Origin: a phage
Sequence record: PZ386972.1
Length of the DNA stretch: 64,000 nt
Direction: 5' to 3' (one strand)
Position 1 is the stretch's first letter; the number at the start of each line of letters is the position of its first letter. Below are positions 1 through 64,000 of the stretch, piece after piece. The notes under the pieces were generated by a model that did no database searches, was not told the origin of the DNA, and saw nothing but the letters and a program-made list of their open reading frames with translations. The position numbers and the translations under genes are program-made.

Positions 1-2476
1 GCATCTTATGAAAGAATGCAGCTCTATCATTCGGTTTATCTTTGATATATTGTTCAACATGCTCAACCGTTACATCTTTAATAGACTCAAGATGATAATA
101 GCGAACAAGAAGTAGTTTAGCTTCATACGCATCTGCATGGCGGGGGGCACAATAATCAGGAGTTGAGTACAAAATGGCTTTGATTCGCTCTTCTGTATAC
201 TCTTTACCTGCACCTTCGATAGTTCCCCAGCTTTCACTGAAAATATCAATAGTTGCACCCTGATCAAGCAAGTAATAACGTAAAGTACTAGTATAGTTCC
301 TAGACTCCAGCTCCCTGCGACGTGCGTATAATTGCTGTGCTAACTCCAGCCAACCCTCATCAATGTTATATTGTTCAGAACCTGCGGAAAATCCACTCGT
401 AGATTTATCAATAAAATAATAAATGTTCTGAGCGCCACGGTCGCGCCTGATTGCTTGAAAACGCATGTTTGGCGCTTGGTTACTAGTTCTAGTAATAACG
501 AATACGTTATCAAAATAGTTGAAGTCAACACCACTCGTTACGGATGGACTACATAATAAGCAATCAATTTGTTGGTCAATTAGCTCATTAGTTGTGTAAT
601 CCAGAATACGTCGAATATCCACATCAGACGTAGAGTTTGAGTGGATTTCCTTAACTAACGCACCCGTATTACGACGCAATGCCATGCCCTTCTCATTCAG
701 TTCATCCGGACCACAGTCAGATACTAGGATAGATTTCTCACCCATCTCTAGGGAAGTCTGAAGTGCAACCCAAATACTGGATTCATCAGGGAACTCATAA
801 GCATGAGCTTTTGACAGCATTTTACGATGATGATTATAAAATGCAACCGGTTTATCAAACTCAATCAAAGAACCATATGCTTCAATTGTTTCTGCACTAA
901 TATCCCCATCAGATAATATAATGATTTTTGCAGTTGCAAGAATATCCCGAAGAACCTGAATGCACTCGCGACGTTGTTTAACAACCGGGGCGAATAATAG
1001 GTCATTCATTACTGCATCACATTCATCAATAAAGATTGCATCAATTTGACCAATAAAACTCTTGAACTTATGCAAAGAGTGAATAGTTGTGGACATACGG
1101 TCAATAGCACCACGCTTAAAATTAAGCATATCTACAGACTTATCATATTGTCCTGCGCTAAATTTCTTAGCGTTTGAAGATACCAGCGCTCTAGTATTTG
1201 TAACTGCTAAGAAATTACCTTTAATAACTCCTGAATCTAACCAACGCACAACCGCCGTGGTTTTACCTGTACCTAGACTTGCTTTTACAAAAGTCATATA
1301 ACCTTCTGGCGGTACAGTATTTAATTTCAAAAAGTTATCAGTTTCTAGGGAATTAGTTTCTAGCTTTTTAAGTGGAATACCTTTTAAAACATCAGGTATA
1401 TCACGTTTAGAATTATTAACAAACGCTTTCAGAGCCTGTTTACGACCGTTATTAAAGTAATCTTGAATATTACGACTATTATCTTTAGTTGCAATATATT
1501 CTGATAAGGCTGGACGGATTTCTTTTTCTAGCCATGCAAAATCAACACCATCCTCTAAAGCTCTGTGATAGAGTTTAGGTATGATACGTAGATACACTCC
1601 ATCCTCAGCTTCTTCTAGTTCGCTGATAGTTTCCTCTACTTTATCAGAGGCAGCTTTTTTACCTTTAATTTGATCGAGTAAAGAGTAAAACTCCTCCTTA
1701 AACTCACCTCTAGTTGTTTCATAGTCAACCAGATTATTAGGTAAATTTACTTTAGAACCCTTAACAAATACCAGACGTGAAGCACCCTCCGCCTTAAACG
1801 GATCTACTATACCATCAGTAAATAACGGATCTGCAAAATAATGGAGCTGTACGGAAGAGTAATAAGCTAAGTCGGCAATATCAAAGCCATACTTTTGTCT
1901 ACTACTTTCGTTGATAGATGTAAATAAGAATTTGATTTGACCCTGAGTTACTTTAACATTAGATTCTAGTATTAGGTGCATTCGGATACCTGGTTTTAGC
2001 CCAGCCGAAGACGATGCATGAGCGATAAACCCTGCATCGAGAGGAAACATGTCCTCACTAATACTATTTAACATTCTAATAATATGTCGAGCCATGCCAA
2101 CAAGATCAAACTTGTTACAACCACCTGTATCTACAATACCATCCACGTCCATTGCAATTATATGACTTGGATTAGATACATTAAAGTTGCCCTTCTTACG
2201 CCGCACATTATTTTTAGGTGCAAGACATCGACCTCGTACCGCAACGATATGAGGATCAGACGTTAAACGTCTCATAAGAGGGAGCATTTCTACTAGGGTT
2301 TGAGGATCAACTTCATCAATTACATCAAACTTGAAGGGCATTGAAGCTGGTTTACCTTCAGAATGCTTTGAGGAAAATCTTTTAGCAAAAAGATAGTCTT
2401 CTGCTTTAACTTCTCGCCAAATGCCTGTGGCTAAATCGCGATGAAATCCTGCATGACCTTGTAGGATTGAGAACAC
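1..2476 (-). CDS. SF2-type helicase/ATPase with large N-terminal domain (possible replication initiator or origin-binding helicase); 3' end runs past window start
   Basis: Uninterrupted minus-strand frame from GTG at about 2474-2476 (AGGAG 7 nt upstream) to position 1; translation shows Walker A GTGKTT and Walker B FIDECD; absent from ORF track because no stop lies inside the window. Confidence 0.55.
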   Translation of the reverse strand, partial: MFSILQGHAGFHRDLATGIWREVKAEDYLFAKRFSSKHSEGKPASMPFKFDVIDEVDPQTLVEMLPLMRRLTSDPHIVAVRGRCLAPKNNVRRKKGNFNVSNPSHIIAMDVDGIVDTGGCNKFDLVGMARHIIRMLNSISEDMFPLDAGFIAHASSSAGLKPGIRMHLILESNVKVTQGQIKFLFTSINESSRQKYGFDIADLAYYSSVQLHYFADPLFTDGIVDPFKAEGASRLVFVKGSKVNLPNNLVDYETTRGEFKEEFYSLLDQIKGKKAASDKVEETISELEEAEDGVYLRIIPKLYHRALEDGVDFAWLEKEIRPALSEYIATKDNSRNIQDYFNNGRKQALKAFVNNSKRDIPDVLKGIPLKKLETNSLETDNFLKLNTVPPEGYMTFVKASLGTGKTTAVVRWLDSGVIKGNFLAVTNTRALVSSNAKKFSAGQYDKSVDMLNFKRGAIDRMSTTIHSLHKFKSFIGQIDAIFIDECDAVMNDLLFAPVVKQRRECIQVLRDILATAKIIILSDGDISAETIEAYGSLIEFDKPVAFYNHHRKMLSKAHAYEFPDESSIWVALQTSLEMGEKSILVSDCGPDELNEKGMALRRNTGALVKEIHSNSTSDVDIRRILDYTTNELIDQQIDCLLCSPSVTSGVDFNYFDNVFVITRTSNQAPNMRFQAIRRDRGAQNIYYFIDKSTSGFSAGSEQYNIDEGWLELAQQLYARRRELESRNYTSTLRYYLLDQGATIDIFSESWGTIEGAGKEYTEERIKAILYSTPDYCAPRHADAYEAKLLLVRYYHLESIKDVTVEHVEQYIKDKPNDRAAFFHKM

Positions 2477-3095
2477 AACAATACTCCTGTGTTGGAAATG
2501 AAATAAGTTTTCTTTAGGACTATTCAGAAAGAATAGAACAACTGTTACTGTCAATTTCTCAACAAATTAATTGCAAATACTGAAGTGGGGTGGCAACTTC
2601 CACTTTCACGCTGCGCTGCTGCTTTGCTATATCGCACAAATCCTTGAGGATGGCCGCTAAGCCAGATTTGCTCACCTAATGCTTCATATACTAGCTCATA
2701 CTAGATGCAATATAACTTACAGAATCACGTCTCGGAGTTTTTCACTCCTCCCGTCTCACTTCACAACCACCTCTATCTAGGTTGCTTCGAGGCCTTACCA
2801 GGGTTCCTACGGGACGCAGATCGCTAAGTATTCTATTAACTATTTGTTTAAAAACTAACACGTAACAGTTAAAACAACCCTTAATGTGGCAGCCTAACTG
2901 TTCCGTATCGCGGATTGTAAACAAGAAAAATTAGCAAAATCAATTTTTACTAATGTCTCTCAATTCAATATAAATATTATACCAAGATTTTGGGCATCAT
3001 GCAAGTAAAATTTTCCGGATGGTGCTATCATTGGTCTTAAGTACGGATAAAACCGAGCCAAAATGACTCGGTAATCAGAGTTCAGCTAATAAAAA
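2477..3095. other. about 620 nt non-coding spacer, GC-richer than flanks, no ORF of 60 aa or more
   Basis: Only short ORFs in six-frame track; several local inverted repeats visible. Confidence 0.4.
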
Positions 3096-3488
3096 TCATT
3101 CATCATTTAATCCTGGAACATAGATCCCAACACGATTTAATTGTTCTTTAGCTTCTGCGAGAATATCTGGAGTGTACTCCCAAATATCGTCTTCCACCTG
3201 TAAAAGATGGGAAGAACAACCATCATGCGGCACACGACATATGGCCAAACCACGTGGATGGAACAAAGAGAAATTTAGGGCAACAATTAAACCCATAGCA
3301 GACAACTCATTCCAATCCAACTCCCATTCCCCCGCGTAGCCGGATAGGAAAACACCAACACAGGGATCATCTATTTGCTGCTCCGGAAAAGTGAAGGAGG
3401 CTTGTCTTACCCCCAACCAACGTTGTAGCAGCTTCTCCGCACGTTTCACCAAACTAGGATCAATCTGACGCCAATATACTTGTTCCAT
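3096..3488 (-). CDS. hypothetical protein, paralog of the adjacent 3498..3926 gene
   Basis: ORF track; shares DDP/EAPC-G, MGL-ALN-LF-P and PGL motifs with neighbour. Confidence 0.5.
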   Translation of the reverse strand: MEQVYWRQIDPSLVKRAEKLLQRWLGVRQASFTFPEQQIDDPCVGVFLSGYAGEWELDWNELSAMGLIVALNFSLFHPRGLAICRVPHDGCSSHLLQVEDDIWEYTPDILAEAKEQLNRVGIYVPGLNDE

Positions 3489-3497
3489 TCTGCCTCC

Positions 3498-3926
3498 TTA
3501 AGCAGTTAAACCTGGGATCATATACCCGAAACGTCGAAGTTTCTGAATCCCATCATTTACTTCTTCCGGTGAGTAAGACCAACCGTAACGTTCATTAACC
3601 TGAAAACCAGGAGATTCACTAGTTTTATAGTTAACAACAAGGCGATGCTTAGCAGGCATAAACAGCTTATAGTTTAACGCAAAAACTAAGCCCATTTCAT
3701 CTAACTCTTTCCAGCCGACAATTTCTTCAAGACCCTCCTCTACCTGAACAATTAAACCAATACAGGGAGCCTCATCAATATCATCTTTAAAAGCAAAGGA
3801 GATTTCGTTATTCTCACACCATATTTTCAAAGAGTTAATAGCCTCATTATATAGGCTAGCTGGGAGAGTACGCCAAAAGTTAACCAAAATTGGGTTAGCT
3901 TCTTTAGAGAATACATTATTGAACAT
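3498..3926 (-). CDS. hypothetical protein, paralog of 3096..3488
   Basis: ORF track; tandem arrangement with 10 nt spacing; shared motifs with neighbour. Confidence 0.5.
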   Translation of the reverse strand: MFNNVFSKEANPILVNFWRTLPASLYNEAINSLKIWCENNEISFAFKDDIDEAPCIGLIVQVEEGLEEIVGWKELDEMGLVFALNYKLFMPAKHRLVVNYKTSESPGFQVNERYGWSYSPEEVNDGIQKLRRFGYMIPGLTA

Positions 3927-3928
3927 AT

Positions 3929-4435
3929 TTACACCTTAAATTGCTGTAAGGATTTACACATTTCAAGATCCGGACTAAATTCTAGCATATAGCTAACAGC
4001 TTTTAAATCTTGAAGATTTATCCCAGTCCTACCGTTGACTATAACCGTTGGATACTGATACATCATAGCACCCGCATCATCAAGCACACACCAATGTTTG
4101 AGCTTATGCTTTTCAACGAAGCGAAGAACAGAATTACCCCTAGATAATCCACCTCCAGTAAAATCCGTTGTACCAAGAAAGCGATCGATAAGACCTAATC
4201 CGGTCATAATCTGAACGTTCTCCATCTCATTTCTAACAGAGAACCAAGATGATACCCCAACAATCATTATTGGGGAAGGACGAATAAAGTCCTGAAAAGC
4301 CTTGAGAAGTGGTTTGAAAACCCAGTCACTTCCAAAGAAAATCTTTTCATCATCAGGTGCATGATGGTGGGAGATGCTCGAATTGAGCACCCCATCAATA
4401 TCTAGAAAAATAATTGGAGTATTACTTATTTCCAT
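3929..4435 (-). CDS. HAD-superfamily phosphatase (nucleotidase-like)
   Basis: N-terminal FLDIDGVL motif (DxDxV/T) typical of HAD hydrolases. Confidence 0.5.
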   Translation of the reverse strand: MEISNTPIIFLDIDGVLNSSISHHHAPDDEKIFFGSDWVFKPLLKAFQDFIRPSPIMIVGVSSWFSVRNEMENVQIMTGLGLIDRFLGTTDFTGGGLSRGNSVLRFVEKHKLKHWCVLDDAGAMMYQYPTVIVNGRTGINLQDLKAVSYMLEFSPDLEMCKSLQQFKV

Positions 4436-4604
4436 TTTTGTTCCTTTCTAAGAACGTATCATACTCAACCGTATCAACATATATAACACCATAGTCATCG
4501 GATTTATAGTCCATTTCCCACAGCTCACAGCGATAGCACCAACTACCATCAGCCCATACAAATATATCATCGGGATGTGTATAAACAGATTTAACTATGG
4601 ACAT
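4422..4604 (-). CDS. small hypothetical protein with WCYR motif
   Basis: ORF track; motif DIFVWADGSWCYR shared with next ORF. Confidence 0.35.
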   Translation of the reverse strand: MSIVKSVYTHPDDIFVWADGSWCYRCELWEMDYKSDDYGVIYVDTVEYDTFLERNKNGNK

Positions 4605-4780
4605 ACCTGTTTCTCCTCATCTCCAGAGGAGAACCACATATTATCCGTAGTATAGATAATTTTATATGTGTATCCCAACCGTTTTCTTACACTAGGAAAC
4701 CTGTAGGCAAACCTATAACACCAAGTGCCAGACTCAGTTATAAAAATATCCCATTCATTATTTCTTGCTTCTCGACACAT
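4595..4780 (-). CDS. small hypothetical protein with WCYR motif (paralog of 4422..4604)
   Basis: ORF track; motif DIFITESGTWCYR. Confidence 0.35.
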   Translation of the reverse strand: MCREARNNEWDIFITESGTWCYRFAYRFPSVRKRLGYTYKIIYTTDNMWFSSGDEEKQVCP

Positions 4781-5576
4781 AAGGTCTACCCTCTAAATGA
4801 GCTTCTACACGAGCAATAAAATCAGGATCACTGAAAGCATCTACCGCACCCTTACTCCAATAAGGGATACTACGTTCTTCCAGCTGGTACATCTCACTAC
4901 GAGTCATACCCTGATAGCCTGGCTCCGCTGCTAGGGCACTATCATAGTAGTTAACTACCATAAATTTCGCAGCAGTCCTATTAAGAACAGGAAATAATTC
5001 CCAGTAGAAGTTAATTACTTGGTTAGAGCAACCAACCACAACGATCATATCTTGGCTGGTAATACCATCAAAAACATTGTACATTTCTGCATATGCTGGA
5101 GCATGCTCTCCAAAGAAGATTACATTAGGTTTAACCCATTTATAATCATCTGGATCAATAGAAGTATATCCTACATCAATAACCAGTTTATTGCTACTAT
5201 TGTAGCTATCAGCTACAACAACCTCTTTTAAATATCCGTGAATGTGCAGAATGTCACTATGTGGAACGCCAGCACGCTCAATAAGGTCATCGACGTTGGT
5301 AGTCAAGTTTACTACTTGACCTGGATATTGTTTATACCATTCACCAATACGCAAATGCGCAAGATTGGGTTCAACAGTTTTTAGCTCTTCACGACGCTTG
5401 TTGTAAAACATATGGGTTTTATGATAAAAATTACCACGAAAGGCATGAATATTACATACTTCTTCTAGATCATAATCATCCCACAATGCTTTACCACTAG
5501 CAGTATCAGTACGAAAAGCTCGTACACCACTTTCAACACTCAAACCTGCACCGCTAATAATAATTAATCTACGCAT
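4758..5576 (-). CDS. Sir2-family NAD-dependent deacylase/ADP-ribosyltransferase-like protein
   Basis: N-terminal IISGAGLSVESGVRAFR matches the sirtuin GAGxSxxSGIxxFR NAD-binding signature. Confidence 0.65.
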   Translation of the reverse strand: MRRLIIISGAGLSVESGVRAFRTDTASGKALWDDYDLEEVCNIHAFRGNFYHKTHMFYNKRREELKTVEPNLAHLRIGEWYKQYPGQVVNLTTNVDDLIERAGVPHSDILHIHGYLKEVVVADSYNSSNKLVIDVGYTSIDPDDYKWVKPNVIFFGEHAPAYAEMYNVFDGITSQDMIVVVGCSNQVINFYWELFPVLNRTAAKFMVVNYYDSALAAEPGYQGMTRSEMYQLEERSIPYWSKGAVDAFSDPDFIARVEAHLEGRPYVSRSKK

Positions 5577-5790
5577 TTTTCACCTGTTCTCTGAAGTTTT
5601 GCCCAATACTGTCTAATAGCTCAGCTAATTCTTTATTGCCTTTCTCCGTTAAGGTATTAGCAATAACTTCTAGCATAGTAGCGCAGGATTCAACACCGTC
5701 CTTATAGCCAGCTTCCCATTGCTGCATTAATGCGTTTTCCAAAGCAGCGTTTAAACCCTTATCTGGTAGCATCGGCTTCGAGAATGCCAT
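5569..5790 (-). CDS. hypothetical protein
   Basis: ORF track, overlaps start of Sir2 gene by 8 nt (operon-like). Confidence 0.35.
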   Translation of the reverse strand: MAFSKPMLPDKGLNAALENALMQQWEAGYKDGVESCATMLEVIANTLTEKGNKELAELLDSIGQNFREQVKNA

Positions 5791-5977
5791 AAAGTTTCTC
5801 CTCTAGTTCCATAACACGATTTTCATAAGAGGCACGCAACTTTTCAATTGCCAGCGCACGCACTGTAACCTCATTAGAGTTAATAGCTAATTGGGCCAGA
5901 TCTTCTGTTTCCATACGTCCGTTGTAAATTAAGCGATATTTAAGATGTTTTACATTCTTCATAGTTTCTCCTCTCAA
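5759..5977 (-). CDS. hypothetical protein
   Basis: ORF track, RBS-like GGAGA upstream. Confidence 0.35.
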   Translation of the reverse strand: MRGETMKNVKHLKYRLIYNGRMETEDLAQLAINSNEVTVRALAIEKLRASYENRVMELEEKLYGILEADATR

Positions 5978-6060
5978 ATTTATAAATCAATTATACATAA
6001 GTTTTAGCTCGAAAGCAAATAAAATAAAAGCCAGGTCGACTAGCAACCCGGCTGATTAGC

Positions 6061-7935
6061 TTATTTAGCTCGAATATCCTGATGTTTCACCCTACCCATA
6101 ACTTCATGTTGTTTGCCGGGGTTAAATGGACGAGCACCCGGATTTCCAAGATACCCACAAACTCGACGAGTTACTTCAAGAGTTTCTGGGTCATGATTAC
6201 CACAGATAGGGCACTTAAATCCATCTTCGGATGCTATTGTTTCACCTAAGAATCCACATTTACCACAAGAATCTACTGGAGTATTAATACCGAAGTAATG
6301 AACCTTACTAGCAGCATAATTAATAACCCATTCGAGTGCATCTGGGAATCGTTTCATATCCGGTAGTTCTACATAGGAAATACACCCACCAGAAGCAATC
6401 GGAGTAAAGTTAGATTCATAATCAAATTTCACGTTAGGAGCAACTTTACGTTCTACATCAAGGTGATGCGAGTTAGTATAGTATCCTTTGGACAGAATAT
6501 CTTCATGCTCCGGGAAATATTCACGATCTAGACGACAAAAACGGTCACATAGGGACTCTGATGGTGTAGCATACAGGCTATAACCTAACTTAGTTTCTTC
6601 CTTCTTCTGATCTACCCTATCCCGCATGTACTGCAGTACACGCTGAACAAACTTGATGCAGGTCTCGGACATTGTGTCTATATCTTTGCCAAACATGAAC
6701 TGTAGCATTTCATGGCAACCAATATACCCTAGAGATACAGAAGCACGGTTATAGAAATGATCGAATACGTATTCATCAGGCTCCAAGCGCAGTCCAAAGG
6801 CTCCTGACATATAGAGGATGGGTGCAGCTTTAGCTTGAATGTATTTTAAGCGATCAACTCTCCACTCCAATGCTTTTAACGCTGTATCCACACGTAGCTC
6901 AAGCAAATCAAAGAATAGGTCAATATTTCCTTCAGCTTCGATAGCAATTCTAGGCAAGTTTACAGAAACAACACCTAAGTTATTACGACCGGCAGTTTCA
7001 CCATCTTCTGTAGCAGCTAGGAATGAACGGCAGCCCATAGAAACTTTGTAGTCTCCAGTAACTTCTACAACTTTGTCATAGCTGATATAATCTGGATACA
7101 TACGTTCAGCAGTACATTTCATAGCTAACTTCTTGATGTCATAATTAACATCTCCTGGTTTCATATTTACGCCATCACGAAGCACAAATACCAGTTTCGG
7201 GAAGATAGCTGTACGTTTATTGATACCTAAACCATCCATGCGTACTTTCAGTATTGCTTTCTGTACTAGACGTGCTTCCCAAGAAGTTCCTAGACCAAAA
7301 CCAAAGGTAATAAATGGACTCTGACCATTAGAGTTGAACATCGTATTGATTTCATACTCTAGACCCTGACAAGCATCATAGACTTCTTTTTCAGTCATCT
7401 CCGTAGCCATTACTGATGCTTTGGCTTCATCCTTAGTCCAACGTTTTGCAAAGGCATGATTTTTGTCATAGGATTTACGAACATAAGGAGCTAATACCTC
7501 ATCTAATCGGTCTACAGAAGTACCACCATACTGATGGGAGCTAACCTGTGTGATAATCTGAGCTGTAATAGCCGCCGCAGTAGTAATAGAGTTTGGAGTA
7601 CTAATTTCAGCATTACCAACCTTCATACCATTCTTCAACATATCTTCCAGAGCTACCAGACAACAATTAGTCATGCCTAATGCAGCATAATCAGCATCAT
7701 GGAAATGAATATCCCCAATCATATGAGCATTTCGAATCTGAATTGGCATTTCTTCTAGAATCAGATACTTACTCAATTCACCTGCAAGCATATCCCTCTG
7801 TGTAGGGAAACGTTCTGAGGGTTTATTGGCATTATTAAACAGCAGCTCTTCATCTGCTGACCCTTCGATAATCTCTTTGCAGTTTCTAATTAACGCCTGC
7901 ATTTCTTTATACTTTAGTTCTTCATTGCGATTCAT
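6061..7935 (-). CDS. nrdD: anaerobic ribonucleoside-triphosphate reductase (class III RNR)
   Basis: 624 aa; C-terminal glycyl-radical motif RVCGYLG and Cys-rich CxxC...CxxC zinc ribbon; overall NrdD-like sequence. Confidence 0.85.
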   Translation of the reverse strand: MNRNEELKYKEMQALIRNCKEIIEGSADEELLFNNANKPSERFPTQRDMLAGELSKYLILEEMPIQIRNAHMIGDIHFHDADYAALGMTNCCLVALEDMLKNGMKVGNAEISTPNSITTAAAITAQIITQVSSHQYGGTSVDRLDEVLAPYVRKSYDKNHAFAKRWTKDEAKASVMATEMTEKEVYDACQGLEYEINTMFNSNGQSPFITFGFGLGTSWEARLVQKAILKVRMDGLGINKRTAIFPKLVFVLRDGVNMKPGDVNYDIKKLAMKCTAERMYPDYISYDKVVEVTGDYKVSMGCRSFLAATEDGETAGRNNLGVVSVNLPRIAIEAEGNIDLFFDLLELRVDTALKALEWRVDRLKYIQAKAAPILYMSGAFGLRLEPDEYVFDHFYNRASVSLGYIGCHEMLQFMFGKDIDTMSETCIKFVQRVLQYMRDRVDQKKEETKLGYSLYATPSESLCDRFCRLDREYFPEHEDILSKGYYTNSHHLDVERKVAPNVKFDYESNFTPIASGGCISYVELPDMKRFPDALEWVINYAASKVHYFGINTPVDSCGKCGFLGETIASEDGFKCPICGNHDPETLEVTRRVCGYLGNPGARPFNPGKQHEVMGRVKHQDIRAK

Positions 7936-7964
7936 TATACTCTCCTTCTCTAACTAAGACTACT

Positions 7965-7993
7965 ATTATAACTCATTCGAGGGCGGATGTCAA
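7965..7993 (-). promoter_or_regulatory. sigma70 consensus promoter (TTGACA-17-TATAAT on minus strand) driving nrdD
   Basis: Reverse complement of the plus strand reads TTGACA, 17 nt spacer, TATAAT. Confidence 0.6.
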
Positions 7994-8044
7994 CAATATT
8001 TTACTATAAAGTTCTGTAACATGATCTGAGTCAAAAAATTTTAT

Positions 8045-8073
8045 TTGCCAATTTCTATTAAAAATTGTATAAT
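8045..8073 (+). promoter_or_regulatory. promoter TTGCCA-17-TATAAT followed by palindrome CACGCACTCGTGCACGCG
   Basis: Seen in sequence upstream of phoH. Confidence 0.5.
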
Positions 8074-8186
8074 CACGCACTCGTGCACGCGATATAAAAT
8101 GATTATCTAGTATCACACATCTCACGTTAAAAGCAAGCAAATTTTTTATTTAAATGCAATATCATAGGCTTATTTAAAATTGTAGT

Positions 8187-8214
8187 TGCTTTTTACTGTA
8201 TATATTGGTATAAT
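8187..8214 (+). promoter_or_regulatory. T5-type early promoter (TTGCTT-16-TATAAT)
   Basis: Member of the dispersed promoter module family. Confidence 0.55.
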
Positions 8215-8287
8215 ATATTTGTAAGTTGATAAACAAGATCTTTTTGTTGATCCTCTGTTAGCGAAGTACACTATAGGAGTGTTATTT

Positions 8288-9040
8288 ATGGGAAAAGCAC
8301 GTCAAAAAAGAGAGAACCGCAATGGTTCAAGAAAGCGTGGCAACAAATATGAGAATAACGTAATTCAGGCTGATTTTTCTAATGATTACGCTAACCCAGT
8401 TGCTAAATCCCTAGTAGGTAAAAACCGCGAGCAAAAATCATATATCAATATGATCAAGAACAACACAGTGACTGTGGGTATCGGTGAGCCAGGTACTGGT
8501 AAAACCTTTATTCCGTCCGTTCTTGCAGCTCAGGAACTCGTAGACATTCACTCAGATATTGAGCAAGTGATCCTCGTACGTCCTAATGAACCTCTAGGTA
8601 AGTCTCTTGGTATGCTTCCTGGTGATCTAGCAGAAAAGCTAGAGCCTTGGTTGGAGCCAATAGCTGATGGTATGAAATGGGCCATCGGCGAACATGCCTA
8701 TAAGGGATATGTCGAACGTCAGAAAATTAAATTTTTGGCTATCGAACATGCTCGTGGCAGAACTTTCAACAACTCCTATGTAATTGTCGATGAAGCTCAG
8801 AATATTTCCGTTGAGGCAATGATTTGTCTCCTAACTCGTGTAGGACAAGACTGCCGTTTAATTATCTGCGGAGATATAGCTCAGAAAGACATTAAAGGTG
8901 ACTCAGGTCTAGCACTCCTTATGGAAGTCTATGAGAAATACGAAAATGCCCCATTCTCAATGATCGAATTGATTGATAACGTTCGTTCTGTTGAGTCTAA
9001 AGCATTCTATGACATCTTTAAAGACATGGGGAAGGTGTAA
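8288..9040 (+). CDS. phoH: PhoH-like ATPase
   Basis: Walker A GEPGTGKTF and PhoH-like body; start moved to ATG 8288 with AGGAG RBS (track gives GTG 8279). Confidence 0.8.
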   Translation: MGKARQKRENRNGSRKRGNKYENNVIQADFSNDYANPVAKSLVGKNREQKSYINMIKNNTVTVGIGEPGTGKTFIPSVLAAQELVDIHSDIEQVILVRPNEPLGKSLGMLPGDLAEKLEPWLEPIADGMKWAIGEHAYKGYVERQKIKFLAIEHARGRTFNNSYVIVDEAQNISVEAMICLLTRVGQDCRLIICGDIAQKDIKGDSGLALLMEVYEKYENAPFSMIELIDNVRSVESKAFYDIFKDMGKV

Positions 9041-9041
9041 T

Positions 9042-9263
9042 ATGGGAAACGTCGTTCATCTGAGCCGTAAAACTAAAATACATCGTACTTCACTGAGTGC
9101 TGCTAATATGATTACACGTAAGGAAGGGGAAGAAAGTCCTAAGACAACCCTAGCGTGGAAAATTGTAACCTCAAATCCAAATAAACCATTCAATTATAAC
9201 GAGCTGAGCACCTCCATAGATATTCTATTAAAAGAAGTAGCTAGAGCTAAAGTAATTGAATAA
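9042..9263 (+). CDS. hypothetical protein
   Basis: ORF track 8973..9263; internal ATG 9042 preferred because it avoids overlap with phoH. Confidence 0.35.
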   Translation: MGNVVHLSRKTKIHRTSLSAANMITRKEGEESPKTTLAWKIVTSNPNKPFNYNELSTSIDILLKEVARAKVIE

Positions 9264-9405
9264 GCTAAAAAGCTAGACTGGTAATATACAGGGCCTGGGT
9301 ATGAAAATACTCGGGCCTTTTCTATCAGAAAATTTTATTTGCCTAATGACCGATAATAAAGTAGAATATTCCTTAAATCCTGATAACTATAAAAAGGAAA
9401 GCCAA

Positions 9406-11736
9406 ATGAGCCATCGCATTGAAAAAGTAATTAAACGTGACGGTACTGTAGAAGACTTTGCTCCTGAAAAACTCAATGGTTGGGCAGAGTATGGTTGCAA
9501 AACAGTTGATGTAAGTTGGTCCGCCATTACTATGGCTGCTCAAAAAACGCTACCTAAAGGGGTTGTAGATTCCGACACTCTGATGGACGCATTAATTAAA
9601 GCTGCTGAAAGTCTTATCAAAGATAACCCAGCATACGATGTGCCAGCAAAGGAATTACGTCTTGCGCAAATGCGTAAACGCCTTTATGACTCTTTCGAAC
9701 CGCCTTCTCTACGCTTCTTCCATGACCACATGGTTAGCGTAGGTGCATGGGAAGACATGAGTGCATGGATTACCGATGAGCAATTTGAAGCTCTGAATCA
9801 GGTTATCGACCATGATCGTGACCGTCTTTTTACTAGTGGTGGGCTGAAGCAGTTCTTTGATAAGTATTCCCGTCGTAACATAGCCACTGGTGAAATTTAC
9901 GAAACTCCGCAGTTTGCCTACATGGGTATGGCAATGGCGATGCTATCTCAACCTAACTGGACAATTCTAGATGCAATCGACCTCTACAACGCAATGTCAC
10001 TCCACAAAATCAACGTTCCTACGCCGCCACTGGTTGGTCTGCGCTCTAGTGACCGTGGATTTGCTAGTTGCTGCCTCGTGGATTCCACTGACACGTTGGA
10101 TTCAATCGACACCGCCGAGCACATCGTCTTCAAAATGGTCGCAGCCAGAGCGGGAATCGGGTATCATCTTGAAAGCCGATCAATTGCTGATCCGGTGCGA
10201 AATGGGGCATTCCCGCATTCCGGAAAACTGCCATATTATCGACACATTGACCGCTCAGTAAAGGCCAATACTCAGCAAACTCGTGGTGGTTCTGCTACAG
10301 TATCTTATCCATACTTCGACCCTGAAATCATTCAATTGATGCAGGTTAAGCAACAACGTGCTACAGATGAGAATAAAATCGATAAGATGGATTATTCTCT
10401 GAGCTTTAACAACCTTTTGTTAAAACGTTATCTTAAAAACGAAGATATTACGCTAATGTCATACTTCTATGCTCCAGAAGTTCATGAAGCGTTTTATAGT
10501 GATGACGAGGCTAAATTTGAAGAAATCTACGTGGCAGCGGAGAAACGTGTGGCATCTCTTACAAAGATCGACCACGAAGGAAAAACAGTTCCTGCAGCTC
10601 CTAAAGTCTCTGCAAAAGAAATCCTAGATACTTGGCTACGTATCCGAATGGAAACAGGACGTATGTATGCTCACCACATTGGAGAATCTAATCGTCACGG
10701 TAACTTCCTTGATCCGATCCGTATGACAAACCTTTGTGTTGAAATTACTCAGCCTACACGCCCGTTCCATCACATTACAGAGCTGTACAAGACAAAAGAG
10801 CAGCTTGATCAAATGAAGCCGGAGGATATTGGTGAAGTATCTCTGTGTAACTTAGGTGGTGTTGTACTTGGACGCATGGAATCTCTGGCTGAGTGGGAAA
10901 AAACTTGCTACATCCTTCTGAAATTTGTTGACACAATTATTGAAATTCAGGATTATCCGTTCCCAACTATGGAATATACGGCTAAGAAACGTCGTAATGT
11001 TGGTATTGGCCTGATGAACGCAGCGGGTGCAATGGCAGCAGAAGGTCTGGCTTACGAAGGTATTGAAGCCCGTAACTGGATTCACCGTGAGGCTGAAAAA
11101 CTGTCTTACTTCCTGCATAAAGCCTCTGTACGCCTGGCTAAAGAACAGGGTGCATGTGAGTGGTTTGATCGTACTAAACCATCTAAAGGAATTCTAGTAA
11201 TCGACACGTATAAGAAAACTGTTGATGAACTGGTATCCGTAGGTCTAGAAATGGATTGGGAGTCTCTACGTGCAGATATTCTGAAATATGGTATGCGTAA
11301 CTCTGTTCTGACTGCTCAGATGCCGGGAGAAAGTTCTTCTGTTCTGCTAGGAGTTACTAACTCTATTGAACCGCCTCGTAAGATTGTATCTATCAAGGGT
11401 AGTGCAGTGAATAAAGTAATTGCAATTGCTCCGGGTGCAACCGATTGGGAAACGTTAATGAGCTATAAACTGGCTTATGATGTAGATCGTATCGAGTGGA
11501 TCAAATGGGTAGCAACTATGCAAAAATTCTTCAGTCAGTCTATCAGTACGAATATGTACTATGACTACACCAAGTTTGAGAATGAAATCATTCCTGGCCC
11601 AGTAGTAGTTCGTGATTTCATGACTGCTGTTAAGTATGGGTGGAAAACTTTCTACTATGCAAACTTCAATACCGCAAATGGTGGAGGTGCTGGAGAAGAA
11701 GCAGCCGGTTGTGCATCCGGTGGTTGTACTATTTAA
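9406..11736 (+). CDS. nrdA: ribonucleoside-diphosphate reductase alpha subunit (class Ia)
   Basis: ATP-cone N-terminus, NLCVEI active-site region, C-terminal CASGGC; start at ATG 9406 with AAGGAAAG RBS (track start 9301 probably too early). Confidence 0.9.
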   Translation: MSHRIEKVIKRDGTVEDFAPEKLNGWAEYGCKTVDVSWSAITMAAQKTLPKGVVDSDTLMDALIKAAESLIKDNPAYDVPAKELRLAQMRKRLYDSFEPPSLRFFHDHMVSVGAWEDMSAWITDEQFEALNQVIDHDRDRLFTSGGLKQFFDKYSRRNIATGEIYETPQFAYMGMAMAMLSQPNWTILDAIDLYNAMSLHKINVPTPPLVGLRSSDRGFASCCLVDSTDTLDSIDTAEHIVFKMVAARAGIGYHLESRSIADPVRNGAFPHSGKLPYYRHIDRSVKANTQQTRGGSATVSYPYFDPEIIQLMQVKQQRATDENKIDKMDYSLSFNNLLLKRYLKNEDITLMSYFYAPEVHEAFYSDDEAKFEEIYVAAEKRVASLTKIDHEGKTVPAAPKVSAKEILDTWLRIRMETGRMYAHHIGESNRHGNFLDPIRMTNLCVEITQPTRPFHHITELYKTKEQLDQMKPEDIGEVSLCNLGGVVLGRMESLAEWEKTCYILLKFVDTIIEIQDYPFPTMEYTAKKRRNVGIGLMNAAGAMAAEGLAYEGIEARNWIHREAEKLSYFLHKASVRLAKEQGACEWFDRTKPSKGILVIDTYKKTVDELVSVGLEMDWESLRADILKYGMRNSVLTAQMPGESSSVLLGVTNSIEPPRKIVSIKGSAVNKVIAIAPGATDWETLMSYKLAYDVDRIEWIKWVATMQKFFSQSISTNMYYDYTKFENEIIPGPVVVRDFMTAVKYGWKTFYYANFNTANGGGAGEEAAGCASGGCTI

Positions 11737-11745
11737 TAAAAACAA

Positions 11746-11769
11746 GGAGATCTTCGGGTCTCCTTTTTC
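11746..11769 (+). terminator. rho-independent terminator after nrdA
   Basis: GGAGATC-TTCG-GGTCTCC hairpin followed by TTTTTC. Confidence 0.6.
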
Positions 11770-11782
11770 TTTGAAATTTTAC

Positions 11783-11811
11783 TTGCTAATCGCTACCAGA
11801 TTTGCTATAAT
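11783..11811 (+). promoter_or_regulatory. T5-type promoter (TTGCTA-17-TATAAT) immediately upstream of HNH gene
   Basis: Seen in sequence. Confidence 0.5.
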
Positions 11812-11817
11812 ATTTAT

Positions 11818-12315
11818 ATGAAATTAACACAGAGTAGATTAAAAGAGCTAATCTCCTATGATCCTGAAACTGGTGAATTTACCTGGCTTCCAAGAAAAAA
11901 TTTAGCAAAGCATTTATGGAACGCTAAAGCAGGAACCTACGATAAGCTAGGGTATCTTCGTATAAAAGTGGAAGGAGTTCAATACTTAGCTCATCGCCTA
12001 GCCTTCTTGTATATGACTGGAGAAATACCAGAAGGAAAAATTGACCATAAAGATACTAATCCGTCCAATTGTGCCTGGAATAATCTACGTGAAGCCACGA
12101 GTTCCCAAAATTCTATGAACTCATGCGCAAGAGTGGATAACCAGCTTGGAATGAAAAATATTCGTGTAAAAGGCAATTCATTTCAGGTTAGGATAGGCAA
12201 AGACGGTAAATCTTATACAAAAACTTTAAAAACCATAGAAGAAGCTATAGAGTGGAGAGATACCAAACTACTAGAACTTCATGGGGACTTTGCAAACAAC
12301 GGAGAAGCTAAATGA
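11818..12315 (+). CDS. HNH homing endonuclease inserted between nrdA and nrdB
   Basis: 165 aa; HNH-like KDTNPSNCAWNNLREATSSQNSMN region; overlaps nrdB start by 4 nt. Confidence 0.7.
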   Translation: MKLTQSRLKELISYDPETGEFTWLPRKNLAKHLWNAKAGTYDKLGYLRIKVEGVQYLAHRLAFLYMTGEIPEGKIDHKDTNPSNCAWNNLREATSSQNSMNSCARVDNQLGMKNIRVKGNSFQVRIGKDGKSYTKTLKTIEEAIEWRDTKLLELHGDFANNGEAK

Positions 12316-13457
12316 CTACTTTACTTAACTTAGAATGGGATCATACTAACGCTGATCTTTTCCTCGGTGATTCTTTGGGTATCGCAGATTATGTGCGTGT
12401 GGCACATCCCGAACTGGAGCGATTAGCTCTGTTGCAGCGTTCCCAATTCTGGACTGAAACTGAAATTAGTCTTGAAGCTGATAAAAAGCAGTGGGGTAAT
12501 CTCCCGCGTGAAATTCAGGAAATTACACTCCTGAACTTAGCATGGCAAACTCAAACTGATTCCTTTATCAGTCGTGCCCCTGAAGCAGCTATTATGCCGC
12601 TTGTAAGTCGTCCAGAATTGGAAGGTATGCTCAAGCAGTGGAGCTACTTCGAAGATCTGCATAGCCGTGCATATAGTAATATTATTCGTAATGTGCTGAC
12701 TGATCCAGCAGAATTTATTGATTCTGTAACCAAAAACCAGGAAGCATTCGCACGCATCGCTGATTCTGTTGAACTATTCGATGAACTGTATCAGTTAGGT
12801 CAGTATTTCATCGCAGTACGCGATCATCGTGGTGACAATACATATCCAGAAACTGAGTTCCCTGAAGTTAAACGTGAAACTCAGGCTAAACTATTAGACG
12901 CTTACTTTGCGATCTATGGTCTGGAAGCAATGCAGTTTTACGCATCCTTTGCATGTACCTTTGCATTAGCAGAGAACGATATTCTGCAAGGTATTGCTAA
13001 AAATCTGCAATTAATCGCTAAAGATGAAGCTCTGCACACTCAGATGTCCAAAGCAATCATCCAGATTATGTTCCAGCAGTTTGACAAAGATCTGGTGAAT
13101 GAAGCAGTGGCTAAAGCACCAGCACAGCTCCTGAAAACTCTGAAAACTGAAATTGAATGGGGTCATTTCATTTTCAAAGGTCGTAGTCTGATTGGCTTGA
13201 ATGCAGAACTTCTAGAAGAATATCTGTACTTTGTGGGGCGTAATGCATTTATGCACATCGGTGTAGAATGGCCTAGTCATTTACCAGTAATCACCAAGAA
13301 CCCCATTCCGTGGATCATGAACTGGCTGGATACCACTTCTTTACAGCCTGCTCCACAAGAAATCCAGATTGGTGCAGCATATCGTGTAGGTCAGGTAACT
13401 GAGACCTCTACTGATACTCTGAAAGATCTGGGTAATGAATTTGGAGATTTCTTATGA
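12312..13457 (+). CDS. nrdB: ribonucleoside-diphosphate reductase beta subunit
   Basis: 381 aa ferritin-like R2 protein, position directly after nrdA. Confidence 0.85.
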   Translation: MTTLLNLEWDHTNADLFLGDSLGIADYVRVAHPELERLALLQRSQFWTETEISLEADKKQWGNLPREIQEITLLNLAWQTQTDSFISRAPEAAIMPLVSRPELEGMLKQWSYFEDLHSRAYSNIIRNVLTDPAEFIDSVTKNQEAFARIADSVELFDELYQLGQYFIAVRDHRGDNTYPETEFPEVKRETQAKLLDAYFAIYGLEAMQFYASFACTFALAENDILQGIAKNLQLIAKDEALHTQMSKAIIQIMFQQFDKDLVNEAVAKAPAQLLKTLKTEIEWGHFIFKGRSLIGLNAELLEEYLYFVGRNAFMHIGVEWPSHLPVITKNPIPWIMNWLDTTSLQPAPQEIQIGAAYRVGQVTETSTDTLKDLGNEFGDFL

Positions 13458-13987
13458 TTACAGCAATGTATGCAGTTGGGCCGAATGGAGAGTTCGGCCT
13501 CCGCGGTAAACTTCCCTGGGGTTCCTTCAAAGAAGAACTAGATGCCTTCTATTCTCAACTGGACGTGTTGAATCCAGATAACATCATCATTGGTGCTGGT
13601 ACTTATTTAGCTCTTCCATACGCCGTTAGGGAACGTATGATTGGAGCTTCTGATCTATTTATTCGTGCTGATCGTCCACTGCCAGACGATATTACGCATG
13701 ATATTTACACCCCAATTTCAAAGATTGGGGATACATTACCTACTTTTCTAAAAGATCAGCAAACAGTAGTTCTAGGTGGAGCTAATCTTCTTCTAGAAAT
13801 GTACCAACATGGGCATATAGAAAGTGCTTTTGTATCTACAATCTTTAGCGAACAGAAGCTAGAGGCAGATATACACCTAGATAGTATGATACTGGATTAT
13901 AACTATGAATCCACCCGATTAGTCTATGCAGTTGGCGCAAACAGTGATAACAGCCTGCGATTTGTACAGGAATTGGTTACTTATTAA
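13454..13987 (+). CDS. dihydrofolate reductase
   Basis: 177 aa; N-terminal AVGPNGEFGLRGKLPW matches the DHFR NADPH/folate-binding region. Confidence 0.75.
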   Translation: MITAMYAVGPNGEFGLRGKLPWGSFKEELDAFYSQLDVLNPDNIIIGAGTYLALPYAVRERMIGASDLFIRADRPLPDDITHDIYTPISKIGDTLPTFLKDQQTVVLGGANLLLEMYQHGHIESAFVSTIFSEQKLEADIHLDSMILDYNYESTRLVYAVGANSDNSLRFVQELVTY

Positions 13988-14826
13988 TGCAACAATATTT
14001 AAAAATTTTGACAGATGTAATTTTACTAGGTGAACCCCGTAATGACCGTACAGGAACAGGCACAGTTTCAATTTTTGATTCCTATGCTAAGTTCGACCTA
14101 CGTGAAGGGTTCCCGGCTGTAACTACCAAACGCCTGGCCTGGAAATCAGTAGTAGGAGAACTTTTATGGTTCTTGTCTGGTTCCACAAATCTTCATGATC
14201 TACGTGTATTCACATTCGGTCGTGACGAAGGACAGTGGACCATCTGGACTCCAAATTATGAAGACCAAGCCATAAGTATGGGGTATGATAAGGGTAATCT
14301 AGGACCAGTATATGGTAAACAGTGGCGTAACTTTGGTGGGCGAGATCAGATTCTAGAACTTATTGAAGGACTCAAGAATAATCCTCATGGCCGCAGACAT
14401 CTAGTTTCTGCATGGAACGTAGCTGAACTTGATAAAATGGCATTACCACCCTGTCACTACGGCTTCCAGTGCTATGTAAGTAACGAGGGATACCTAGACC
14501 TTAAATGGACACAACGTTCTGTAGATTGTTTCCTCGGTTTACCTTTCAATATTGCTAGTTATGCTTTATTAACGCATATATTAGCAAAACTGACAGGGTT
14601 AAAACCTCGTTATCTTATCTTTAGTGGCGGTGATACTCATATCTATAATGACCACATGGAACAGGTAGAAGAACAGGTAAAACGTAAACCTCGTGCTTTA
14701 CCTACTCTAGTAATGCCAGAGTTTGTAGATCTTTACGATTTATTAGAAAATAATACAGCAGCTTGGTCCTTCCAGCTTGAAGGATATGATCCGCATCCGG
14801 CTCTTAAAGCTAAAATGTCCTCTTAA
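13987..14826 (+). CDS. thyA: thymidylate synthase
   Basis: 279 aa; ThyA motifs WFLSG and active-site PCHYGFQCYV. Confidence 0.9.
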   Translation: MQQYLKILTDVILLGEPRNDRTGTGTVSIFDSYAKFDLREGFPAVTTKRLAWKSVVGELLWFLSGSTNLHDLRVFTFGRDEGQWTIWTPNYEDQAISMGYDKGNLGPVYGKQWRNFGGRDQILELIEGLKNNPHGRRHLVSAWNVAELDKMALPPCHYGFQCYVSNEGYLDLKWTQRSVDCFLGLPFNIASYALLTHILAKLTGLKPRYLIFSGGDTHIYNDHMEQVEEQVKRKPRALPTLVMPEFVDLYDLLENNTAAWSFQLEGYDPHPALKAKMSS

Positions 14827-14832
14827 CTTAAA

Positions 14833-14856
14833 TAGCCCTTCGGGGCTATTATATTT
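14833..14856 (+). terminator. rho-independent terminator after thyA
   Basis: AGCCC-TTCG-GGGCT hairpin followed by AT-rich run. Confidence 0.55.
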
Positions 14857-14865
14857 AAATTTCAT

Positions 14866-14894
14866 TTGCTTATTTAGTGAAATCTAAATATAAT
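14866..14894 (+). promoter_or_regulatory. T5-type early promoter
   Basis: TTGCTT-17-TATAAT inside conserved module. Confidence 0.6.
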
Positions 14895-14919
14895 ATATTT
14901 TATAAATTGGAGGTATACA

Positions 14920-15201
14920 ATGATTTCAGCCAAAGAAGCTCAAGAACTTGCAGGATTAACAGAAGTACCCGCATTTCTAAAGTTTATAGAAGAAAAGATT
15001 GTAGAAGCTGCTAAGTCTGGAAATACAGAAGTAATTATTCGAGATAATCCTTACGCTAGGTGGCTATATAATCCTAGAGAAATGCCAGGAGCAGCTAAAT
15101 CGGTACTAAAAACCTTATCGGATAAGGGGTATCATCTCTCACAATACTACCGAGAAGCCGCCTTTGTAGACATGGGTCTTAAAATTAGTTGGGAGGTATA
15201 A
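14920..15201 (+). CDS. hypothetical protein
   Basis: ORF track, RBS GGAGG upstream. Confidence 0.45.
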   Translation: MISAKEAQELAGLTEVPAFLKFIEEKIVEAAKSGNTEVIIRDNPYARWLYNPREMPGAAKSVLKTLSDKGYHLSQYYREAAFVDMGLKISWEV

Positions 15202-15677
15202 TGTCGGTTTTCCACATTTATACAGATGGTGCTTGTAAGTCTAATCCAGGTCCAGGTGCTTGGGGTTTTATTGTCTATGATGATAACGACGATCGTTTAG
15301 GTTCTAAATCTGGATATAGTCCTAAAACTACAAATAATGAGATGGAACTCACGGCTATTGTAGAAGCTCTACGTTGGTCTGTTAAAAAAGATAATAGACC
15401 AATTGCTATCTATACTGACTCTGCTTATTGCAAAAATGGCATGGAAAGTTGGATGTTTTCTTGGCAAAGGAAAGGCTGGAAGAAAGCAGATGGTGAAGTC
15501 CCTCTTAATCTAGAACTTTGGCAGGAAGCATTTAAATTAACACAGCAGTATATCAACTTTCACAATACTAATCCTACCTTTATTAAGGTTAAAGGACATT
15601 CTGGTATTAGTGGTAATGAAGCTGTAGATGCATTGTGTAACACAGTTATTACTGAGGCTGAAATGGCCGAGATGTGA
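15201..15677 (+). CDS. rnh: ribonuclease H
   Basis: HIYTDGACKSNPGPGAWGF and later DSAYC/HSG motifs typical of RNase HI; start taken at ATG 15201 with GGAGG RBS. Confidence 0.8.
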   Translation: MSVFHIYTDGACKSNPGPGAWGFIVYDDNDDRLGSKSGYSPKTTNNEMELTAIVEALRWSVKKDNRPIAIYTDSAYCKNGMESWMFSWQRKGWKKADGEVPLNLELWQEAFKLTQQYINFHNTNPTFIKVKGHSGISGNEAVDALCNTVITEAEMAEM

Positions 15678-15697
15678 TAAATAAATTAAAAATTTTC

Positions 15698-15726
15698 TTG
15701 CTTAAAGCCACCTAATTTAGTATAAT
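15698..15726 (+). promoter_or_regulatory. T5-type early promoter
   Basis: TTGCTT-17-TATAAT. Confidence 0.6.
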
Positions 15727-15753
15727 ATTCGTATTGAAAGTGAGGAGGGCTTT

Positions 15754-16038
15754 ATGCGAATTTATAACTCAAATTCATTAGGATTTAAACCATTGAGAAA
15801 ACGTGCACAATCACCTCGTCAAATAAGAAAGGCTAATATTGGTGAGCCAGAAACACGTCTTCCACCTCCTCCAGAACAACGTTTAGTTTATCTGGACGAA
15901 GAATTAGCTGAACGCGAAAGAAAAGCTCAAGAAGAGATTGAGCGTAAGAAAATGTGTACTGCCCCAGCCTACTCCAAAGGGGCTTATCAGTATATCTATA
16001 CAGCCGAAGAGGCCAAAGATGCGGGGCGTAAAAAATGA
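15754..16038 (+). CDS. hypothetical protein
   Basis: ORF track, RBS GAGGAGGG upstream. Confidence 0.45.
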   Translation: MRIYNSNSLGFKPLRKRAQSPRQIRKANIGEPETRLPPPPEQRLVYLDEELAERERKAQEEIERKKMCTAPAYSKGAYQYIYTAEEAKDAGRKK

Positions 16039-16484
16039 AGATTACTGAATTTAAAGGTGCTTATAGTTTCTTATCTAACTTTTATTTATCACCAATTACT
16101 TTCGAATATCTGAATGAAATATGGCATGCTGATACTGTAGAACATGCTTTTCAGGCTATGAAATCCGACCAAAAAGATGATGTAGCTCATGTACTACGCT
16201 CCCTAAATGCAGGAGTTGCTAAACGTAGAGGACGTAAATTAATTCTACGCTCTGACTGGGATAAGGTAAAAGATGATGTAATGTTAGAGCTTTTACGGTT
16301 AAAGTTTGCAATCCCTGATTTGAGAGACAAACTGTTAGCAACAGAAAATGCAACTTTGATTGAAGGAAATACCTGGGGGGATACATATTGGGGTGTTTGC
16401 CGAGGCATCGGGGATAATACTTTAGGAGTTCTTTTGATGCAGGTAAGGTCTGAAATTAAAAGAAGCTTACAGTTAATAAATTAA
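16035..16484 (+). CDS. NADAR-domain (YbiA-like) protein
   Basis: FLSNFY...EHAFQAMK motifs characteristic of the NADAR/DUF1768 fold. Confidence 0.55.
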   Translation: MKITEFKGAYSFLSNFYLSPITFEYLNEIWHADTVEHAFQAMKSDQKDDVAHVLRSLNAGVAKRRGRKLILRSDWDKVKDDVMLELLRLKFAIPDLRDKLLATENATLIEGNTWGDTYWGVCRGIGDNTLGVLLMQVRSEIKRSLQLIN

Positions 16485-16492
16485 AAATTCAT

Positions 16493-16521
16493 TTGCTAAA
16501 CGCTTCAAATTCTCGTATAAT
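16493..16521 (+). promoter_or_regulatory. T5-type early promoter
   Basis: AAAAATTCATTTGCTAAA...TATAAT...CATAAATTGA module. Confidence 0.65.
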
Positions 16522-16559
16522 ATACTTCATAAATTGATAAACAAAAAGGAAAATAAATA

Positions 16560-17075
16560 ATGGCTAAGCAGAAAAACGCAAAAACTCAAGCAGCTCCGGC
16601 AGTTAAAACTTTCCCCCAGACTGAGGCTAACCGCAAAGCTCGTCTGGAACGCCACCTGCGTAAGCATCCTACCGATGCTCAGGCTGCGCAAGCACTGAAT
16701 AATCCGGCTCCGATTCGTCAAAAGCCGAAGGCTAAGAACGCTACTCGTTCTGTAGCCCGCCTTGTGACCTATGTACAGGGTTACGGTCACAAATCTGTTC
16801 CCGTAGCACTGAGTTTCAATGCTGGAGCAGAATTGTTCCCTCGTAATGGCATGGCCATGAAAGATTATGAGAAAGCAGTTAACCAGAAACGCAAACCAAC
16901 GGCAGATGTATTGCGTGATACTCGTGGACAGTTTGGTTCTGTTAAGCCAAATATCTTTGGCGTAGAGTATAGTAAAGATAATGTTCGTGCTCTGTGTTAC
17001 GGTGTAGGCATTAAGTTCACGGGTGATTCTGCTCGTAAATCTGCTAAACCAGCTCGTAAACGTAAAGAGAAGTAA
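16560..17075 (+). CDS. basic hypothetical protein (possible nucleic-acid binding)
   Basis: 171 aa, Lys/Arg-rich termini. Confidence 0.45.
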   Translation: MAKQKNAKTQAAPAVKTFPQTEANRKARLERHLRKHPTDAQAAQALNNPAPIRQKPKAKNATRSVARLVTYVQGYGHKSVPVALSFNAGAELFPRNGMAMKDYEKAVNQKRKPTADVLRDTRGQFGSVKPNIFGVEYSKDNVRALCYGVGIKFTGDSARKSAKPARKRKEK

Positions 17076-17138
17076 TAGATAAATAGGGGCTTCTGCCCCT
17101 AGAATCTACTAATTCTCTAACTAATCAAGGATATTTTT

Positions 17139-17354
17139 ATGTTCTCTAAGAAACCACGTTCTGTTACTGAAATCGTTGCTTCCTTTACCACTATCACTGA
17201 TGAGCTTCAAGCTCGTATTGAGGCTGATCAAAAAATTGCTGCGGATATTCAGAAACAGCAGGAAGAACTCGCTTTAAAGTTGGCTGAAACCAACAAGAGT
17301 GAAAAATCTGCCCAAACTATTATGGAAAATATCCTTAAACTGCTGGGCAAGTGA
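17139..17354 (+). CDS. hypothetical protein
   Basis: ORF track. Confidence 0.4.
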   Translation: MFSKKPRSVTEIVASFTTITDELQARIEADQKIAADIQKQQEELALKLAETNKSEKSAQTIMENILKLLGK

Positions 17355-17363
17355 TTTAAATCA

Positions 17364-17388
17364 GGGGGCGAAAGCCCCTCTTATTTGG
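17364..17388 (+). terminator. rho-independent terminator
   Basis: AGGGGGC-GAAA-GCCCCT hairpin then CTTATTTGG. Confidence 0.55.
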
Positions 17389-17395
17389 AGAAACT

Positions 17396-17632
17396 ATGCG
17401 TAATTTTGTAGCAAAGAATGATTTTAACCGTGCTAGCACCCATAAGTCAGCTAGGGATTATACACGACTTTCTAGTCATGAGGTAATGGATGCCTGTTAT
17501 GAAGAGCTGGAAGGTAGCTGGAATGAATGGCCCGACTTCTCTATGGAAGAGAACTGGGATGTCAGTGAGGATATGCTTCCTGGTTTTAAAGACCCCAAGA
17601 AGTGGGAGTCTATTAAAGAGACAGCTCTTTAA
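17396..17632 (+). CDS. hypothetical acidic protein
   Basis: ORF track. Confidence 0.4.
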   Translation: MRNFVAKNDFNRASTHKSARDYTRLSSHEVMDACYEELEGSWNEWPDFSMEENWDVSEDMLPGFKDPKKWESIKETAL

Positions 17633-17660
17633 TAGTTTTCTACACAATAAAGGATAGATT

Positions 17661-18362
17661 ATGAAAGTAAAACCATTTGGTATGCTAGATATTGAATCTC
17701 TAGGAACTCCAGGAGATTGTGGTACTACTCATATCGCAATGCCTTCTTTCGCTTTTGTGGCTATGCATGGGATTGATAAAGACCCTGACTTAGTATTTGT
17801 TACTTTGGATGTGCAGGATCAGCTTAATTCTGGTGCCAAAGTTACAGCATCTACTCTAGCATTCTGGATGGATCAAGCTAAAAATAGCCCCTCTGCTATT
17901 CACATAATGGAAGCTATGAAGGAACGTAATCCAAAACTGATTGCCTTCCAAAATGGTAAACATCATTGCACTAATAAATTAGGCTCAAACTATGCTGCCT
18001 TCTCTATGGCGCAAAATATTATGGAGTTGGCTCTAGGCGAAAATGCTTTGTATTATGGCAATGGCCCAGAGTTTGATATGACTATCTACTCTGCAAACAC
18101 GTTCCATGCTGGAACCAATGAAGAGGTAGTTCCGTGGAAATTCTGGAATTTAGGCAATGTTCGATCTCTTCGTAATCTCTGGATGCAAGCTGGTTATAGT
18201 TACAAAGATCTAGAGGCTGAAGGTATTAGCTGGGCAAAAGCTAAAATGGAAAAGATGGACACCATTCGTTATGGGATCTATCCGGTTAAGCACGACCCAG
18301 CATTCGATGCCCTAGTTGAGGGCTATTGTGTTGCAGCTATGATCGAAAAAATGAAAATTTGA
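17661..18362 (+). CDS. DEDDh-type 3'-5' exonuclease (DnaQ-like)
   Basis: N-terminal MLDIESLG (DxE) and C-terminal HDPAFDA (H-x4-D) motifs. Confidence 0.5.
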   Translation: MKVKPFGMLDIESLGTPGDCGTTHIAMPSFAFVAMHGIDKDPDLVFVTLDVQDQLNSGAKVTASTLAFWMDQAKNSPSAIHIMEAMKERNPKLIAFQNGKHHCTNKLGSNYAAFSMAQNIMELALGENALYYGNGPEFDMTIYSANTFHAGTNEEVVPWKFWNLGNVRSLRNLWMQAGYSYKDLEAEGISWAKAKMEKMDTIRYGIYPVKHDPAFDALVEGYCVAAMIEKMKI

Positions 18363-18363
18363 T

Positions 18364-18392
18364 TTGCTTCCGGCTCCAAAATTCTGTATAAT
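18364..18392 (+). promoter_or_regulatory. T5-type early promoter
   Basis: TTGCTT-17-TATAAT. Confidence 0.6.
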
Positions 18393-18432
18393 ATATTCAT
18401 AAATTTGAGAAAACAATAAAAGGAAAACAAAT

Positions 18433-18615
18433 ATGCCAGTATCTAAAAATGTTCGTAAAAATGGTAAGAAAGCTACTCGTAATCTTGGTATCCGTCGTAT
18501 GGCTGAACGTCAATCAGGTATCCAGAAAATCTTTGATCTGCTAAATCGTGCTAATCCTAAAATTGATAACAGTAACGATACTGTTCTGCGCACTCTGCTG
18601 GCAATTGGTCTGTAA
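18433..18615 (+). CDS. small basic hypothetical protein
   Basis: ORF track, RBS AAGGAAA. Confidence 0.4.
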   Translation: MPVSKNVRKNGKKATRNLGIRRMAERQSGIQKIFDLLNRANPKIDNSNDTVLRTLLAIGL

Positions 18616-18668
18616 TAGACCAAGTTTAAACAAATTCAAATCTCAAACTTCATATAAGGAAGCAAATA

Positions 18669-19307
18669 ATGACTACTCGTATTTCTAAAACTCGTGCTCT
18701 GGCAACCATCAAATCTCTGGAAGCTAAAATCCGTAAAGCTACTGAACAACAGCTCCTGATCGCTGTTGGTGAAGGTAAGGATAAAAATAAGGTTGTAGTT
18801 GGCGCTGCAATCGAAGTAGACGATCTATCTGCTCGTATTAAGGCAGATTTCCAATCTCTCCTAGATATGATGTCCCAGCGTGATCGTATAAAAGCTGCTC
18901 TGATTAAGAGCAATGCGGAAACAGTAGTTGAGATTGGTTCTCGTAAGATGACTGTTGCGGAAGCAATTGAAGCTAAGCGTTCTATGGAACTTAAAGCTCA
19001 ACTGCTGGCTAACATGCGTAAACAGTTCCATGCCGCTACGGTTAAGTTTAATACGCAGAAAGCACAGTTTGATGCTAAATATGAGCGTCTGCAGGATAGC
19101 ATGGCTACCCGCGATAAGAAAACTTCCGAAGATGAAGTTAAAATGCAGCTCAACCTGCTGGAACTCAAGAATACTCCATTCTTGATTGATCCGCTGGAAC
19201 TGGAAAAGCTGATTAAGCAGCATGACGAGGAATATCAGGACTTTGCAACAAATGTTGACTTTGTTCTGTCCGAGTCTAACGCCTCTACCTTCATTGAAGT
19301 AGAGTAA
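18669..19307 (+). CDS. coiled-coil hypothetical protein
   Basis: ORF track; heptad-rich sequence. Confidence 0.45.
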   Translation: MTTRISKTRALATIKSLEAKIRKATEQQLLIAVGEGKDKNKVVVGAAIEVDDLSARIKADFQSLLDMMSQRDRIKAALIKSNAETVVEIGSRKMTVAEAIEAKRSMELKAQLLANMRKQFHAATVKFNTQKAQFDAKYERLQDSMATRDKKTSEDEVKMQLNLLELKNTPFLIDPLELEKLIKQHDEEYQDFATNVDFVLSESNASTFIEVE

Positions 19308-19690
19308 TAATTTAAAAGCTAGTAAATCGGTAGACGAAAGCCCAAGCATCTTACCTCGCAGCAGCGGTTGAAATACGAGGTTAAATAAGACCGCTGACCA
19401 TACTATAAAGTATAATCTATTGGAGATTATGTTTATTACACCAGCCTTTTAAGCTGACACGTAAGAACAAAGCGTCGTTGATATTACCGACACAACTTCA
19501 AAGATCAACATTTAAGTATGAAAGCTGAAAAGTTTAAAGAACTCAAACTTCTAAACTTCTAAAGCTAAAAGATGCAAAGTATTCGTTGATGATTCAAACC
19601 CTAGATCAAAGGTACATGGCTTATAAGATATGGCCTGTGGCGCCTCTAGGCTGTTTATCGGTTTACTAGTTTCACAATTTAAAAATGTAT

Positions 19691-19719
19691 TTGCTAATTT
19701 ACTAAGTTATTTGTATAAT
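19691..19719 (+). promoter_or_regulatory. T5-type early promoter
   Basis: TTGCTA-17-TATAAT. Confidence 0.6.
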
Positions 19720-19749
19720 ATATTTTTAAATTGATGAAACGAGGCTATT

Positions 19750-20067
19750 ATGACTTTTCATATTTTGATTGATGATGTGCGTAATCTTCACGGAATGGAC
19801 ATTATCATTCGAACCCCAGAAGCCGCTGTAGAGTTTCTGAATAAAACTGATACCACAGGCCACTTCGTTTATATGGATAATGACTTGGCTGTAGATGGTA
19901 TGGAAGGTTATCAAATTCTTCGTTTACTATTAGAATTTGGGCAGAGACCAAAGAAAGTGGTACTAGTAACCTCGAACCCAGTAGCTAAGCAAAATATGCG
20001 TAATGATTTGCTTGACTTAGGGTATAAAGAAAATCCCAATCGTGTTGAATATGATTGGCAGGAGTAA
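19750..20067 (+). CDS. hypothetical protein
   Basis: ORF track. Confidence 0.45.
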   Translation: MTFHILIDDVRNLHGMDIIIRTPEAAVEFLNKTDTTGHFVYMDNDLAVDGMEGYQILRLLLEFGQRPKKVVLVTSNPVAKQNMRNDLLDLGYKENPNRVEYDWQE

Positions 20068-20072
20068 AAAGA

Positions 20073-20522
20073 ATGAAGGCAGCTTTGCTTTTAGTAGCTG
20101 CCCTTACCTTCAGCTTTAGTAGTCAGGCATCGCACGATGCAAAAGAAATAGATTGCATTGCTAAAAATATCTATTTCGAGAGTCGTGGTGAGGGCATAAA
20201 GGGAATGACGGCGATAGCACATGTTACTAAAAACCGTGTAAACTCCGGTAAATTCCCAGATTCCTACTGTAAAGTAGTATATCAGTCTAACCAGTTCTCT
20301 TGGGTATCTAAGAGACCAAAAGTTGATAAAACTGATGAGGCTTGGCAAACCGCTAAGAATTTAGCTAGAGTGATATACTACGTTGATTTACCACAAGATC
20401 CTACACATGGAGCACTATACTTCCATAGTGGTAAAGATAAACCTTACTGGACAAAGAAGTTTAAGAAAACAACTAAGATTAAGGGACATACGTTTTATAA
20501 ACCTGTTGTCACTAAAACTTAA
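20073..20522 (+). CDS. secreted SleB-like cell-wall hydrolase
   Basis: Signal peptide MKAALLLVAALTFSFSSQA and NIYFESRGEG...AIAHVTKNRV resembling the SleB/Hydrolase_2 family. Confidence 0.55.
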   Translation: MKAALLLVAALTFSFSSQASHDAKEIDCIAKNIYFESRGEGIKGMTAIAHVTKNRVNSGKFPDSYCKVVYQSNQFSWVSKRPKVDKTDEAWQTAKNLARVIYYVDLPQDPTHGALYFHSGKDKPYWTKKFKKTTKIKGHTFYKPVVTKT

Positions 20523-20530
20523 AAATTTAC

Positions 20531-20559
20531 TTGCTTAAATACTTAAATTTCTGTATAAT
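20531..20559 (+). promoter_or_regulatory. T5-type early promoter
   Basis: TTGCTT-17-TATAAT. Confidence 0.6.
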
Positions 20560-20590
20560 ACTTTCATAAATTAATGAGAGGAAGCGAATT

Positions 20591-20760
20591 ATGAAATCAG
20601 TTGTAATTATTGGTGTTAACACTCGCGGTATTCGTACTACGAAAACTGTTAAAACTTCTAACGTTGCTGAAATCACTACGAACCCTAAAAAGTTTGATTT
20701 CGCCAAAGTCTCAGCAGTTATGACAGAACAATCTTTTAACCAAGCATTGGGGATGAAATA
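20591..20760 (+). CDS. small hypothetical protein (56 aa)
   Basis: ATG 20591 with GAGGAAG RBS; below ORF-track length cutoff. Confidence 0.3.
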
Positions 20761-21195
20761 ATGGGTACGAATATGCTTCGTGTGCTGCGAGAATTAATTG
20801 AAAAAGCTCGCAAACACGGTGATACTGTGTCAGTCAAGCACCTTAGTACGATTTTAGGCGACTTACAACGAATTGATAAAGATTGCGTATCTAGACTAGA
20901 GTTTACTAACTGGGTTAAATCACAGTTCAAAGCAATTGAGAATACAATGACTTCTGCTGCAAAAGCAAATATCGAATATACTCCAGATGCTGAATATCTC
21001 GACTTGTTAGCAGGTCTAGAGCATGAATATGCTCTGGAGCAGTTAACTGAAGTTCAGATTCGTGAGTATTTTGCAGAACTGGTTAAATTAAACCCAGGTA
21101 TTACCAAAGCTCTATTAATGAAAACTATTAAGGCAGAATTTCCTGGACGTTATGATGGTAAAACAACTGCTTTGATTGCTAGTGAATTTTTCTAA
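20761..21195 (+). CDS. hypothetical protein
   Basis: ORF track. Confidence 0.45.
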   Translation: MGTNMLRVLRELIEKARKHGDTVSVKHLSTILGDLQRIDKDCVSRLEFTNWVKSQFKAIENTMTSAAKANIEYTPDAEYLDLLAGLEHEYALEQLTEVQIREYFAELVKLNPGITKALLMKTIKAEFPGRYDGKTTALIASEFF

Positions 21196-21203
21196 AAATT
21201 CAT

Positions 21204-21232
21204 TTGCTAAATACTTATAAATTCTGTATAAT
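21204..21232 (+). promoter_or_regulatory. T5-type early promoter at head of tRNA region
   Basis: AAAAATTCATTTGCTAAA...TATAAT. Confidence 0.6.
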
Positions 21233-21239
21233 ATATTCA

Positions 21240-22029
21240 TAAATTAGGGAACAGCGAGCCGATTACGCTGAGTGCAGAATCCCAACCGGAGCGCATTGAA
21301 TAGAGTCGGTGGGTTAGTTGTAAAACTAGTACACAGGGGGCGGCAATCCCGGTTAGTGGCTAGAACGTGTAAAATGAGGCGTCTGAAACCTCTCCCCTAA
21401 ACTCTTCTCTGATTTATAAATAGTGGGGTGTGGAAATCACTTATGTAGTAACACTGCCGTCCTAGTATAATTGGTATTATCAAGCCGTAACTGGTGGAAG
21501 ATGTAGGTTCGAATCCTACGGTCGGTAAGAACTGGATAACTGATGCTTTTAACGTAAAAGCTTCCTAGGTTAGTTGCGCACTGCCTAAACCACGCGGTAG
21601 TTGGTTCCAGACTAACCAACCAGTCTGCTGAATAGTTTTATTACGATTTAACTATGTCCAGGCTAAAGAAGAACTTTAGAAGGTATTCTAGGATAGTGAA
21701 GTTCTTTCTCCATATCGGAGTAGTTTTTCAAGCTATCCACAAAGTGGGAAATGCTGACATGAGAGATGTCACTAATGGTGCACAATAGCACAGGTAATTC
21801 GCGATAACTCCTGTTGAGTAGCAGCAAAAGGTGGGAAGTCATGACCCCAAGCCTAACCGAGTCCTCAATATACCGCAGGACATAACCACTAAGTCACCCT
21901 GACTTAAACTGGAAAATAATAGACGTTACTGTATTTTGTCTTGAAATACTTAATGAGTGAGACTTATGACTCTCCCGGTATCGTCTGTATTTTTAAGAGT
22001 TTTTACGAGAGTTCTTAAAAATACTTAAA
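21240..22029 (+). ncRNA. about 790 nt structured non-coding transcript region (candidate stable RNAs)
   Basis: No ORF of 60 aa or more on plus strand; multiple hairpins such as AAGAACTT/AAGTTCTT and TTTTTAAGAGT/GAGTTCTTAAAAA; lies between promoter and first tRNA. Confidence 0.3.
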
Positions 22030-22101
22030 CGGGGTGTAGTCTAAGGGAGAGGCAGGAGTCTTCTAAATTCCTTTATGCAGGTTCGAATCCTGTCACCTCG
22101 G
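22030..22101 (+). tRNA. tRNA-Arg (anticodon TCT)
   Basis: Acceptor CGGGGTG/CACCTCG, anticodon loop CTTCTAA, T-arm GCAGG-TTCGAAT-CCTGT, encoded CCA. Confidence 0.7.
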
Positions 22102-22138
22102 CCAATTTTATTAACTGTAACTAAAACAAAGGAAATAT

Positions 22139-23086
22139 ATGTTTAATACTAAAAATATGAAAGAACTGACTTCTGAGCAGAAAGTAATTCGTACTATTAA
22201 ACGTTGGGGTATTGGTGCTGTAGTTGGTTTAGCAGGCTTGATTCTAGCCTTTAATTCATATACTATTGTTTCTGATGGTACGGTTAAAACTCAAACATTC
22301 CTGGGTAAAGTAGATCCTAATCCAGTATTGCCGGGTTTCCATCTTGTAAACCCGTTTGCATCTTTCGATACTTTTAGTACAAAAGATATTGCTGTAAAAT
22401 TAGATAAACTTCAGGTTCCTAGTCAGGATAAGTTTAAATCCACTGTTGACCTGACTGTTATGTTGCAATTTGATGGTTCTAAGGCACCGATTAACCGTAT
22501 TAACGCAGGTACTCAGGATCAGGCACTAGACAAGTATGTAACTGAAAAATTACTGTCTACTATTCGTGAGTTTGGTAAGTCTGTACCTAAAGCACAAGAT
22601 TTGTTTGATGCTAAAATTCAGGCTCAATTGCAAACTGCAATTCAACAGGAAGTTGAAGAGTATGCGCGCCCATATGGTTACACAGTTAAGCAGGTATTCC
22701 TTCAGGATATTACCTTGCCGCCAGTAATCATGGAACAGGTACAGAATACCAAAGTTCGTGAAGAGCAAGTTAATGCTGCGAAAGCTGAACTTGCTCGCGT
22801 TGAACAGGAAGCACAGCAAAAAGTTAAACAAGCAGAAGCAGATCGTGAAGCTCGTAACAACCAAGCTATTGCTAATGAACGTGACGCAGATGCTAAACTG
22901 TACGCAGCTAAGAAAGAAGCTGAAGCTAACGCCGCATTGCAACGTACCATTACTCCTGAAATGATTCGTTGGAAACAACTGGAAGTTGAAATGATCCGTG
23001 CTCAGAAGTATCAAGGTGGTGTACCTCAGACTGTGGTAGGTACTGGCTACGATGGTCAAATGATCATGGATATGCGTAATAAATAA
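22139..23086 (+). CDS. SPFH/band-7 (HflC/prohibitin-like) membrane protein
   Basis: N-terminal TM helix, SPFH-like core, C-terminal Ala/Glu-rich coiled coil. Confidence 0.55.
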   Translation: MFNTKNMKELTSEQKVIRTIKRWGIGAVVGLAGLILAFNSYTIVSDGTVKTQTFLGKVDPNPVLPGFHLVNPFASFDTFSTKDIAVKLDKLQVPSQDKFKSTVDLTVMLQFDGSKAPINRINAGTQDQALDKYVTEKLLSTIREFGKSVPKAQDLFDAKIQAQLQTAIQQEVEEYARPYGYTVKQVFLQDITLPPVIMEQVQNTKVREEQVNAAKAELARVEQEAQQKVKQAEADREARNNQAIANERDADAKLYAAKKEAEANAALQRTITPEMIRWKQLEVEMIRAQKYQGGVPQTVVGTGYDGQMIMDMRNK

Positions 23087-23110
23087 TACCCGCATGTAAC
23101 ATCTGAAGTA

Positions 23111-23146
23111 AGCCCTGCGTTTCCTGGAGAGCGCAGGGCTTTTCTA
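23111..23146 (+). terminator. rho-independent terminator
   Basis: AGCCCTGCG...CGCAGGGCT hairpin followed by TTTTC. Confidence 0.6.
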
Positions 23147-23182
23147 TATAATGTAATTATAAAACTAACTAGGAGATTAAAC

Positions 23183-23701
23183 ATGGGTGTTGATGAATTA
23201 ACACAGCATCTTCTATCTAGAGGATTTGATGCGGATAAATATCATTGCTGGTTAAGTCCGGAAGGATGGCTAACAGTCCCGTTGTATGATTTCTCTGGGA
23301 TGTTGAGGGGCTATCAAACTTATAATCCTTCTGCTCCAAAAGGTCATGGTAAGTGTCCCTTTGAAGCTAAATATTTTACCTATTCTACTACCCAGTGTGT
23401 ATGGGGATTAGAAACTCTCAATGGAGATGAAAAAGTAGTATTGATCGCTGAATCTGTATTTAAGGCAGTTGCGTTACATAATGCTGGTTATCCAGCCCTA
23501 GCAATGTTGGGTTCTTCTCCAGGAAAAGCGTTATTAAAGCAACTGAAATTATTACCTTTTAAATTGGTAGCTGTCGGGGATAACGATCCTGCGGGTGAAA
23601 AATTTGCTAGAAAATTAAACGGCTTTGTTTCTCCTGTAGATGTGGATGAGATGTCTACAGAAAACTTGAAAAATTTTCTTGCTATGAAGCTAAATTTCTA
23701 A
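23183..23701 (+). CDS. Toprim-domain protein
   Basis: Conserved acidic residues LIAESVFKA and VGDNDPAGEKFA resemble the Toprim E and DxD motifs. Confidence 0.4.
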   Translation: MGVDELTQHLLSRGFDADKYHCWLSPEGWLTVPLYDFSGMLRGYQTYNPSAPKGHGKCPFEAKYFTYSTTQCVWGLETLNGDEKVVLIAESVFKAVALHNAGYPALAMLGSSPGKALLKQLKLLPFKLVAVGDNDPAGEKFARKLNGFVSPVDVDEMSTENLKNFLAMKLNF

Positions 23702-23707
23702 TATAAT
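23679..23707 (+). promoter_or_regulatory. T5-type promoter overlapping the 3' end of the upstream CDS
   Basis: TTGCTA-17-TATAAT ending about 15 nt before tRNA-Ser. Confidence 0.5.
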
Positions 23708-23722
23708 ATATCTTATAAATTC

Positions 23723-23808
23723 GGAAGAATAGCATAACGGTATTGCAGCAGATTGCTAATCTGTCGGTTTGAAATATAGCCTTGTGGGTTCGATTCCCAC
23801 TTCTTCCA
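23723..23808 (+). tRNA. tRNA-Ser (anticodon GCT), class II
   Basis: Acceptor GGAAGAA/TTCTTCC, anticodon loop TTGCTAA, long variable arm, T-arm GTGGG-TTCGATT-CCCAC, CCA encoded. Confidence 0.8.
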
Positions 23809-23817
23809 CCAAATTCT

Positions 23818-23892
23818 GGTTCTCAAGCTCATATGGTATGAGCACCCGGCTCATAACCGGAAGGTACGTAGGTTCGAATCCTCGGGGAGCCA
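23818..23892 (+). tRNA. tRNA with CAT anticodon (Met or Ile2)
   Basis: Acceptor GGTTCTC/GGGAGCC with wobbles, D-arm GCTC...GAGC, anticodon loop CTCATAA, TTCGAAT T-loop (imperfect T stem), CCA encoded. Confidence 0.6.
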
Positions 23893-23914
23893 CCAAATTA
23901 AATAAGGACAACTA

Positions 23915-24103
23915 ATGGAATTATTCATAGTTTCTGTTAAATTTGCACAAGATAGAGAACGTTCGGATGAGTTTAAACAAGGGTACAGACTAGTAAAGGC
24001 TACATCTGAACTCCATGCTATGGACAAAGTAGTAGACTATATGTATAATGTAGAAGATGTTTACTACGTCAATGCTTTAGAAGCCTCAAAAGTAATTAAC
24101 TAG
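23915..24103 (+). CDS. hypothetical protein
   Basis: ORF track. Confidence 0.4.
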   Translation: MELFIVSVKFAQDRERSDEFKQGYRLVKATSELHAMDKVVDYMYNVEDVYYVNALEASKVIN

Positions 24104-24112
24104 GGAGACTAT

Positions 24113-24289
24113 ATGTCTAAGTTTCAAGAACTCAAGCAAGAGCTAGAAGAGTGTGCCTGCCCTGAGTGTAGGGGAATTGGTGAAAGTTCTGATGCAGAAG
24201 CAGGAGATACTTTTTGCAATATCTGGGTTTGCCCAAATTGCAGTGGTACAGGTATTAATCCTAACTGCGGTATTTCCCCTAGATATTGA
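24113..24289 (+). CDS. small Cys-rich (zinc-ribbon-like) protein, 58 aa
   Basis: ATG 24113; CxxC...CxxC pairs (CPECRG, CPNCSG); below track cutoff. Confidence 0.35.
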   Translation: MSKFQELKQELEECACPECRGIGESSDAEAGDTFCNIWVCPNCSGTGINPNCGISPRY

Positions 24290-24400
24290 ACGAGGGTAAC
24301 ACCTGTGAAACTAAAAGATTATTATATTGGTTGGTTTGTGGGACTAGTAGTAGGATTTTCACTAGGCTATAATATGTATCAACTAATAAACTGATTACAT

Positions 24401-24474
24401 GGGGGTGTAATCGAATTGGCATAGGTACTGGACTTAAAATTCAGGTTTTGTGGGTTCGAATCCCACCACCCCTA
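24401..24474 (+). tRNA. tRNA with TAA anticodon (Leu by anticodon) but class I architecture
   Basis: Acceptor GGGGGTG/CACCCCT, anticodon stem CTGGA/TTCAG, loop CTTAAAA, 5-nt variable loop, T-arm GTGGG-TTCGAAT-CCCAC, CCA encoded; weak D stem. Confidence 0.5.
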
Positions 24475-24652
24475 CCAACTTAAGGAAATAAGATGTATAG
24501 ACATCCACCTCCGCCAACACGTCGTTCTAGAGAAGTTATCCTCATGGAATTGACGAAAAACTTCAAGGCAACTCTTGAAGATAGAGATCTAGGCACGGAT
24601 GAAGACATTGATTTTATTTGTAGACTATTAAAGATGAAACTGGAGAAACAAC

Positions 24653-24859
24653 ATGGCTAATCCTGAAATTACCGCACAACGTTTCATGCTTAAAGGCATG
24701 ATTGCTGAGGCAGGTATGACCCAAGAGGTTGCAGACTTTCATAAGCAATTTCTTGATATTATAACTCTAGCTAAAGAGACAGGAGAAAGAGAACACGGAG
24801 CAGCAATTATGGCTATATCTCTTATTAGCCTAGACTTAGCTGAAGAATCTGGAGTTTAG
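24653..24859 (+). CDS. hypothetical protein
   Basis: ORF track. Confidence 0.4.
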   Translation: MANPEITAQRFMLKGMIAEAGMTQEVADFHKQFLDIITLAKETGEREHGAAIMAISLISLDLAEESGV

Positions 24860-24889
24860 CTCCTCCAAACAGAATTTTTAAAAATGTAC

Positions 24890-24919
24890 TTGCCTTTTGC
24901 TTTAAATTTCTGGTATAAT
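24890..24919 (+). promoter_or_regulatory. T5-type early promoter
   Basis: TTGCCT-18-TATAAT. Confidence 0.55.
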
Positions 24920-24949
24920 AGTTATATAAATTGATGAAGGAGTTAACGA

Positions 24950-25225
24950 ATGCAAAATCGTGTTATAGCAACTGGTATTGAAAGTGCAATCTGTAAATCC
25001 TGGGAAGGCTGGGAAGGTGAGATTGAATGGCTTTATTTCTACGATGTAGAACTTCTGCCGGAAGTTAAAGCTAAATGTGTTGAAGCTGGCATGGCTCCAG
25101 ATGCAAAAGCTGATATTGATATTTCAATGTCTGAACTTAAAGGTCGTGTAATTACTGTTAGTGATGAGGGCGAAGAAGTTTTCGAACTTCCATTCTCCTT
25201 AACTGTCGCTCCTAAGTTCGACTAA
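24950..25225 (+). CDS. hypothetical acidic protein
   Basis: ORF track. Confidence 0.4.
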   Translation: MQNRVIATGIESAICKSWEGWEGEIEWLYFYDVELLPEVKAKCVEAGMAPDAKADIDISMSELKGRVITVSDEGEEVFELPFSLTVAPKFD

Positions 25226-25261
25226 CTAATACAGCACTGAGCAAGTTCTTTAAAATTTGAC

Positions 25262-25290
25262 TTGCTCAGTGCCATAAAACTTGATATAAT
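25262..25290 (+). promoter_or_regulatory. T5-type promoter; its -35 lies in the 3' arm of a long terminator-like inverted repeat
   Basis: CAGCACTGAGCAAG...CTTGCTCAGTGC inverted repeat at about 25232-25273, then TTGCTC-17-TATAAT. Confidence 0.55.
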
Positions 25291-25353
25291 AGTTATCTAA
25301 TTTGGAAACATATCTAAAAGTGTTTAAACTAGTATTTGAATACTTTTAAATAT

Positions 25354-25438
25354 GGGCGTTTATTCCGTAGATGGTAGCGGAGGGGATTGTAAATCCCTGG
25401 TCATTGCGACTCGAGTGGTTCGACTCCATTAACGCCCA
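25354..25438 (+). tRNA. tRNA-Tyr (anticodon GTA), class II
   Basis: Acceptor GGGCGTT/AACGCCC, anticodon loop TTGTAAA, long variable arm, T-arm GTGG-TTCGACT-CCAT, CCA encoded. Confidence 0.8.
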
Positions 25439-25459
25439 CCAAATTTAAAGGTAAAATAT

Positions 25460-25942
25460 ATGTACACTGATAGAATTGTTCAAGAAGCTGCAAACAGAGG
25501 TCTTATTGATCTGGGATCACCAGTTGATATAACTAAAGAGCTAATAACAGAGAGCCTTACGTTTGGCACAGCTAACTTTGGCCGAGATAGTAACCGTCGG
25601 TATAGCTTGAAACTATCAGCATTATCTTTTATTAAGTACAATAAGAGTATTGGAGAAAAATCAAGTTGTGGTTTTATCTACGCGATAACTAATCCAGCTT
25701 GGACTGATTATGTAAAAATTGGCATGTCTTCTGACCCAAAAACAAGATTAGCCAATTACCAGACATATTCTCCACTACGTGACTATAAGTTAATACATTG
25801 GTCATTTTGGTTTAATGCTAGAGAAGCAGAGAAAATGCTTCATAATAGCTTTCCAAAAAGAATTAATGAATGGGTAGTTTTGGACAGAAGTGTAGATGAA
25901 ACACTTGCTGATTTTAATAAACTATCTAATAAACAATTTTAA
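25460..25942 (+). CDS. T5orf172/GIY-YIG-like domain protein (homing-endonuclease-like) embedded in tRNA cluster
   Basis: GFIYAITNPAWTDYVKIGMSSDPKTRLANYQT matches the GIY-YIG-related T5orf172 signature. Confidence 0.5.
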   Translation: MYTDRIVQEAANRGLIDLGSPVDITKELITESLTFGTANFGRDSNRRYSLKLSALSFIKYNKSIGEKSSCGFIYAITNPAWTDYVKIGMSSDPKTRLANYQTYSPLRDYKLIHWSFWFNAREAEKMLHNSFPKRINEWVVLDRSVDETLADFNKLSNKQF

Positions 25943-25943
25943 T

Positions 25944-26015
25944 GCACCTATCATCTATCGGTTAGGACATCAGGTTTTCAACCTGAGAAGCTTGGTTCGA
26001 TTCCGTGTGGGTGTA
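25944..26015 (+). tRNA. tRNA-Glu (anticodon TTC)
   Basis: Acceptor GCACCTA/TGGGTGT, anticodon stem TCAGG/CCTGA, loop TTTTCAA, TTCGATT T-loop, CCA encoded. Confidence 0.7.
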
Positions 26016-26026
26016 CCAAATTCTGC

Positions 26027-26100
26027 ATTCCTAGAGTGTTACTGGACAGCATGTCGGTCTCCAAAACCGTACGGTCTAGGTTCGAGTCCTAGTAGGTTTG
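26027..26100 (+). tRNA. tRNA-Trp (anticodon CCA)
   Basis: Anticodon loop CTCCAAA, T-arm CTAGG-TTCGAGT-CCTAG, CCA encoded; acceptor stem has two U-U mismatches. Confidence 0.55.
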
Positions 26101-26109
26101 CCAAAATTT

Positions 26110-26181
26110 GCACCTTTAGCTGAGATGGATTAGCGCTTGCCTGAAGAGCTTGAGAGGTTCGTTCGATACGAACAGGGTGCA
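26110..26181 (+). tRNA. tRNA-Phe (anticodon GAA), tentative
   Basis: Acceptor GCACCTT/AGGGTGC, loop CTGAAGA, T-arm GTTCG-TTCGATA-CGAAC, CCA encoded; anticodon stem weak. Confidence 0.5.
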
Positions 26182-26201
26182 CCAAATTGAGGGAGCTGCT
26201 G

Positions 26202-26474
26202 ATGCATCCTGAAAACTTCTTTATTTACTGCGCGGATAAGTTGCTGAAACGTAGAATTAACAAAGTCTATCATTATCGTGCTAGTCAACAGCCTTATGTA
26301 TACGCTTTTGACGGTGATCACATCCCATTAGAACAACTATCTTGTGATTACATGATATTGAAGAACTTTGACGAGACAAAGATCTCAAGCGTTCATAATC
26401 GACAGAATCCCTTAACGTGGAAATATAAGAAGAAAAAGAAAGGCATCAAATTCTTAAAAAATGTAGTTGCTTAG
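26202..26474 (+). CDS. hypothetical protein
   Basis: ORF track (TTG 26187); ATG 26202 with GAGGGAG RBS preferred. Confidence 0.4.
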   Translation: MHPENFFIYCADKLLKRRINKVYHYRASQQPYVYAFDGDHIPLEQLSCDYMILKNFDETKISSVHNRQNPLTWKYKKKKKGIKFLKNVVA

Positions 26475-26495
26475 TTTCCAAAAGTTCTGTATAAT
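26467..26495 (+). promoter_or_regulatory. T5-type early promoter
   Basis: TTGCTT-17-TATAAT. Confidence 0.6.
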
Positions 26496-26523
26496 AATTA
26501 CATAAATTGAACTGGAGAAGCAA

Positions 26524-26811
26524 ATGAAACGATTAGTTAGATTTAAGTGTTGTGGTTCTGAACATATTTTCACACATCTTCGTGAATTTAAAATGTGTGA
26601 TTGTGGTAAATCAGGCTATGACTCAGGAGATGGGTTCTACACCCGTACTCTAGGGAACTTCAATGATCTAGAATTTGAAGATCTCGAAAAACAAGAAAAA
26701 GAATTATGTATCTGTTATGAATGTGGTGATCAAGATTACTACTCTAAAACAGGTAAGAAAGTGTGTAGCAATTGTGGTTCCGATCATGTAGCTACACATT
26801 ATGAAAGATAA
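26524..26811 (+). CDS. zinc-ribbon protein with four CxxC pairs
   Basis: CCGSEH, CDCG, CICYECG, CSNCG motifs. Confidence 0.45.
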   Translation: MKRLVRFKCCGSEHIFTHLREFKMCDCGKSGYDSGDGFYTRTLGNFNDLEFEDLEKQEKELCICYECGDQDYYSKTGKKVCSNCGSDHVATHYER

Positions 26812-26816
26812 TAAAC

Positions 26817-26889
26817 CGACCGTTGGCTGAATGGCTTAGGCGAAGGATTGCAAATCCTTTTTATGTGAGTTCAAATCTCATGCGGTCGT
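26817..26889 (+). tRNA. tRNA-Cys (anticodon GCA)
   Basis: Acceptor CGACCGT/GCGGTCG, anticodon stem AAGGA/TCCTT, loop TTGCAAA, T-arm GTGAG-TTCAAAT-CTCAT, CCA encoded. Confidence 0.75.
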
Positions 26890-26892
26890 CCA

Positions 26893-27044
26893 ATTTGCTG
26901 AAAGAATTGTTAAATCAATTCAGGCACGCGTAGGAACACTGTCTCCGTAATTGAAAGATGAGACACGGTTTGGAGAGGTATGCCGCTACACGCTACGGTG
27001 CTAACTCCGTCTAGGTGAAAATCCTAGTCAGCAATATAAATTTA
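26893..27044 (+). ncRNA. about 150 nt structured spacer between tRNA-Cys and tRNA-Asn (candidate small RNA)
   Basis: Hairpins such as GTCTC...GAGAC; no ORF. Confidence 0.25.
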
Positions 27045-27124
27045 GGGTCGTTAGCCAAGCGGTTTGGCGGTGGACTGTTAATCCATGTCGAAAGACAACG
27101 TAGGTTCGAATCCTACACGGCCCG
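27045..27124 (+). tRNA. tRNA with GTT anticodon (Asn) and unusually long 13-nt variable arm
   Basis: Acceptor GGGTCGT/ACGGCCC, D-arm GCCA...TGGC, anticodon stem GTGGA/TCCAT, loop CTGTTAA, variable GTCGAAAGACAAC, TTCGAAT T-loop, CCA encoded. Confidence 0.65.
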
Positions 27125-27229
27125 CCAAATTCTGTGTAGAGTTAAGTAAACCGGTAGCCAACCAGCTATCATTGCTGACATCGAATTCAGCCACAGATAC
27201 CATTTTCATTAATAACTGAGGAAACAAGC

Positions 27230-27415
27230 ATGTCCAAGAATGTAATTGCACAGTTAGAAGTTCATCGTGATAACACAGCTAATAACATTAAGTGCCGACA
27301 AAAAGATATTGAAGCTCAAAAGGCTGATCTTTTAATGAGTATTCGAGAGCTTAATGTACGAAAAGAGTTTCTTAAAGAACTTAATGCAGCTATTGAAAAA
27401 CTCAAAGCTGAGTAA
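27230..27415 (+). CDS. small coiled-coil protein
   Basis: ORF track. Confidence 0.35.
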   Translation: MSKNVIAQLEVHRDNTANNIKCRQKDIEAQKADLLMSIRELNVRKEFLKELNAAIEKLKAE

Positions 27416-27424
27416 ATGAATTAT

Positions 27425-27498
27425 GCGACCGGGGCTGGCTTGGTAATGGTACTCCCCTGTCACGGGAGGGAATGTGGGTTCGAATCCCATCGGTCGCG
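27425..27498 (+). tRNA. tRNA-Asp (anticodon GTC)
   Basis: Acceptor GCGACCG/CGGTCGC, anticodon stem CTCCC/GGGAG, loop CTGTCAC, T-arm GTGGG-TTCGAAT-CCCAT, CCA encoded. Confidence 0.8.
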
Positions 27499-27678
27499 CC
27501 AAATAAGGTAGGTTAGCTATGGAACGTAGGGAGTTTACTCCGGAAGAGATAGAGCAGATAAAAGAATCTGCTATGAAAAATGCTAGAATATCTCTGTCAC
27601 TGGAAGGTATCATTATAAGTGATGTAAACTTTGAAAAAATCAAAGCCATAGCTGATGAACTGGAAAAAGTAATTTAAT

Positions 27679-27751
27679 ACATCCATAGCTCAATGGTTAG
27701 AGCTACCGCCTCTTAAGCGGAGGGTTCTAGGTTCAAGTCCTAGTGGGTGTA
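27679..27751 (+). tRNA. tRNA-Lys (anticodon CTT)
   Basis: Acceptor ACATCCA/TGGGTGT, D-arm GCTC...GAGC, loop CTCTTAA, T-arm CTAGG-TTCAAGT-CCTAG, CCA encoded. Confidence 0.65.
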
Positions 27752-27780
27752 CCAAACTAAACTAGCACGAGAAATATGCT

Positions 27781-28128
27781 ATGATTAATGCTAAAGAAGA
27801 GTTGTTACTTGCCCTAAAGAATACTAAGTCTGAAGTTAAGTGTATTAAGATAGAATTCGGTTATTATGGGAACAAAGAAGTTTGGATATTACCCGTAGGT
27901 TATACAGAAAAAGATATTGAAGATTTTCTAAATAATCTAGACTTCAAATATGATTCTGGTTTCGGTGGACAATTGCTTTACGGTAACGTATGGTTTACTG
28001 ATGGAACTTGGTTAGAGCGTGGTGAATATGATGGTTCTGAATGGTGGGAGTATAAGACTACACCAGCAATCCCAGAAGAATGCCGAACAATTAATGGTGA
28101 AGTAGATCGTACTTTACTATTAAATTAA
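27781..28128 (+). CDS. hypothetical protein
   Basis: ORF track. Confidence 0.45.
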   Translation: MINAKEELLLALKNTKSEVKCIKIEFGYYGNKEVWILPVGYTEKDIEDFLNNLDFKYDSGFGGQLLYGNVWFTDGTWLERGEYDGSEWWEYKTTPAIPEECRTINGEVDRTLLLN

Positions 28129-28250
28129 CAAAATTTCAGTGCAGAACACGGAGCTAGCAATTCGGAAGTGCTGACTCATGATAGGCTGCCTATGTACTTG
28201 CGAAGCGGTCGTGTCCAAGACTCGGACTCTTGCACTGAAAACAATCAAAC

Positions 28251-28368
28251 ATTCTAGCGTGGTTGATGGGGAAACCAGCTTGGCTAGGGCAGAAGCTCGT
28301 TCGATTCGAGTGAAAGAATGGTTCTCGTAAGTCCGCACAAGTGATAACAGGTTCGAGTCCTGTCTAGA
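28251..28368 (+). ncRNA. 118-nt tRNA-like RNA: perfect 7-bp acceptor-like stem and canonical T-arm, no encoded CCA
   Basis: 5' ATTCTAG pairs with 3' CTAGAAT; T-arm ACAGG-TTCGAGT-CCTGT; internal second TTCGATT hairpin. Confidence 0.35.
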
Positions 28369-28383
28369 ATGACACTATAAAGT

Positions 28384-28494
28384 TTACTTATTATGTAGGT
28401 TCCGATAGATCGGCGGGTCTATTCTGGCATTTAAGAGAGGTCTCGCAAACTTCTTTGTCAGCCGTGGGGTTGATAGCCTCCAGGTGGCCTACAC
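28384..28494 (+). ncRNA. about 110-nt structured RNA closed by terminal helix
   Basis: 5' TGTAGGT pairs with 3' GCCTACA; internal hairpins; no ORF. Confidence 0.3.
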
Positions 28495-28520
28495 AATAAG
28501 TAAATTTATTAAAAATTCAT

Positions 28521-28549
28521 TTGCTATTCTGCTTAATTATCTGTATAAT
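28521..28549 (+). promoter_or_regulatory. T5-type early promoter
   Basis: TTGCTA-17-TATAAT. Confidence 0.6.
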
Positions 28550-28579
28550 ATATTTTATAAAGTGAGTTAACAAAATTAA

Positions 28580-28652
28580 CAGTGCGTAGCGCAGTTGGTA
28601 GCGTGGGAGCCTTGGATGCTTCGGGTCGCAGGTTCGAGTCCTGCCGCACTGA
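28580..28652 (+). tRNA. tRNA-Pro (anticodon TGG)
   Basis: Acceptor CAGTGCG/CGCACTG, D-arm GCGC...GCGT, loop CTTGGAT, T-arm GCAGG-TTCGAGT-CCTGC, CCA encoded. Confidence 0.75.
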
Positions 28653-28661
28653 CCAAACAAT

Positions 28662-28736
28662 TGCGGGTTAGATCTCTGGTAGAGATCGCTAGTCTCATAA
28701 GCTAGAAAGAGGTAGGTTCGATTCCTGCACCCGCTT
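28662..28736 (+). tRNA. tRNA with CAT anticodon (Met or Ile2)
   Basis: D-arm GATC...GATC, anticodon stem CTAGT/GCTAG, loop CTCATAA, TTCGATT T-loop, CCA encoded; 1-72 U-U mismatch. Confidence 0.6.
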
Positions 28737-28759
28737 CCATTTTAATAGAGGATTTCGAA

Positions 28760-28927
28760 ATGAAAGTATTTCGATTAGTAGTAAGTGACAAACGTTTAGG
28801 TAAGAATACCTCAAAATCCTTACTTGCTCATTATGGAAAAGATGAGAAAGAAGTAATGGCGGAGTTTGGGATTAATCACCCTTACTTGAAAGTTCACTCT
28901 ATTAAAGAAGTATATAATGGTTACTAA
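28760..28927 (+). CDS. small hypothetical protein (55 aa)
   Basis: ATG with GAGGA RBS between two tRNAs; below track cutoff. Confidence 0.3.
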   Translation: MKVFRLVVSDKRLGKNTSKSLLAHYGKDEKEVMAEFGINHPYLKVHSIKEVYNGY

Positions 28928-28928
28928 T

Positions 28929-29004
28929 AGATCGCTAGCTCAATAGGTTTAGTAGCATCCGACTTTTAATCGGAAGGTTCTGGGTTCGAGTCCCAGGCGA
29001 TCTA
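28929..29004 (+). tRNA. tRNA-Lys (anticodon TTT)
   Basis: Acceptor AGATCGC/GCGATCT, anticodon stem TCCGA/TCGGA, loop CTTTTAA, T-arm CTGGG-TTCGAGT-CCCAG, CCA encoded. Confidence 0.8.
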
Positions 29005-29026
29005 CCAATTTCAAGAAAAACGCAGT

Positions 29027-29054
29027 TGCTTGATGCTTAATTTCTTGTTATAAT
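29027..29054 (+). promoter_or_regulatory. T5-type early promoter
   Basis: TTGCTT-16-TATAAT. Confidence 0.55.
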
Positions 29055-29104
29055 ATTTATATAAATTGATGAGGATTTCTCCTCATCATAGTTCACTAAG
29101 GTAT

Positions 29105-29268
29105 TAGCTCGACCTAGGACTGGCTGCCAAAAAGCACGATCCCTACGATTCGGGAGAAGTTCTAGATTAGTCCACTAGATTCAGCGGCAACTGAATAGTG
29201 TATCGGGTTTGCGAGATGACGCGGTTCCTTCCGCTCGAAGCGAAGGTGCTGTAGTTACGCCGAGCTAA
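29105..29268 (+). ncRNA. about 165-nt structured RNA closed by TAGCTCG/CGAGCTA helix
   Basis: Long-range complementary 7-mers plus internal hairpins; no ORF. Confidence 0.3.
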
Positions 29269-29292
29269 TAGCCTTAGTAAACTAAAGAATTT

Positions 29293-29368
29293 GGGGAATG
29301 GGTCTGCATGGAGTGGACACCTCGCTTGCACCGAGGACATCAGAACGGTTCGATTCCGTTATTCTCCA
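29293..29368 (+). tRNA. tRNA-Ala (anticodon TGC)
   Basis: Acceptor GGGGAAT/ATTCTCC with G3-U70 wobble, anticodon stem CCTCG/CGAGG, loop CTTGCAC, T-arm AACGG-TTCGATT-CCGTT, CCA encoded. Confidence 0.75.
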
Positions 29369-29376
29369 CCAAATAC

Positions 29377-29450
29377 GCGTGATTGATGGAATTGGCATAC
29401 ATACCGTCCTTAGAAGTCGGGTTTTGAGGGTTCGAATCCCTTGTCACGCA
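29377..29450 (+). tRNA. tRNA with TAG anticodon (Leu by anticodon) but class I architecture
   Basis: Acceptor GCGTGAT/GTCACGC, loop CTTAGAA, 5-nt variable loop, T-arm GAGGG-TTCGAAT-CCCTT, discriminator A, CCA encoded; weak D stem. Confidence 0.5.
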
Positions 29451-29453
29451 CCA

Positions 29454-29565
29454 AATTTGATGGTCAGAGTAAATTAAACCTACTATCTCGGTTGAGCTGT
29501 TTTAATGGGTTCGAATCCCAGCGAGGCGTAACTGCCTGGCGTGATAGAGGCATCATCTTATTATT
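29454..29565 (+). ncRNA. about 110-nt segment containing an orphan T-arm-like hairpin (tRNA-like fragment or small RNA)
   Basis: TGGG-TTCGAAT-CCCA hairpin with no matching acceptor stem or CCA; AGGCGTAACTGCCT hairpin. Confidence 0.25.
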
Positions 29566-29653
29566 GGAAGAGCAAATCGAATTGGCGACGAAAACCGCTT
29601 GGAAAGTGGCTGACTGGTAAAACGGCTTGAGAGTTCAAATCTCTCCTCTTCCG
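29566..29653 (+). tRNA. tRNA-Ser (anticodon GGA), class II
   Basis: Acceptor GGAAGAG/CTCTTCC, loop TTGGAAA, long variable arm, T-arm GAGAG-TTCAAAT-CTCTC, CCA encoded. Confidence 0.7.
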
Positions 29654-29668
29654 CCAAACAATTTATAT

Positions 29669-29760
29669 GGTAGGTCAATCCAATGGCTGGCGCTGGACTC
29701 CGACTTGAAATCGGTTGATCGTAGTGATACGGTGTAAGGGTTCGATCCCCTTACCTACCT
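29669..29760 (+). tRNA. tRNA-Ser (anticodon TGA), class II
   Basis: Acceptor GGTAGGT/ACCTACC, loop CTTGAAA, long variable arm, T-arm AAGGG-TTCGATC-CCCTT, CCA encoded. Confidence 0.7.
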
Positions 29761-29764
29761 CCAA

Positions 29765-29910
29765 GTCTTGAAGTATGCCGGAATCGGTAGACGGGGCTGC
29801 CTAAAAGGTTTATAGGGAACATCCACTCCCTACAACATACCTCATAAAGCGGCTGAGATAAATGGTCTATCTCGTGAAGGTTCAAGTCCTTCTGCTTCTT
29901 GATACATCTA
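29765..29910 (+). ncRNA. about 145-nt structured segment with D-arm-like and T-arm-like hairpins but no complete cloverleaf
   Basis: GAGATA-AATGGTC-TATCTC and GAAGG-TTCAAGT-CCTTC hairpins; no CCA. Confidence 0.25.
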
Positions 29911-30014
29911 TGGCTCAAAGTGTAACGGTGCTATTTGATGCTCTTAGTAAGACTTTCCCGACATGCGTTCGGGAGTAAGCTGCTAAGGCTAGAATAGAAG
30001 AGTTTCTGAGAGCC

Positions 30015-30134
30015 GCCACAATTGAAAATTCGTACTCGTCTTGAGCTGCGTGCAATAGGAGATAACTTGATTAGTATTCTAGAACATGCTAATTGAGGAT
30101 GGTTTCGCTAACCCTGCGAGTTTTCAATTGTGGC
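30015..30134 (+). ncRNA. structured element closed by a perfect 14-bp helix whose 3' strand overlaps the 5' end of tRNA-His
   Basis: GCCACAATTGAAAA at about 30015-30028 is the exact reverse complement of TTTTCAATTGTGGC at about 30121-30134. Confidence 0.4.
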
Positions 30135-30203
30135 TATATCATAATTGGTTAATGATCCTGATTGTGAATCAGGCCTATGTGGATTCGAATTCCACTAGCC
30201 ACC
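30130..30203 (+). tRNA. tRNA-His (anticodon GTG)
   Basis: Acceptor GTGGCTA/TAGCCAC, anticodon stem CCTGA/TCAGG, loop TTGTGAA, T-arm GTGGA-TTCGAAT-TCCAC, discriminator C, CCA encoded. Confidence 0.8.
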
Positions 30204-30231
30204 CCAAATTAACTTAAATAGGAAATAAAAT

Positions 30232-30429
30232 ATGGCTGATTTCTGCAAACAATGCTCCATTGATATGTGGGGCAGAGATACTGGTGATCTTTCTGGTTTG
30301 ATTACAGAAGCTGAGGTCAAAGAAGGTTATGGTGCAGTTGTGATTTGCGAAGGATGCGGAGTTATTCGAGTAGATCATGAAGGCAAACGTTTAGAAGAAC
30401 AGGAAAACTTAGGAGAAACAAATGAGTAA
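30232..30429 (+). CDS. small Cys-containing protein
   Basis: ORF track. Confidence 0.4.
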   Translation: MADFCKQCSIDMWGRDTGDLSGLITEAEVKEGYGAVVICEGCGVIRVDHEGKRLEEQENLGETNE

Positions 30430-30658
30430 TGCTTTAATTAGTGAAATTATGTTAACACGTCTTGCAGAACTGCAAACTCTTCGAGATGAATCTCAGAATA
30501 ACTTAGCCTACCATAAACAGATGGTAGATACTCTTACTACTCGTATTGATACTTACGAGCGTGATATTGCAGCATTACAAGCTCTTTTCTCTGTATCAGC
30601 ACCAGATACGTTAGAACAGCCTGCTGTATCTCAGCCAGTAGAAACAGCATCTAGCTAA
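30422..30658 (+). CDS. hypothetical coiled-coil protein
   Basis: ORF track; overlaps upstream stop. Confidence 0.4.
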   Translation: MSNALISEIMLTRLAELQTLRDESQNNLAYHKQMVDTLTTRIDTYERDIAALQALFSVSAPDTLEQPAVSQPVETASS

Positions 30659-30667
30659 TAGCATTCT

Positions 30668-30740
30668 TGGGATGTAGATCAATTGGCAGATCGTCGGCCT
30701 CTGACTCCGAAGGTTCCACGTTCGATCCGTGGCATCCCAG
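30668..30740 (+). tRNA. tRNA-Gln (anticodon CTG)
   Basis: Acceptor TGGGATG/CATCCCA, D-arm GATC...GATC, loop CTCTGAC, T-arm CCACG-TTCGATC-CGTGG, discriminator G, CCA encoded. Confidence 0.7.
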
Positions 30741-30749
30741 CCAAACAAT

Positions 30750-30822
30750 TGGAGAGTAGTGTAACGGTTAGCACAACGGCCTTTGACTCCGTTAATGGTA
30801 GGTTCGATTCCTCCTTCTCCAG
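30750..30822 (+). tRNA. tRNA-Gln (anticodon TTG)
   Basis: Acceptor TGGAGAG/TTCTCCA, loop CTTTGAC, TTCGATT T-loop, discriminator G, CCA encoded. Confidence 0.65.
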
Positions 30823-30833
30823 CCAAGTAATAA

Positions 30834-30906
30834 GCGGTTAAGCACACGGGTTGTGTCGCAGGCCTTCCAAGCCTCGCTGAGTAGGGTTCGATTCCCTCTA
30901 GCCGCT
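30834..30906 (+). tRNA. tRNA-Gly (anticodon TCC)
   Basis: Acceptor GCGGTTA/TAGCCGC, loop CTTCCAA, TTCGATT T-loop, CCA encoded. Confidence 0.6.
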
Positions 30907-30925
30907 CCAACTTTAAGGAAACATT

Positions 30926-31177
30926 ATGCACGTTTTTGAGTTTCGTAATAAAAGTACCGATAAACGAGTTATTGTTATTGGAGAAACATACCGAGCATAC
31001 GAACAAACTGACGGCTCTGTTATCCTAAACGATGAGAAAGGAGGTTTTAGCTTTTATCCAGAAGAACCTTATGAAGAGTTTCGAAAACAATTTAACCTAG
31101 ACTGGAGAAAGCATTTAAACACTGTTGCTTCATCTGTAGTATTGCCAACTACCAGTACTGTACTCTCTAATGGCTGA
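30926..31177 (+). CDS. hypothetical protein
   Basis: ORF track. Confidence 0.4.
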   Translation: MHVFEFRNKSTDKRVIVIGETYRAYEQTDGSVILNDEKGGFSFYPEEPYEEFRKQFNLDWRKHLNTVASSVVLPTTSTVLSNG

Positions 31178-31342
31178 TAACCTAAAAGTCAAGATCGATA
31201 AACAAAAGAAACGTGTAGAAGTAGAGATTGGTGAAGAACGTGTAGCCTTCACCTTTGAATTTCTACAACAAATGGCAATGGCGGTTATGACTGATAAGTC
31301 TCCTGTTATTGAAAAAGAAATCCCGTTGAAATAACGGGTTCT

Positions 31343-31426
31343 GCTGGGTTGGCAGAATGGTTGAATGCACCTGATTTGTAATCAGGAGGAGTAATCCCGT
31401 TGCAGGTTCGAATCCTGTGCCCAGCA
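31343..31426 (+). tRNA. tRNA with TGT anticodon (Thr) and long 15-nt variable arm
   Basis: Acceptor GCTGGGT/GCCCAGC, anticodon stem CCTGA/TCAGG, loop TTTGTAA, T-arm GCAGG-TTCGAAT-CCTGT, CCA encoded. Confidence 0.55.
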
Positions 31427-31611
31427 CCAACTTAAGGACTATTATGTTTAAATTATTAGTAGTTATCTGGTATAGTCAATCAAATAGAGCGAATACCTCC
31501 CACGTTATAGACTTTAATACTAAAAATGAAGCTGAAAAAGCATATTCTAATTTAATAGAACGTAATAAAGAATCTCGTAGTATAGTTTATGAAGTGACTA
31601 AACTTTATTAA
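31417..31611 (+). CDS. small hypothetical protein (track start overlaps tRNA 3' end; true start probably the internal ATG)
   Basis: ORF track. Confidence 0.3.
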   Translation: MPSTNLRTIMFKLLVVIWYSQSNRANTSHVIDFNTKNEAEKAYSNLIERNKESRSIVYEVTKLY

Positions 31612-31619
31612 AAATTCAT

Positions 31620-31648
31620 TTGCTTTCTCTCTTATTTATTGTTATAAT
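31620..31648 (+). promoter_or_regulatory. T5-type early promoter
   Basis: TTGCTT-17-TATAAT. Confidence 0.6.
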
Positions 31649-31678
31649 ATTTATATAAATTAATGAGAGGGAAGCCAA

Positions 31679-31972
31679 ATGAAACGTTATCTTTCTGTTG
31701 TGTTCCAAACTGGTGGTCAACGCTATACCTATGAATTTCCTGGCTCTTGGAAGATCAAAGAGGGTGATCAAGTAGTAGTGTTAACACCGCGTGAGGGTTT
31801 CAAGGTAGTAACGGTTAAGCAAGTATTTCCAAAAGAGCATGAACCAGCTAAAGGCATTCGCTATAAGATGATTCATGGTGTAGTTCGTCAAGTACCACGA
31901 GCGGAAGTCGAAATCAAAGTAGATAAAGATGGTAGACTTAAATATACCTCTTGCTTAGATGAGCTGCTATAA
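31679..31972 (+). CDS. hypothetical protein
   Basis: ORF track, GAGGGAAG RBS. Confidence 0.45.
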   Translation: MKRYLSVVFQTGGQRYTYEFPGSWKIKEGDQVVVLTPREGFKVVTVKQVFPKEHEPAKGIRYKMIHGVVRQVPRAEVEIKVDKDGRLKYTSCLDELL

Positions 31973-32178
31973 TGAGGATTACTTTCACAGAAAAGATCAT
32001 GAGTAATGGTGTTATGATCATTACTGCATGGGATGGCAATCAGTGGTGTAGTGTTTCAGGTATTAAGCCTGAAGAACAAACACTAGAAAATATCTCAAAG
32101 ATTAAGCGAAGAATGGCAGAACGTGCACGACTTCCAGGTGCACCTAGAAATGGCAAACGTTCTGCTGCAAAATGTTAA
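31972..32178 (+). CDS. hypothetical protein
   Basis: ORF track, ATGA start-stop overlap with upstream gene. Confidence 0.4.
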   Translation: MRITFTEKIMSNGVMIITAWDGNQWCSVSGIKPEEQTLENISKIKRRMAERARLPGAPRNGKRSAAKC

Positions 32179-32179
32179 T

Positions 32180-32253
32180 GCTTCGGTAGCTTAGCGATCT
32201 AAAGCACTCGGCTGATAACCGAGAGATCGGGGGTTTAAATCCCTCCCGGAGTA
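32180..32253 (+). tRNA. tRNA-Ile (anticodon GAT) with atypical TTTAAAT T-loop
   Basis: Acceptor GCTTCGG/CCGGAGT, anticodon stem CTCGG/CCGAG, loop CTGATAA, T-arm GGGGG-TTTAAAT-CCCTC, CCA encoded. Confidence 0.7.
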
Positions 32254-32352
32254 CCAAATTTAGGAATTAAGACTATGCGTCCAGGAAAGTTTAAAAAAGC
32301 TAATTGGTCTAAAGAGTATAAAGAATACTTACTTAGTCTAGTAAAACATAAC

Positions 32353-32425
32353 AGTTAGTTGGCAGAGTGGTTATGCACCTCCTTCATACGGAGCGACTAC
32401 AGTGGTTCAAATCCACTACTAACTA
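32353..32425 (+). tRNA. tRNA with CAT anticodon (Met or Ile2)
   Basis: Acceptor AGTTAGT/ACTAACT, loop TTCATAC, T-arm AGTGG-TTCAAAT-CCACT, CCA encoded. Confidence 0.65.
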
Positions 32426-32465
32426 CCATTAAAAGAGCTAGAGATAGCTAAATTTAGGAGCAGCT

Positions 32466-32660
32466 ATGTTAACAATTAAAATAATGTCAGCCAAGAATGG
32501 TGAACATATCCATACAGGCAAAAGTGTGAGCTTTAATCCTAGAAATAAAAGATTGGCTATAGTTGGAGTAGACCAAGCCATCTTTTTAAAAGAAGATGAA
32601 GTAGCATATGTCATGAACCAAACTGGTAAGACAGTTTCCGTATACTATGGAAAAGTATAA
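32466..32660 (+). CDS. hypothetical protein
   Basis: ORF track. Confidence 0.4.
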   Translation: MLTIKIMSAKNGEHIHTGKSVSFNPRNKRLAIVGVDQAIFLKEDEVAYVMNQTGKTVSVYYGKV

Positions 32661-32702
32661 AGAATAAATAGCTGAGCCAAATTCTAACATCTGGGAGATC
32701 TA

Positions 32703-33071
32703 ATGAAAGCATATCAAAATCTTAAATCTGGCGTAATTAACCTTGTTCATGAAAATCAGATTATTCAGCTATACTCCGACAACGGTGAACTTAAACAGAA
32801 AGTTCTAGTTGAAGATCTAGAAGGTATCACACCACAATTCGATCCCGAAGCCTTCCGTGAAGTCAAAGTGGAAGTCGCCCCTCAAATCGAAGGTGGTCAG
32901 CACCTAAATGTCAATGTGTTAAGCCGTGATCAGCTTTTGGATGCGCAGAAACATCCTGAAAAATATCCTCAGTTGACCATCCGTGTCTCTGGCTACGCTG
33001 TTCGATTTAACGCACTGACTCGTGAACAACAGAACGACGTTATTAGTCGTACATTTACTCAGGCGATGTAA
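32703..33071 (+). CDS. autonomous glycyl-radical cofactor protein (GrcA/YfiD-like)
   Basis: C-terminal [27 protein letters not shown] matches the glycyl-radical domain signature of PFL/GrcA. Confidence 0.6.
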
Positions 33072-33152
33072 TGGGGTTTGGGTACGATTTCTCCGAACTA
33101 CGTGAGGTAGTCGAGCAAACTCCATTTATCTCCCAAGTTTTAGGAGAAATGT

Positions 33153-33467
33153 GTGGATCGAGCATTAAGACGCCATCACCGGCAACGTGTGAAGAACAAC
33201 CGCAGGAAGTATTGGACAGTCTTCCCACATGAAGAAAGCCCTAAGCGGTTAGGTATTATCACTACTACTCCTTGCATCTGTTCTTGTTGGATGTGTGGGA
33301 ACCCTCGCAAATACTATAAGAATAGTAAAGCAGGCATGAAAATTTCGGAGATTAGAAAAATGGAAGCAATGATTATGGGCATCTCAAATGATGAATTTGA
33401 TGGCTTTGTAGGATTCGGAGAAGGAATCAGCTCAAGCTGTTTCGAAGATGAACGCCCCGATCTGTGA
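33153..33467 (+). CDS. hypothetical Arg-rich/Cys-rich protein (alternative overlapping small ORFs exist in the other two frames)
   Basis: ORF track (GTG start); see findings for the overlapping coupled ORFs. Confidence 0.3.
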   Translation: MDRALRRHHRQRVKNNRRKYWTVFPHEESPKRLGIITTTPCICSCWMCGNPRKYYKNSKAGMKISEIRKMEAMIMGISNDEFDGFVGFGEGISSSCFEDERPDL

Positions 33468-33476
33468 TTAATAACA

Positions 33477-33512
33477 AACCCCAGCTATTGAATAAGTAGT
33501 CTGGGGTTTTTC
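33477..33512 (+). terminator. rho-independent terminator
   Basis: AAACCCCAG...CTGGGGTTTTT hairpin. Confidence 0.65.
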
Positions 33513-33588
33513 TGTATATAGGTAAATAATTTATGTATAACAAAATTCATCCACATTAGGTTAATTTAAAAGACTTAATGGAGGTAAT

Positions 33589-33936
33589 ATGAGCCGTACT
33601 TATCGTAAACAATCTGGTGATCAGTGGTGGAAGTCTAAAGAACAATTCTCTCAAGAATATTCTTTCTTCAAAGAAAATGGCTACTGGATTCGTGTTATTT
33701 ATGCTAAATCCTGGGATGATATAAGACAGGAAATGAAGGAAGCAACCATTCGTAATGAGAAAAAGGATGGTTATAACTGGAATTCTATTAGTAAGAATGT
33801 TAAGTGGCATTCTAATAAAATGGTTCGTCAAGGGAATCGTCAAGAACTCCACCGCGTGATGAAAGATCCAGAAAATTACGACTATAATCGCGATCATGAC
33901 ATGCGTAAGCGTGGATTATGGTGGTGCTATGACTAA
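33589..33936 (+). CDS. hypothetical protein
   Basis: ORF track, GGAGG RBS. Confidence 0.45.
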   Translation: MSRTYRKQSGDQWWKSKEQFSQEYSFFKENGYWIRVIYAKSWDDIRQEMKEATIRNEKKDGYNWNSISKNVKWHSNKMVRQGNRQELHRVMKDPENYDYNRDHDMRKRGLWWCYD

Positions 33937-33953
33937 ATTCTGAAATAATTCAT

Positions 33954-33982
33954 TTGCTAAACCTCTCTTTTCTTGATATAAT
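33954..33982 (+). promoter_or_regulatory. T5-type early promoter
   Basis: TTGCTA-17-TATAAT. Confidence 0.6.
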
Positions 33983-34012
33983 ATATTTATAAATTGATGA
34001 GAGAGGTTTGAA

Positions 34013-34294
34013 ATGAAAAATCGCCTAGACTGTGCTGTTCATGTTCTTGAACATGATGTTGTGGGAACCTGTATGTCTTACCATGAAGCAGGTCGTTTAA
34101 TTAAAGAACGTGTGGCAGATGTGTGCGGGTTGAAGATTACTGCTGAGGAAGCTGATGATCTCTTAGGTCAAGCACTGGAGAAAACCGAAATGTTCCTCTG
34201 CGATTCTTGTTCTTGGTGGTGTGAAGCTCACGAACGTTCTTTCAACGATTATGATGTATGTCGTGATTGTAGCGGGGAGGATGAAGATGAATAA
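34013..34294 (+). CDS. Cys-rich hypothetical protein
   Basis: ORF track. Confidence 0.45.
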   Translation: MKNRLDCAVHVLEHDVVGTCMSYHEAGRLIKERVADVCGLKITAEEADDLLGQALEKTEMFLCDSCSWWCEAHERSFNDYDVCRDCSGEDEDE

Positions 34295-34586
34295 GTTTAT
34301 TATTGCACTGATGATCTCCGCAGTTAGTTTCGGTTCTCTGGCATCTACCAAAGTTTCTATGAAAAATGGTAATGTTAAAGTCCAACAGAACGGCATTATT
34401 ACTGAATATGGTAAAGTTCGTGATGTTAAGGAACGTAATGGTAAAGTAGAAATATATACTAATAAAAACTTCTCTACTCCAGCCGTTACTATTAGCAAAC
34501 GCGGTGAAATAACCACTCAACGTACTAATAGCTCTAGTTCTTTTACTTGTCGTTATGATTGCGACTTTGAAGGTGAAGATGAATAA
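34287..34586 (+). CDS. secreted small protein with signal peptide
   Basis: MNKFIIALMISAVSFGSLAST signal sequence; ATG 34287 with GGAGG RBS preferred over track start 34221. Confidence 0.45.
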   Translation: MNKFIIALMISAVSFGSLASTKVSMKNGNVKVQQNGIITEYGKVRDVKERNGKVEIYTNKNFSTPAVTISKRGEITTQRTNSSSSFTCRYDCDFEGEDE

Positions 34587-34998
34587 TTTAGACCCTAGAA
34601 TTAAATTTGCAATTACAGAAATCCAAGATCAAATTGATGAGGACTTCACTGTTTGGTCAAGGTCTGGTAATGGAGAATATTGCCAGCTTTATAGCATGAA
34701 AATGGGTATCTCAATTGAGCTTAATATCAACTCTGAAGGTAGAGTAGAAGCCCAACCCATGTTCAGTGTTCCAGGCTTCTCTGGATTTGTTTCAGGTATA
34801 AAATTGTGTCTACCAAATAACCATCTTCATCGAGTTATTTGTCAGCTAGAGACTATCAAGCATTTCTTGCCAGAAGATAACATTAATGACTACTACCACG
34901 AAGTTATAGCAGCTCATATGATGAAAGAATGTAAACGTCGGAGAGAAGAACGTGAAAAGGCTAAACATCAACAGCACGGTGCAGATTCCAGCAACTAA
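34555..34998 (+). CDS. hypothetical protein
   Basis: ORF track. Confidence 0.45.
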   Translation: MIATLKVKMNNLDPRIKFAITEIQDQIDEDFTVWSRSGNGEYCQLYSMKMGISIELNINSEGRVEAQPMFSVPGFSGFVSGIKLCLPNNHLHRVICQLETIKHFLPEDNINDYYHEVIAAHMMKECKRRREEREKAKHQQHGADSSN

Positions 34999-35248
34999 GG
35001 ATATTTTAACATTCCTACGTAGTGAGAATACCCAGTTTTGGCATGACTATATTCAGGAAAATAAAAATAATCCAGATATAGTTGCTTTTGCCAAGAAACG
35101 TATTGGGGAGTATAAAGATCCAGAGATTAAAGATGGGATGATTACTATGCAGTTATGGATAGCTATGAAAACCTTTGGACCCACTATGAGTCTAGGATTT
35201 ACTCCACTGTTTACTGATATTCTAATTAATGAAAAGGATCTGAAATGA
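34952..35248 (+). CDS. hypothetical protein
   Basis: ORF track. Confidence 0.4.
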   Translation: MKRLNINSTVQIPATKDILTFLRSENTQFWHDYIQENKNNPDIVAFAKKRIGEYKDPEIKDGMITMQLWIAMKTFGPTMSLGFTPLFTDILINEKDLK

Positions 35249-35529
35249 TTATCTCTCCCTTTGCTCTTTGGTTCGTCATCGGGTCTGTGGTTGCTATTTA
35301 CAGCTTGATTGATGATCTATATATTTCTAAGAATAAAGATGTAATATTATACGTTATACATAAAACCCGACCATTAGACCTACCACCTCTTGATGATAAA
35401 ACATTACTCAGGTGTGCTAGATCTATGATATTTATTATGGATATTCTTTTAGGGCCAGCATCTGTACTTTTCTTTTATAGAAAAACTCGTAATATGAAAA
35501 AGTTTAAAGCTGAAATGCGGAATATTTAA
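35245..35529 (+). CDS. small membrane protein
   Basis: ORF track; hydrophobic N-terminal helix. Confidence 0.4.
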   Translation: MIISPFALWFVIGSVVAIYSLIDDLYISKNKDVILYVIHKTRPLDLPPLDDKTLLRCARSMIFIMDILLGPASVLFFYRKTRNMKKFKAEMRNI

Positions 35530-35603
35530 AGAACTCGCGTAGGACCGAGTTGCGTCACCTGCAACTGTTACGGATAAGGGAGTCGTGCCCCTTAGTGCGG
35601 TAA

Positions 35604-35984
35604 GTGGTGAGGTGGCTGCTAGCCATAACTGGAGATGATATGACTATATTACTAATTCTTGTTACAACTTGGTTTTTAATTGGTGCTGGATATGCGATAG
35701 CTATTATTAGACATTTGGACGAATATTCTGCTGAATGGTTTGTTAAGTATCTACGTATTGATGATCAGGAACATGAATTTAAGGATGAAAAGCAGAAAAA
35801 GGCAGTAGAGAAAATGACAGGCAAAGAATGTTTATTCTACATGCGTATTGTAGGATTCTTTGGGTTATTAATTGCTGGCCCAATTGGTTCTACTATTGCT
35901 CCGTACAAAGAAACAGTTGCTGACATCAAATTATGGAGAAATGCAGGGGTACTACGCAAAGCTAGAGAAACTAATATCACATAA
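35604..35984 (+). CDS. membrane protein (2-3 TM helices)
   Basis: ORF track; hydrophobic segments. Confidence 0.4.
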   Translation: MVRWLLAITGDDMTILLILVTTWFLIGAGYAIAIIRHLDEYSAEWFVKYLRIDDQEHEFKDEKQKKAVEKMTGKECLFYMRIVGFFGLLIAGPIGSTIAPYKETVADIKLWRNAGVLRKARETNIT

Positions 35985-36028
35985 GATTGACACTAAGTCA
36001 ACTTACTAGCAAAAGCAAATAATGACAA

Positions 36029-36064
36029 AGCCCAGCCTGCACTTTTGCGACTGGGCTATTTTTG
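36029..36064 (+). terminator. rho-independent terminator
   Basis: AAGCCCAG...CTGGGCT hairpin then ATTTTTG. Confidence 0.6.
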
Positions 36065-36078
36065 TAATAAAATTTTAG

Positions 36079-36107
36079 TTGCATAGATGCCCGAACTTTT
36101 GTATAAT
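36079..36107 (+). promoter_or_regulatory. T5-type early promoter
   Basis: TTGCAT-17-TATAAT. Confidence 0.55.
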
Positions 36108-36138
36108 ATATTCATAGATTGAGGCAAGAGGATTAAAT

Positions 36139-36837
36139 ATGAGGATTATTTCTAAATTCGCAGATGTATATGATTTGCAGAACAGTTTGTTTGATCCCGA
36201 TCGTGTTTGGGAGCGTAAAACTGAAGAGTTACTGGTTAAAGTAACTGATGATGCAGAAAAGAACATCGTGCATAGTCGCCAGGTATTTCGTGAAGATTCA
36301 CTATCTTTCCGTGGAGACTTCGAATACTTTGTAAATCCATTGTTCGTTGCAGGTGAAGTTTACTGGTTACACGAGCTGTACTGCTGGCATCCAGAGTTTA
36401 GCTTCAAAACGTTCGACCTCGACACTATGTTCGATAAAATGGAAGAGATGGGATTGCATGCTCGCTCTTACTTAATGGATAAGAGTCGTGGAGATGTTCG
36501 TGAAACAATGCGTGATTTGCTCGTTGAAGCAAAACCTAAAGCAGAACGTATCTTGTCCGAACTGCGTGTACCGATTGCATATGTGAAAGGTATCAAGAAG
36601 AACGATAACGATGATGTTCGTAACTTCGTGATTCAGACTAACATTCGTTTCCATCAGTCAGGTATTCCGTGGCAGGAAATTGAAAGTAACTTATACCGTT
36701 TACACCAAGTTCTCGAACAGTATATCTTCGGTGTACTAGGAACTGGTGAGCCTGATATGATTAAAGTATCAGATAAAGATAGGTTAGCAGCGCATGGATT
36801 TGATACAAAAACTTCTTTCAGGAATATGGCATGGTAA
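36139..36837 (+). CDS. hypothetical protein
   Basis: ORF track. Confidence 0.5.
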   Translation: MRIISKFADVYDLQNSLFDPDRVWERKTEELLVKVTDDAEKNIVHSRQVFREDSLSFRGDFEYFVNPLFVAGEVYWLHELYCWHPEFSFKTFDLDTMFDKMEEMGLHARSYLMDKSRGDVRETMRDLLVEAKPKAERILSELRVPIAYVKGIKKNDNDDVRNFVIQTNIRFHQSGIPWQEIESNLYRLHQVLEQYIFGVLGTGEPDMIKVSDKDRLAAHGFDTKTSFRNMAW

Positions 36838-37243
36838 GTGGTATATCCTGGGAGCAGGTCTAGCGATAGGCATCGGATTCGGTGCTTATCACTTAGTAGA
36901 TAAAGTGGAGACTTTAGCGGGAGATCTTGCAGTAGCTACTAAAAAGATCTCTTCTCTAGAGACTTCCCTTAATAAGGTGAAAGCTGAAAGCGAACTTCGT
37001 GAGACTAGAATGAATCAGTATTTCACGATGAATAATATTTCTCAAGCAGATCTAGACAAAAAGATTAAGCAGCTAGATAAAGCTCTTAGTCGTCAAGATG
37101 TTATCGCTGCAAAACCTGGATTGGTAACATTAATTGCTAAAAAGCAGAATAAAGAGTTCGAGGAAAGATTAGCGTGTTTAACTGGAAACTTGGAGTACTG
37201 CTCGCAGCCACAATCACAATCACAGGCTGTGCAGAAGAAATAA
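36794..37243 (+). CDS. i-spanin-like protein (N-terminal TM helix plus periplasmic coiled coil)
   Basis: TM segment WYILGAGLAIGIGFGAY followed by heptad-rich region; 3' end overlapped by lipoprotein gene in another frame. Confidence 0.4.
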   Translation: MDLIQKLLSGIWHGKWYILGAGLAIGIGFGAYHLVDKVETLAGDLAVATKKISSLETSLNKVKAESELRETRMNQYFTMNNISQADLDKKIKQLDKALSRQDVIAAKPGLVTLIAKKQNKEFEERLACLTGNLEYCSQPQSQSQAVQKK

Positions 37244-37527
37244 AACCAGAGCCATCTCATGAGTTAAAGCAAGCTCATGTAGATTGGCCTAAAGGACTTC
37301 AACCTTGTAGCTTTGACTTTAAATTTGAAAAGAAATTAGCTACAAATGGGGAAGATGGCGTAGTAGTTGTTATACCATACAAAGATTGGAATGCAAAAGC
37401 AAAATGTGAGGAAGCAGTTTACTCTTACATTTCACGACTGACTGGTATGGTCTGCTTTTATCGTCAAGATTTACAAGAAAAACGTTGCTTAGTTTACTAT
37501 CCACCAATTAACAATAGGAAAGATTAA
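37174..37527 (+). CDS. outer-membrane lipoprotein (o-spanin-like), start embedded in the previous gene
   Basis: Signal peptide with lipobox LLAATITITGC; embedded/overlapping arrangement typical of Rz/Rz1 pairs. Confidence 0.4.
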   Translation: MFNWKLGVLLAATITITGCAEEIKPEPSHELKQAHVDWPKGLQPCSFDFKFEKKLATNGEDGVVVVIPYKDWNAKAKCEEAVYSYISRLTGMVCFYRQDLQEKRCLVYYPPINNRKD

Positions 37528-38279
37528 TGTCAGTATTAGTCGGTTTACATGGTGAAGCTGGTTCGGGAAAAGATACCGTTGCAAAATTAATTATCGATTG
37601 GTGTAATGACACGTATCCAACGTGTTTATCTCGTCGTTATAGTTTTGCTAAGCCCGTTTATGAACTTGCATCCGTAATCCTCGGTGTAACTCCAGAGTTT
37701 CTAGGAGAGCGCAGGGGGAAAGAGATTGACCAATGGTTTACGGTCACACAATCTCAGTTGGAACGAGCCAGGGATGTGTGGTTTAAGTACGGTATCGATA
37801 AGTTTGAAGACTTCTCGTACGTTTGGCCTATTTTTGAGGAAAAATATCTTAATCCTCAACAACTTATCTCAGAGAATAAAGAAGACGGACTTTATAGTTT
37901 ATTTATTTCTCCGAGAAAAATGTTACAGCTCGTAGGGACAGAGCTAGGAAGGCAGCTGGTGCATGAACGCATTTGGCTCATAATTCTGGAGCAATCCATC
38001 GCTAAAGACGACCCAGACGTCGCCGTAATAACAGATGTTAGATTCCCCAATGAAGGAGAGCTACTCAGAGAAACAAACCATTTAGATATGGATTCTTTGA
38101 TAGTAAATGTAGTACCCGCTGAGCAGAAGTTTACTATTAAATCAGATCATCCATCTGAAAGTGGTATTCCTGCAAAATATATTACCCACGAATTAGTTAA
38201 TAAATTCGATGGTATCAATAACCTTAAACTAGAAGTTTATAACTTCTGTGACTTAGAGCTAGAACCACTAGTTGAATAA
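37527..38279 (+). CDS. deoxynucleoside monophosphate kinase
   Basis: 250 aa; P-loop GLHGEAGSGKDT at N-terminus; T5-type dNMP kinase size and position. Confidence 0.6.
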   Translation: MSVLVGLHGEAGSGKDTVAKLIIDWCNDTYPTCLSRRYSFAKPVYELASVILGVTPEFLGERRGKEIDQWFTVTQSQLERARDVWFKYGIDKFEDFSYVWPIFEEKYLNPQQLISENKEDGLYSLFISPRKMLQLVGTELGRQLVHERIWLIILEQSIAKDDPDVAVITDVRFPNEGELLRETNHLDMDSLIVNVVPAEQKFTIKSDHPSESGIPAKYITHELVNKFDGINNLKLEVYNFCDLELEPLVE

Positions 38280-38291
38280 TCAAGGATCGCT

Positions 38292-38891
38292 ATGACTAAT
38301 AAAAAAGAAGAAAAGACTAACCTGTTTCACTCCATTCGCCAATCTAATGAGTATACCTTTTTCTTTGATGAAGAATTAGGCCCGCCGGATGAATACCGTG
38401 ATTTATCAATGGTACTTATGCAGGCAAATGAGGACGACGAAATTAATCTGATGATTAATGGCCCGGGTGGTTATGTTGATACTGCTGCACAGTTATCTAA
38501 CTTAATTGCTAATTGCCGTGGAACAGTTATAGGACATCTGGTTGGTCCTAGTGCTTCTGCTTACTGCACAATTTTCCTATCCTGTCATGGATGGGTGGTA
38601 CATCCACATGCTACGCTAATGGGACACACGTTCTCTGGCGGATTCTGTGAGAAAGGTCAAGAAATCAAGAAAGCCTATGAATCTTACAACAAGTTCGTAG
38701 AAGATATGATGCTAGATGTCTACTATCCGTTCTTCTCAATAGATGAAATCGACGAGATGGTAAAAGACAACAAAAATATCTATCTAGATAGCAAGGAAAT
38801 CCATAAGCGTATTGAAATCTTGGCAAAATATCGATCTGAGCAATATAATAAAGCCCATTTACCTAAATCCGAGAAGCACAACGAAGAGTAA
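38292..38891 (+). CDS. ClpP-like serine peptidase
   Basis: MINGPGGYVDTAAQL resembles the ClpP INSPGG motif; GPSASAY and MGHTFSGG around candidate Ser/His. Confidence 0.5.
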   Translation: MTNKKEEKTNLFHSIRQSNEYTFFFDEELGPPDEYRDLSMVLMQANEDDEINLMINGPGGYVDTAAQLSNLIANCRGTVIGHLVGPSASAYCTIFLSCHGWVVHPHATLMGHTFSGGFCEKGQEIKKAYESYNKFVEDMMLDVYYPFFSIDEIDEMVKDNKNIYLDSKEIHKRIEILAKYRSEQYNKAHLPKSEKHNEE

Positions 38892-38900
38892 GTAATTTTA

Positions 38901-38934
38901 AGCCAGGGTTTAACGACCCTGGCTTTTCTTTTAT
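38901..38934 (+). terminator. rho-independent terminator
   Basis: AGCCAGGG...CCCTGGCT hairpin then TTTCTTTT. Confidence 0.65.
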
Positions 38935-38994
38935 CTAAAATTCTTCTTGACAACGACAAAATTTTATGCTCCAGAAGTGATCTTTAAAAACACA

Positions 38995-39023
38995 TTGTAA
39001 TTTTCCTCCAAAATTAGTATAAT
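38995..39023 (+). promoter_or_regulatory. candidate promoter upstream of holin (TTGTAA-17-TATAAT)
   Basis: Seen in sequence; weaker -35. Confidence 0.35.
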
Positions 39024-39047
39024 GGTAATGGTTAGAGGAGGTTACAA

Positions 39048-39704
39048 TTGGAAAAGTTCTTACAATTATTAACAGTACTGCTCCAAGAAGCGAAAGATCC
39101 AGCATCGCTTCTTAAACGTCTGCTAACTATCTTAGTTGCTGTCATTATTTTCTTATTTGTTAGTAATACTAGCGAGGTGATGTCATTCTTAAAGACTTTC
39201 TCCACGTCTGCGGTTCTACAGGATGTTCAAACTCAAAGGATAGATAACTTTCCCAATGTAGCTAGAGAAAAGAGCATGGTACTCTTTTCTCAAACGGGTG
39301 CGGATGCTGTTTTTGTCGTCAAGTATAAACCCGATGCCATTAATGATTATTCTAACATTATTGCATGGGAAAGCAATGCGCAATTAGATAGGGCTGACTT
39401 GGCCGATAAAGCGGTAAATAAAACGTCTGAGCTATATAGACGTCACTTGGAAGGCTTTAACTACGCATCGGATTTAAGTGTAAAAGTAAATAAATACATG
39501 GGGTTAAATATACCTGCGTTTAAGAACGTTACTTTTAATTACATATACACTTGTCCGTATTTCAATCTAAACAATATCTATGCTGGATATATTGGTATTG
39601 CTTGGAAAGATAATCCTGTAGATGCGGCCGATTCTGAGAAATTTAACGAGTATTTAACAAAGCTCTGTTCTCCACAACAGAGATCTTTAGGTAGATCAAT
39701 ATGA
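39048..39704 (+). CDS. putative holin
   Basis: TTG start with GAGGAGG RBS; TM segment LLTILVAVIIFLFV; immediately upstream of and overlapping the endolysin start. Confidence 0.5.
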   Translation: MEKFLQLLTVLLQEAKDPASLLKRLLTILVAVIIFLFVSNTSEVMSFLKTFSTSAVLQDVQTQRIDNFPNVAREKSMVLFSQTGADAVFVVKYKPDAINDYSNIIAWESNAQLDRADLADKAVNKTSELYRRHLEGFNYASDLSVKVNKYMGLNIPAFKNVTFNYIYTCPYFNLNNIYAGYIGIAWKDNPVDAADSEKFNEYLTKLCSPQQRSLGRSI

Positions 39705-40114
39705 GTTTTAAATTTGGTAAAAATAGCGAAAAACAATTAGCTACCGTTAAGCCAGAGCTACAAAAAGTAGCTCGTAGAGCTTTAGAATTATCTCCATATG
39801 ATTTCACGATCGTACAGGGTATTCGTACAGTAGCACAAAGTGCCCAGAATATTGCTAATGGTACTTCATTTTTAAAAGATCCTAGTAAAAGCAAGCATAT
39901 TACTGGGGATGCCCTTGATTTTGCTCCATACATTAATGGCAAAATTGATTGGAATGATTTAGAAGCATTTTGGGCAGTTAAAAAGGCTTTTGAACAAGCT
40001 GGTAAAGAACTGGGCATTAAACTTCGTTTTGGTGCTGATTGGAATGCTTCGGGAGATTATCACGACGAAATAAAACGTGGTACCTATGATGGTGGTCATG
40101 TCGAACTAGTTTAA
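39701..40114 (+). CDS. lys: endolysin, M15-family L-alanyl-D-glutamate peptidase
   Basis: 137 aa; VanY/M15-like H...D...H zinc-binding pattern (SKHITGDALDF, DGGHVE); matches T5-type endolysin size. Confidence 0.75.
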   Translation: MSFKFGKNSEKQLATVKPELQKVARRALELSPYDFTIVQGIRTVAQSAQNIANGTSFLKDPSKSKHITGDALDFAPYINGKIDWNDLEAFWAVKKAFEQAGKELGIKLRFGADWNASGDYHDEIKRGTYDGGHVELV

Positions 40115-40124
40115 TTAATAACTG

Positions 40125-40148
40125 AGGCGGGGATATTCCCGCCTTTTT
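40125..40148 (+). terminator. rho-independent terminator after endolysin
   Basis: AGGCGGGG...CCCGCCT hairpin then TTTTT. Confidence 0.65.
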
Positions 40149-40191
40149 AGGCAAAGGGGGCTTTAATAATTTTTGAAGATAGGAGAAAGCC

Positions 40192-40608
40192 ATGTTTGCA
40201 GAACTATTCACTATGATGCTGCTAGGTATCTGGAAAATAAGTCTAGTAGTATTCGTTTTAATGATAGTCTTTACTATCATTGCATTAACTACCCGAAATA
40301 GCTTATTAATAAAGGTTATTCACGGACTAGAGTATATAATTATGGGTTCATTCGGCGTTTGTAAATGCAATTGCCATAGAGATACGAAATATTGTTGGTT
40401 ATGGATGGAACTAGAGAATCCTATATCCATAGCTTTGGCTGTTTCATTCGGTATGATTCTTATGGCCCTTACTCTAGCATTAATACCTTTGATGTTAGCT
40501 GGGGGAGTTACAGCGTATTTCACCCTTTTCTCCCCGATACTTATGTACTCAATTTACCCAATAACTATGTATCTAGTTAGGAAAAAATTTATACATACAG
40601 TAGATTAA
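40192..40608 (+). CDS. multi-pass membrane protein
   Basis: ORF track; 3-4 hydrophobic helices. Confidence 0.45.
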   Translation: MFAELFTMMLLGIWKISLVVFVLMIVFTIIALTTRNSLLIKVIHGLEYIIMGSFGVCKCNCHRDTKYCWLWMELENPISIALAVSFGMILMALTLALIPLMLAGGVTAYFTLFSPILMYSIYPITMYLVRKKFIHTVD

Positions 40609-40621
40609 GATAAAAAAGTAG

Positions 40622-40650
40622 TTGACTTTTAGCCCTAGTTATTATATAAT
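40622..40650 (+). promoter_or_regulatory. promoter TTGACT-17-TATAAT
   Basis: Seen in sequence. Confidence 0.55.
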
Positions 40651-40683
40651 ATATACATAAATTAGTTAAGAGAGGTATATATT

Positions 40684-41115
40684 ATGTCTGATCGTTTCTA
40701 TACTCAAATGGCGGAACATTTTCGTATACCACATTACGAGCTAAACATTGCACTCCGTGATCATGACTCTCCTGAGTACAAAAAGCTCGAAAAGAAAGCG
40801 GAAAAATCTATTGATACAAAGGTAGGTGCATCTATGTCTAAGGGCAAAAAGTTAACTCGTCTTGATCTTAATAAAATTTTAACTGAACTTTTGGGTACTG
40901 ATATTGAAGGTGCTAAATTACCGCTTCTTGTATTAGAGACTATGATTAAAAAGGTCAAAAATAAAGAATATAAGAAGGTAGAAGTGCCAGAAGGCAGATT
41001 AAAGGCTCCTTATCAGGAAGCATTAACCGAGTGTTTGGGTGTAAATCTTGATCTGAGCACCGCAACCGTAAAAACTATGAAAAACTTCTTAGAGGCCATT
41101 AATAACTATGAGTAA
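40684..41115 (+). CDS. hypothetical protein
   Basis: ORF track. Confidence 0.45.
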   Translation: MSDRFYTQMAEHFRIPHYELNIALRDHDSPEYKKLEKKAEKSIDTKVGASMSKGKKLTRLDLNKILTELLGTDIEGAKLPLLVLETMIKKVKNKEYKKVEVPEGRLKAPYQEALTECLGVNLDLSTATVKTMKNFLEAINNYE

Positions 41116-41398
41116 ACTAGTATATCTATTGAAAGGTTCCACTTGCAATCCTTGCAAAATGTTTGAGCCAGTATTTGATAAAGTAGTCAATGACTATAAT
41201 TTGGAAATCCATAAAGAGACTGATAACACAGAATTAATGCAGAAATTTGGTGTGCGCCAAGTTCCTGTAGTAGTTCTGGCGGATCGCTTACCTAATGGTC
41301 GAGTAGAAGCTAATCATATTCTGATTGGACGTCAGCTTCGTAAAGAAACTATGCACGAAGCTATTAAAAATTTCCTGGATGATAATCCAGAGGACTAA
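41108..41398 (+). CDS. thioredoxin/glutaredoxin-like redoxin
   Basis: CNPC active-site-like CxxC motif near N-terminus, about 96 aa. Confidence 0.5.
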   Translation: MSKLVYLLKGSTCNPCKMFEPVFDKVVNDYNLEIHKETDNTELMQKFGVRQVPVVVLADRLPNGRVEANHILIGRQLRKETMHEAIKNFLDDNPED

Positions 41399-41403
41399 TA
41401 AAC

Positions 41404-41437
41404 AAAGCCTGATCTTAGCGGATCAGGCTTTTATTTT
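41404..41437 (+). terminator. rho-independent terminator
   Basis: AAGCCTGATC...GATCAGGCTT hairpin then TTATTTT. Confidence 0.65.
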
Positions 41438-41439
41438 AC

Positions 41440-41468
41440 TTGCTTTTTGCTAAAAATTTTGGTATAAT
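41440..41468 (+). promoter_or_regulatory. T5-type early promoter
   Basis: TTGCTT-17-TATAAT. Confidence 0.6.
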
Positions 41469-41495
41469 ATTTATATAAATTGACCGGAGGATTAA

Positions 41496-41741
41496 ATGTT
41501 AGCGGAACAGGCAAAACGTTTAGCCAGAATAAATAGAGCTGCACTTCTTAAAAGCAGAAAGAAACAATATAAGTATGTTAAAAAGAGAATAGTTTCTTCT
41601 GTGGGGATTGGAGGTTCTTTTGTACAGTTTAATCGTGATGAAATTAGTTATGAAGCTATAAAAGCCCTCTATAAAGAGGGTTATACCCTCCAACTATCTA
41701 ATGATTATGGTACAACTATTTTAACTGTTATTTGGGAATAA
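41496..41741 (+). CDS. hypothetical protein
   Basis: ORF track. Confidence 0.4.
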   Translation: MLAEQAKRLARINRAALLKSRKKQYKYVKKRIVSSVGIGGSFVQFNRDEISYEAIKALYKEGYTLQLSNDYGTTILTVIWE

Positions 41742-42607
41742 TTATGAAAAAAGAATTTAATGTACATAAAACTCTAGTAGTGCCGGATGATGCCAACTTG
41801 TTTTTCGTTGGTGATATTCATGGATGCAACGATTTGCTAGAAGATGCGTTGAAATTAGCTGGGTATAATAGCAAAAAAGATTGCGTAGTATGTGTTGGTG
41901 ATTTAATTGACCGAGGCACGCAAAACCTACAAGTTTTAGCCAAATTCCTGTATAATCCACGCTTTATCAGTGTCCGTGGTAATCATGACCAATTTATGAT
42001 TGTGGGAGATTGGGCTAATTGGATGTATAATGGCGGTATGTGGGCCATGAATGAACTAGATGCAGACACCATTAAAAATATTGCCGAAGATATGGCTGAA
42101 AAAATGCCAGTATTCCTAACTGTTAGACATCGTGGTAAGAAGTTTGGTGTTGTTCATGGTGGTGTACCTTTTACATACAAAGAATGTGGTAATGAAGTAG
42201 AAACCCCAGTATGGGATAATCTTATTGCACAAGTAGAAGCAACTAAGGAAGACCCACATGACCATCCGGGATACCATGTTGAACCATATTTATGGGATCG
42301 AGATGTAATCCAAGAAATAGGCTTCTACTTGTCCAAAAATGGTGAGGAACACCCATATTTCCAGCGTTATGCAGGATTTAAAGAAAAATACATGGTAGAA
42401 GTGCCAGAAGTTAAAGGGGTAGATTTCGTATTTCACGGGCATACTGGGGTCCCTTACCCGCTTCTTTATAAAAACCGTGTTTATCTTGATACTGGCGGTG
42501 TTTTCAACGGGCAGTTGACGGTTGCGCAGGTTAATGATGAAACGGGCAAAATCACCACATTTACTACACTCCGGGAAGATAGCTGTGGTGTACAGAGGAT
42601 TCTTTAA
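41732..42607 (+). CDS. Ser/Thr protein phosphatase-like metallophosphoesterase
   Basis: GDIHG, GDLIDRG and GNHD motifs of the calcineurin-like phosphoesterase fold. Confidence 0.65.
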   Translation: MGIIMKKEFNVHKTLVVPDDANLFFVGDIHGCNDLLEDALKLAGYNSKKDCVVCVGDLIDRGTQNLQVLAKFLYNPRFISVRGNHDQFMIVGDWANWMYNGGMWAMNELDADTIKNIAEDMAEKMPVFLTVRHRGKKFGVVHGGVPFTYKECGNEVETPVWDNLIAQVEATKEDPHDHPGYHVEPYLWDRDVIQEIGFYLSKNGEEHPYFQRYAGFKEKYMVEVPEVKGVDFVFHGHTGVPYPLLYKNRVYLDTGGVFNGQLTVAQVNDETGKITTFTTLREDSCGVQRIL

Positions 42608-42906
42608 TGAATGATAGAATGAAAGAAGTACGAGAAGAATTACGAGCAATGCGTATTGATGCCCTTCGTTGGAGGGCATTAGTTAATGCTTTCGTCAAAG
42701 GAGATACTGGGGTAATATATTCTGGGATAGCAGTCAATTTTTGTTTTAATTCTCCTACTGAAATAGAGGTAGAAACAAGGCTTACTACCTATCTTAATGA
42801 GGTAGACCTTAAGGAAGGAGAGACTTCCGAGGAGTTTAAAACCAAAGTGTTAACCTCTTGGGTTGATAGTTTAATACAGAATAAGGAAAAGAGTAATGAA
42901 AGTTAA
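42607..42906 (+). CDS. hypothetical protein
   Basis: ORF track. Confidence 0.4.
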   Translation: MNDRMKEVREELRAMRIDALRWRALVNAFVKGDTGVIYSGIAVNFCFNSPTEIEVETRLTTYLNEVDLKEGETSEEFKTKVLTSWVDSLIQNKEKSNES

Positions 42907-43486
42907 ATTCTGGTCAGACTTGCACCTAGACCACCCTGGAGCGTTACGTTTCCGTCCGTGGTTTAAGAACATGAAGGAGCACGATGAGTATATTCTAGAC
43001 ACTTTGTCCAAGCATATTGGTAAACGAACAAAACTTATTTTGCTAGGGGATATTGCAGTAGGTCGTGAAGGTCTGGCCAAATTAAAGTCGGTTATCCACA
43101 ATGTTCCTAACCAACTTATAATGGGCAACCACGATGCGGAACGTCAAGGACTGAGTATTAGGGACTTAGCAGAAGTTTATGACGATATTCAGGCTCTAGG
43201 TAAACAGACTGGAGGCGGCAAAAAGTTTTGGCTATCTCACTGCCCTTTGCACCATAATGAACTTCGTGGCAAACTAAATATTCACGGACACGTACATACT
43301 ACTTCTCTACGTGATCCACGTTATATCAATGTCTCATTTGAAATGAGTAAAACTCCAATTCCACTAGAAGATATTGTGTCTGGTAAGTTTACTAGTTATG
43401 ATAGAGTAGTTAATTGTACTACCGGCGAGGTATTACAAATAGGGGAAGACGTAGCTGCTGTATTGCGTGGTGATATAAATGTCTGA
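42896..43486 (+). CDS. second calcineurin-like metallophosphoesterase
   Basis: SDLHLD, GDIAVG, GNHD and GHVH motifs. Confidence 0.55.
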   Translation: MKVKFWSDLHLDHPGALRFRPWFKNMKEHDEYILDTLSKHIGKRTKLILLGDIAVGREGLAKLKSVIHNVPNQLIMGNHDAERQGLSIRDLAEVYDDIQALGKQTGGGKKFWLSHCPLHHNELRGKLNIHGHVHTTSLRDPRYINVSFEMSKTPIPLEDIVSGKFTSYDRVVNCTTGEVLQIGEDVAAVLRGDINV

Positions 43487-43594
43487 GTATATAGCTGAGG
43501 CTATTATTAAACGAATTATACAAGCGGTAGCAATACTTATAATCATTTGTATTGCTATTGGCACAGGATTAGGCATTTTAATTAAAAGTTTTAT

Positions 43595-43623
43595 TTGCTA
43601 AAATGCTTAAGTTTCTGTATAAT
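43595..43623 (+). promoter_or_regulatory. T5-type early promoter
   Basis: TTGCTA-17-TATAAT. Confidence 0.6.
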
Positions 43624-43653
43624 TACTTTATAAATTGATGAGAAGGAATCAAA

Positions 43654-44082
43654 ATGAACAAAGTTGATAAAGCTCTAGTTTTCGCAGCAGCAGATAAGTT
43701 TGAACAAGTTAAGGCAACTTTCCGAACCTTGTTCCAGTCTTACGTTCAGGATAAGTCTAACCCTATCTCTGAACGTTTGATGGTCTGGGAATGTTACGCA
43801 ACTGATGCCCTATTAATGGCAGATTACAGAGGTGAGGCAGACGAAGAGATCGAAGAACTCTTTGCTGAAGAAGCACCACGTTACCAGGCAGTTTATTTCC
43901 AGGATCTAGCTGAACGCATCATTCCTGATGATCTTTGGGACAAATACTATGGCAATCCTGAAGATGATGGAATGACACCAGAAGCGTGTATTGAGCTGAT
44001 CTGCAAAGATCATCCTGAAATCGCAGAAAAATTTGAGCAAGTATTGGCTTCTGAGTTTTCAGGTTTCGTTAACGATTGGTAA
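43654..44082 (+). CDS. acidic hypothetical protein
   Basis: ORF track. Confidence 0.45.
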   Translation: MNKVDKALVFAAADKFEQVKATFRTLFQSYVQDKSNPISERLMVWECYATDALLMADYRGEADEEIEELFAEEAPRYQAVYFQDLAERIIPDDLWDKYYGNPEDDGMTPEACIELICKDHPEIAEKFEQVLASEFSGFVNDW

Positions 44083-44099
44083 GTAATTAAAAAATTCAG

Positions 44100-44128
44100 T
44101 TGCTTTAAGCCTTAAAATTCTGTATAAT
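44100..44128 (+). promoter_or_regulatory. T5-type early promoter
   Basis: TTGCTT-17-TATAAT. Confidence 0.6.
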
Positions 44129-44142
44129 AAGTTCATAAATTA

Positions 44143-44412
44143 ATGAGAGAGGAAATTCTAATGGAAAACATGACTAAAAATGAAATGGCTAACGTTCTGG
44201 CAATTCTCCTCGACATGCAGGGTTTTGAGGGCCAGCTCATGAAGATGTCTATTCCGGCAATGAAAAAGATGTATGATTCCCTGAATAAGAATGCTATGGC
44301 GTTCAACCTCGCAAAACAGGAAGCACGTTTTGCGAAAGAACATCAGGCGACTGCCGAACGCCGTGCAGCATCTTTTGAGCGTGAAGTTAAGCAACTGAAA
44401 GGTAAGAAATAA
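44143..44412 (+). CDS. hypothetical protein
   Basis: ORF track. Confidence 0.4.
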   Translation: MREEILMENMTKNEMANVLAILLDMQGFEGQLMKMSIPAMKKMYDSLNKNAMAFNLAKQEARFAKEHQATAERRAASFEREVKQLKGKK

Positions 44413-44575
44413 TGGAAAGAGTATCAATTTCAATACTGTCATTCCTTATAGGAGTACTAATATATAATATGGTTGCTCTTAACATACACTTAACTGAAGT
44501 AGACAAGTCTCTTCATGAGCTAAATGTAGAGATTTGCAAAGTAACTCCAAATAACGAAAAATGTAAGGGTATTTA

Positions 44576-44857
44576 ATGTTAATTGAAATTCTTATTGGAC
44601 TGCTAGTGCTTATGACACTAGCAGCGATTGGTGGAATTATTGGTATTGTAAGCATACGAAAAAATATGGAAGGTATGCTCATTACTAACAGCGGATTGCA
44701 CCACCGTTTACTAGAGCAAGAACAAGATATTGAACTGGCCCAAAGACGCTCAGATATTCTTAAAGAAAAGTTAAATAATATTGAAGTAATAGTTGGAAAT
44801 AATAAATTACCTGCTAAAGTAATGCGTGCGCAGATAATTACGGAGATTAAAAAATGA
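44576..44857 (+). CDS. membrane-anchored coiled-coil protein
   Basis: ORF track; N-terminal TM helix. Confidence 0.4.
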   Translation: MLIEILIGLLVLMTLAAIGGIIGIVSIRKNMEGMLITNSGLHHRLLEQEQDIELAQRRSDILKEKLNNIEVIVGNNKLPAKVMRAQIITEIKK

Positions 44858-45099
44858 TGATGTTTATTCTCGCATTTTATTTAGTTGTGGTTGGTGTACT
44901 AGTTACTAAATACCACACATGGACACCAAAGAATGTAGCTAAGGTAGCTTTATTTGTTATTCCAGTACCTTTTATTATCTTCTCTATGTTACTGGTAATG
45001 CTAATTGGTAAAGTAACAAAAACCGATGTTAAACGTATTGCTGATGAATTGCAACAGTCTTGTGATATGGTAGAGGATATTATTAAAGATGAAGCTTAA
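44854..45099 (+). CDS. small membrane protein (2 TM)
   Basis: ORF track. Confidence 0.4.
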   Translation: MMMFILAFYLVVVGVLVTKYHTWTPKNVAKVALFVIPVPFIIFSMLLVMLIGKVTKTDVKRIADELQQSCDMVEDIIKDEA

Positions 45100-45415
45100 T
45101 TTTAATGAATTAAATACCTTACATGAGATATTACAGTTTGTGAATAATAATATTAGTATTCCGGATGATACAGTAGAAGTTCTCAAGATAATTGAGAAAA
45201 AAGTAGGAATTGAGATTGAGGACTCCTGGAAGCCACTTTCTGTATTAACACCTCTTAATATGAAAGTGATAGTTAAAAATATTGATACTGGTGAAGAATG
45301 TGAAATGATTCGTAAAGAACTAGCTGATAGCTATTCACCAAAGTCTGTAGTAATGTACCATGATGATACCGCTAAGATTCTACAGACAGCTAATTACGTA
45401 TGGCGTCTCCCATGA
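45089..45415 (+). CDS. hypothetical protein
   Basis: ORF track. Confidence 0.4.
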   Translation: MKLNFNELNTLHEILQFVNNNISIPDDTVEVLKIIEKKVGIEIEDSWKPLSVLTPLNMKVIVKNIDTGEECEMIRKELADSYSPKSVVMYHDDTAKILQTANYVWRLP

Positions 45416-45514
45416 TTGATTTAGTACCAATTACTGCGGGGCTAATAGCACTATTAGTGCTCGCAGTTTTTATTATTGTGGAGCAGGCCAAAGTAATAAG
45501 GAGACTTAAAAACA

Positions 45515-45715
45515 ATGATTGATTTTTATAACCCTAACATTCCCACAGCAGCAACAGAGTATTGTGTATTGCTCCCTTTTGCCGCTCTGTTAGCAGCACT
45601 CTTTAATATAGTTTTTAAAACAATAGGTCTAGATGTTCCTCCATATTATATTTCTGACCTCATTCCTTATATGTATGAGATGCTTCCAGTAGCGTTTAAT
45701 GGAGTTCGTAAATGA
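45515..45715 (+). CDS. small membrane protein
   Basis: ORF track. Confidence 0.35.
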   Translation: MIDFYNPNIPTAATEYCVLLPFAALLAALFNIVFKTIGLDVPPYYISDLIPYMYEMLPVAFNGVRK

Positions 45716-46173
45716 CAGCACTACAACAACTACAGAATTACTGGTTTGATAATCAATTTAACGATCTCTTTATCCAGTTATTTGTCGAAACGAACGGACG
45801 CTTCAACTACCGATTCTTTAATAAGTTTCACGAAACAAAATTCTCTCATACAGAAATTAATGCAGCGATCCAAGACCTAACGGGTTCTAAAGTAATTCAG
45901 TATCGTGAAGTAGACTTCACACCAGATTGTTTTGGGTTTGAATTGTTTAAGAAAGCGTATAAATTTGGTAAGTTTGAGGATGCTCGTCAATGGGTTCACG
46001 ATTTCTGGTACAACACTGATATTGTTCCTAGTCGTGTACTGATTCTTAACTGGATTGCTAAACAACATCCACCTAAAATGCAGTCATCCTTCTTACCAAC
46101 TGACACAGGAAACCTCTACCATGACAGAAAAGAAAAATCCATTGCTGGAGCAGATGAAGGAATGGGAGAGTAA
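45712..46173 (+). CDS. hypothetical protein
   Basis: ORF track. Confidence 0.45.
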   Translation: MTALQQLQNYWFDNQFNDLFIQLFVETNGRFNYRFFNKFHETKFSHTEINAAIQDLTGSKVIQYREVDFTPDCFGFELFKKAYKFGKFEDARQWVHDFWYNTDIVPSRVLILNWIAKQHPPKMQSSFLPTDTGNLYHDRKEKSIAGADEGMGE

Positions 46174-46492
46174 TATTGAATCTGGTCTAGTAGACGGAGA
46201 AGATATTGTTAACTCTATGCTAGAAATAACAATAGATAATGTTAACCCTATCTTGGCCAGTGAAACCTCAGATCTTATAGGACTTTCTAGTACTTTCGAT
46301 TCTTTAGCTAAATTAGCTTTAGATAATGAAGAGATAACCAAAGAAGATCTCGCCTCAGCTATGAATATGGCTATTAACGCTTACATTGGCAAACGTACCG
46401 ATGAACTTGACAAACAAATCAAAAAGCGTGATACAACGTTAAATCTTATGGAAACGGCCACTATTTTAAGAAGTGGTAAACAACTTCATTAA
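46121..46492 (+). CDS. acidic hypothetical protein
   Basis: ORF track 46055..46492; internal ATG 46121 preferred. Confidence 0.4.
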   Translation: MTEKKNPLLEQMKEWESNIESGLVDGEDIVNSMLEITIDNVNPILASETSDLIGLSSTFDSLAKLALDNEEITKEDLASAMNMAINAYIGKRTDELDKQIKKRDTTLNLMETATILRSGKQLH

Positions 46493-46498
46493 TTTTAG

Positions 46499-46530
46499 AG
46501 GCCAGGACTTAATTGTTCTGGCCTTTTGTG
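46499..46530 (+). terminator. rho-independent terminator
   Basis: AGGCCAGGA...TCTGGCC hairpin then TTTTGTG. Confidence 0.6.
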
Positions 46531-46750
46531 TTTCAAGGAACTTCAAATGCAAGTATATGTCCTTACTAGAGATATAAATGAGTATAATCAGGATGGTGAG
46601 TATTTTGTAAAAGTATTCGCTGAAAAGCCAAGTAAACAACAATTATTAGATGCTGGAGTACCAGAAGACCAGGCTAAGTGTATACTACAAGATAAAGAGT
46701 TTACTGGTGATGCTTACGAATGTTTCTACCTTAGCTGTGAGAATATCTAA
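46526..46750 (+). CDS. hypothetical protein
   Basis: ORF track. Confidence 0.4.
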   Translation: MCFKELQMQVYVLTRDINEYNQDGEYFVKVFAEKPSKQQLLDAGVPEDQAKCILQDKEFTGDAYECFYLSCENI

Positions 46751-47192
46751 TATGAGAGAAAAAGTAAATGAATTACTAATCAAGGAAGCTAACAACTTTC
46801 CAATAAATAGATTCATCAAATCGGATGGATCTATTAATAGAACTAAGATTAAGCAGCTACATCCCGACTTTCAACAAGAAGCACTAAACCTTATATTTAT
46901 CAAGAAAGCTGTTGCAGCTCATGGAGCTTTCTTTGGGTATGAGCGTGTAAATTACAAAACAATGCAACAGCAAGTAGAAATCTATTGTCCAGATCATGAA
47001 GGATATTACTGGCAAACTGCTAGATCTCATTTAGAAGGGCACGGTTGTCGACTGTGTGCACACAAGGTTGTGCAGCGTGTCACGGATTATGGAACTTATA
47101 CCGTACCAGCATGTTATCATAAATTTGTAATTGACGATAATCACATAGTTTGGTATAATAAGTTTTCAAAGTTAAGAATGGAGATAAAATAA
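46751..47192 (+). CDS. hypothetical Cys/His-rich protein (possible nuclease or DNA-binding)
   Basis: Internal start of track ORF 46650..47192; CPDHEG...HGCRLCAH cluster. Confidence 0.35.
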
Positions 47193-47377
47193 TGGAAACT
47201 CTTTTTATTTTAATGCTAGTAGGTTCCTTGCTAGTTATACTAGCACTTCTATTTATTTGCAGTCTTCTTAATAAAGAGAACCTAGAGTTAAAGTGTGAGA
47301 ACCAAATCCTTAATCGTGAACTTGAACAATATAACCTAGCAGCCCATAAACTGTTAGACAAACTGGAGAATAAATAA
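47192..47377 (+). CDS. small membrane protein
   Basis: ORF track. Confidence 0.4.
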   Translation: METLFILMLVGSLLVILALLFICSLLNKENLELKCENQILNRELEQYNLAAHKLLDKLENK

Positions 47378-47982
47378 TGACTTTTAATGCACAACAATCT
47401 ATTCAAGTAGTACCGGATCATGAATTGAATACGTGGGATTATAGCTTTAAAGATTTAACTGCTACTGTACAATTCAAATCTATGAAGCTAACATTTGCAC
47501 ACGCTGACATTAGCGCCTGTAAAGATCTTGAAAGTAAGCTCGAAGATGCTCGTAAGATTTTTGGTACGGCTCGCATCCCCGCTGATAACCTGATTAATGC
47601 ACTGATCGATGCAGGGTACAAACTCGTGAAGACCGAGGTGAACCGCCCTAGTACTCCAGTGACTATTAGAGATCCGTGGCAATCAGGGTCAATCGCACTG
47701 TTAAATAAATCATCGGATTTGCACAATATTCCATGCGGTGGTACGCTGTCATCTAACCAATCCTATCGAGTTGGGGAAGATTATGGCCCTTCTGTACAGT
47801 TGAAACATACTCAAGAAGCTTTTGAATCTGATATGCGAAGCGTAGCACCTGCGGATGCTGGAGTTTCTAGGAGTTCTGTTTGTACTATTCATTTTAATAA
47901 TCCTGGTAAACATGGAAGTTTAGAGGATGCTATTATGGAGGCGTTGGGAGCTGCTATTAACGAGAGTAAAAAAGATCAATAA
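47377..47982 (+). CDS. hypothetical protein
   Basis: ORF track. Confidence 0.45.
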   Translation: MTFNAQQSIQVVPDHELNTWDYSFKDLTATVQFKSMKLTFAHADISACKDLESKLEDARKIFGTARIPADNLINALIDAGYKLVKTEVNRPSTPVTIRDPWQSGSIALLNKSSDLHNIPCGGTLSSNQSYRVGEDYGPSVQLKHTQEAFESDMRSVAPADAGVSRSSVCTIHFNNPGKHGSLEDAIMEALGAAINESKKDQ

Positions 47983-48054
47983 AGATCGTTAACTAATTTA
48001 TAGGTCTACGCCTCTCCAGACCTTTTATTAGGGGAGGCACATTAGGAGAATAAT

Positions 48055-48438
48055 ATGTTACATTACACAATCGCATTAAATCGTCAAATAACTAGTCAAA
48101 CTCGTGTTATCATTCGTGAGCTGGATGCAAATAGAGTCCATCCAGAAGAGGAGGGAATAATCATAGAAGTATCTTTAGTTACTAATGGAGTGGATGAAGT
48201 AATCTATGAATCTCAAGCCTTAGCTGTACATCAGGTTGAAGATGCAAAAAAGATCCTAGAGATTTTGGTAGAAGAAATCATAAAGCTCAAACCTAATCGT
48301 AAGATCTTCAAAGAGTCTTTTATTAATGAACTGCGTTATATCCAGAATACTGCTGATTACTTAAGTTTTGAGTTCTTTACTGCTCACTACAATTCACTAG
48401 AAGATTTCTATCCGGCAGACAAAGTTCAGGAGGCTTAA
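48055..48438 (+). CDS. hypothetical protein
   Basis: ORF track. Confidence 0.45.
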   Translation: MLHYTIALNRQITSQTRVIIRELDANRVHPEEEGIIIEVSLVTNGVDEVIYESQALAVHQVEDAKKILEILVEEIIKLKPNRKIFKESFINELRYIQNTADYLSFEFFTAHYNSLEDFYPADKVQEA

Positions 48439-48439
48439 T

Positions 48440-49171
48440 ATGAGTATTAGTGAGAATTTAAAGACTATTATTAAGCTGGCTAAGAATGCAGACGGCAAAT
48501 GTGTTTCTGAACTAACTCCTGATGAAGCTCATGCAGTAGCATTCTGTTCTGAGTTTCATCCCGCAGCTTATACAGAAGCTGGAATTGTTAAATATAATAA
48601 AGAAGAAAAATTCGTAACTCTATCTCCTTCTTATATTGCAATGAGAAAGATCATCAATTCTGTTGGTGATAAGATTGTAGGGTTCAAGGCAGATTCATAT
48701 CATGTCTTTGCAGATCAGGAACTTCCAGTATTTAAAGAAGGAAATGTTAGAGTTGCACTAGAATTATATCCCGAGGAAAAGTTCATTCCACCTAAACGTT
48801 GTGAATATGATCATCTTCCTAGACTCCAAAGAAAAGATACTGGATTCCCTTATACAAAAGATGAAGTGTTGCTAGGGATTGCTTCTACGATTGCGCAGGT
48901 TCATCTATGTCTCGAAAAGAACCTAGAGATGCCATTAATCTTACAGTCTGCACATAAAGCAATGTTAAATGACTGGGATCAATTCTTTAAGATTATAGGA
49001 GCTGTCGGATTAGCACGTTTACTTCCTGCATTTGAGAACTCTGAAGTATTTGGCGAAGGTTCTTTCGGAACTGTAGATTATGATGCGCTAAAATCCCCAC
49101 ACTCCTATCTTGCAACTTTTCTCTTCATGGTCTCGAAGGGTATCGTTCTCAAATACAAGCGGAAGGAATAA
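48440..49171 (+). CDS. hypothetical protein
   Basis: ORF track. Confidence 0.45.
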   Translation: MSISENLKTIIKLAKNADGKCVSELTPDEAHAVAFCSEFHPAAYTEAGIVKYNKEEKFVTLSPSYIAMRKIINSVGDKIVGFKADSYHVFADQELPVFKEGNVRVALELYPEEKFIPPKRCEYDHLPRLQRKDTGFPYTKDEVLLGIASTIAQVHLCLEKNLEMPLILQSAHKAMLNDWDQFFKIIGAVGLARLLPAFENSEVFGEGSFGTVDYDALKSPHSYLATFLFMVSKGIVLKYKRKE

Positions 49172-49188
49172 ACGTTAACAAAATCTTC

Positions 49189-49218
49189 TTGACAACTCAT
49201 TAAGGTACATGTTATAAT
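49189..49218 (+). promoter_or_regulatory. promoter TTGACA-18-TATAAT directed into the gene-poor repeat locus
   Basis: Consensus hexamers; downstream 1.3 kb has no convincing plus-strand ORF. Confidence 0.5.
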
Positions 49219-49254
49219 AATCTCATAGATTAAAAACAACTTCTGTTTTTAGCT

Positions 49255-49536
49255 CTAGGCAACAAGATTATTGCTATCCCAACTCGAAGAGTACACCAGA
49301 GCCCCTGGCGCTAGGATGTATTCTGCAGCAGTTTTCACGGGATTAGCATACAGATCTTGAACGCCTAGAGCAGCAGACTTACGAGATTGGGGGATCTTAT
49401 ATTTAAAATAAAAGTAAAACTTTTGACCACATAATTTACATTCAAGATGATACACCTGTTGCCGCTCATCTGCTAGGATGGCACAACACTTTCCTAGAAA
49501 CTCCAGAGTTCTCACGAAATAATCACGAGATACCAC
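49255..49536 (-). CDS. small hypothetical protein (possible Zn-binding regulator), doubtful
   Basis: ORF track; CKLCGQKF motif; sits antisense to a promoter-driven region, so may be spurious. Confidence 0.3.
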   Translation of the reverse strand: MVSRDYFVRTLEFLGKCCAILADERQQVYHLECKLCGQKFYFYFKYKIPQSRKSAALGVQDLYANPVKTAAEYILAPGALVYSSSWDSNNLVA

Positions 49537-49544
49537 TCTTTCTA

Positions 49545-49625
49545 GGGCGGTTCTCCTAAGTTTCTAGGAACATATACTAGGCGGTTTAATACAGGGCGGT
49601 TATTGGGAGGGCGGTTATTTCTAGG
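49545..49625 (+). repeat. short direct repeats GGGCGGTT (x4) interleaved with TTTCTAGG(A) (x3)
   Basis: Seen in sequence. Confidence 0.6.
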
Positions 49626-49660
49626 AGACATTTTTTGAAAACACATTTCCAGAAATTACT

Positions 49661-50260
49661 GTCGGATTTGCACATTGTGTTTCTAGAAATTTATGGTCGG
49701 ATTTGCACAATCGCCTAAGTTTTTAGGAACATATAATCTCTTGAAAATGGCAGCATTATTTCGGGCCGAAGGCCCATGATTGCCTGAGTTTTTAGAGCCA
49801 CAAGAATTTTCACTTGTCAAGCTATTTTGCCCCATTTTGCTAATAAAATTTTACTTTATCTGCACTTATCTCAAATTAACCCAAATCTTCTCAACTCTTC
49901 TCCAAAATCCCCGCAAATCAGGTGCTCCGCACCAAACATGCGCCCCTCCCGCAGTTCCCCCAAATTTCTCTCGCTCTCTCAACTTCTCCCCAAACTCACA
50001 CAATCACACACCCTCTAATCGAAGTCACAAAAATCTTGTCGGATTCGCACATCTTAATCCTAGAAAAACCATGTCGGATTTGCACATACCCCACAGGATT
50101 CGAACGCAGTTCGTGATTGCTGGAGTTTTTAGGAAAATTCATTGTCGGATTTGCACACTATAAAAATTTTTCGGGTCGGATTTGCACACTACCAAAAATT
50201 GTCGGATTTGCACATACACGCCCCCGCGTAATCCATGGGGGCAAATGTCGGTTTTGCACA
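49661..50260 (+). repeat. array of 8 direct copies of the 14-mer GTCGGATTTGCACA (two with single substitutions), irregular spacing
   Basis: Copies at about 49661, 49696, 50038, 50073, 50144, 50175, 50201, 50247. Confidence 0.8.
49800..50035 (+). other. G-depleted, C/A-rich low-complexity tract on the plus strand
   Basis: About 235 nt with almost no G on the plus strand. Confidence 0.6.
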
Positions 50261-50285
50261 AAAGCGCAGGGCAATTGCCCTGCCC

Positions 50286-50450
50286 ACCTGAATGCAAATA
50301 AAAATGAGAATCGTTTGCATTTAAAAAGTGAAATGAGAATGATAATGATTCGCATTTAGAAAGTGAAATGATTCTCATTTAGAAAGTGGAATGATTCTCA
50401 TTTAGATAGTGAAATACAAATGATAATGATTCGCATTTAAGAACGGAAGT
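50286..50450 (+). repeat. iteron-like repeat cluster (ATGATTCTCATTTAGAAAGTG and GATAATGATTCGCATTTA units)
   Basis: Three to four tandem or inverted copies of about 20-bp units rich in AATGAGAAT/ATTCTCATT. Confidence 0.7.
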
Positions 50451-50470
50451 GAGAAACACTATTATTTAAG

Positions 50471-50479
50471 TTATCCACA
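50471..50479 (+). promoter_or_regulatory. DnaA box TTATCCACA
   Basis: Exact consensus 9-mer. Confidence 0.6.
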
Positions 50480-50543
50480 GACTTATTAACAGCACGATTT
50501 GACTTGACAGAATCCTAGCCATTTTGAGGCGTTATTAACAGAC

Positions 50544-50552
50544 TTATCCACA
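50544..50552 (+). promoter_or_regulatory. DnaA box TTATCCACA
   Basis: Exact consensus 9-mer; adjacent CTTATCCTA variant. Confidence 0.6.
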
Positions 50553-50945
50553 GCTTATCCTACTGTATAAATATACAGTATTCCTACGCAGTGAATAATT
50601 CTAATATAGCGTTAAAACGTCCTAGATCGCATTCTAACGCGTTTAATTTTGGTGGGGATACTAAAACAAGGGCAAAATTGGAGGAGGCTTGAAAATTAGT
50701 TAGCTCGCTAACGATCACACAAGGCGACACGTAACATCCTAATCATTAGCAGGCTAACCATCGCGGGCGCGGTCAAATAAGAATGATTCTCATTTGAGAA
50801 TTGGGGCACTTCCTGATAGTTGCGCCCCGTGATTATTACAGTAGTGGGCAACCGTTACGCTTTGCCCATTCCCGCCACTCATCTTGATGTCTAGACTTGC
50901 GACGGCGTACTAAAAACCGTTTATACCAGTGATTAAACCATCGTT

Positions 50946-51179
50946 TCATAAATCCTCCTCCGGTAGTCGATGCGTGATTTTTTCCTCCTCCCCATAGGAA
51001 TCCGCCAAATGCTGATAATAACCCTCGTGATCATAAATCACTTTATCATACTCGCCACGCTCGACCGCTTGCCGATTCTCTGGCGTATCGGGCACGTAAA
51101 AAACGTCTACCATCGTAGTAGTTTTGGTCACAATAATTTTATTGCTCATAGTAACTCCTAGTAAATATATTTTTGCCAA
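50946..51179 (-). CDS. hypothetical acidic protein
   Basis: ORF track; GGAGG RBS. Confidence 0.4.
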   Translation of the reverse strand: MAKIYLLGVTMSNKIIVTKTTTMVDVFYVPDTPENRQAVERGEYDKVIYDHEGYYQHLADSYGEEEKITHRLPEEDL

Positions 51180-51249
51180 TAGTGGCGAACGTTATCGCCA
51201 CCAGCGGAATCATTAGCTGCCTCAACATTACCAACGAAAATATATAATT

Positions 51250-51609
51250 TCATTGCGCCACCTTTCGAAACGCTGTTTCAATACTATCAGCCGTGGATTG
51301 AATATACGCGCCTTTCATTATCAGGCGCTCGGTGCATACCTTGCGGAAAATATTAATAAAATCCTCTTCATTTTCTGCAATCAATGCTTCCCCCATGACC
51401 TGAATATCACAAGATGCAAAGGTCAAAAATTGAAATGCTAGTTCACGGGCAACGACCGCATTGATTTTATAATGCGCCTTGCCCTCATAAATATTAATAA
51501 CGCCCTTGTAAGCTGGGGAAAGCTGATTTAAGTAATTTGCTAGTAATGCCGGACGGCAATTAGCAACAAAGCGATTGCCTTCATAAATTATCATTTGCAT
51601 AGCTCCCAA
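51250..51609 (-). CDS. hypothetical protein
   Basis: ORF track. Confidence 0.4.
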   Translation of the reverse strand: MGAMQMIIYEGNRFVANCRPALLANYLNQLSPAYKGVINIYEGKAHYKINAVVARELAFQFLTFASCDIQVMGEALIAENEEDFINIFRKVCTERLIMKGAYIQSTADSIETAFRKVAQ

Positions 51610-51836
51610 ATAGTTCCGCCGATGATCATTAGCTGACTAATAATTATCAGAATAAAACCAATTGAAGGCAGGACGCCCCAATATTGGAACGCCCTTTTAA
51701 TTTGTTGAATCATTTGTTAGCCTCCCAATCAGATAGCCAGATAAAAGCATAAAAATCCCCAATGAAAGGGGATCATTTTTAAATAAGGTGGCGGTAAAAC
51801 CGCCAACCATTGCAAGGATAATAATAATAACGCTTT

Positions 51837-52049
51837 TCATAGTACCCCACGAAAGGCCGCGTAAAAGGTGGCAAAGTGTTTAACCGTTTCAGCGATAACG
51901 TTGCCGCGCTTATCAAATTTCTTTTCTGTAACACGGAAGGCGTTTTTATTCCGCGCTACATATTCGATTTTACAATCAGGACGCTCAAACGTGTTTACAT
52001 CCACCAGCTTAAAGCCTTTCGAACGTGCAAGGGAAACGTTGCGAATCAT
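51837..52049 (-). CDS. hypothetical basic protein
   Basis: ORF track. Confidence 0.35.
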   Translation of the reverse strand: MIRNVSLARSKGFKLVDVNTFERPDCKIEYVARNKNAFRVTEKKFDKRGNVIAETVKHFATFYAAFRGVL

Positions 52050-52248
52050 TTTTTATTCTCCTTTACTAGTCATGCAGCCCAGCAGATAAGAAAATGCAGC
52101 GATACCCGCGCCAATAATAACCGCGTGGACACCGAAAGCTATTGCAAAAAGGGATAAAATAGCGCCCAAGATACCTGCTAGAATAGCTCGAAAAATAACC
52201 ATTTTCATTCTCCTAGTTAGTGGGGCGAAAGTAACGCCCCGTTATTAA

Positions 52249-52557
52249 TTACATTAAAACAATTTTAGCGGCTTGTTTTTTAGTACAGTGTTCCGCTTTC
52301 AGGGTATCCAGCAAAAAGCCCGCCGTTTGCTGATCGATTTTATCGGCATTATATAGTTCCTGAATGGTGTTATAGGTTTTAGCAATGCCGAACTCCTGCA
52401 CCATTTCATGAATGATGACGCGATTAGATACCCAACCTTGCGCGGTGAACAGATGACTAGCAGAAGAATAAGCAACCATTTTAAGCCTCCAAATTTTTGG
52501 GAAAATTTTTAATCCACCGTTTTGGTGTAAAGGCATTATAACAAAAAAGGCCACCAT
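52249..52557 (-). CDS. hypothetical protein (start uncertain, may be an internal ATG)
   Basis: ORF track; hairpin GGGGCG...CGCCCC just downstream. Confidence 0.35.
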   Translation of the reverse strand: MVAFFVIMPLHQNGGLKIFPKIWRLKMVAYSSASHLFTAQGWVSNRVIIHEMVQEFGIAKTYNTIQELYNADKIDQQTAGFLLDTLKAEHCTKKQAAKIVLM

Positions 52558-52584
52558 AAAAGGCGACCTTTACAAAACTTTACA

Positions 52585-53079
52585 TTAAACTACCTGTAAG
52601 GATTCAATATTGAAACATCGTTTCAATTCGTCATGCAAAACAGCATATTCCTCCCATCGGGTACTATCAGGAATATAAACAAGCTGTTTTAATCGGTTTG
52701 CATATATTACCGCTTTGTTATCGACTATCTCGACGCCGCCATATTTAATAATTAATTTCATGACGGAATTAATAGGATCTCCGCCGTTTACATATGTGCC
52801 GGATTTACTTAGCTGATAATGATAAAGGCTTGCATATACGTTTTCATTTTCATACCATTCGCCAGTTTCTTCGTCTTCATAGCCATCGCTACCAAAACGA
52901 GAAGCATTATCAACAGCCATTTCATGAGCAAAAGCGTCCAGATCCGTACCAGCAGGAACAAAATATTCCTCGGTATTCCCTTCCCCGCAATAGCCAGTAT
53001 GACAATCGACCAAAATGATCATATCATGTTTTGCCGTGCTCACTTCCCCTAGCGAGAAGCCGTATTTTTCCTCAGCCAT
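52585..53079 (-). CDS. hypothetical acidic protein
   Basis: ORF track, AGGAGG RBS. Confidence 0.45.
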   Translation of the reverse strand: MAEEKYGFSLGEVSTAKHDMIILVDCHTGYCGEGNTEEYFVPAGTDLDAFAHEMAVDNASRFGSDGYEDEETGEWYENENVYASLYHYQLSKSGTYVNGGDPINSVMKLIIKYGGVEIVDNKAVIYANRLKQLVYIPDSTRWEEYAVLHDELKRCFNIESLQVV

Positions 53080-53144
53080 TTATTAGCCTCCTATTAGTTA
53101 ACAAGGGAATAGTAGAGCGGGGAAATAATCCCCGCTAGTTATTA

Positions 53145-54155
53145 TTACTCGCTTTCGGTGCTAGTGGTAAAAGTAGAAATATCAATACCTTTTACCATTT
53201 CATCAATCATTTCAGCGATGTTAAAACTTTGCACCATTTCTAGCATTGCCGCCTCCATAGCTGCACCTGCCACCGCTTTCGCCTTTTGGTTAGTCGGGGC
53301 GTACTGGTCAACCGCTACACTTAGCAGGTTAGCGATCACTACACGACCAATCGGCGTATCAATATAACCTTTAATCATGAACGGCGCTTTTTTAGCCGCT
53401 ACTTTCGTGATTTGAGTCAGTGCAATTTTACCCGCTTCCAGTTTTGCAGCATTTACAACAGCGGATTTATTGGCGGCAACGATGTTAGCAATCTTGGTCA
53501 TGGTATTTTTTCCTTTGTTTTCAGTAGTTTGAGTGTTAACGCTTTGAGTGTTAGAATTTACATCATGTTTTTCTATATTGTCAATAGGCTGATTTTCATC
53601 TTTCCAGAAAGAAAAACCAGCGCTTTCAATATCTCCGTCATAAATATACGAGTATAGTTCCGAGGGTAACAAAAAATTACCATCGCCATCAAAAGCCATT
53701 ACAGCGGTATATTGAGATCCGTCATCATCCGGCTTATGCCACCCAGCGGGTAAATACTTCCAGATAACATTTAAAAATCCCTCAATACTAGAAAGTCCAT
53801 TTATCAGATCAAGTCCAATAAGCTCAAAACCATTTATATTAAATGATTGACGGCCTGAATTGCTATGATACGCAACAATATTATTGCCCTGCGCAATAAT
53901 AAAATCGGCATCCGGCCCCGCTCCCCTGCCTGTAAAGATATGGCAATCCCGATTATATAAAACTAACGTTGCCCCTTGCTTATATAGTGGTAGAAAACTA
54001 TCAATATCATAAGCGTCATAATCATCAAAAAAGTTTTGATGAATAGTTTCAGCCTTGTTAATAAAATGTTTAATACTGGTTGTCCTGCTACCGTCCAGCA
54101 GGTTGCGCAATGCACCTTTTAAAACGGTGGCATTATCAGGTTTATAAAGCCTCAT
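53145..54155 (-). CDS. hypothetical protein (336 aa), first gene of the minus-strand pre-early block
   Basis: ORF track, GAGGGAGG RBS; terminator-like hairpin GCGGGGA...TCCCCGC downstream. Confidence 0.5.
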   Translation of the reverse strand: MRLYKPDNATVLKGALRNLLDGSRTTSIKHFINKAETIHQNFFDDYDAYDIDSFLPLYKQGATLVLYNRDCHIFTGRGAGPDADFIIAQGNNIVAYHSNSGRQSFNINGFELIGLDLINGLSSIEGFLNVIWKYLPAGWHKPDDDGSQYTAVMAFDGDGNFLLPSELYSYIYDGDIESAGFSFWKDENQPIDNIEKHDVNSNTQSVNTQTTENKGKNTMTKIANIVAANKSAVVNAAKLEAGKIALTQITKVAAKKAPFMIKGYIDTPIGRVVIANLLSVAVDQYAPTNQKAKAVAGAAMEAAMLEMVQSFNIAEMIDEMVKGIDISTFTTSTESE

Positions 54156-54456
54156 TTGTTCGGCCTCCCTCGTTAATCGGTGAGTGAATGATATAGATAT
54201 TTTCTTTCTAGGGGCAAATATTATTTTACCTTTTTACCTTTTTATTTTCCTTGCCTAGCGCCTAGTTTTATGCTAACCGCGCAGCGGTGCAATAAAGAGC
54301 AAAACACGGCGAAGCCACCAGGGCGACGGGTGAAGGCTTTACTTTAATATTACTCCACCGCATTTAGCTCGTTAGAAAGCGTTTTAGGCCGCTTAAAATT
54401 GATTGCAGTTGTTAACACTACCTTTCTACCCTGTATATTTATACAGTAGAATAACC

Positions 54457-54465
54457 TGTGGATAA
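54457..54465 (-). promoter_or_regulatory. DnaA box (TGTGGATAA on plus strand)
   Basis: Exact consensus. Confidence 0.6.
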
Positions 54466-54468
54466 GTC

Positions 54469-54477
54469 TGTGGATAA
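54469..54477 (-). promoter_or_regulatory. DnaA box (TGTGGATAA on plus strand)
   Basis: Exact consensus, 12 nt from the previous box. Confidence 0.6.
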
Positions 54478-54529
54478 GTCTTTATATCGCCGCCTATCGT
54501 GTCAAATCATTTTGTGCTGTTAATAAACT

Positions 54530-54538
54530 TGTGGATAA
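54530..54538 (-). promoter_or_regulatory. DnaA box (TGTGGATAA on plus strand)
   Basis: Exact consensus. Confidence 0.6.
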
Positions 54539-54649
54539 CTTAAATGATAGTGGTTCTCACTTAGGCCGATAGTTTCTTATAGTTATTATTTCTCATTAAT
54601 TTATATGTATATTATATATCATGAAATAGTTAGTTGGCTAATGAGATTT

Positions 54650-54830
54650 TCCGTGATTAATAGTCTGCTAATAGTTTAAGCCGTTACAATCCACCAGCAT
54701 GATTATCATCCTAGCAATTATTAGTCTGCTATCTTTCCGATGCATACTAACAAATAAAAGTCAATTAATTTATTTCATAAAATAAGTAGTTATCCACTGG
54801 AAAATAAAAGTCAAGTGGATAACTAGGAAA
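54650..54830 (+). repeat. AT-rich control region with direct repeats (ATTAnTAGTCTGCTA x2, AATAAAAGTCAA x2) and two convergent DnaA-like boxes
   Basis: TTATCCACT at about 54790 and its inverse AGTGGATAA at about 54814. Confidence 0.55.
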
Positions 54831-55280
54831 ATTTCATTTTTGCTTTTGGGGATAAGTTATCAACAAGGCTAGAATGCGCCTAAAACGCCCTAGAATGCGA
54901 TGAAAGTTTTAGTCATGCCATTGCATTGCCTACCCTCGTTTATCGCTACCACGAGCTTTTTAGGTTTTGTCAAGTAGGGCAAAGCAAATATAAATGAAAA
55001 AATTACTTGCCTATCTGCTATGTTTTGTGGTATTCGCGCGCCCGTTTCTTTTAATTTTAGTGCGCCGCGCCCAGGTCGCCGCACGCCGTCCGGTGGATCG
55101 TGTCTTTACATTTCTTTACAAAATTAAGGTTGCGCCCTTTTCGGGAATCCCCTATTATTTATCACGTAGGGCGGCAATGACGAACTACACGGCGGGAAGT
55201 TTACCGCCGCGCTCTTTAAAAATTGGGTACATCTTAAAGCCTATCGGCGGTAAACTTATACATTATAAGGAATCGACGAT

Positions 55281-55484
55281 ATGAAACAAACTTTATTGAT
55301 CACTGGTAAACCTAGCAAGGCACTGGACAGCAAAACAAAAAATTTGTTGACAGTAGCGCAAAGATCGGTAAAATATCGATTTAAGCAGTACAAGAAAGGT
55401 CGCCAGCAAGGTCTGGAAATGATCTGGCGAAATATTATGATTGACCTGAAAGAAAATCATAAAAAATCTCAAAAAATTGTTTGA
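55281..55484 (+). CDS. small basic protein
   Basis: ORF track. Confidence 0.4.
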   Translation: MKQTLLITGKPSKALDSKTKNLLTVAQRSVKYRFKQYKKGRQQGLEMIWRNIMIDLKENHKKSQKIV

Positions 55485-55711
55485 CAACCTAGCCGATAGG
55501 TTTTAAGATGTACTCAGTTCGATAAGAGCGATAACTTGATAAAATTTGACGGTCGGTGCTTACCATAATGCATCCCGCCCCCTAACTGGGATATAGCGGC
55601 CTACGTGGAGTTCTTTAAATTGAATATACTGGCGAGCGGATTGTTACTTATTACCTGCTACTTTCTAGCAGGTAATGCGGAACAATCCCCAAATAACTAG
55701 GAGTTTATATT

Positions 55712-55963
55712 ATGCAAAACGTTATCACCGCGCCGAAAGTTGGTCAGTCTGTTTTTATTCCTTTCGTTACTAAAACGGATGAACTAACCGGAAAAGCCGA
55801 ACGTATTAAAGGTGCGGCGCTTATGCCGTTTGATACAATCGACGCGGTATATGCTGAAAATGAACGCAGTAACAACGGCAAAACCGTTTTTAGCGTTCGG
55901 GTTAAATCCGGCGATGTTGTAAAGGTTGTTCAACGCAACGAAAAATGGGAAGCTGTTTTATAA
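55712..55963 (+). CDS. hypothetical protein
   Basis: ORF track, AGGAG RBS. Confidence 0.45.
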   Translation: MQNVITAPKVGQSVFIPFVTKTDELTGKAERIKGAALMPFDTIDAVYAENERSNNGKTVFSVRVKSGDVVKVVQRNEKWEAVL

Positions 55964-56061
55964 TTTAGTGTTAACTTTATATACCCCAGTAGTTAGGGGT
56001 ATATAACGATTAACATTATGTTAATCTTATCCCTTAAATTAAACTAATAGGAGTTTTTACC

Positions 56062-56469
56062 ATGACTAACGTTAAAACCGCAAAATTCGCTTGGAATGAA
56101 GAAAACACCCAGAAAGCTGTTTCTATGTACCAGCAGTTAATCAATGAAAACGGTTTAGATTTCGCAAATAGTGACGGGCTGAAAGAGATTGCAAAAGCAG
56201 TAGGCGCGGCTTCTCCCGTGTCAGTTCGCTCAAAATTGACCAGTGCAAAAGCCTACCAAAAAAGCGATAAGCCTCGTAAAGTTGGCGGCGGTAGTTCTGT
56301 ACGCAAGGCGCATTATGTGCGCGTTATCGCTAAACACGCCATTGATTCCGGCATTATCAAAGACGCTGATGATCTGGCAAGTCTGGAAAGTGCAAAACTT
56401 GAAACGCTGGATGCGGTAGCGCAACTGTTAGGCGTTGCTGATGAAGTGAAACAAGCCGCAGGAGAATAA
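56062..56469 (+). CDS. hypothetical protein
   Basis: ORF track, AGGAG RBS. Confidence 0.45.
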   Translation: MTNVKTAKFAWNEENTQKAVSMYQQLINENGLDFANSDGLKEIAKAVGAASPVSVRSKLTSAKAYQKSDKPRKVGGGSSVRKAHYVRVIAKHAIDSGIIKDADDLASLESAKLETLDAVAQLLGVADEVKQAAGE

Positions 56470-56477
56470 TTATATAC

Positions 56478-56508
56478 CTTGCCCCCTTCTAGTGAGGGGG
56501 CAATAATA
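56478..56508 (+). terminator. rho-independent terminator
   Basis: CTTGCCCCC...GGGGGCAA hairpin. Confidence 0.55.
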
Positions 56509-56558
56509 TAACTGTTTAGCGATAGTTATTTTCTTCCCTTAAATCAGGAGTTTTAAAA

Positions 56559-56756
56559 ATGATTTTCTTTCCTACTGAATCCTTAATTCTAGGCTTGTTT
56601 ATTATGGCGGCCTCGTTATTGTTCGCTTATTTTCAAAATGATTTAGATTCGTATTATTTTAAACGTAAATCTAAGTTAGCAAAACGTTTGGGCTTGCTTT
56701 GTTTTATCGCTGCCGTTGCTTGTGGTGTTAGTTCTAGCCTTATGCCTTTAAATTAA
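56559..56756 (+). CDS. small membrane protein (2 TM)
   Basis: ORF track. Confidence 0.4.
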   Translation: MIFFPTESLILGLFIMAASLLFAYFQNDLDSYYFKRKSKLAKRLGLLCFIAAVACGVSSSLMPLN

Positions 56757-56846
56757 TGTTGCAAATTATAACGCCTATTATTCGAGGCGTTATATTTGGC
56801 AATATTGCCGTTATTAATCTAATCCCTTTAATGGAGTTTTATTATT

Positions 56847-58511
56847 ATGATTATTTCCGCAGAAAAACAAACCGTTATCCTGAAAATGGCCGCTGACTTT
56901 AATTTCTATGGTAAACGTCTGCGCGCCACTAAACTGGAGGTCTGCGACGATATATCAAAAGCGGTATATGATACTACAAAACACTCGACCGCTATCTGCG
57001 ACTGGCTGGAAGCAAATAAACCAGTTAAACCGAAAGCGGCGAAAGTAGCAAAAGCCATTAAAAACGATGAGCGTCCAGAAGCGGCGGGGATTGTTTCTAG
57101 CACGGTTGAACAGTGGGAAGTAAAACAAGGCAAACGCTTTATTATTACGTCGATTCAGAATAATACTTTCCCGCATAAAAACTTTTTAGCCTCATTGGAA
57201 AAATTCGCTGAATATATCGGTGCTGATTTGCTTGTTTCTAAGTATATTTATAATAAAAACGGCTTCCAAAATGGCGAGGGTGCGGATGGAATCAAATATG
57301 ATTCCGCGTTCGATAAATATATTTGCAGCAAAAACGTGTTTTTAAATAACCGCCGTTTTGCTTTCATGGCTGAAATTAACGTGTTACCAACCGCAGACTA
57401 TCCGCTTTCTGGATTCGCTGAAACTGCAACGGCGCTTAATCTGGAAGGTCTGGCAATCGGTCACGCTAAAATCACCGCTGAAAGCGTGCCAGCTCTCAAA
57501 GGTGAAGTAGTACGCCGTATGTATTCAACGGGCACGGCAACGCTCAAAAACTACATTCAGCAAAAAGCAGGGCAAAAAGCGGAGGCGCTTCATAACTTTG
57601 GTGCGCTGATTGTCGAGTTCGATGATGATGGTGAGTTTTTTGTGCGCCAGCTTGAAACAATGGATGAAAGCGGGGTGTTTTATGATCTGAATGTTTGCGC
57701 TACTCCCGCAGGATGCTATGAAACATCGGGGCATGTGCTAGGCTTGCAATATGGTGACATACACGCCGAAAAACTGGATGATGATTGTGCCGTTGCGTCA
57801 TGGGCTGGCGAAAATAGCTTGCTTGATATTCTTAAACCAAAATATCAGTTTATCCATGACGTGCATGATTTTACATCCCGCAATCATCATAATCGTGCAT
57901 CCGGTGTATTCCTAGCTAAACAATACGCCGCCGGACGTGATAAAGTTCTGGATGATCTTATCGATACTGGTCGCGTGCTGGAATCGATGGAACGTGATTT
58001 TAGTCAAACGATTATTGTGGAATCTAACCATGATTTAGCGTTATCCCGCTGGTTGGATGATCGTAATGCTAACATTAAAGACGATCCAGCAAACGCGGAA
58101 CTATATCACCGCCTGAATGCCGCGATTTACGGAGCTATTGCAGAAAAAGACGATACTTTCAACGTGCTAGATTATGCATTGCGCAAGGTTGCAGGTTGTG
58201 AGTTTAACGCCATTTTCCTAACAACTGACCAATCATTTAAAATTGCAGGCATCGAGTGTGGCGTACACGGTCACAACGGCATTAACGGCAGCCGTGGCAA
58301 TCCTAAACAATTTAAGAAATTGGGCAAATTGAACACCGGACACACTCACACCGCCAGCATTTACGGCGGGGTATATACCGCTGGCGTTGCTGGTAGTCTC
58401 GATATGGGTTACAACGTTGGCGCGTCAAGCTGGACGCAAACGCATTTAATTACCTATGCAAACGGGCAGCGCACTTTGATCGATTTTAAGAATGGTAAAT
58501 TCTTTGCGTAA
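56847..58511 (+). CDS. A1: A1-like pre-early protein, metallophosphoesterase-fold nuclease
   Basis: 554 aa; calcineurin-like motifs GDIHAE, ESNHD, GHTHT; size and placement beside dmp-like gene match T5 A1 (from memory). Confidence 0.6.
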   Translation: MIISAEKQTVILKMAADFNFYGKRLRATKLEVCDDISKAVYDTTKHSTAICDWLEANKPVKPKAAKVAKAIKNDERPEAAGIVSSTVEQWEVKQGKRFIITSIQNNTFPHKNFLASLEKFAEYIGADLLVSKYIYNKNGFQNGEGADGIKYDSAFDKYICSKNVFLNNRRFAFMAEINVLPTADYPLSGFAETATALNLEGLAIGHAKITAESVPALKGEVVRRMYSTGTATLKNYIQQKAGQKAEALHNFGALIVEFDDDGEFFVRQLETMDESGVFYDLNVCATPAGCYETSGHVLGLQYGDIHAEKLDDDCAVASWAGENSLLDILKPKYQFIHDVHDFTSRNHHNRASGVFLAKQYAAGRDKVLDDLIDTGRVLESMERDFSQTIIVESNHDLALSRWLDDRNANIKDDPANAELYHRLNAAIYGAIAEKDDTFNVLDYALRKVAGCEFNAIFLTTDQSFKIAGIECGVHGHNGINGSRGNPKQFKKLGKLNTGHTHTASIYGGVYTAGVAGSLDMGYNVGASSWTQTHLITYANGQRTLIDFKNGKFFA

Positions 58512-58564
58512 TTAAATTATTCCCTAGCGGCTTGAAATATAGCCGCTATCACAGGAGTCAAAAA

Positions 58565-58822
58565 ATGAAAGTTACATTACCCAAAACATTGGACGAAAAA
58601 GTATTCATTTCACCGGATGAAATGGAATCTGATAAAGTTTACAGCTTCGGGCCTATCCTAGCCGCCAAAACTAATACGGATGGTATTATTTCCGTCGATT
58701 CCCGTGATAACGATATTGTCCCTTTTGATGATGATGGTGCTTTTTATGAGTGGCTAAGCGATAATAATTTACCCGTAAACGGTGAATTAACGCCATACCA
58801 GATGCAGATTATTATCAAATAA
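58565..58822 (+). CDS. hypothetical acidic protein
   Basis: Internal ATG of track ORF 58532..58822 with GGAG RBS. Confidence 0.4.
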   Translation: MKVTLPKTLDEKVFISPDEMESDKVYSFGPILAAKTNTDGIISVDSRDNDIVPFDDDGAFYEWLSDNNLPVNGELTPYQMQIIIK

Positions 58823-58860
58823 ATTAAATCCATTATCAAACTAACTGGAGTTTTATAAAT

Positions 58861-59259
58861 ATGAAAAAGCAAAATATCCCATTCGATCGCGCTCAGTCCT
58901 CAATTGTTCTGGTTTATTCTAATGGCGAACGTTACCACGTCGAGGCGGGGCACGTTATTGATGACCTATTAGATTTCAATGACGCTTTGCAGGTTACTAC
59001 CTTTGCCTATACGCAAGGCAAACTAACCAGCCATATTAAGGCAAAAGGCGTTTATGTTGACACGGTGAAACAAGAAACGGTTATCATCGATGCCGTAAAA
59101 TCCGGCCTAGCCTTTGCAGTTGTCGCGCCTTGCCTCGCTTGCCTTGATGATCAATTGATTAGTGCAAAGGTCTACACATGTGCGGGGATTCGTTCTAGCG
59201 TATCCGGTGAGGATGTTAGTTTTATCGCTGATGCTCTCGCTTTTGGTCTGGCGTTCTAA
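58861..59259 (+). CDS. hypothetical protein (132 aa; possibly A2-like)
   Basis: ORF track; position between A1-like and dmp-like genes. Confidence 0.35.
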   Translation: MKKQNIPFDRAQSSIVLVYSNGERYHVEAGHVIDDLLDFNDALQVTTFAYTQGKLTSHIKAKGVYVDTVKQETVIIDAVKSGLAFAVVAPCLACLDDQLISAKVYTCAGIRSSVSGEDVSFIADALAFGLAF

Positions 59260-59273
59260 TAGTTAATTGAACA

Positions 59274-59306
59274 TAGCCCACTAATAAAATATAATTAGTG
59301 GGCTAG
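59274..59306 (+). terminator. hairpin, possible terminator
   Basis: AGCCCACTAAT...ATTAGTGGGCT inverted repeat, no clear U-run. Confidence 0.35.
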
Positions 59307-59346
59307 ATTGAATTAATCTAATCCCTTAAATGGAGAACGTAACAAA

Positions 59347-60081
59347 ATGAATCAAGTTAAAACGAATATTACCCGTAATTTCCCGCATATTTCCCGCGTC
59401 ATGATTTGGGATTTAGACGGCACTATCGTTAATTCCTTCCATCGTGTAGCGCCTTGCTTTGATAGCGAGGGCAATTTAGATTTAAATAAGTATAAAAATG
59501 AAGCCTGCAAACATCATTTAATAATGCAAGATACTTTATTGCCATTAGTTGAATATATGCGCCAGTGCATGAATGACGCAAATACTTTAAACATTATTTG
59601 CACCGCTCGACTAATGAGCAAGTCGGACTATTATTATTTGCGCAAACAAGGCTTGCGCGGTCGTGGTAATAGTAATATTCGCGTGTTTTCCCGTGATACA
59701 CTGCATAAATATTTTGAGGCTGATAAAGTTAGCGAAATATACCACAGCAAGGACGCAGTATATAAATCTTATTATTTTGAATTATTTAAACAACTATATC
59801 CGAACGCTGATTTTACAATGATTGATGATCATAAAGGCGTGCTATCAGCGGCAGCATCATACGGATTTAAAACGCTGGACGCGCAAGCCGTTAACGATAT
59901 TCTATCAATCGGCGTGACATTAATAGGTGAAACCTTTATTGATGAATCTCTCGACGATGATAATGATTATCAATTCCTAGCTGACCGCTTAAAGCTATGC
60001 TGGGAAGGTATGACCGAGGAAGAACGCGCAGAATATAGTTGCAGCCCGCAACAATATATCGAGAAATTAAAAGTTGCGTAA
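59347..60081 (+). CDS. dmp: HAD-type 5'-deoxyribonucleotidase (dmp-like)
   Basis: 244 aa with WDLDGTI HAD motif; size matches T5 dmp (from memory). Confidence 0.6.
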   Translation: MNQVKTNITRNFPHISRVMIWDLDGTIVNSFHRVAPCFDSEGNLDLNKYKNEACKHHLIMQDTLLPLVEYMRQCMNDANTLNIICTARLMSKSDYYYLRKQGLRGRGNSNIRVFSRDTLHKYFEADKVSEIYHSKDAVYKSYYFELFKQLYPNADFTMIDDHKGVLSAAASYGFKTLDAQAVNDILSIGVTLIGETFIDESLDDDNDYQFLADRLKLCWEGMTEEERAEYSCSPQQYIEKLKVA

Positions 60082-60099
60082 TAATTAAAGTTGAAATAG

Positions 60100-60136
60100 T
60101 TTCATCCTGCAATTAAAATGATTGCAGGATGAAACA
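60100..60136. terminator. bidirectional terminator hairpin between convergent gene blocks
   Basis: GTTTCATCCTGCAAT...ATTGCAGGATGAAAC perfect 15-bp inverted repeat. Confidence 0.65.
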
Positions 60137-60245
60137 ATTACCCTGCTAATAGTAACGGGGGTGGCGGTTAGCAGACTAAGTATTTTCGCCGGAGGCAGTG
60201 GACACACCTCCATGTGTAATCTTATGAAATTTGGCAAAAGTCAGA

Positions 60246-60491
60246 TTAGCGCATAGAAGGGTCATCAAACCGATGTTCAGGTCTAAACTCACGAAATCTC
60301 TTCCGCGACGCCCGAGATCCATCCGACCACTCCCGCTCAAACTCCACACGTTTCTCGTCAAACTTCCGCTCCCTTTCCGCAATCTCCCGCGTCACTCCCG
60401 CAATATATTCCCGATGTTTATTGATTGCCGCAGTTGTCCCGAAAACTCCCGCGAGTATCCCGATAATAAAAGCAATTATAATACTAAACAT
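60246..60491 (-). CDS. small single-pass membrane protein
   Basis: ORF track; N-terminal TM helix. Confidence 0.4.
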   Translation of the reverse strand: MFSIIIAFIIGILAGVFGTTAAINKHREYIAGVTREIAERERKFDEKRVEFEREWSDGSRASRKRFREFRPEHRFDDPSMR

Positions 60492-60681
60492 CTAATTCCT
60501 TCTCAATTTGCAGAATACGGGTGCTATCACAACGTTGCAGTAGTACTAGCTTTTCTAGAATAACTTGTTGTTGTTGTTTCACCTGAGCTTCTAGAGTTTT
60601 TAGGCGGAGATACACGACACGAGAGACAATGAGGATTACCCATACTAATATTACTATTAGTGTAACTGCCGCTTCCATCAT
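60484..60681 (-). CDS. small single-pass membrane protein (paralog family)
   Basis: ORF track; TM helix plus coiled-coil tail. Confidence 0.4.
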   Translation of the reverse strand: MMEAAVTLIVILVWVILIVSRVVYLRLKTLEAQVKQQQQVILEKLVLLQRCDSTRILQIEKELDV

Positions 60682-60784
60682 TTACGTTTCCCCGATAGTA
60701 AGGTTTCGATTCTAGCTAAGTGATTATCTAAAATACACTGCCCAATAATCACAATCCCCAGTAGTGCAATAATTACCCATTCCA

Positions 60785-60970
60785 TTATTTACGCTCCTCT
60801 AATAAAGTTTCAATTCTAGATAGTCTATTGCTCAACTGCATTAATTTAATTTCTGTTTGGGTTACAGAGGTATCTATTACACGTAAGCCTATAAAGAGAA
60901 GTATCAATAAGACGAATATGCCAATAATTACCCATTCCATTAAATCCACCCCGCCATAGCTGCTAACCAA
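60785..60970 (-). CDS. small single-pass membrane protein (paralog family, MEWVII N-terminus)
   Basis: ORF track; an unlisted 34-aa sibling MEWVIIALLGIVIIG... lies at about 60690-60790. Confidence 0.4.
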   Translation of the reverse strand: MVSSYGGVDLMEWVIIGIFVLLILLFIGLRVIDTSVTQTEIKLMQLSNRLSRIETLLEERK

Positions 60971-61015
60971 AAACCTACGAAAATTAGGAATAATACAAAA
61001 CCAAATCCGTAAATA

Positions 61016-61348
61016 TTAATCCACGCTTCGTACACTTCTCCGCGCCTGTTCTTTCTTTTGTTTGACATATCTTTCATGCTCCCGTAAATGTGGTATTTGG
61101 AATATTCTAGCAATTGCACGAACCATTATAACTGTTCCTATGAGATCCATCATTTCATCAAATCCAGATTCTTCTAGAAGAAATGATGTTCCCATTACAT
61201 CTTCCATAGTGTCTTGTATGACGTCCTGAATGATTTCATTAACTGCATTGTGAACCGCTTTTGCTCTAGGAGTCATCTCAAGTGGCATAGGTTCCTGGAA
61301 GGGCTTCTCATTTTCTTGCATAGTGTTTTCTGCCAGTACACCATCCAA
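61016..61348 (-). CDS. hypothetical protein
   Basis: ORF track. Confidence 0.4.
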   Translation of the reverse strand: MDGVLAENTMQENEKPFQEPMPLEMTPRAKAVHNAVNEIIQDVIQDTMEDVMGTSFLLEESGFDEMMDLIGTVIMVRAIARIFQIPHLREHERYVKQKKEQARRSVRSVD

Positions 61349-61395
61349 GAAATAAAAAATTTAGTTTACTTGGATGTCTTTTTGTTTTATACTAA

Positions 61396-61662
61396 TTACA
61401 GGTAATTAGATTGTTCTAGTTTAAATTTACAATTACCATATTTAAGGTCAAACTGACTGAGATCCCACCATCCAAACTTAGTACGGAGCTGTACTACTGG
61501 AAAGCGATCTCCCTTAATACGAACTTTTTGAACCTTGAGACCGTAATGTTCTTCTCCCGCACCACCAAAAGATTTTACAAATCCCGTACAAAATGGTTTG
61601 GGAGCAGGTGCACAACCAGATAACATAACTGCGGCAACTAGTGCAATCACAAACTTTTTCAT
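61396..61662 (-). CDS. llp: Llp-like lipoprotein (candidate receptor-blocking superinfection-exclusion protein)
   Basis: Signal peptide with lipobox LSGC; small size; divergent from the adjacent receptor-binding-protein-like gene, as for T5 llp/oad. Confidence 0.5.
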   Translation of the reverse strand: MKKFVIALVAAVMLSGCAPAPKPFCTGFVKSFGGAGEEHYGLKVQKVRIKGDRFPVVQLRTKFGWWDLSQFDLKYGNCKFKLEQSNYL

Positions 61663-61747
61663 ATTTATCTCTCCATTTCTAATTTATGAATCTATTATAG
61701 CAAAATAGAGGGATGAAAGCAAATACATTTTTATAATAGGAGATTAT

Positions 61748-63508
61748 ATGGGTTTTTTCGCTGGAAAATATAGTGATGGTAAAACTGTATTATCACTAAA
61801 TACTGCTAGTGGTGGAGATATTAATGCTCATAAAAACCCTAGTACTAATACTATTTTTCATTCTGATATGCCCTTCGTATTAGTAGAAAGCACTTATGAG
61901 AGTGCATTAAGTAGTGCTGGGAATGGTTTCTATGTATGCCAGATGCCTTCTGCAATAGCTAACTTAAAGAGTAATGATCCTGGTAGAGTTATACTAACAG
62001 CTATAGAAGTTAATGGTACTCATCGTGGTTTTTTGAATGGTACTCAATCTCAAGTTGGGCAGTTTCTTTCTTCTACTCAGGCCGATCCTTTTAGATCATT
62101 TGCTAGCTTAAGTCAAACTGCTGGATTTGCTTTTGGTAATAGTCTAGCTTCAGGTACTTATTCCTATAATAGTTCTCTAGGGCATGAAGAATCTATAGCT
62201 AGAAGTGGTACTGGCGGTACTGTACTACATAGTACTTATCATGGTGTTGTAAGACCAGGTGGTGGTGCACCTGTAGGTGCTACTGTAGCTGAAACTTTCA
62301 AACAACTAGGGTATCCTATAGGAAGTACTTCTGTTCCTATATCTTCAGGTGATACGTACTATTGGGATCCTAACTGGATGGCTCCAATGGGGGCTGGTAA
62401 ACGTGGCCATAACTGGTTTTATGTATGTAATTCTAATATTAGGGGGTATGCTGGATACAAACAAACAATCCCTAGCAATATAGTACAGCACTTTAGTGAT
62501 GGGGGGTATAGATATGTTTGTAGAGGTTCTACTACTAAGTTAGTAAGTCAATCAGCTAATACAAAAATAGTTCAAGATGGCTACGGAGTAACCCCTACAA
62601 AAGTTATATGGTATGTACTAAACCTAAGGTATTCTAATGGTGGTATGTCTGTTTCTAGCAATCCCTTTACAGGTTCTGACATAATAATTTCTCCGTCCAA
62701 CTTTACTATTAAGGGAGTTAAGTTATCTACTACTGGTTGGAAGTTTATTAATCAGAATGCTCTAGGGAATCTAAGTTCTCGTGCTGATATGGAGTATATT
62801 GGAGTAAACGCTGCGCATGGTGGAGTGTTTGGGGATACTACTGGAAGATGTGAATTTGTATGCTCTAACAAAGGATCTATATGGGCACCAGTCAACTATA
62901 GTGGTACAAGAGCACAACTTAGTATTTATAAGTTCTCTGCTAGTAAGACCTGGTATGTAAACTCTAATAATAATACTATTGGTAATGAGAATGGTGTTGT
63001 CTGGGGACCTTCATCAATACCTTTACGCCTATTATCCGGTAATGTGGCTAGTGCCTATATTGGTAATGATATTACTCCGACCTATCCGGGCACTGGTAAT
63101 GTTTATAAATCCCTAGCAACAGTTGGATTAGGCCTACCCAATAATAACTCTACTGTTATACTAACTAGTGAAATATTATCGGGTAACCTTAATGTTGCTG
63201 GGTTACCAGTAAATACGTGGAATGGTAGTGTTTTTCAGGTGCAAGGAAGAAAATCACAAAGTTATACAGGAGGAGATGCTATATTTCACCAAATTTTAGT
63301 TCTTCCTCCCGGAAAGTTAGTACCTTTCCACACTACCTCCGCCTATAAATATACTCCAGATAGCGGAGCTTTTAGTAGAAACAGTTTTATATATACAATA
63401 AAAAATCTTGGTAATGGTAATGCAGAATTAGGTGTTATACTACACGTTAGTTTAGGTTCCGCAGTTTTCTTACCGAGACTACGAGTAACAGTTCAACGCC
63501 TTACCTAA
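61748..63508 (+). CDS. receptor-binding tail protein (pb5/Oad-like), by synteny
   Basis: 586 aa, Gly/Ser/Thr/Asn-rich; adjacent and divergent to llp-like gene. Confidence 0.45.
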
Positions 63509-63518
63509 AGGAGGAAAT

Positions 63519-64000
63519 ATGGCAAATGATGTATTAGTACCAGATCTTATGTCCCCTGAAGGGATGGATGTGATTGAAGCTTATTTACAGTGTGGCAGCG
63601 ATGTGCCTTCTGCCGCACGTAGTCTTGGAATGTCCGAAATTGCTTTCCGAGATATTATGAATCGTAGTGAAGTTAAGAACTACTTAAACGATATTTTTAT
63701 GGAAAGTGGTTTCCGTAACAGAGACCGTTTGTTCGGTGTTCTAGATGAAGTTATTAAACGTAAGCTGGAGGAACTGGAAGAAACTGGCATGGGTTCTGAC
63801 CAGGATATTATGGATATTCTCTGGAAGGCACATAAAATGAAGATGGAAGAGATGAAAATGATGGTGGAGCTAGAAAAAGCTAAAGCTGCTGTCCGAGCTC
63901 CTGCTAGTCAGACCAATATCCAGAATAATATTATTGCTGGAGCTGGGGATCAAAACTACATGGACTTAATTACTTCCCTAGCTACTGGAGGTAAGAAGTA
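63519..64000 (+). CDS. HTH-containing protein (possible terminase small subunit or DNA-binding protein), 3' end beyond window
   Basis: Reading frame from ATG 63519 with GGAGG RBS runs to window end; [16 protein letters not shown] helix-turn-helix-like segment. Confidence 0.35.

What the first reader, a model, noticed from the sequence alone, without database searches (positions are those of the whole stretch)
30015..30134. Perfect 14-bp helix that would sequester the 5' end of tRNA-His
GCCACAATTGAAAA (about 30015-30028) is exactly complementary to TTTTCAATTGTGGC (about 30121-30134), and the last five nucleotides of the 3' strand are the first five of the tRNA-His acceptor stem. The precursor can therefore fold either into this long helix or into the tRNA, suggesting regulated processing or a riboswitch-like alternative structure.
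Basis: seen in the sequence. Interest (0 to 1): 0.55.

Follow-up and report, generated by a model that had tools for sequence, protein, structure and literature searches.

The report
RNase III-type processing helix before tRNA-His
The helix is real and conserved in T5-like phages; it closes the precursor of the known T5 "stable RNA III" and most likely is a double-strand cutting site that must be cleaved before the phage tRNA-His can fold, not a riboswitch.

Summary
The window is a T5-like phage tRNA array. The 14-bp complement (30015-30028 / 30121-30134) is exact. It extends to 20 bp (30015-30034 / 30115-30134) with two U.G wobbles and includes tRNA-His G1-C5.

GenBank T5 records annotate this stretch as RNAI (…GCCA), a 4-nt gap, RNAIII (106 nt, "stable RNA with unknown functions"), then a 78-nt tRNA-His starting at U-1. 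The helix pairs the RNAI 3' end, the gap and the RNAIII 5' end with the RNAIII 3' end and the tRNA-His 5' end. The annotated RNAIII ends lie opposite each other in the helix with 2-nt 3' overhangs, which is the RNase III signature.

A 17-21-bp helix (up to ~25 positions in one phage) reaching the tRNA-His 5' end recurs in 13 aligned sequences whose interiors are unrelated (about 0-127 nt between the arms). 95% of cells pair and 14 of 20 pairs show compensatory changes. Wobbles are G.U on the + strand 30:2. Random positions and other tRNAs almost never score this high.

Best explanation (about 0.6): an RNase III processing stem that excises RNAIII and frees tRNA-His. The riboswitch reading is not supported. 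The RNAs are known; this role and the conservation appear undescribed.

The parts
30015..30034 (+). 5' arm of the 20-bp helix: RNAI 3' end G-CCA (30015-30018), 4-nt spacer CAAU (30019-30022), first 12 nt of RNAIII (30023-30034)
30115..30134 (+). 3' arm of the helix: last 14 nt of RNAIII (30115-30128), U-1 (30129), tRNA-His G1-C5 (30130-30134)
30023..30128 (+). RNAIII (106 nt), 100% identical to the T5 'rnaIII' misc_RNA ('stable RNA with unknown functions'). Its ends pair (30023 with 30126), leaving a 2-nt 3' overhang.
30035..30114 (+). Interior of RNAIII (three predicted hairpins). This is the replaceable part: four other discrete interiors occur in T5-like phages and further ones in other genera.
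30022..30023 (+). Inferred cleavage on the 5' arm (annotated RNAIII 5' end), inside the palindrome CAAU|UG
   Evidence: annotation mapped; cleavage itself inferred
30128..30129 (+). Inferred cleavage on the 3' arm (annotated RNAIII 3' end / annotated tRNA-His 5' end at U-1), staggered 2 nt from the other cut
   Evidence: annotation mapped; cleavage itself inferred
29912..30018 (+). RNAI homologue (107 nt; GGCUC...GAGCC-G-CCA, tRNA-like acceptor end). Its 5-bp terminal stem abuts the helix on the same strand (30014|30015).
30129..30206 (+). tRNA-His(GUG) with encoded CCA; U at -1 instead of the usual bacterial G-1; 78 nt as annotated in T5
29767..29911 (+). RNA1 homologue (T5 'tRNA-like stable RNA'), first member of the co-transcribed RNA1-RNAI-RNAIII-tRNA-His block

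Best explanation
The helix is the processing stem of a polycistronic stable-RNA precursor (RNA1-RNAI-RNAIII-tRNA-His). It forms as soon as its 3' strand is transcribed and locks up G1-C5 of tRNA-His and the GCCA end of RNAI. Host RNase III, a double-strand-specific endonuclease, then makes two staggered cuts inside the palindromic centre CAAU|UG, at 30022|30023 and 30128|30129.

These cuts release RNAIII with a 2-nt 3' overhang. They leave RNAI with a 4-nt tail (CAAU) for exonuclease trimming back to CCA. They leave tRNA-His with a 5' end at U-1. The remaining 6-bp intermolecular duplex falls apart and tRNA-His folds into its cloverleaf.

Shown here: the helix, its dominance over the cloverleaf, its conservation and covariation, and the fit of the annotated RNA ends to RNase III geometry and sequence rules. 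Inferred: that RNase III is the enzyme, that the annotated ends are the primary cuts, and that cleavage is required for tRNA-His maturation.
For: (1) Annotated ends. In T5 (AY543070, AY692264) and DT57C the order is RNAI, a 4-nt gap, RNAIII (106 nt), then a 78-nt tRNA-His. Gap+RNAIII and tRNA-His are 100% identical to window 30019-30128 and 30129-30206. In the helix 30023 pairs with 30126, so both products carry 2-nt 3' overhangs, the pattern described for RNase III.

(2) Length. A 17-21-bp helix (about 25 positions with one mismatch in Pantoea AAS21) recurs with unrelated interiors. In the T5 group it always persists 11-12 bp beyond the 5'-arm cut. This matches the published minimum of 11 bp between cut and helix tip, and the statement that one proximal+distal box set suffices. 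The shortest variant is an 11-position stem (one C/U mismatch) capped by a GCAA tetraloop.

(3) Pairing is maintained across both cut sites by compensatory changes. At tRNA position 5, G-C becomes A-U in Erwinia KEY and Pantoea AAS21. Between the cuts, U-A becomes G-C in Pectobacterium DU_PP_V and UViG L056. Overall 95.4% of cells pair against 36-48% for slid registers, 14 of 20 pairs change on both sides, and 0 of 500 shuffles reach this. RNAalifold on four divergent homologues recovers the helix on its own.

(4) The positions where G-C pairs are reported to block RNase III binding or catalysis (proximal-box positions 2 and 4) are A-U or U-A in all 13 sequences. Neighbouring positions vary and include G-C.

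(5) Non-Watson-Crick cells are G.U on the + strand 30 times and A.C only twice, so the helix is an RNA of the tRNA-sense transcript.

(6) The RNAI terminal stem is contiguous with the helix. Coaxial stacking would give about 12 and 13 bp on either side of the inferred dyad, filling the 22-bp RNase III footprint.

(7) No + strand promoter-like site lies in 29200-30700, and T5 annotates none between its promoter P13b and tRNA-His, so the RNAs are co-transcribed.

(8) Precedent: a role for RNase III in phage T4 tRNA synthesis is cited in PMC4810235.
Against: No cleavage data were available, and I could not confirm that the GenBank RNAIII and tRNA-His ends were measured experimentally. The two base pairs between the inferred cuts are A-U and U-A in T5, whereas in vivo E. 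coli sites usually have at least one G-C there. Proximal-box positions 1 and 3 in T5 (A-U, G-C) differ from the in vitro optimum (G-C, A-U). The proximal half of the helix is only 7 bp unless RNAI stacks on it. In a Sugarland-like Klebsiella phage and in UViG L073/L101 the helix is shifted 2-4 bp relative to G1, so the cut cannot fall at -2|-1 everywhere. Phage T4 shows no comparable helix before its tRNA-Gln.
Confidence: 0.6

Rival explanations
1. The helix is simply the terminal stem of RNAIII, needed for that RNA's stability or function. The ends are made by RNase P (5' ends of RNAIII and tRNA-His) plus exonucleases, and the extension into tRNA-His and RNAI is incidental.
For: RNAI has a tRNA-like acceptor end with GCCA. 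RNAIII types A and 147 carry a T-loop-like hairpin (UUCGCUA) next to the 3' strand of the stem. RNase P certainly acts in this array. The 12-bp stem from the RNAIII 5' end equals the acceptor plus T-stem length.
Against: Pairing beyond the RNAIII ends (tRNA positions 1-5, -1 and the spacer) is conserved and covaries, which RNase P does not need and which would hinder it. RNAIII has no 3' RCCA. The RNAIII interior is not conserved and shrinks to a tetraloop in one type, so RNAIII itself is dispensable. With U-1 opposite C73, RNase P would be expected to cut at +1, not at -2|-1 (established knowledge on G-1:C73).
Confidence: 0.15
2. One reading: the helix is a regulatory alternative structure that delays or tunes tRNA-His maturation in response to a signal, such as a ligand, temperature or a phage protein.
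For: The helix and the tRNA fold are mutually exclusive and the helix wins by about 9 kcal/mol. Only tRNA-His and tRNA-Tyr carry such leader helices in these phages, which hints at gene-specific control.
Against: There is no conserved sensor. The interior is swapped between unrelated cassettes or reduced to a loop. No Rfam match was found. A 20-bp helix about 9 kcal/mol more stable than the alternative cannot switch spontaneously; it needs cutting or unwinding.
Confidence: 0.12
3. It is a DNA-level feature: terminal inverted repeats of a small mobile cassette, or a recombination or homing site that explains the cassette swapping.
For: Five discrete interior types sit between the same inverted ends in otherwise similar genomes. 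HNH homing endonuclease genes are scattered through T5 tRNA regions. Pantoea phage AAS21 shows a duplication or insertion at AATTGTG.
Against: Mismatches are G.U on the + strand 30:2 over A.C, which has no meaning for DNA. The arms beyond the first 9-12 bp differ between types but stay complementary. The 14-mer has no other copy in the window. The outer part of the 'repeat' is functional tRNA and RNAI sequence.
Confidence: 0.03

Closest known systems
T5 stable RNAs RNAI, RNAIII and RNA1 (GenBank AY543070, AY692264; DT57C NC_027356)
   Same: The element enclosed by the helix is 100% identical to T5 rnaIII. The 5' arm starts with the last four nucleotides of rnaI, and the order and spacing are the same.
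   Different: The records say only 'stable RNA with unknown functions'. They do not annotate the helix, its extension into tRNA-His, its conservation with replaceable interiors, or a processing role. I found no paper on these in the searchable library.
RNase III processing stems of bacterial rRNA operons (flanks of 16S and 23S pair and are cut)
   Same: Sequences on both sides of a stable RNA in a polycistronic precursor pair into a duplex of about two helical turns. Staggered cutting releases the enclosed RNA and separates its neighbours (for the general description; for geometry).
   Different: Here the stem also contains mature nucleotides of both neighbours: the CCA end of a tRNA-like RNA and the 5' acceptor strand of a tRNA. 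It therefore blocks the tRNA fold. The enclosed RNA looks dispensable, and one cut would coincide with the tRNA's -1 position.
Phage T7 early RNase III sites (R1.1 and the minimal substrate uR1.1)
   Same: An 11-12-bp stem lies between cut and tip, A/U pairs sit at proximal-box positions 2 and 4, and the overhang is 2 nt. One T5-like variant even ends in a GCAA tetraloop, as uR1.1 does.
   Different: T7 sites separate mRNAs and usually have an internal loop with a single cut. This one is a fully paired helix between stable RNAs.
RNase III involvement in phage T4 tRNA cluster processing (McClain 1979, cited in PMC4810235) and T4 species 1/2 RNAs (rnaC, rnaD)
   Same: A phage tRNA cluster holds small stable RNAs of unknown function and depends on host RNase III for some tRNA production.
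   Different: No comparable long helix overlapping the tRNA 5' end is seen before T4 tRNA-Gln. The T4 papers could not be read here.
Routes to the extra 5' nucleotide of tRNA-His (RNase P retaining encoded G-1; Thg1 adding G-1)
   Same: The subject is the same tRNA end and the same identity element.
   Different: The T5-like gene has U, not G, at -1. If the annotated 5' end is real, that end would be set by a double-strand cut rather than by RNase P or Thg1. This is unproven.

Membership tests
E. coli RNase III double-cleavage substrate | [quoted passage not shown] | tested here: met
   20 bp in the window, with 12 bp from the inferred 5'-arm cut to the tip. The aligned sequences keep pairing to offset +13/+14 from G1.
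E. coli RNase III double-cleavage substrate | Two cuts staggered so as to leave 2-nt 3' overhangs | tested here: inconclusive
   The annotated T5 RNAIII ends map to 30023 and 30128, and 30023 pairs with 30126, giving a 2-nt overhang. The experimental basis of the annotation could not be checked.
E. coli RNase III double-cleavage substrate | No G-C or C-G pair at proximal-box position 2 (binding antideterminant) or position 4 (catalytic antideterminant) | tested here: met
   The corresponding columns are A-U or U-A in 13 of 13 sequences on the distal side. On the proximal side they are A-U (U-1 and U2).
E. coli RNase III double-cleavage substrate | In vivo preference for at least one G-C among the two pairs between the cuts | tested here: not met
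   These pairs are A-U and U-A in all T5 types. A G-C is present only in DU_PP_V and UViG L056. It is a preference, not a requirement.
E. coli RNase III double-cleavage substrate | Cleavage depends on RNase III (rnc) | not testable with these tools
   Needs in vitro cleavage or infection of an rnc mutant.
T5 rnaIII gene | Sequence identity and synteny with the annotated T5 feature | tested here: met
   Gap+RNAIII is an exact match to window 30019-30128, flanked by the RNAI homologue and tRNA-His.
Riboswitch or ligand-sensing leader | Conserved structured aptamer core, preferably matching a known family | tested here: not met
   No Rfam hit at E<=1 in 29760-30129. The interior is replaced by unrelated sequences or a tetraloop.
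Intrinsic terminator or attenuator | G+C-rich hairpin followed directly by a U run | tested here: not met
   The long helix is A+U-rich and is followed by UAUAUCAU (tRNA sequence). The only terminator-like match is a 5-pair stem inside RNAIII.
RNase P substrate (tRNA-like) for the RNAIII 5' end | 7+5-bp acceptor/T-stem stack with T-loop, single-stranded leader and 3' RCCA | tested here: not met
   The RNAIII 3' tail is AU, not RCCA, and the leader is base-paired. RNAI, by contrast, does have GGCUC/GAGCC plus GCCA.
MITE or inverted-repeat mobile element | Multiple copies, terminal inverted repeats at DNA level, target-site duplication | tested here: not met
   Single copy in the window. Strand-asymmetric wobbles, 30 G.U against 2 A.C. 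No flanking duplication.

The most novel reading that the evidence does not exclude
[quoted passage not shown] U rather than G would be encoded at -1 because a G-C pair next to the scissile bond inhibits RNase III catalysis. That would be a third biosynthetic route to the tRNA-His -1 residue. More broadly, 17-22-bp 'RNase III spacers' that pair an upstream RNA's CCA end with the next tRNA's 5' end would be a recurrent phage device, also seen before tRNA-Tyr and in UViG L073/L101.
Probability: 0.18. Interest if true: 0.75.

Novelty: new variant of a known kind. Interest (0 to 1): 0.5.

Why it matters
It gives a concrete, testable job to a feature of T5, a model phage. The "stable RNA III" annotated in T5 records as of unknown function would be mainly the excised filling of a processing stem. 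The conserved part is the stem itself, which ties together the maturation of RNAI, RNAIII and tRNA-His.

It would add a case where a tRNA cannot fold until a double-strand nuclease has acted. That makes phage tRNA-His (and perhaps tRNA-Tyr) supply dependent on host RNase III.

It also raises the question of how the many phage tRNA-His genes without an encoded G-1 become good HisRS substrates. Such genes were 26 of 67 in a broad sample.

Tried and rejected
- **Rfam.** A search at E<=1 found nothing in 29760-30129.
- **Literature.** Searches for T5 stable RNAs, RNAIII, and RNase III in T5 found no relevant paper in the searchable library. The original work on T5 stable RNAs that I recall (early-1980s papers from the Ksenzenko/Bayev group) is not held, so the basis of the annotated ends stays unverified.
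- **RNase III scoring matrix.** The position matrix of Altuvia et al. is in a supplement that is not held, so the cut site could not be scored quantitatively.
- **T4 analogue.** T4 was examined for a helix before tRNA-Gln, the tRNA I recalled as RNase III-dependent. None comparable was found.
- **U-1 goes with the helix.** This idea was weakened by a broader sample of 67 phage tRNA-His contexts. 18 have U-1, but only one of those has a helix, and two helix-bearing genes have G-1.
- **Constant distance from G1 to the helix tip.** This holds in the T5 group, the Proteus phage, UViG L056 and the Morganella phage. It fails in the Sugarland-like Klebsiella phage and in L073/L101.
- **'CAAU|' motif.** A shared motif at all three junctions was dropped because the window has CUAU before RNAI.
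- **RNase E.** It was considered and rejected. The sites lie in duplex RNA and lack the U at +2 of the consensus as I recall it.
- **Small ORFs.** Those overlapping the region (24 and 43 aa) were dismissed, because the sequence is interrupted or replaced in relatives and overlaps the tRNA.

Full report
**Context**

The window is a T5-like phage of the Demerecviridae, 99.9% identical over this stretch to Salmonella phage SCF and about 94% to T5. It carries a + strand array of 22 or more tRNA genes between 21.4 and 32.4 kb. tRNA-His(GUG) lies at 30130-30206 with an encoded CCA. The nucleotide before G1 is T, not the G-1 usual in bacterial tRNA-His genes.

**The observation**

The two 14-mers are exact reverse complements at the stated coordinates, and 30130-30134 are G1-C5 of tRNA-His. 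The pairing continues to 20 bp (30015-30034 with 30115-30134) with two U.G wobbles. It forms the core of the predicted fold of 30005-30215 (z = -4.7).

A simple helix score reaching the tRNA 5' end is 19 here. At 400 random window positions it is 7.3 +/- 1.6 with a maximum of 12. In the 295-nt RNAI-RNAIII-tRNA-His precursor, the ensemble containing the helix is about 9 kcal/mol more stable than the one with the tRNA-His acceptor stem enforced. The 78-nt RNA starting at U-1 folds into a cloverleaf on its own.

**What the region is**

Three GenBank records annotate the region upstream of tRNA-His: T5 AY543070, T5 st0 AY692264 and DT57C NC_027356. In order they list RNA1 (144 nt, "tRNA-like stable RNA"), RNAI (107 nt), a 4-nt gap, RNAIII (106 nt, "stable RNA with unknown functions"), and then a tRNA-His of 78 nt that starts one nucleotide before G1.

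I extracted these features and mapped them onto the window:
- Gap+RNAIII is identical to 30019-30128.
- tRNA-His is identical to 30129-30206.
- RNAI corresponds to 29912-30018 and ends ...GAGCC-G-CCA.

None of RNA1, RNAI or RNAIII matches an Rfam family. No + strand promoter-like site lies in 29200-30700, and T5 annotates none between its promoter P13b and tRNA-His, so the block is co-transcribed.

**Geometry of the annotated ends**

The RNAIII 5' end (30023) pairs with 30126 and its 3' end is 30128. RNAIII therefore has a 2-nt 3' overhang. So does the other product: RNAI+CAAU ends at 30022, and U-1 (30129) pairs with 30020. The two breaks are symmetric inside the palindrome CAAU|UG.

Staggered double cuts with 2-nt 3' overhangs in a duplex of about 22 bp are the hallmark of RNase III. 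The RNAI terminal stem (29912-29916 / 30010-30014) is contiguous with the helix on the same strand. If it stacks coaxially, about 12 and 13 bp flank the inferred dyad, which fills the 22-bp footprint. That step is inference.

**Comparative evidence**

Upstream of nearly identical tRNA-His genes, T5-like phages carry five discrete elements of 42, 77, 120, 135 and 147 nt. The 120-nt type is the one in this window. It occurs in 283 phage records, the 77-nt type in 65, the 135-nt type in 55 and the 147-nt type in 15. All begin GCCACAATT and end AATTGTGGC. Their distal stems differ in sequence yet remain complementary, and their interiors are unrelated.

The same design, with different sequences, occurs in:
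- Erwinia phage KEY
- Pantoea phage AAS21
- Pectobacterium phage DU_PP_V (Mccorquodalevirinae)
- Proteus phage M4H10_20 (Novosibvirus)
- a Sugarland-like Klebsiella phage
- a Morganella T4-like phage
- uncultivated contigs

I aligned 13 sequences on G1, 20 pairs each. 95.4% of cells pair, against 36-48% for slid registers. 14 pairs show changes on both sides, and no shuffle out of 500 reaches any of the measures. One caveat applies: I chose the register per lineage, so the background scores are the fairer control. RNAalifold on four divergent homologues recovers only this helix plus a small hairpin.

Compensatory changes occur inside the tRNA (position 5, G-C to A-U in KEY and AAS21) and between the inferred cuts (U-A to G-C in DU_PP_V and L056). 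Pairing across the cut sites is thus selected, which a single-strand-specific enzyme would not require. Non-canonical cells are G.U on the + strand 30 times and A.C twice. The helix is therefore an RNA feature of the tRNA-sense transcript, not a DNA palindrome.

**Fit to RNase III rules**

Pertzev and Nicholson report four relevant rules:
- 11 bp between cut and hairpin tip is the minimum for good reactivity.
- One proximal+distal box set suffices to specify a site.
- G-C pairs at proximal-box position 2 block binding.
- G-C pairs at position 4, next to the scissile bond, block catalysis.

In the T5 group the helix always persists 11-12 bp beyond the 5'-arm cut. The 42-nt variant is an 11-position stem (one C/U mismatch) with a GCAA tetraloop. 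The columns corresponding to positions 2 and 4 are A-U or U-A in all 13 sequences, while positions 1 and 3 vary and include G-C.

Two points do not fit. The two pairs between the cuts are A-U and U-A in T5, whereas in vivo sites usually include a G-C. Positions 1 and 3 are not the in vitro optimum.

**Specificity within the arrays**

Among about 450 distinct tRNA contexts in the first set of fetched loci, scores of 13 or more were found for 32 of 34 tRNA-His and 8 of 9 tRNA-Tyr. Only 2 of the roughly 390 others reached that score. In a broader sample of diverse viral contigs, only 10 of 823 non-His tRNAs and 3 of 67 tRNA-His contexts had such a helix. The feature is therefore characteristic of T5-like and a few other lineages, not of phage tRNA-His in general.

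**Mechanism proposed**

The helix forms co-transcriptionally, before the tRNA 3' half exists. RNase III cuts at 30022|30023 and 30128|30129. RNAIII is released, and since its interior is dispensable it looks like a by-product. RNAI keeps a CAAU tail that exonucleases trim back to CCA. tRNA-His is freed with U-1. The residual 6-bp duplex (GCCACAAU with UGUGGC) dissociates in favour of the intramolecular acceptor stems. I put this at about 0.6.

The main rival, at about 0.15, is that RNase P and exonucleases make the ends and the stem serves RNAIII itself. It does not explain the conserved, covarying pairing beyond the RNAIII ends, nor the dispensable interior. A DNA-level element (about 0.03) is contradicted by the wobble asymmetry.

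**The U-1 question**

All 13 aligned helix-bearing genes (the 12 lineages plus L037) have U at -1, paired with A. The T5 records start tRNA-His at that U. It is tempting to propose that RNase III, not RNase P, defines the tRNA-His 5' end and preserves a -1 nucleotide. U would then be used because a G-C pair next to the scissile bond is a catalytic antideterminant. HisRS chiefly needs the 5' phosphate positioned by the -1 residue.

The wider survey weakens this. 18 of 67 other phage tRNA-His genes have U-1, almost always without a helix. Two helix-bearing genes (L073, L101) have G-1. In the Klebsiella lineage and in L073/L101 the helix is shifted, so the cut would leave a 3-5-nt leader. I keep this as the novel reading at about 0.18.

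**Novelty**

RNAI, RNAIII and tRNA-His are annotated, so the enclosed element is known. I found no description of the following in the searchable literature:
- the helix itself,
- its overlap with two neighbouring mature RNAs,
- its deep conservation with interchangeable interiors,
- its fit to RNase III geometry.

RNase III processing stems are a well-known kind, seen in rRNA operons, T7 early RNAs and the T4 tRNA cluster. This is a new variant of that kind, in which the stem must be cut for a tRNA to fold.

Noticed in passing
window 25309-25354 (before tRNA-Tyr 25354-25441): A second leader hairpin of about 20 positions, A+U-rich (CATATCTAAAAGTGTTTAAA / TTTGAATACTTTTAAATATG, one mismatch, two G.U). 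Its last G is G1 of tRNA-Tyr. It lies just downstream of a sigma-70-like promoter (T5 'P14a'). 8 of 9 distinct tRNA-Tyr contexts in T5-like loci, and the Klebsiella phage L072, have it, in sequence variants that stay complementary. It is a possible second RNase III site.
   Followed up: partly
window 29767-29911: Homologue of T5 RNA1 ('tRNA-like stable RNA'). ARAGORN and Rfam do not call it. Window versus T5 shows compensatory changes in the acceptor-like stem (GAAGTA/TGCTTC vs GGAATA/TGTTCC) and in an internal hairpin (TAGGGA..TCCCTA vs CTAGGA..TCCTAG).
   Followed up: partly
window 29669-29759; also 21456-21527, 23818-23892, 30833-30906: tRNA-like genes found by Rfam models but not by ARAGORN in this window. 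29669-29759 corresponds to T5 tRNA-Ser(UGA) and scores only on the tRNA-Sec model (37.6 bits, below the gathering score). By synteny with T5, 30833-30906 lies where T5 annotates tRNA-Gly just after the two tRNA-Gln genes.
   Followed up: no
window 30035-30114 and loci L011, L015, L018, L035, L036: The RNAIII interior exists as five discrete, mutually unrelated cassettes (42, 77, 120, 135 and 147 nt elements). Each is at least 95% conserved within its type (283, 65, 55 and 15 records for four of them), with no intermediates seen. This suggests cassette exchange by recombination between the conserved RNAI and tRNA-His flanks.
   Followed up: partly
L035, L039, L041, L072, L111 (just before the 3' arm): RNAIII of the 135-nt type, Erwinia KEY, Pectobacterium DU_PP_V and Sugarland-like Klebsiella phages share GGAGGTCTGATCAGCCCTC(A/G)ATGG, with the 8-nt palindrome CTGATCAG in a predicted hairpin loop. 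Types 120 and 147 instead share a T-loop-like TTCGCTA hairpin at the same place.
   Followed up: no
L073 and L101 (uncultivated viral contigs): A 20-22-bp helix pairs the ACCA end of the upstream tRNA plus spacer with the leader, G-1 and G1-G3 of a canonical G-1:C73 tRNA-His. This is the same 'CCA end / helix / tRNA-His 5' end' architecture in an unrelated sequence family.
   Followed up: partly
67 distinct tRNA-His contexts in loci L073 and above: 26 of 67 phage tRNA-His genes have a non-G nucleotide at -1 (T 18, C 5, A 3) according to ARAGORN start calls. How these tRNAs obtain histidine identity is unclear.
   Followed up: no
L040 (Pantoea phage AAS21), about 190 nt upstream of tRNA-His: The Erwinia-KEY-type 3' arm (CAATGGTGTTCAATTGTG) is retained upstream. 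It is followed by a roughly 170-nt insertion that ends in AAATTGTGG and forms its own helix of about 25 positions with tRNA-His G1-U8. The sequence AATTGTG occurs at both ends of the insertion.
   Followed up: no
window 30232-30429 and T5 locus L001: The window lacks the HNH homing endonuclease genes that flank this block in T5 (hegC between tRNA-Leu and tRNA-Ser, hegD after ORF059). The small ORF after tRNA-His (65 aa, CxxC...CxxC) is conserved.
   Followed up: no

What the first reader, a model, noticed from the sequence alone, without database searches (positions are those of the whole stretch)
32703..33071. Stand-alone glycyl-radical cofactor (GrcA-like) gene in a phage that also encodes NrdD
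The C-terminus carries the RVSGYAV glycyl-radical motif of PFL/GrcA-type proteins, while the phage nrdD (6061..7935) carries its own RVCGYLG glycyl-radical site. A spare-part glycyl-radical domain could rescue oxygen-damaged host pyruvate formate-lyase or the phage NrdD during anaerobic infection.
Basis: partly seen in the sequence, partly recalled or inferred. Interest (0 to 1): 0.5.

Follow-up and report, generated by a model that had tools for sequence, protein, structure and literature searches.

The report
Phage copy of GrcA spare-part protein
This T5-like phage carries a small gene copying the oxygen-sensitive radical-bearing tail of the host enzyme pyruvate formate-lyase, a "spare part" already tested in phage T4 and E. 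coli and already annotated in T5-like phages, so it is real but ordinary.

Summary
ORF 32703..33071 (+) encodes a 122-aa protein whose residues 61-122 are 79% identical to the C-terminal glycyl-radical domain of E. coli PflB and 77% to that of GrcA/YfiD, with RVSGYAV intact. NrdD (6061..7935, minus strand) carries RVCGYLG.

The window is a T5-like phage (Tequintavirus). The gene is the ortholog of T5.056 (95% aa). Identical proteins are already in GenBank, named "autonomous glycyl radical cofactor" or "pyruvate formate-lyase". The T4 homologue (vs.6/Y06I) and E. coli YfiD were shown in 2001 to be activated by PFL activase and to restore O2-cleaved PFL.

The gene is under purifying selection (dN/dS 0.02-0.18). 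It sits in a tRNA/small-ORF operon with a T5 P11-like promoter and a conserved terminator.

Most likely mechanism: host PflA puts the radical on Gly97, and the protein replaces the damaged radical domain of host PflB, sustaining fermentation after host shut-off.

Rescue of phage NrdD is not supported. There is no similarity beyond the 5-residue motif, and PFL activase accepts RVSGYAV but not RVCGYLG.

An untested extension is that rescued PFL supplies formate, the reductant of T4-type NrdD.

Already known; low interest.

The parts
32703..33071 (+). GrcA-like gene (ortholog of T5 gene T5.056), 122 aa plus stop
   Evidence: ORF. Pfam, NCBIfam, PHROG and PDB matches. 95% aa identity to T5.056. 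100% identical to proteins of Salmonella phages Th1 and S131.
32693..32697 (+). Shine-Dalgarno-like GGGAG, 5 nt upstream of the ATG
   Evidence: Read directly from the sequence.
32703..32882 (+). N-terminal half (aa 1-60), a diverged counterpart of the GrcA N-terminal region that in YfiD promotes radical installation
   Evidence: No pairwise similarity to E. coli GrcA except the REVxVEVxP linker at aa 51-60. Profile chain: T5-like vs T4/jumbo-phage N-termini E=1.3e-4; T4/jumbo vs bacterial GrcA E=7.9e-6. dN/dS 0.05-0.18. Role in YfiD from the PMC8683613 abstract.
32883..33068 (+). C-terminal glycyl-radical domain (aa 61-122), equivalent to PflB residues 698-759
   Evidence: 79% identical to PflB, 82% to TdcE, 77% to GrcA. 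36 invariant columns across 70 phage and bacterial GrcAs. The AF2 model superposes on 2pfl at rmsd 2.5 A over 51 columns and on 6owr.
32982..33002 (+). Gly loop RVSGYAV; radical glycine Gly97 at 32991-32993
   Evidence: Sequence. The identical heptapeptide is a substrate of PFL activase (PMC13450708).
31620..31648 (+). Probable operon promoter (TTGCTT, 17 nt spacer with TG, TATAAT), equivalent to T5 promoter P11
   Evidence: Near-identical alignment to the T5 stretch annotated 'promoter P11'. Assigned by homology to an annotation, not tested here.
32180..32428 (+). tRNA-Ile(GAU) and tRNA-Met(CAU), last genes of a 22-tRNA cluster, in the same transcription unit upstream of the gene
   Evidence: ARAGORN and Rfam. 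Same order in T5, DT57C, saus132 and SH9.
33071..33467 (+). Downstream small ORFs of unknown function: 33071..33232 (53 aa, start overlaps the grcA stop as TAATG) and 33153..33467 (104 aa, cysteine cluster)
   Evidence: phrog_31464 and phrog_4499; no Pfam, NCBIfam or PDB match.
33476..33511 (+). Intrinsic terminator hairpin plus U-run closing the operon
   Evidence: Identical to the T5 stretch annotated 'rho-independent transcription terminator'. RNA fold -19 kcal/mol, z=-4.8.
6061..7935 (-). Phage NrdD (class III ribonucleotide reductase) with its own RVCGYLG site; context only, not part of the GrcA unit

Best explanation
[quoted passage not shown] It is made early in infection from a tRNA/small-ORF operon. 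Host pyruvate formate-lyase activase (PflA, a radical-SAM enzyme that the phage does not encode) abstracts a hydrogen from Gly97 in the RVSGYAV loop. The radicalised C-terminal domain then docks onto host PflB whose own radical domain has been cleaved by oxygen at Gly734, or is otherwise inactive, and restores pyruvate to acetyl-CoA plus formate. T5-type phages destroy host DNA, so the host cannot replace PflB or its own GrcA. The phage copy would therefore keep fermentative energy and acetyl-CoA supply running in micro-oxic gut conditions. Shown here: sequence and fold identity of the domain, conservation, purifying selection, and operon anatomy by homology. Taken from the literature on homologues: activation by PflA and PFL rescue. 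Inferred: the benefit to the phage.
For: (1) Residues 61-122 are 79% identical to PflB 698-759 and 77% to E. coli GrcA, with every residue of RVSGYAV conserved. (2) The best PDB hit is YfiD (6owr, E=1.4e-30), and the model's C-terminal domain superposes on YfiD and PFL. (3) The best NCBIfam hit is TIGR04365 GrcA (E=3.5e-35). (4) The GrcA-specific linker REVxVEVxP is present, so the gene descends from a GrcA-type gene, not from a fresh capture of the pflB 3' end. (5) T4 vs.6 is annotated GrcA and aligns full-length at about 53% identity. T4 Y06I and YfiD were shown to be radicalised by PFL-AE and to restore O2-cleaved PFL (PMC8683613). (6) PFL-AE accepts the RVSGYAV peptide (PMC13450708). (7) dN/dS is 0.02-0.18 across seven T5-like orthologs, with zero non-synonymous changes in the C-terminal domain in several pairs at dS 0.2-0.66. 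(8) About 436 phage records carry a copy at 80% or higher identity, and 1585 records carry any homologue. (9) The host supplies the partners: pflA and pflB are in E. coli K-12, and the query matched DNA in all 5426 complete E. coli genomes, the best-listed matches being in pflB.
Against: No experiment exists on any T5-type protein. The N-terminal half, needed in YfiD for efficient radical installation, is the most diverged in the family, and the protein scores 121 bits against the TIGR04365 cut-off of 170. However, the validated T4 protein also falls below it at 151 bits. Whether PFL rescue matters for phage fitness is unknown, even for T4.
Confidence: 0.8

Rival explanations
1. It is a spare part for the phage's own NrdD: it replaces the oxygen-cleaved glycyl-radical domain of the class III ribonucleotide reductase.
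For: Both genes are in the same genome, and both are glycyl-radical proteins that oxygen cleaves. The phage lacks its own NrdG, so NrdD maintenance could be a problem.
Against: BLASTP shows no similarity between the two proteins (E=5.9). Only R-V-x-G-Y is shared. The NrdD radical domain has a different sequence and is preceded by Cys-rich CxxC pairs. The GrcA-like domain is 79% identical to PFL instead. PFL-AE discriminates RVSGYAV from RVCGYLG (PMC13450708). Reviews state that spare parts are known only for formate-lyases.
Confidence: 0.03
2. The target is another PFL-type host enzyme, chiefly TdcE (2-ketobutyrate formate-lyase), rather than or in addition to PflB.
For: The C-terminal 62 residues are slightly closer to TdcE (82%) than to PflB (79%) or GrcA (77%), including the TdcE-like FNALTREQQ and VISRTFTQA stretches.
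Against: The difference is 2 residues in 62, so it carries no statistical weight. At the nucleotide level pflB is the best E. coli match (78.5%; 76.3% against 74.2% for tdcE). TdcE is a minor, threonine-induced enzyme (general knowledge). No spare-part activity on TdcE has been reported.
Confidence: 0.1
3. It is a decoy or inhibitor: it soaks up host PflA, SAM or flavodoxin, or blocks PFL, to redirect host metabolism rather than repair it.
For: Phage copies of host protein fragments are sometimes dominant-negative. The N-terminal half differs strongly from bacterial GrcA.
Against: A decoy would not need all 36 invariant positions of the radical domain, including those that pack against the PFL barrel. 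The T4 homologue restores rather than inhibits PFL. The C-terminal domain is under very strong purifying selection.
Confidence: 0.04
4. It is a functionless remnant of captured host DNA.
For: It is a small ORF among many unknown ORFs in a tRNA region. Annotations are inconsistent ('acetyltransferase-related', 'pyruvate formate-lyase', 'hypothetical').
Against: It has an intact frame, an RBS, dN/dS far below 1 in both halves, and is conserved in hundreds of genomes of two genera. There is no recent nucleotide similarity to host genes (71-76%).
Confidence: 0.01

Closest known systems
Phage T5 gene T5.056 (YP_006884.1) and its orthologs in Tequintavirus/Epseptimavirus (e.g. DT57C_000049, 'putative autonomous glycyl radical cofactor GrcA')
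   Same: Same gene: 95% aa identity, same length, and the same position after tRNA-Ile/tRNA-Met and before T5.055 and the terminator. Proteins 100% identical to the window's are in Salmonella phages Th1 and S131.
   Different: The window has an extra 64-aa ORF (32466..32660) between tRNA-Met and the gene. In T5 the gene starts 14 nt after the tRNA.
Phage T4 vs.6 / Y06I (NP_049730.1), a biochemically validated phage spare part for PFL
   Same: A stand-alone protein of about 120 aa starting MKAYQ, aligning full-length (about 53% identity), in the same PHROG (phrog_1209), with the same RVSGYAV domain.
   Different: T4's C-terminal 175 nt are 171/175 identical to E. coli grcA, indicating a recent exchange with the host. 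The T5-type gene is only 71-76% identical to any E. coli gene. The N-terminal halves are related only at profile level (E=1.3e-4). T4 encodes NrdG; this phage lineage does not (PMC3653736).
E. coli GrcA/YfiD (b2579; PDB 6owr)
   Same: Size, architecture (N-terminal region, REVxVEVxP linker, PFL-like radical domain), 77% identity over the last 62 aa, and 56% overall in a global alignment.
   Different: Residues 1-50 show no pairwise similarity. The protein is below the TIGR04365 equivalog cut-off (121 vs 170 bits; E. coli GrcA scores 234). It is encoded in a phage tRNA operon instead of a stress/FNR-regulated chromosomal gene.
C-terminal glycyl-radical domain of PflB (residues 698-759) and TdcE
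   Same: 79% and 82% identity; the same Gly loop and flanking helices.
   Different: This is only the radical domain. There is no catalytic barrel and no Cys418/Cys419, so it cannot be a formate-lyase on its own. The common database names 'pyruvate formate-lyase' and '2-ketobutyrate formate-lyase' for this 122-aa protein are misnomers.

Membership tests
[quoted passage not shown] | Small stand-alone protein (about 120-130 aa), not part of a full-length glycyl-radical enzyme | tested here: met
   122-aa ORF bounded by its own RBS and stop. Nothing upstream resembles PFL; the neighbours are tRNAs and small unknown ORFs.
[quoted passage not shown] | C-terminal glycyl-radical domain with the PFL-type loop RVSGYAV and the radical Gly | tested here: met
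   PF01228 at 66.4 bits against a cut-off of 22.2. RVSGYAV at aa 94-100, invariant in a 70-sequence alignment.
[quoted passage not shown] | The domain duplicates the C-terminus of PFL (about residues 698-759) in sequence and fold | tested here: met
   79% identity to PflB 698-759. The AF2 model matches 2pfl at rmsd 2.5 A over 51 columns and matches 6owr. The model is only of medium confidence (pLDDT 73.5; aa 60-71 below 50).
[quoted passage not shown] | N-terminal region of about 60 residues homologous to that of GrcA (needed for efficient activation in YfiD) | tested here: inconclusive
   Only the linker (aa 51-60) matches E. coli GrcA directly. Homology is supported transitively through T4/jumbo-phage proteins (hhalign E=1.3e-4, then 7.9e-6; direct comparison negative). 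Q5 is nearly invariant family-wide.
[quoted passage not shown] | Score above the curated equivalog cut-off of NCBIfam TIGR04365 (170 bits) | tested here: not met
   121 bits, with the match limited to aa 50-122. Controls: E. coli GrcA scores 234. The experimentally validated T4 vs.6 scores 151 and three other phage homologues 135-137, all below the cut-off. The cut-off therefore delimits bacterial GrcA, not the function.
[quoted passage not shown] | Radical installed by PFL activase; the activated protein restores activity to O2-cleaved PFL | not testable with these tools
   Known for YfiD and T4 Y06I only (PMC8683613). The heptapeptide identical to this protein's loop is a PFL-AE substrate (PMC13450708).
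[quoted passage not shown] | Partner enzymes (PflB and PflA) available in the cell | tested here: met
   pflA and pflB are in E. coli K-12. The query matched DNA in all 5426 complete E. coli genomes (median 3 places), and the best-listed matches lie in pflB. No activase gene was found in the window or in the complete genome of a 97%-identical relative.
Pyruvate formate-lyase / 2-ketobutyrate formate-lyase (the name used in many database records) | Full catalytic barrel of about 760 aa with the Cys418/Cys419 active site | tested here: not met
   Only the last 62 residues of the TIGR01255 model are matched (85.9 bits against a cut-off of 994). The protein is 122 aa.
Class III ribonucleotide reductase radical domain (NrdD) | RVCGYLG-type loop and similarity to the NrdD C-terminus | tested here: not met
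   The loop is RVSGYAV. BLASTP against the phage's own NrdD gives E=5.9 on an unrelated stretch.

The most novel reading that the evidence does not exclude
The phage GrcA and the phage NrdD form one functional circuit built on host activases. By keeping host PFL active after host shut-off, the GrcA-like protein secures not only acetyl-CoA and ATP but also formate, the reductant consumed by T4/E. coli-type class III ribonucleotide reductase. This would explain why GrcA homologues occur in phage lineages that carry NrdD (T5-like, T4-like). The strongly diverged N-terminal half of the T5-type protein might additionally change when or how PflA activates it, for example without prior PFL damage. 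Nothing here tests this. It rests on co-occurrence in T5-like and T4-like phages, on the NrdD being T4-like, and on the published idea that PFL-derived formate may feed class III RNR (PMC13450708).
Probability: 0.25. Interest if true: 0.4.

Novelty: already known. Interest (0 to 1): 0.12.

Why it matters
It matters little as a discovery. The family has been known since 2001, the T5 gene was flagged by its InterPro glycyl-radical domain in the original T5 annotation, and hundreds of records already call it GrcA. It has two modest uses. First, annotation hygiene: many records name this 122-aa protein 'pyruvate formate-lyase', '2-ketobutyrate formate-lyase', 'acetyltransferase-related' or even 'ribonucleotide reductase subunit', and all of these are wrong. 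Second, it is a reminder that T5-type phages, used widely as biocontrol and therapy agents in the gut, carry two glycyl-radical proteins (GrcA-like and NrdD) but no activase. Their anaerobic performance should therefore depend on host PflA and NrdG.

Tried and rejected
(1) Rescue of NrdD. Rejected for lack of similarity and because of activase loop specificity.

(2) A phage-encoded activase. A CX3CX2C regex over all ORFs of at least 60 aa in the window and in 43 kb of a relative found only the 104-aa ORF 33153..33467, right next to the gene. That ORF has no Pfam, NCBIfam or PDB match and is too short for a radical-SAM core. It also occurs in Erwinia, Rhizobium and Psychrobacter phages (whether those carry a GrcA homologue was not checked). 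It was rejected as an activase and left as an unknown.

(3) An ordered, novel N-terminal domain. AF2 predicts four beta-strands at pLDDT of about 80. The same is predicted for an enterobacterial GrcA control, whose E. coli homologue is disordered by NMR. The prediction therefore carries no weight.

(4) Recent capture from the host. Rejected for the T5-type gene (71-76% nt identity to grcA, pflB and tdcE), although it is true for the 3' half of T4 vs.6.

(5) Origin of the C-terminal domain from identity matrices. Values of 77-85% to everything give no resolution.

(6) Hidden RNA or antisense features. Rfam finds only tRNAs, and the minus-strand ORFs are 33-68 aa with no support.

(7) Literature on T5-type GrcA. 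None was found. PMC9112899 could not be read.

(8) The generic promoter/terminator scan missed both the P11-like promoter and the long-loop terminator. They were recovered by alignment to annotated T5.

Full report
**Observation**

A GGGAG ribosome-binding site ends 5 nt before the ATG. The C-terminus reads ...[42 protein letters not shown] is aa 94-100, and the candidate radical glycine is Gly97 (nt 32991-32993).

The second element of the finding also checks out, with one correction. The nrdD ORF at 6061..7935 lies on the minus strand. It encodes 624 aa with ...TRRVCGYLGNPG... near the C-terminus and matches the T4 NrdD crystal structures at E=1.5e-177.

**What the window is**

The 2 kb around the gene and the first 12 kb of the window are 96-98% identical in nucleotides to many T5-like siphoviruses of Escherichia and Salmonella (slur09, SP33, SCF, AKFV33 and others). 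Where the records are classified, these belong to Demerecviridae, Markadamsvirinae, Tequintavirus.

The layout nrdD(-)/phoH/nrdA/nrdB is the one described for T5, SPC35 and EPS7 (PMC3653736). A cluster of 22 tRNA genes runs from 22030 to 32428. The gene of interest follows the last two of them, tRNA-Ile and tRNA-Met.

**Identity of the protein**

- Pfam finds only the Gly_radical domain (PF01228, 66.4 bits against a cut-off of 22.2).
- The best NCBIfam model is TIGR04365, 'autonomous glycyl radical cofactor GrcA' (E=3.5e-35).
- The best solved structure is the NMR structure of E. coli YfiD/GrcA (6owr, E=1.4e-30), followed by PFL chains aligned over PFL 698-759.
- Over the last 62 residues, identity is 79% to E. 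coli PflB, 82% to TdcE, 77% to GrcA, and 82-85% to GrcA-like proteins of jumbo and Vibrio phages.
- In a 70-sequence alignment of phage and bacterial GrcAs, 36 columns are invariant. All lie in the C-terminal domain and include the whole [14 protein letters not shown] stretch.

An AlphaFold2 model has only medium confidence (mean pLDDT 73.5; aa 60-71 below 50). Its C-terminal domain nevertheless retrieves YfiD (E=2.9e-5) and PFL (rmsd 2.5 A over 51 columns) as the only significant PDB matches, followed by other glycyl-radical enzymes.

**The N-terminal half**

Residues 1-50 show no pairwise similarity to E. coli GrcA. Only the linker [10 protein letters not shown] matches YREVPVEVKP. That linker is GrcA-specific, since PflB has DGYFHHEAS there. 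The gene therefore descends from a GrcA-type gene rather than from an independent capture of the 3' end of pflB.

Profile comparisons link the N-terminal halves transitively. T5-type against T4/jumbo-phage proteins gives E=1.3e-4, and T4/jumbo against bacterial GrcA gives E=7.9e-6. The direct T5-type against bacterial comparison is negative.

This divergence is why the protein scores 121 bits on TIGR04365, below the curated 170-bit cut-off. As a calibration, E. coli GrcA scores 234, while the experimentally validated T4 protein scores 151 and three other phage homologues score 135-137. The cut-off thus separates bacterial GrcA from phage versions and says nothing about function.

AF2 predicts beta-strands with pLDDT of about 80 in the N-terminal half. 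It does the same for an enterobacterial GrcA control, whose E. coli homologue is disordered in solution (PMC8683613 abstract). I give that prediction no weight.

**Is it a working gene?**

Seven T5-like orthologs were compared: the window, SP33, SCF, DT57C, saus132, Ob_P and SH9. All are 122 codons long with no indels. Nei-Gojobori dN/dS is 0.02-0.18 for informative pairs.

The N-terminal half gives 0.05-0.18. The C-terminal half gives 0-0.16, with no non-synonymous change at all at dS 0.2-0.66 in several pairs. Both halves are therefore under purifying selection as protein.

tBLASTn finds a copy at 80% or higher identity in about 436 phage records. It finds some homologue in 1585 of 50,697 records. 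Most are T4-like phages at about 53% full-length identity, plus jumbo phages and Aeromonas and Vibrio phages.

A rough comparison of organism counts suggests the gene is almost universal in Escherichia and Salmonella T5-likes (271+129 records matching the gene region against 281+132 matching the nrd region). It is rarely detectable at the DNA level in Klebsiella relatives (4 against 82).

**Expression context**

Alignment to the annotated T5 genome shows three things:

- The window keeps the T5 'promoter P11' stretch: TTGCTT, a 17-nt spacer with TG, then TATAAT, at 31620-31648.
- The gene order is ORF, ORF, tRNA-Ile, tRNA-Met, (extra 64-aa ORF), grcA-like, T5.055-like ORFs.
- The T5 'rho-independent terminator' is retained base for base, at 33476-33511 (-19 kcal/mol, z=-4.8).

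These assignments rest on homology to annotated features, not on transcript data.

**Mechanism**

The literature held in the library states the following. E. coli YfiD and T4 Y06I are radicalised by PFL activase. Both form a complex with oxygen-cleaved PFL and restore its activity. They are the only validated spare parts (Wagner et al. 2001, as summarised in PMC8683613; review PMC13450708). T4 vs.6 is the gene annotated GrcA in the T4 RefSeq record. That vs.6 is the same gene as Y06I is from memory.

PFL activase installs the radical on the heptapeptide RVSGYAV but not on the NrdD-type RVCGYLG (PMC13450708). The window's protein has the former loop and its NrdD has the latter. BLASTP finds no similarity between the two proteins.

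The best-supported mechanism is therefore as follows. Host PflA radicalises Gly97, and the protein substitutes for the destroyed radical domain of host PflB (possibly also TdcE). The benefit to the phage is inferred: it would maintain fermentative acetyl-CoA, ATP and formate production when the host can no longer resynthesise PflB or GrcA.

No activase gene exists in the window or in the complete genome of a 97%-identical relative. Both phage glycyl-radical proteins must therefore rely on host activases.

**A speculative extension**

The phage NrdD is of the T4/E. coli type. Enzymes of that type use formate as reductant (Mulliez et al. 1995, listed in the reference list shown; the T4 case is from general knowledge). 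The 2026 review itself raises the idea that PFL-derived formate may be consumed by formate-dependent class III RNR.

I could not test co-occurrence genome-wide with the tools available.

**Comparison with the known, and novelty**

The gene is the ortholog of T5.056 (95% aa identity), which the T5 annotators flagged through InterPro IPR001150. DT57C and SP33 call it a GrcA. Proteins 100% identical to the window's are deposited for Salmonella phages Th1 and S131.

It is thus already known as a sequence and as a kind. What does not exist is any experiment on a T5-type protein or any paper discussing it.

Interest is low. A specialist would not be surprised, and no open question becomes newly testable.

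Noticed in passing
L003:7558-7920 (-) (phage T4 vs.6) versus L005:4067-4450 (-) (E. coli K-12 grcA): T4 vs.6 is a mosaic. Its last ~175 nt are 171/175 identical to E. coli grcA, while the first ~210 nt are at background identity (~50%), and similarity stops at the stop codon. This suggests a recent gene conversion of the phage gene's 3' half by the host gene. The T5-type gene in the window shows no such tract.
   Followed up: partly
window 33153..33467 (+): A 104-aa ORF immediately downstream of the GrcA-like gene has an Arg-rich N-terminus and a cysteine cluster PCICSCWMCGNPRK (it fits CX3CX2C). It is in phrog_4499 and has no Pfam, NCBIfam or PDB match. Homologues occur in Erwinia, Rhizobium, Serratia and Psychrobacter phages. 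It is too short to be a radical-SAM activase and looks more like a zinc-knuckle protein; function unknown.
   Followed up: partly
window 33071..33232 (+): A 53-aa ORF (phrog_31464) has a start codon overlapping the GrcA-like stop (TAATG), suggesting translational coupling. It overlaps the 104-aa ORF in another frame by 80 nt. Database records disagree on which of the two is annotated.
   Followed up: no
window 1..64000 and L002/L004/L013 (Salmonella phage SCF, whole genome): The phage has NrdD but no NrdG, and a GrcA-like protein but no PflA. No ORF of at least 60 aa with a radical-SAM CX3CX2C motif exists apart from the 104-aa ORF above. The literature notes that many phages carry nrdD alone. 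Which activase serves the T5-type NrdD appears untested.
   Followed up: partly
window 32466..32660 (+): A 64-aa ORF (phrog_3909) sits between tRNA-Met and the GrcA-like gene. It is absent from T5, DT57C and saus132, where the gene follows the tRNA directly or after a non-coding gap. It is a small indel polymorphism of the operon.
   Followed up: no
window 22030..32428 (+): ARAGORN finds a cluster of 22 tRNA genes interleaved with small ORFs. Rfam additionally calls tRNA-like matches at 21456-21527 and 23818-23892 that ARAGORN did not report.
   Followed up: no
window 4758..5576 (-) and about 3929-4435 (-): Two Sir2-family (NAD-dependent deacetylase-like) ORFs lie just downstream of nrdD on the minus strand, as annotated in related phages. 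This is unusual phage cargo next to the nucleotide-metabolism block.
   Followed up: no
GenBank/RefSeq records of T5-like phages: The same 122-aa protein is variously named 'pyruvate formate-lyase', '2-ketobutyrate formate-lyase', 'formate-lyase', 'putative acetyltransferase-related protein', 'ribonucleotide reductase subunit' (a 67-aa fragment in Citrobacter phage YZU-L1) or 'hypothetical protein'. Only a minority use 'autonomous glycyl radical cofactor'.
   Followed up: yes
window 33589..33936 (+): The next gene after the terminator, with its own T5 P10a-like promoter, encodes a 115-aa DUF7295 protein (PF23967, 180 bits) of unknown function.
   Followed up: no

What the first reader, a model, noticed from the sequence alone, without database searches (positions are those of the whole stretch)
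36794..37527. Embedded lipoprotein gene within a TM/coiled-coil gene: spanin-like pair located 1.8 kb from the holin-endolysin cassette
The 149-aa product has an N-terminal TM helix and a coiled coil. A lipoprotein with lipobox ITGC starts inside its 3' end in another frame, an arrangement almost diagnostic of Rz/Rz1-type spanins. It is separated from holin and endolysin by dNMP kinase and a ClpP-like gene, which is unusual, and the lipoprotein is longer and more Cys-rich than typical o-spanins.
Basis: partly seen in the sequence, partly recalled or inferred. Interest (0 to 1): 0.4.

Follow-up and report, generated by a model that had tools for sequence, protein, structure and literature searches.

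The report
T5-family overlapped spanin gene pair
These two overlapping genes are the well-known inner- and outer-membrane "spanin" pair of T5-like phages, which breaks the host's outer membrane at the last step of lysis. It is real but already described and annotated.

Summary
A 149-aa protein (36794-37243) has an N-terminal transmembrane helix and a heptad-patterned helical periplasmic domain. A 117-aa lipoprotein (37174-37527, GTG start, lipobox ITG|C19, Ala at +2) starts inside its 3' end in another frame. The overlap is 70 nt, so the architecture is "overlapped", not "embedded".

The window is a Tequintavirus (T5-like phage, up to 97.7% nt identity to isolates). The two proteins fall in PHROG 739 and 812 ("Rz-like spanin"), the same families as T4 PseT.3 and PseT.2, a pair shown to complement lambda Rz/Rz1 mutants (Kongari 2018, PMC6139136). 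That paper already describes the "T5 family" of spanins, its 70-bp overlap, and relatives split by a homing endonuclease. T5 T5.045/T5.044 and many other GenBank records carry spanin annotations.

The gene order spanins, dNMP kinase, Clp-like protease, terminator, promoter, holin, endolysin is conserved in four Demerecviridae genera. The "unusual" separation is therefore the family norm.

The high cysteine count is real: 4 periplasmic Cys in the o-spanin and 2 in the i-spanin. Two extra Cys pairs are specific to Demerecviridae, but such counts are already catalogued.

Verdict: interpretation supported, already known, low interest.

The parts
36794..37243 (+). i-spanin gene (149 aa; homologue of T5 T5.045 and T4 PseT.3)
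   Evidence: ORF. PHROG 739 'Rz-like spanin' at 1.6e-37. BLASTP to T4 PseT.3 gives 3e-6. 100% identical to the phage SUT_E520 protein.
36842..36898 (+). Transmembrane helix of the i-spanin (residues 17-35, YILGAGLAIGIGFGAYHLV)
   Evidence: Hydropathy maximum of 1.55. Lys residues on the N-side predict N-in/C-out (read from the sequence).
36905..36988 (+). Heptad-repeat (coiled-coil-like) helix of the i-spanin, residues 38-65
   Evidence: 8 of 8 a/d positions are hydrophobic, reached by 9 of 500 shuffles. Helical in the AF2 model.
37112..37126 (+). KPGLV motif of the i-spanin (residues 107-111). K107, P108 and L110 are the only columns invariant from T5-like to T4-like i-spanins.
   Evidence: Alignment A2.
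37175..37201 (+). i-spanin C-terminal Cys pair C128...C136 (LACLTGNLEYC). Conserved in Demerecviridae, absent from T4 PseT.3.
37160..37167 (+). Shine-Dalgarno-like GAGGAAAG, 10 nt upstream of the o-spanin GTG start
   Evidence: Read from the sequence.
37174..37527 (+). o-spanin gene (117 aa precursor, 99 aa mature; homologue of T5 T5.044 and T4 PseT.2)
   Evidence: ORF. PHROG 812 at 3.3e-30. BLASTP to T4 PseT.2 gives 1e-7. All database homologues carry PF26831 and names such as o-spanin or Rz1. BFVD fold matches are o-spanins and PseT.2.
37174..37230 (+). Lipoprotein signal peptide with lipobox ITGC (Cys19 at 37228-37230), followed by Ala at +2
   Evidence: G18 and C19 are invariant across T5-like and T4-like sequences.
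37174..37243 (+). 70-nt dual-coding overlap of the i-spanin 3' end and the o-spanin 5' end
   Evidence: Variation is concentrated at i-frame position 3, which is o-frame position 1 (10 of 24 sites).
37453..37488 (+). o-spanin C94...C105, aligned with T4 PseT.2 C87/C98 (essential for T4 lysis according to Kongari 2018)
   Evidence: Invariant in alignments A1 and A3. Literature.
36139..36837 (+). Upstream co-directional gene (232 aa, unknown function, T5.047 homologue). Overlaps the i-spanin start by 44 nt and is probably the first gene of the transcription unit.
   Evidence: Promoter-like site at 36045-36073.
37527..38279 (+). dNMP kinase (dnk), context gene between the spanins and the holin
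   Evidence: PHROG 139 and PF21448.
38292..38891 (+). Clp-like protease, context gene
   Evidence: PHROG 1827 and PF00574.
38900..38925 (+). Intrinsic-terminator-like hairpin (11-bp stem plus T run) ending the unit that contains the spanins
   Evidence: T5 and Sugarland have a terminator annotated at the same place.
38995..39023 (+). Sigma-70-like promoter (10 of 12 matches) in front of the holin
   Evidence: T5 has a promoter annotated at the same place.
39048..39704 (+). Holin (T4 T-type, 218 aa)
   Evidence: PF11031 at 8e-114 and PHROG 860.
39701..40114 (+). Endolysin (M15-type peptidase, 137 aa)
   Evidence: PHROG 465 at 2e-54. The PF13539 match (23.2 bits) is below the 25-bit cut-off.

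Best explanation
This is the two-component spanin of a T5-like phage (Tequintavirus), in the 'overlapped' gene architecture.

Inferred mechanism:
- The 149-aa i-spanin inserts in the inner membrane by its N-terminal helix (N-in/C-out). It extends a mostly helical, partly coiled-coil domain into the periplasm.
- The 117-aa o-spanin is exported, lipidated on Cys19, cleaved by signal peptidase II and sorted by Lol to the inner leaflet of the outer membrane (Ala at +2).
- The C-terminal parts of the two proteins bind each other and form a complex that spans the periplasm through the peptidoglycan mesh.
- Disulfides are made by the host Dsb system. By analogy with T4 PseT.2 C87/C98, the o-spanin pair C94/C105 would form them and stabilise homodimers.
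- When the T-type holin (39048-39704) triggers and the endolysin (39701-40114) degrades the murein, the complexes are freed to move and change conformation. They fuse the inner and outer membranes, which removes the last barrier to release of progeny.

The genes are transcribed with dnk and a Clp-like protease from a unit separate from holin-endolysin.

Shown here: gene structure, targeting signals, homology to the validated T4 pair, conservation and synteny.
Inferred: topology, complex formation, disulfide wiring, membrane fusion.
For: - ORFs, TMD, lipobox and the 70-nt overlap.
- Heptad pattern and helical model of the i-spanin.
- PHROG 739 and 812 'Rz-like spanin' at 1.6e-37 and 3.3e-30. 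These are the same PHROGs as T4 PseT.3 and PseT.2.
- Direct BLASTP to T4 PseT.2 gives 1e-7, and to PseT.3 gives 3e-6.
- T5 T5.045/T5.044 carry 'Rz-like spanin' labels with notes of similarity to T4 PseT proteins. Relatives are annotated i-spanin/o-spanin.
- Kongari 2018 (PMC6139136) describes the T5 spanin family with a 70-bp overlap. It shows that T4 pseT.3/pseT.2 complement lambda RzamRz1am and that PseT.2 C87/C98 are essential.
- C94/C105 align with those two Cys and are invariant in 53 homologues.
- Both frames are intact, with invariant Cys and lipobox Cys, in 33 relatives. Codon-position variation shows purifying selection on both frames.
- Synteny with the holin-endolysin genes is conserved in four Demerecviridae genera.
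- BFVD fold matches of the o-spanin model are o-spanins and PseT.2.
Against: - I found no direct experimental test of the T5-family pair itself (no knockout, complementation or lipid labelling) in the searchable literature. Function rests on homology of about 25-30% identity to the T4 pair.
- There is no Pfam or NCBIfam hit in the local libraries.
- No solved structure exists for either protein.
- The genes are not in the same transcription unit as the holin and endolysin.
Confidence: 0.93

Rival explanations
1. The lipoprotein is a superinfection-exclusion, receptor-blocking lipoprotein of the T5 Llp / Cor type. The upstream TM protein is an unrelated membrane protein, and their overlap is only compact phage gene packing.
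For: T5-like phages do encode such a lipoprotein (Llp, cited). The product here is longer and richer in Cys than lambda Rz1.
Against: - The o-spanin hits only PHROG 812 (spanin), not PHROG 1119.
- A different gene in the same window, 61396-61662 (-), is the Cor/Llp-type lipoprotein at 5e-26.
- The lipoprotein is homologous to T4 PseT.2, including the two essential Cys.
- It is always paired with the PseT.3 homologue across genera.
Confidence: 0.02
2. The pair is an envelope-spanning complex expressed from an early or middle operon with a role other than, or in addition to, outer-membrane disruption. Examples would be tethering the envelope or interfering with cell division during infection.
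For: - It is co-transcribed with dnk and a Clp-like protease rather than with holin-endolysin.
- There is a weak, sub-threshold resemblance of the TM-plus-coiled-coil part to FtsL (20.6 bits against a cut-off of 50).
Against: - The FtsL hit is far below threshold and is expected for any single-TM coiled-coil protein.
- The T4 homologues, also not located near the holin and endolysin genes, are functional spanins.
- Nothing positive points to another function.
Confidence: 0.04
3. The second ORF is a chance open frame and not a gene.
For: It uses a GTG start, and many GenBank records do not call it.
Against: - It is intact in all 33 relatives, and most have an ATG start.
- Variation in its non-overlapped part is dominated by the third codon position (50 of 94 sites against 15 and 10).
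- The Cys and the lipobox Cys are invariant.
- Only 2 lipoprotein-signal ORFs occur in the 64 kb, against 0.1 expected.
- It has homologues in T4-like phages.
Confidence: 0.01

Closest known systems
Phage T5 spanin pair T5.045 / T5.044 (the 'T5 family' of two-component spanins, Kongari et al. 2018, PMC6139136)
   Same: - Same genes: 86% (i-spanin) and 90% (o-spanin) amino-acid identity.
- Same 70-nt overlap.
- Same lipobox ITGC and same Cys positions.
- Same downstream neighbours: dnk, Clp-like protease, holin, endolysin.
   Different: - The window lacks the hegF homing endonuclease that precedes the i-spanin in T5, so the i-spanin start overlaps the T5.047 homologue by 44 nt.
- The first ~15 residues of the cytoplasmic tail differ.
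- The o-spanin start is GTG instead of ATG.
Phage T4 PseT.3 (i-spanin) / PseT.2 (o-spanin)
   Same: - Same PHROG families, 739 and 812.
- Shared KPGLV motif in the i-spanin.
- Shared W-P motif and C-terminal CxYRxxLxExxC motif with both essential Cys in the o-spanin.
- o-spanin of similar size, with a predicted long C-terminal helix.
- Located away from the holin and endolysin genes.
   Different: - In T4 the two genes share only the 4-nt start/stop junction and are classed as 'separated' by Kongari 2018.
- PseT.3 has no Cys.
- PseT.2 lacks the C45/C78 pair.
- The window i-spanin is ~30 residues longer at the C-terminus and carries C128/C136.
- Identity is only about 23-29%.
Lambda Rz / Rz1 (prototype two-component spanin)
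   Same: - Same functional class and topology: a type II inner-membrane protein with a helical periplasmic domain plus an outer-membrane lipoprotein.
- The lipoprotein gene starts inside the i-spanin gene in another frame.
- Both have periplasmic Cys.
   Different: - No detectable sequence homology: no Pfam hit at E<=0.01, and among the PHROG spanin families only 739/812 were hit.
- Rz1 is wholly embedded in Rz, and its mature form is about 40 aa, proline-rich and unstructured (from established knowledge).
- Here the mature o-spanin is 99 aa and is predicted to be folded (beta-hairpin plus helix).
- The lambda genes sit directly after S and R.
T5 Llp / Cor-type superinfection-exclusion lipoproteins
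   Same: Small phage-encoded outer-membrane lipoprotein with several Cys.
   Different: - Unrelated family.
- The window's Cor/Llp-type gene lies elsewhere, at 61396-61662 (-).
- It has no paired TM partner.

Membership tests
Two-component spanin (functional class; Summer 2007 / Kongari 2018 criteria) | i-spanin: a single N-terminal TMD (type II, N-in/C-out) followed by a largely helical or coiled-coil periplasmic domain | tested here: met
   TMD at residues 17-35 with Lys residues on the N-side. Heptad pattern at 38-65, reached by 9 of 500 shuffles. All-helical AF2 model. The topology itself is predicted, not measured.
Two-component spanin (functional class; Summer 2007 / Kongari 2018 criteria) | o-spanin: SPII lipoprotein signal with a lipobox Cys and an outer-membrane sorting signal (no Asp at +2) | tested here: met
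   MFNWKLGVLLAATITITG|C19-A20. G18 and C19 are invariant in the seven representative T5-like and T4-like sequences. C19 is invariant and G18 nearly invariant in the 53-sequence alignment.
Two-component spanin (functional class; Summer 2007 / Kongari 2018 criteria) | Adjacent i- and o-genes in embedded, overlapped or separated architecture | tested here: met
   Overlapped by 70 nt. Relatives with a homing-endonuclease insertion are 'separated'.
Two-component spanin (functional class; Summer 2007 / Kongari 2018 criteria) | Periplasmic cysteines able to give intermolecular disulfides | tested here: inconclusive
   Cysteines are present and invariant: o-spanin C45, C78, C94, C105 and i-spanin C128, C136. 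Which disulfides form cannot be determined from sequence.
Two-component spanin (functional class; Summer 2007 / Kongari 2018 criteria) | Physical i-o complex through the C-terminal regions; required for outer-membrane disruption; complements lambda RzamRz1am | not testable with these tools
   Shown for the T4 homologues in PMC6139136. I found no experiment on a T5-family pair.
T4 PseT.3 / PseT.2 sequence families (PHROG 739 / PHROG 812; Pfam PF26831 for the o-spanin) | Significant match to the family profile over most of its length | tested here: met
   PHROG 739 at 1.6e-37 (profile positions 6-122 of 122). PHROG 812 at 3.3e-30 (positions 1-100 of 102). The T4 proteins hit the same profiles. 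All homologues carry precomputed PF26831.1. That model is apparently not in the local Pfam copy, which gave no hit.
T4 PseT.3 / PseT.2 sequence families (PHROG 739 / PHROG 812; Pfam PF26831 for the o-spanin) | The two C-terminal Cys of the o-spanin (T4 C87/C98), essential in T4 | tested here: met
   C94 and C105 align with them and are invariant in 53 sequences.
Lambda Rz / Rz1 sequence families | Sequence match to the Rz and Rz1 profiles; o-gene wholly embedded in the i-gene | tested here: not met
   No Pfam family at E<=0.01 for either protein. Only 70 nt of the 354-nt o-gene lie inside the i-gene. The pair is functionally analogous to lambda Rz/Rz1, not a sequence-family member.
Llp / Cor superinfection-exclusion lipoproteins | Match to the Cor/Llp profile (PHROG 1119) | tested here: not met
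   The o-spanin hits only PHROG 812. PHROG 1119 is hit by another gene, at 61396-61662 (-).

The most novel reading that the evidence does not exclude
The two Cys pairs specific to Demerecviridae are o-spanin C45/C78 and the i-spanin C-terminal C128/C136. They are invariant from T5 to Proteus phage Stubb and absent from the T4 homologues. They could wire the complex differently from lambda and T4, for example through a covalent heterotypic i-o disulfide or an additional redox-controlled step. As far as I know (not checked here), no i-o disulfide has been reported for any spanin. Kongari 2018, as read, discusses homotypic linkages only. The data here do not exclude this, but they give no positive support beyond conservation. 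An ordinary structural intramolecular disulfide is more likely.
Probability: 0.08. Interest if true: 0.35.

Novelty: already known. Interest (0 to 1): 0.06.

Why it matters
It matters little beyond correct annotation.

- The pair completes the lysis gene set (holin, endolysin, spanins) of this T5-like phage.
- Many GenBank records of relatives still leave the o-spanin uncalled or label it 'hypothetical'. This locus is a good example of the gene-caller bias against overlapped genes that Kongari 2018 noted.
- The only small open point is what the two lineage-specific extra cysteine pairs do.

Tried and rejected
- Pfam and NCBIfam scans of both proteins found no family above threshold. The only hit was a sub-threshold FtsL-like match for the TM/coiled-coil part, dismissed as generic.
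- PDB sequence searches and a Foldseek PDB search of the o-spanin model found nothing significant. No solved structure is available for comparison.
- The first word-index homology search with the single o-spanin returned only 5 close relatives. It had to be repeated with a profile of T5-like plus T4-like sequences to get 54.
- The Llp/Cor reading of the lipoprotein was considered and rejected.
- The chance-ORF reading was considered and rejected.
- I wanted Cys-Cys distances from the AF2 model to assign disulfides, but model coordinates are not exposed to the script tool. The disulfide topology is left open.
- Literature searches for an experimental test of T5 spanins found only genome announcements and the 2018 catalogue. 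Summer et al. 2007 could not be searched by title because of the slash in 'Rz/Rz1'.

Full report
**What is there**

The region holds two co-directional ORFs on the + strand.

ORF 1, 36794-37243, 149 aa, ATG start:
- The frame opens only two codons upstream.
- One strongly hydrophobic segment lies at residues 17-35 (YILGAGLAIGIGFGAYHLV).
- Lys6 and Lys15 lie on the N-side and acidic residues follow the helix. This is the pattern of an N-in/C-out type II inner-membrane protein.
- Residues 38-65 have a hydrophobic residue at all eight a/d heptad positions. Only 9 of 500 shuffles reach this.
- A single-sequence AlphaFold model is all-helical with breaks near residues 80 and 102-107. Confidence is low to moderate.

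ORF 2, 37174-37527, 117 aa, GTG start, GAGG 10 nt upstream:
- It begins MFNWKLGVLLAATITITG|C19 AEE, a textbook signal peptidase II lipobox.
- Ala at +2 means there is no inner-membrane retention signal.
- It has four further Cys, at 45, 78, 94 and 105.

The starts are 380 nt apart (2 mod 3) and the genes share 70 nt, 37174-37243. In the standard nomenclature this is the "overlapped" architecture, not the "embedded" one.

**More than chance**

- A strict lipoprotein-signal scan of all six frames of the 64-kb window finds two ORFs only, against 0.1 on average in shuffles. The other is a Cor/Llp-type gene at 61396-61662 (-).
- In 33 related loci both ORFs are intact. The lipobox Cys and every other Cys are invariant.
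- 28 of those loci keep the 70-nt overlap.
- Among 27 distinct sequences, variable sites outside the overlap lie mostly at third codon positions of the respective frame: 61/110 against 18/111 and 7/111 for the first gene, and 50/94 against 15/93 and 10/94 for the second.
- Inside the overlap, variation concentrates at i-frame position 3, which is o-frame position 1 (10 of 24 sites). The changes are silent in the first protein and conservative in the signal peptide of the second.
- Both frames are therefore under selection.

**What the window is**

The 4-kb block from 36139 to 40114 is 97-98% identical to many Tequintavirus (T5-like) isolates. 454 phage records match it. The i-spanin protein is 100% identical, and the o-spanin 99% identical, to those of Escherichia phage SUT_E520.

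**Family assignment**

- The two proteins match PHROG 739 (1.6e-37) and PHROG 812 (3.3e-30), both named "Rz-like spanin".
- T4 PseT.3 and PseT.2 match the same two PHROGs.
- Direct BLASTP gives 3e-6 and 1e-7.
- The T5 reference genome annotates T5.045/T5.044 as Rz-like spanins, with notes of similarity to T4 PseT proteins.
- Other records say i-spanin/o-spanin outright.
- A profile search of 5.8 billion proteins returned 54 homologues. All carry the precomputed Pfam accession PF26831 and, where named, are called o-spanin, Rz1 or outer-membrane lipoprotein.
- An AlphaFold model of the o-spanin built on that alignment has mean pLDDT 79.5, and above 88 over most of residues 41-110. It shows a beta-hairpin (50-66) followed by a long helix (69-96).
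- The model has no significant PDB neighbour. Its best matches in BFVD are o-spanins and PseT.2 proteins.

**Literature**

Kongari et al. 2018 (PMC6139136) report the following:
- They define a "T5 family" of two-component spanins: T5, EPS7, Stitch, SPC35, AKFV33, FFH1 and DT57C are overlapped by 70 bp. Shivani and phiR201 are separated by ~700 bp holding a GIY-YIG homing endonuclease.
- T4 pseT.3/pseT.2 complement lambda RzamRz1am.
- Both PseT.2 cysteines (C87, C98) are essential.
- In their catalogue of 526 systems, four periplasmic Cys is the top class for o-spanins (35 systems). A total of six Cys is found in 16 systems.

Genome announcements for Shivani and Sugarland mention the same spanins.

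**Context**

The order in the window is:
- upstream unknown gene (T5.047 homologue)
- i-spanin
- o-spanin
- dNMP kinase
- Clp-like protease
- hairpin terminator (38900-38925)
- promoter (38995-39023)
- T-type holin
- M15 endolysin

The order is seen in the window. It is annotated the same way in T5 and Sugarland. The gene order also holds in Proteus phage Stubb (Novosibvirus) and Pectobacterium phage My1 (Myunavirus), with overlaps of 10 and 34 nt; Sugarland has 88 nt. The distance from the holin-endolysin genes is thus a family trait, not an oddity.

**What is specific to this lineage**

Alignments show that C94/C105 and the lipobox are shared with T4-like o-spanins, and that KPGLV is shared among i-spanins. 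The o-spanin pair C45/C78 and the i-spanin C-terminal pair C128/C136 are conserved in all four Demerecviridae genera and absent from T4-like phages. Their role is unknown. Intramolecular structural disulfides are the simplest guess.

**Mechanism (inferred from the family)**

- The i-spanin is anchored in the inner membrane.
- The o-spanin is lipid-anchored in the outer membrane.
- Their C-terminal regions bind, disulfide-stabilised complexes thread the murein, and endolysin action releases them to fuse the two membranes.

None of these steps was or could be tested here. I found no direct experiment on a T5-family pair.

**Verdict**

The feature is already known and annotated, and interest is low.

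Noticed in passing
window 61396-61662 (-): 88-aa lipoprotein (MKKFVIALVAAVMLSGC|A) matching PHROG 1119 'Cor superinfection exclusion protein' at 5e-26. It is presumably the Llp/Cor-type receptor-blocking lipoprotein of this phage, and it is the only other lipoprotein-signal ORF in the window.
   Followed up: partly
L004 1882-2580 (phage IrisVonRoten); also L030, L031, L032: A 699-nt homing-endonuclease gene (T5orf172/MUG113 GIY-YIG-like domain plus zinc ribbons) is inserted inside the spanin overlap. The i-spanin gets a new 7-residue tail after LEYC, and the o-spanin gets a new start, MRKIKLGILL. The sequence GGAATACTG is present on both sides. This is a natural conversion from 'overlapped' to 'separated', already reported for Shivani and phiR201.
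   Followed up: yes
window 36139-36837 (+): 232-aa protein of unknown function (PHROG 4243; no Pfam or NCBIfam hit). It overlaps the i-spanin start by 44 nt. It is the conserved 5' neighbour of the spanins in T5 (T5.047, with hegF inserted between), Sugarland and My1. One GenBank record calls it 'DNA polymerase III subunit epsilon'; the profile scans here gave no hit to support that name.
   Followed up: partly
window 37174: The o-spanin start codon is GTG here and in 7 of 27 distinct relatives, and ATG in the other 20. The A/G polymorphism is silent in the i-spanin frame (GCG/GCA Ala).
   Followed up: yes
GenBank records hit: Annotation of this locus is inconsistent. The o-spanin is often uncalled, 'hypothetical' or labelled i-spanin, and some records place 'putative terminase' on this stretch. 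Records named Listeria phage LM 4-14-1 and Campylobacter phage A148 carry T5-like sequence, which suggests contamination or mislabelled hosts.
   Followed up: no
window 35245-35529 and 35604-35984 (+): Two small predicted membrane proteins lie just upstream of the spanin-containing unit. They are homologues of T5.049 and T5.048, annotated with two TM domains each. Their function is unknown.
   Followed up: no
window 39048-39704 (+): The holin belongs to the T4 T-holin family (PF11031, 8e-114). Like the spanins, it is therefore of T4 type, although the endolysin is an M15-type peptidase.
   Followed up: no
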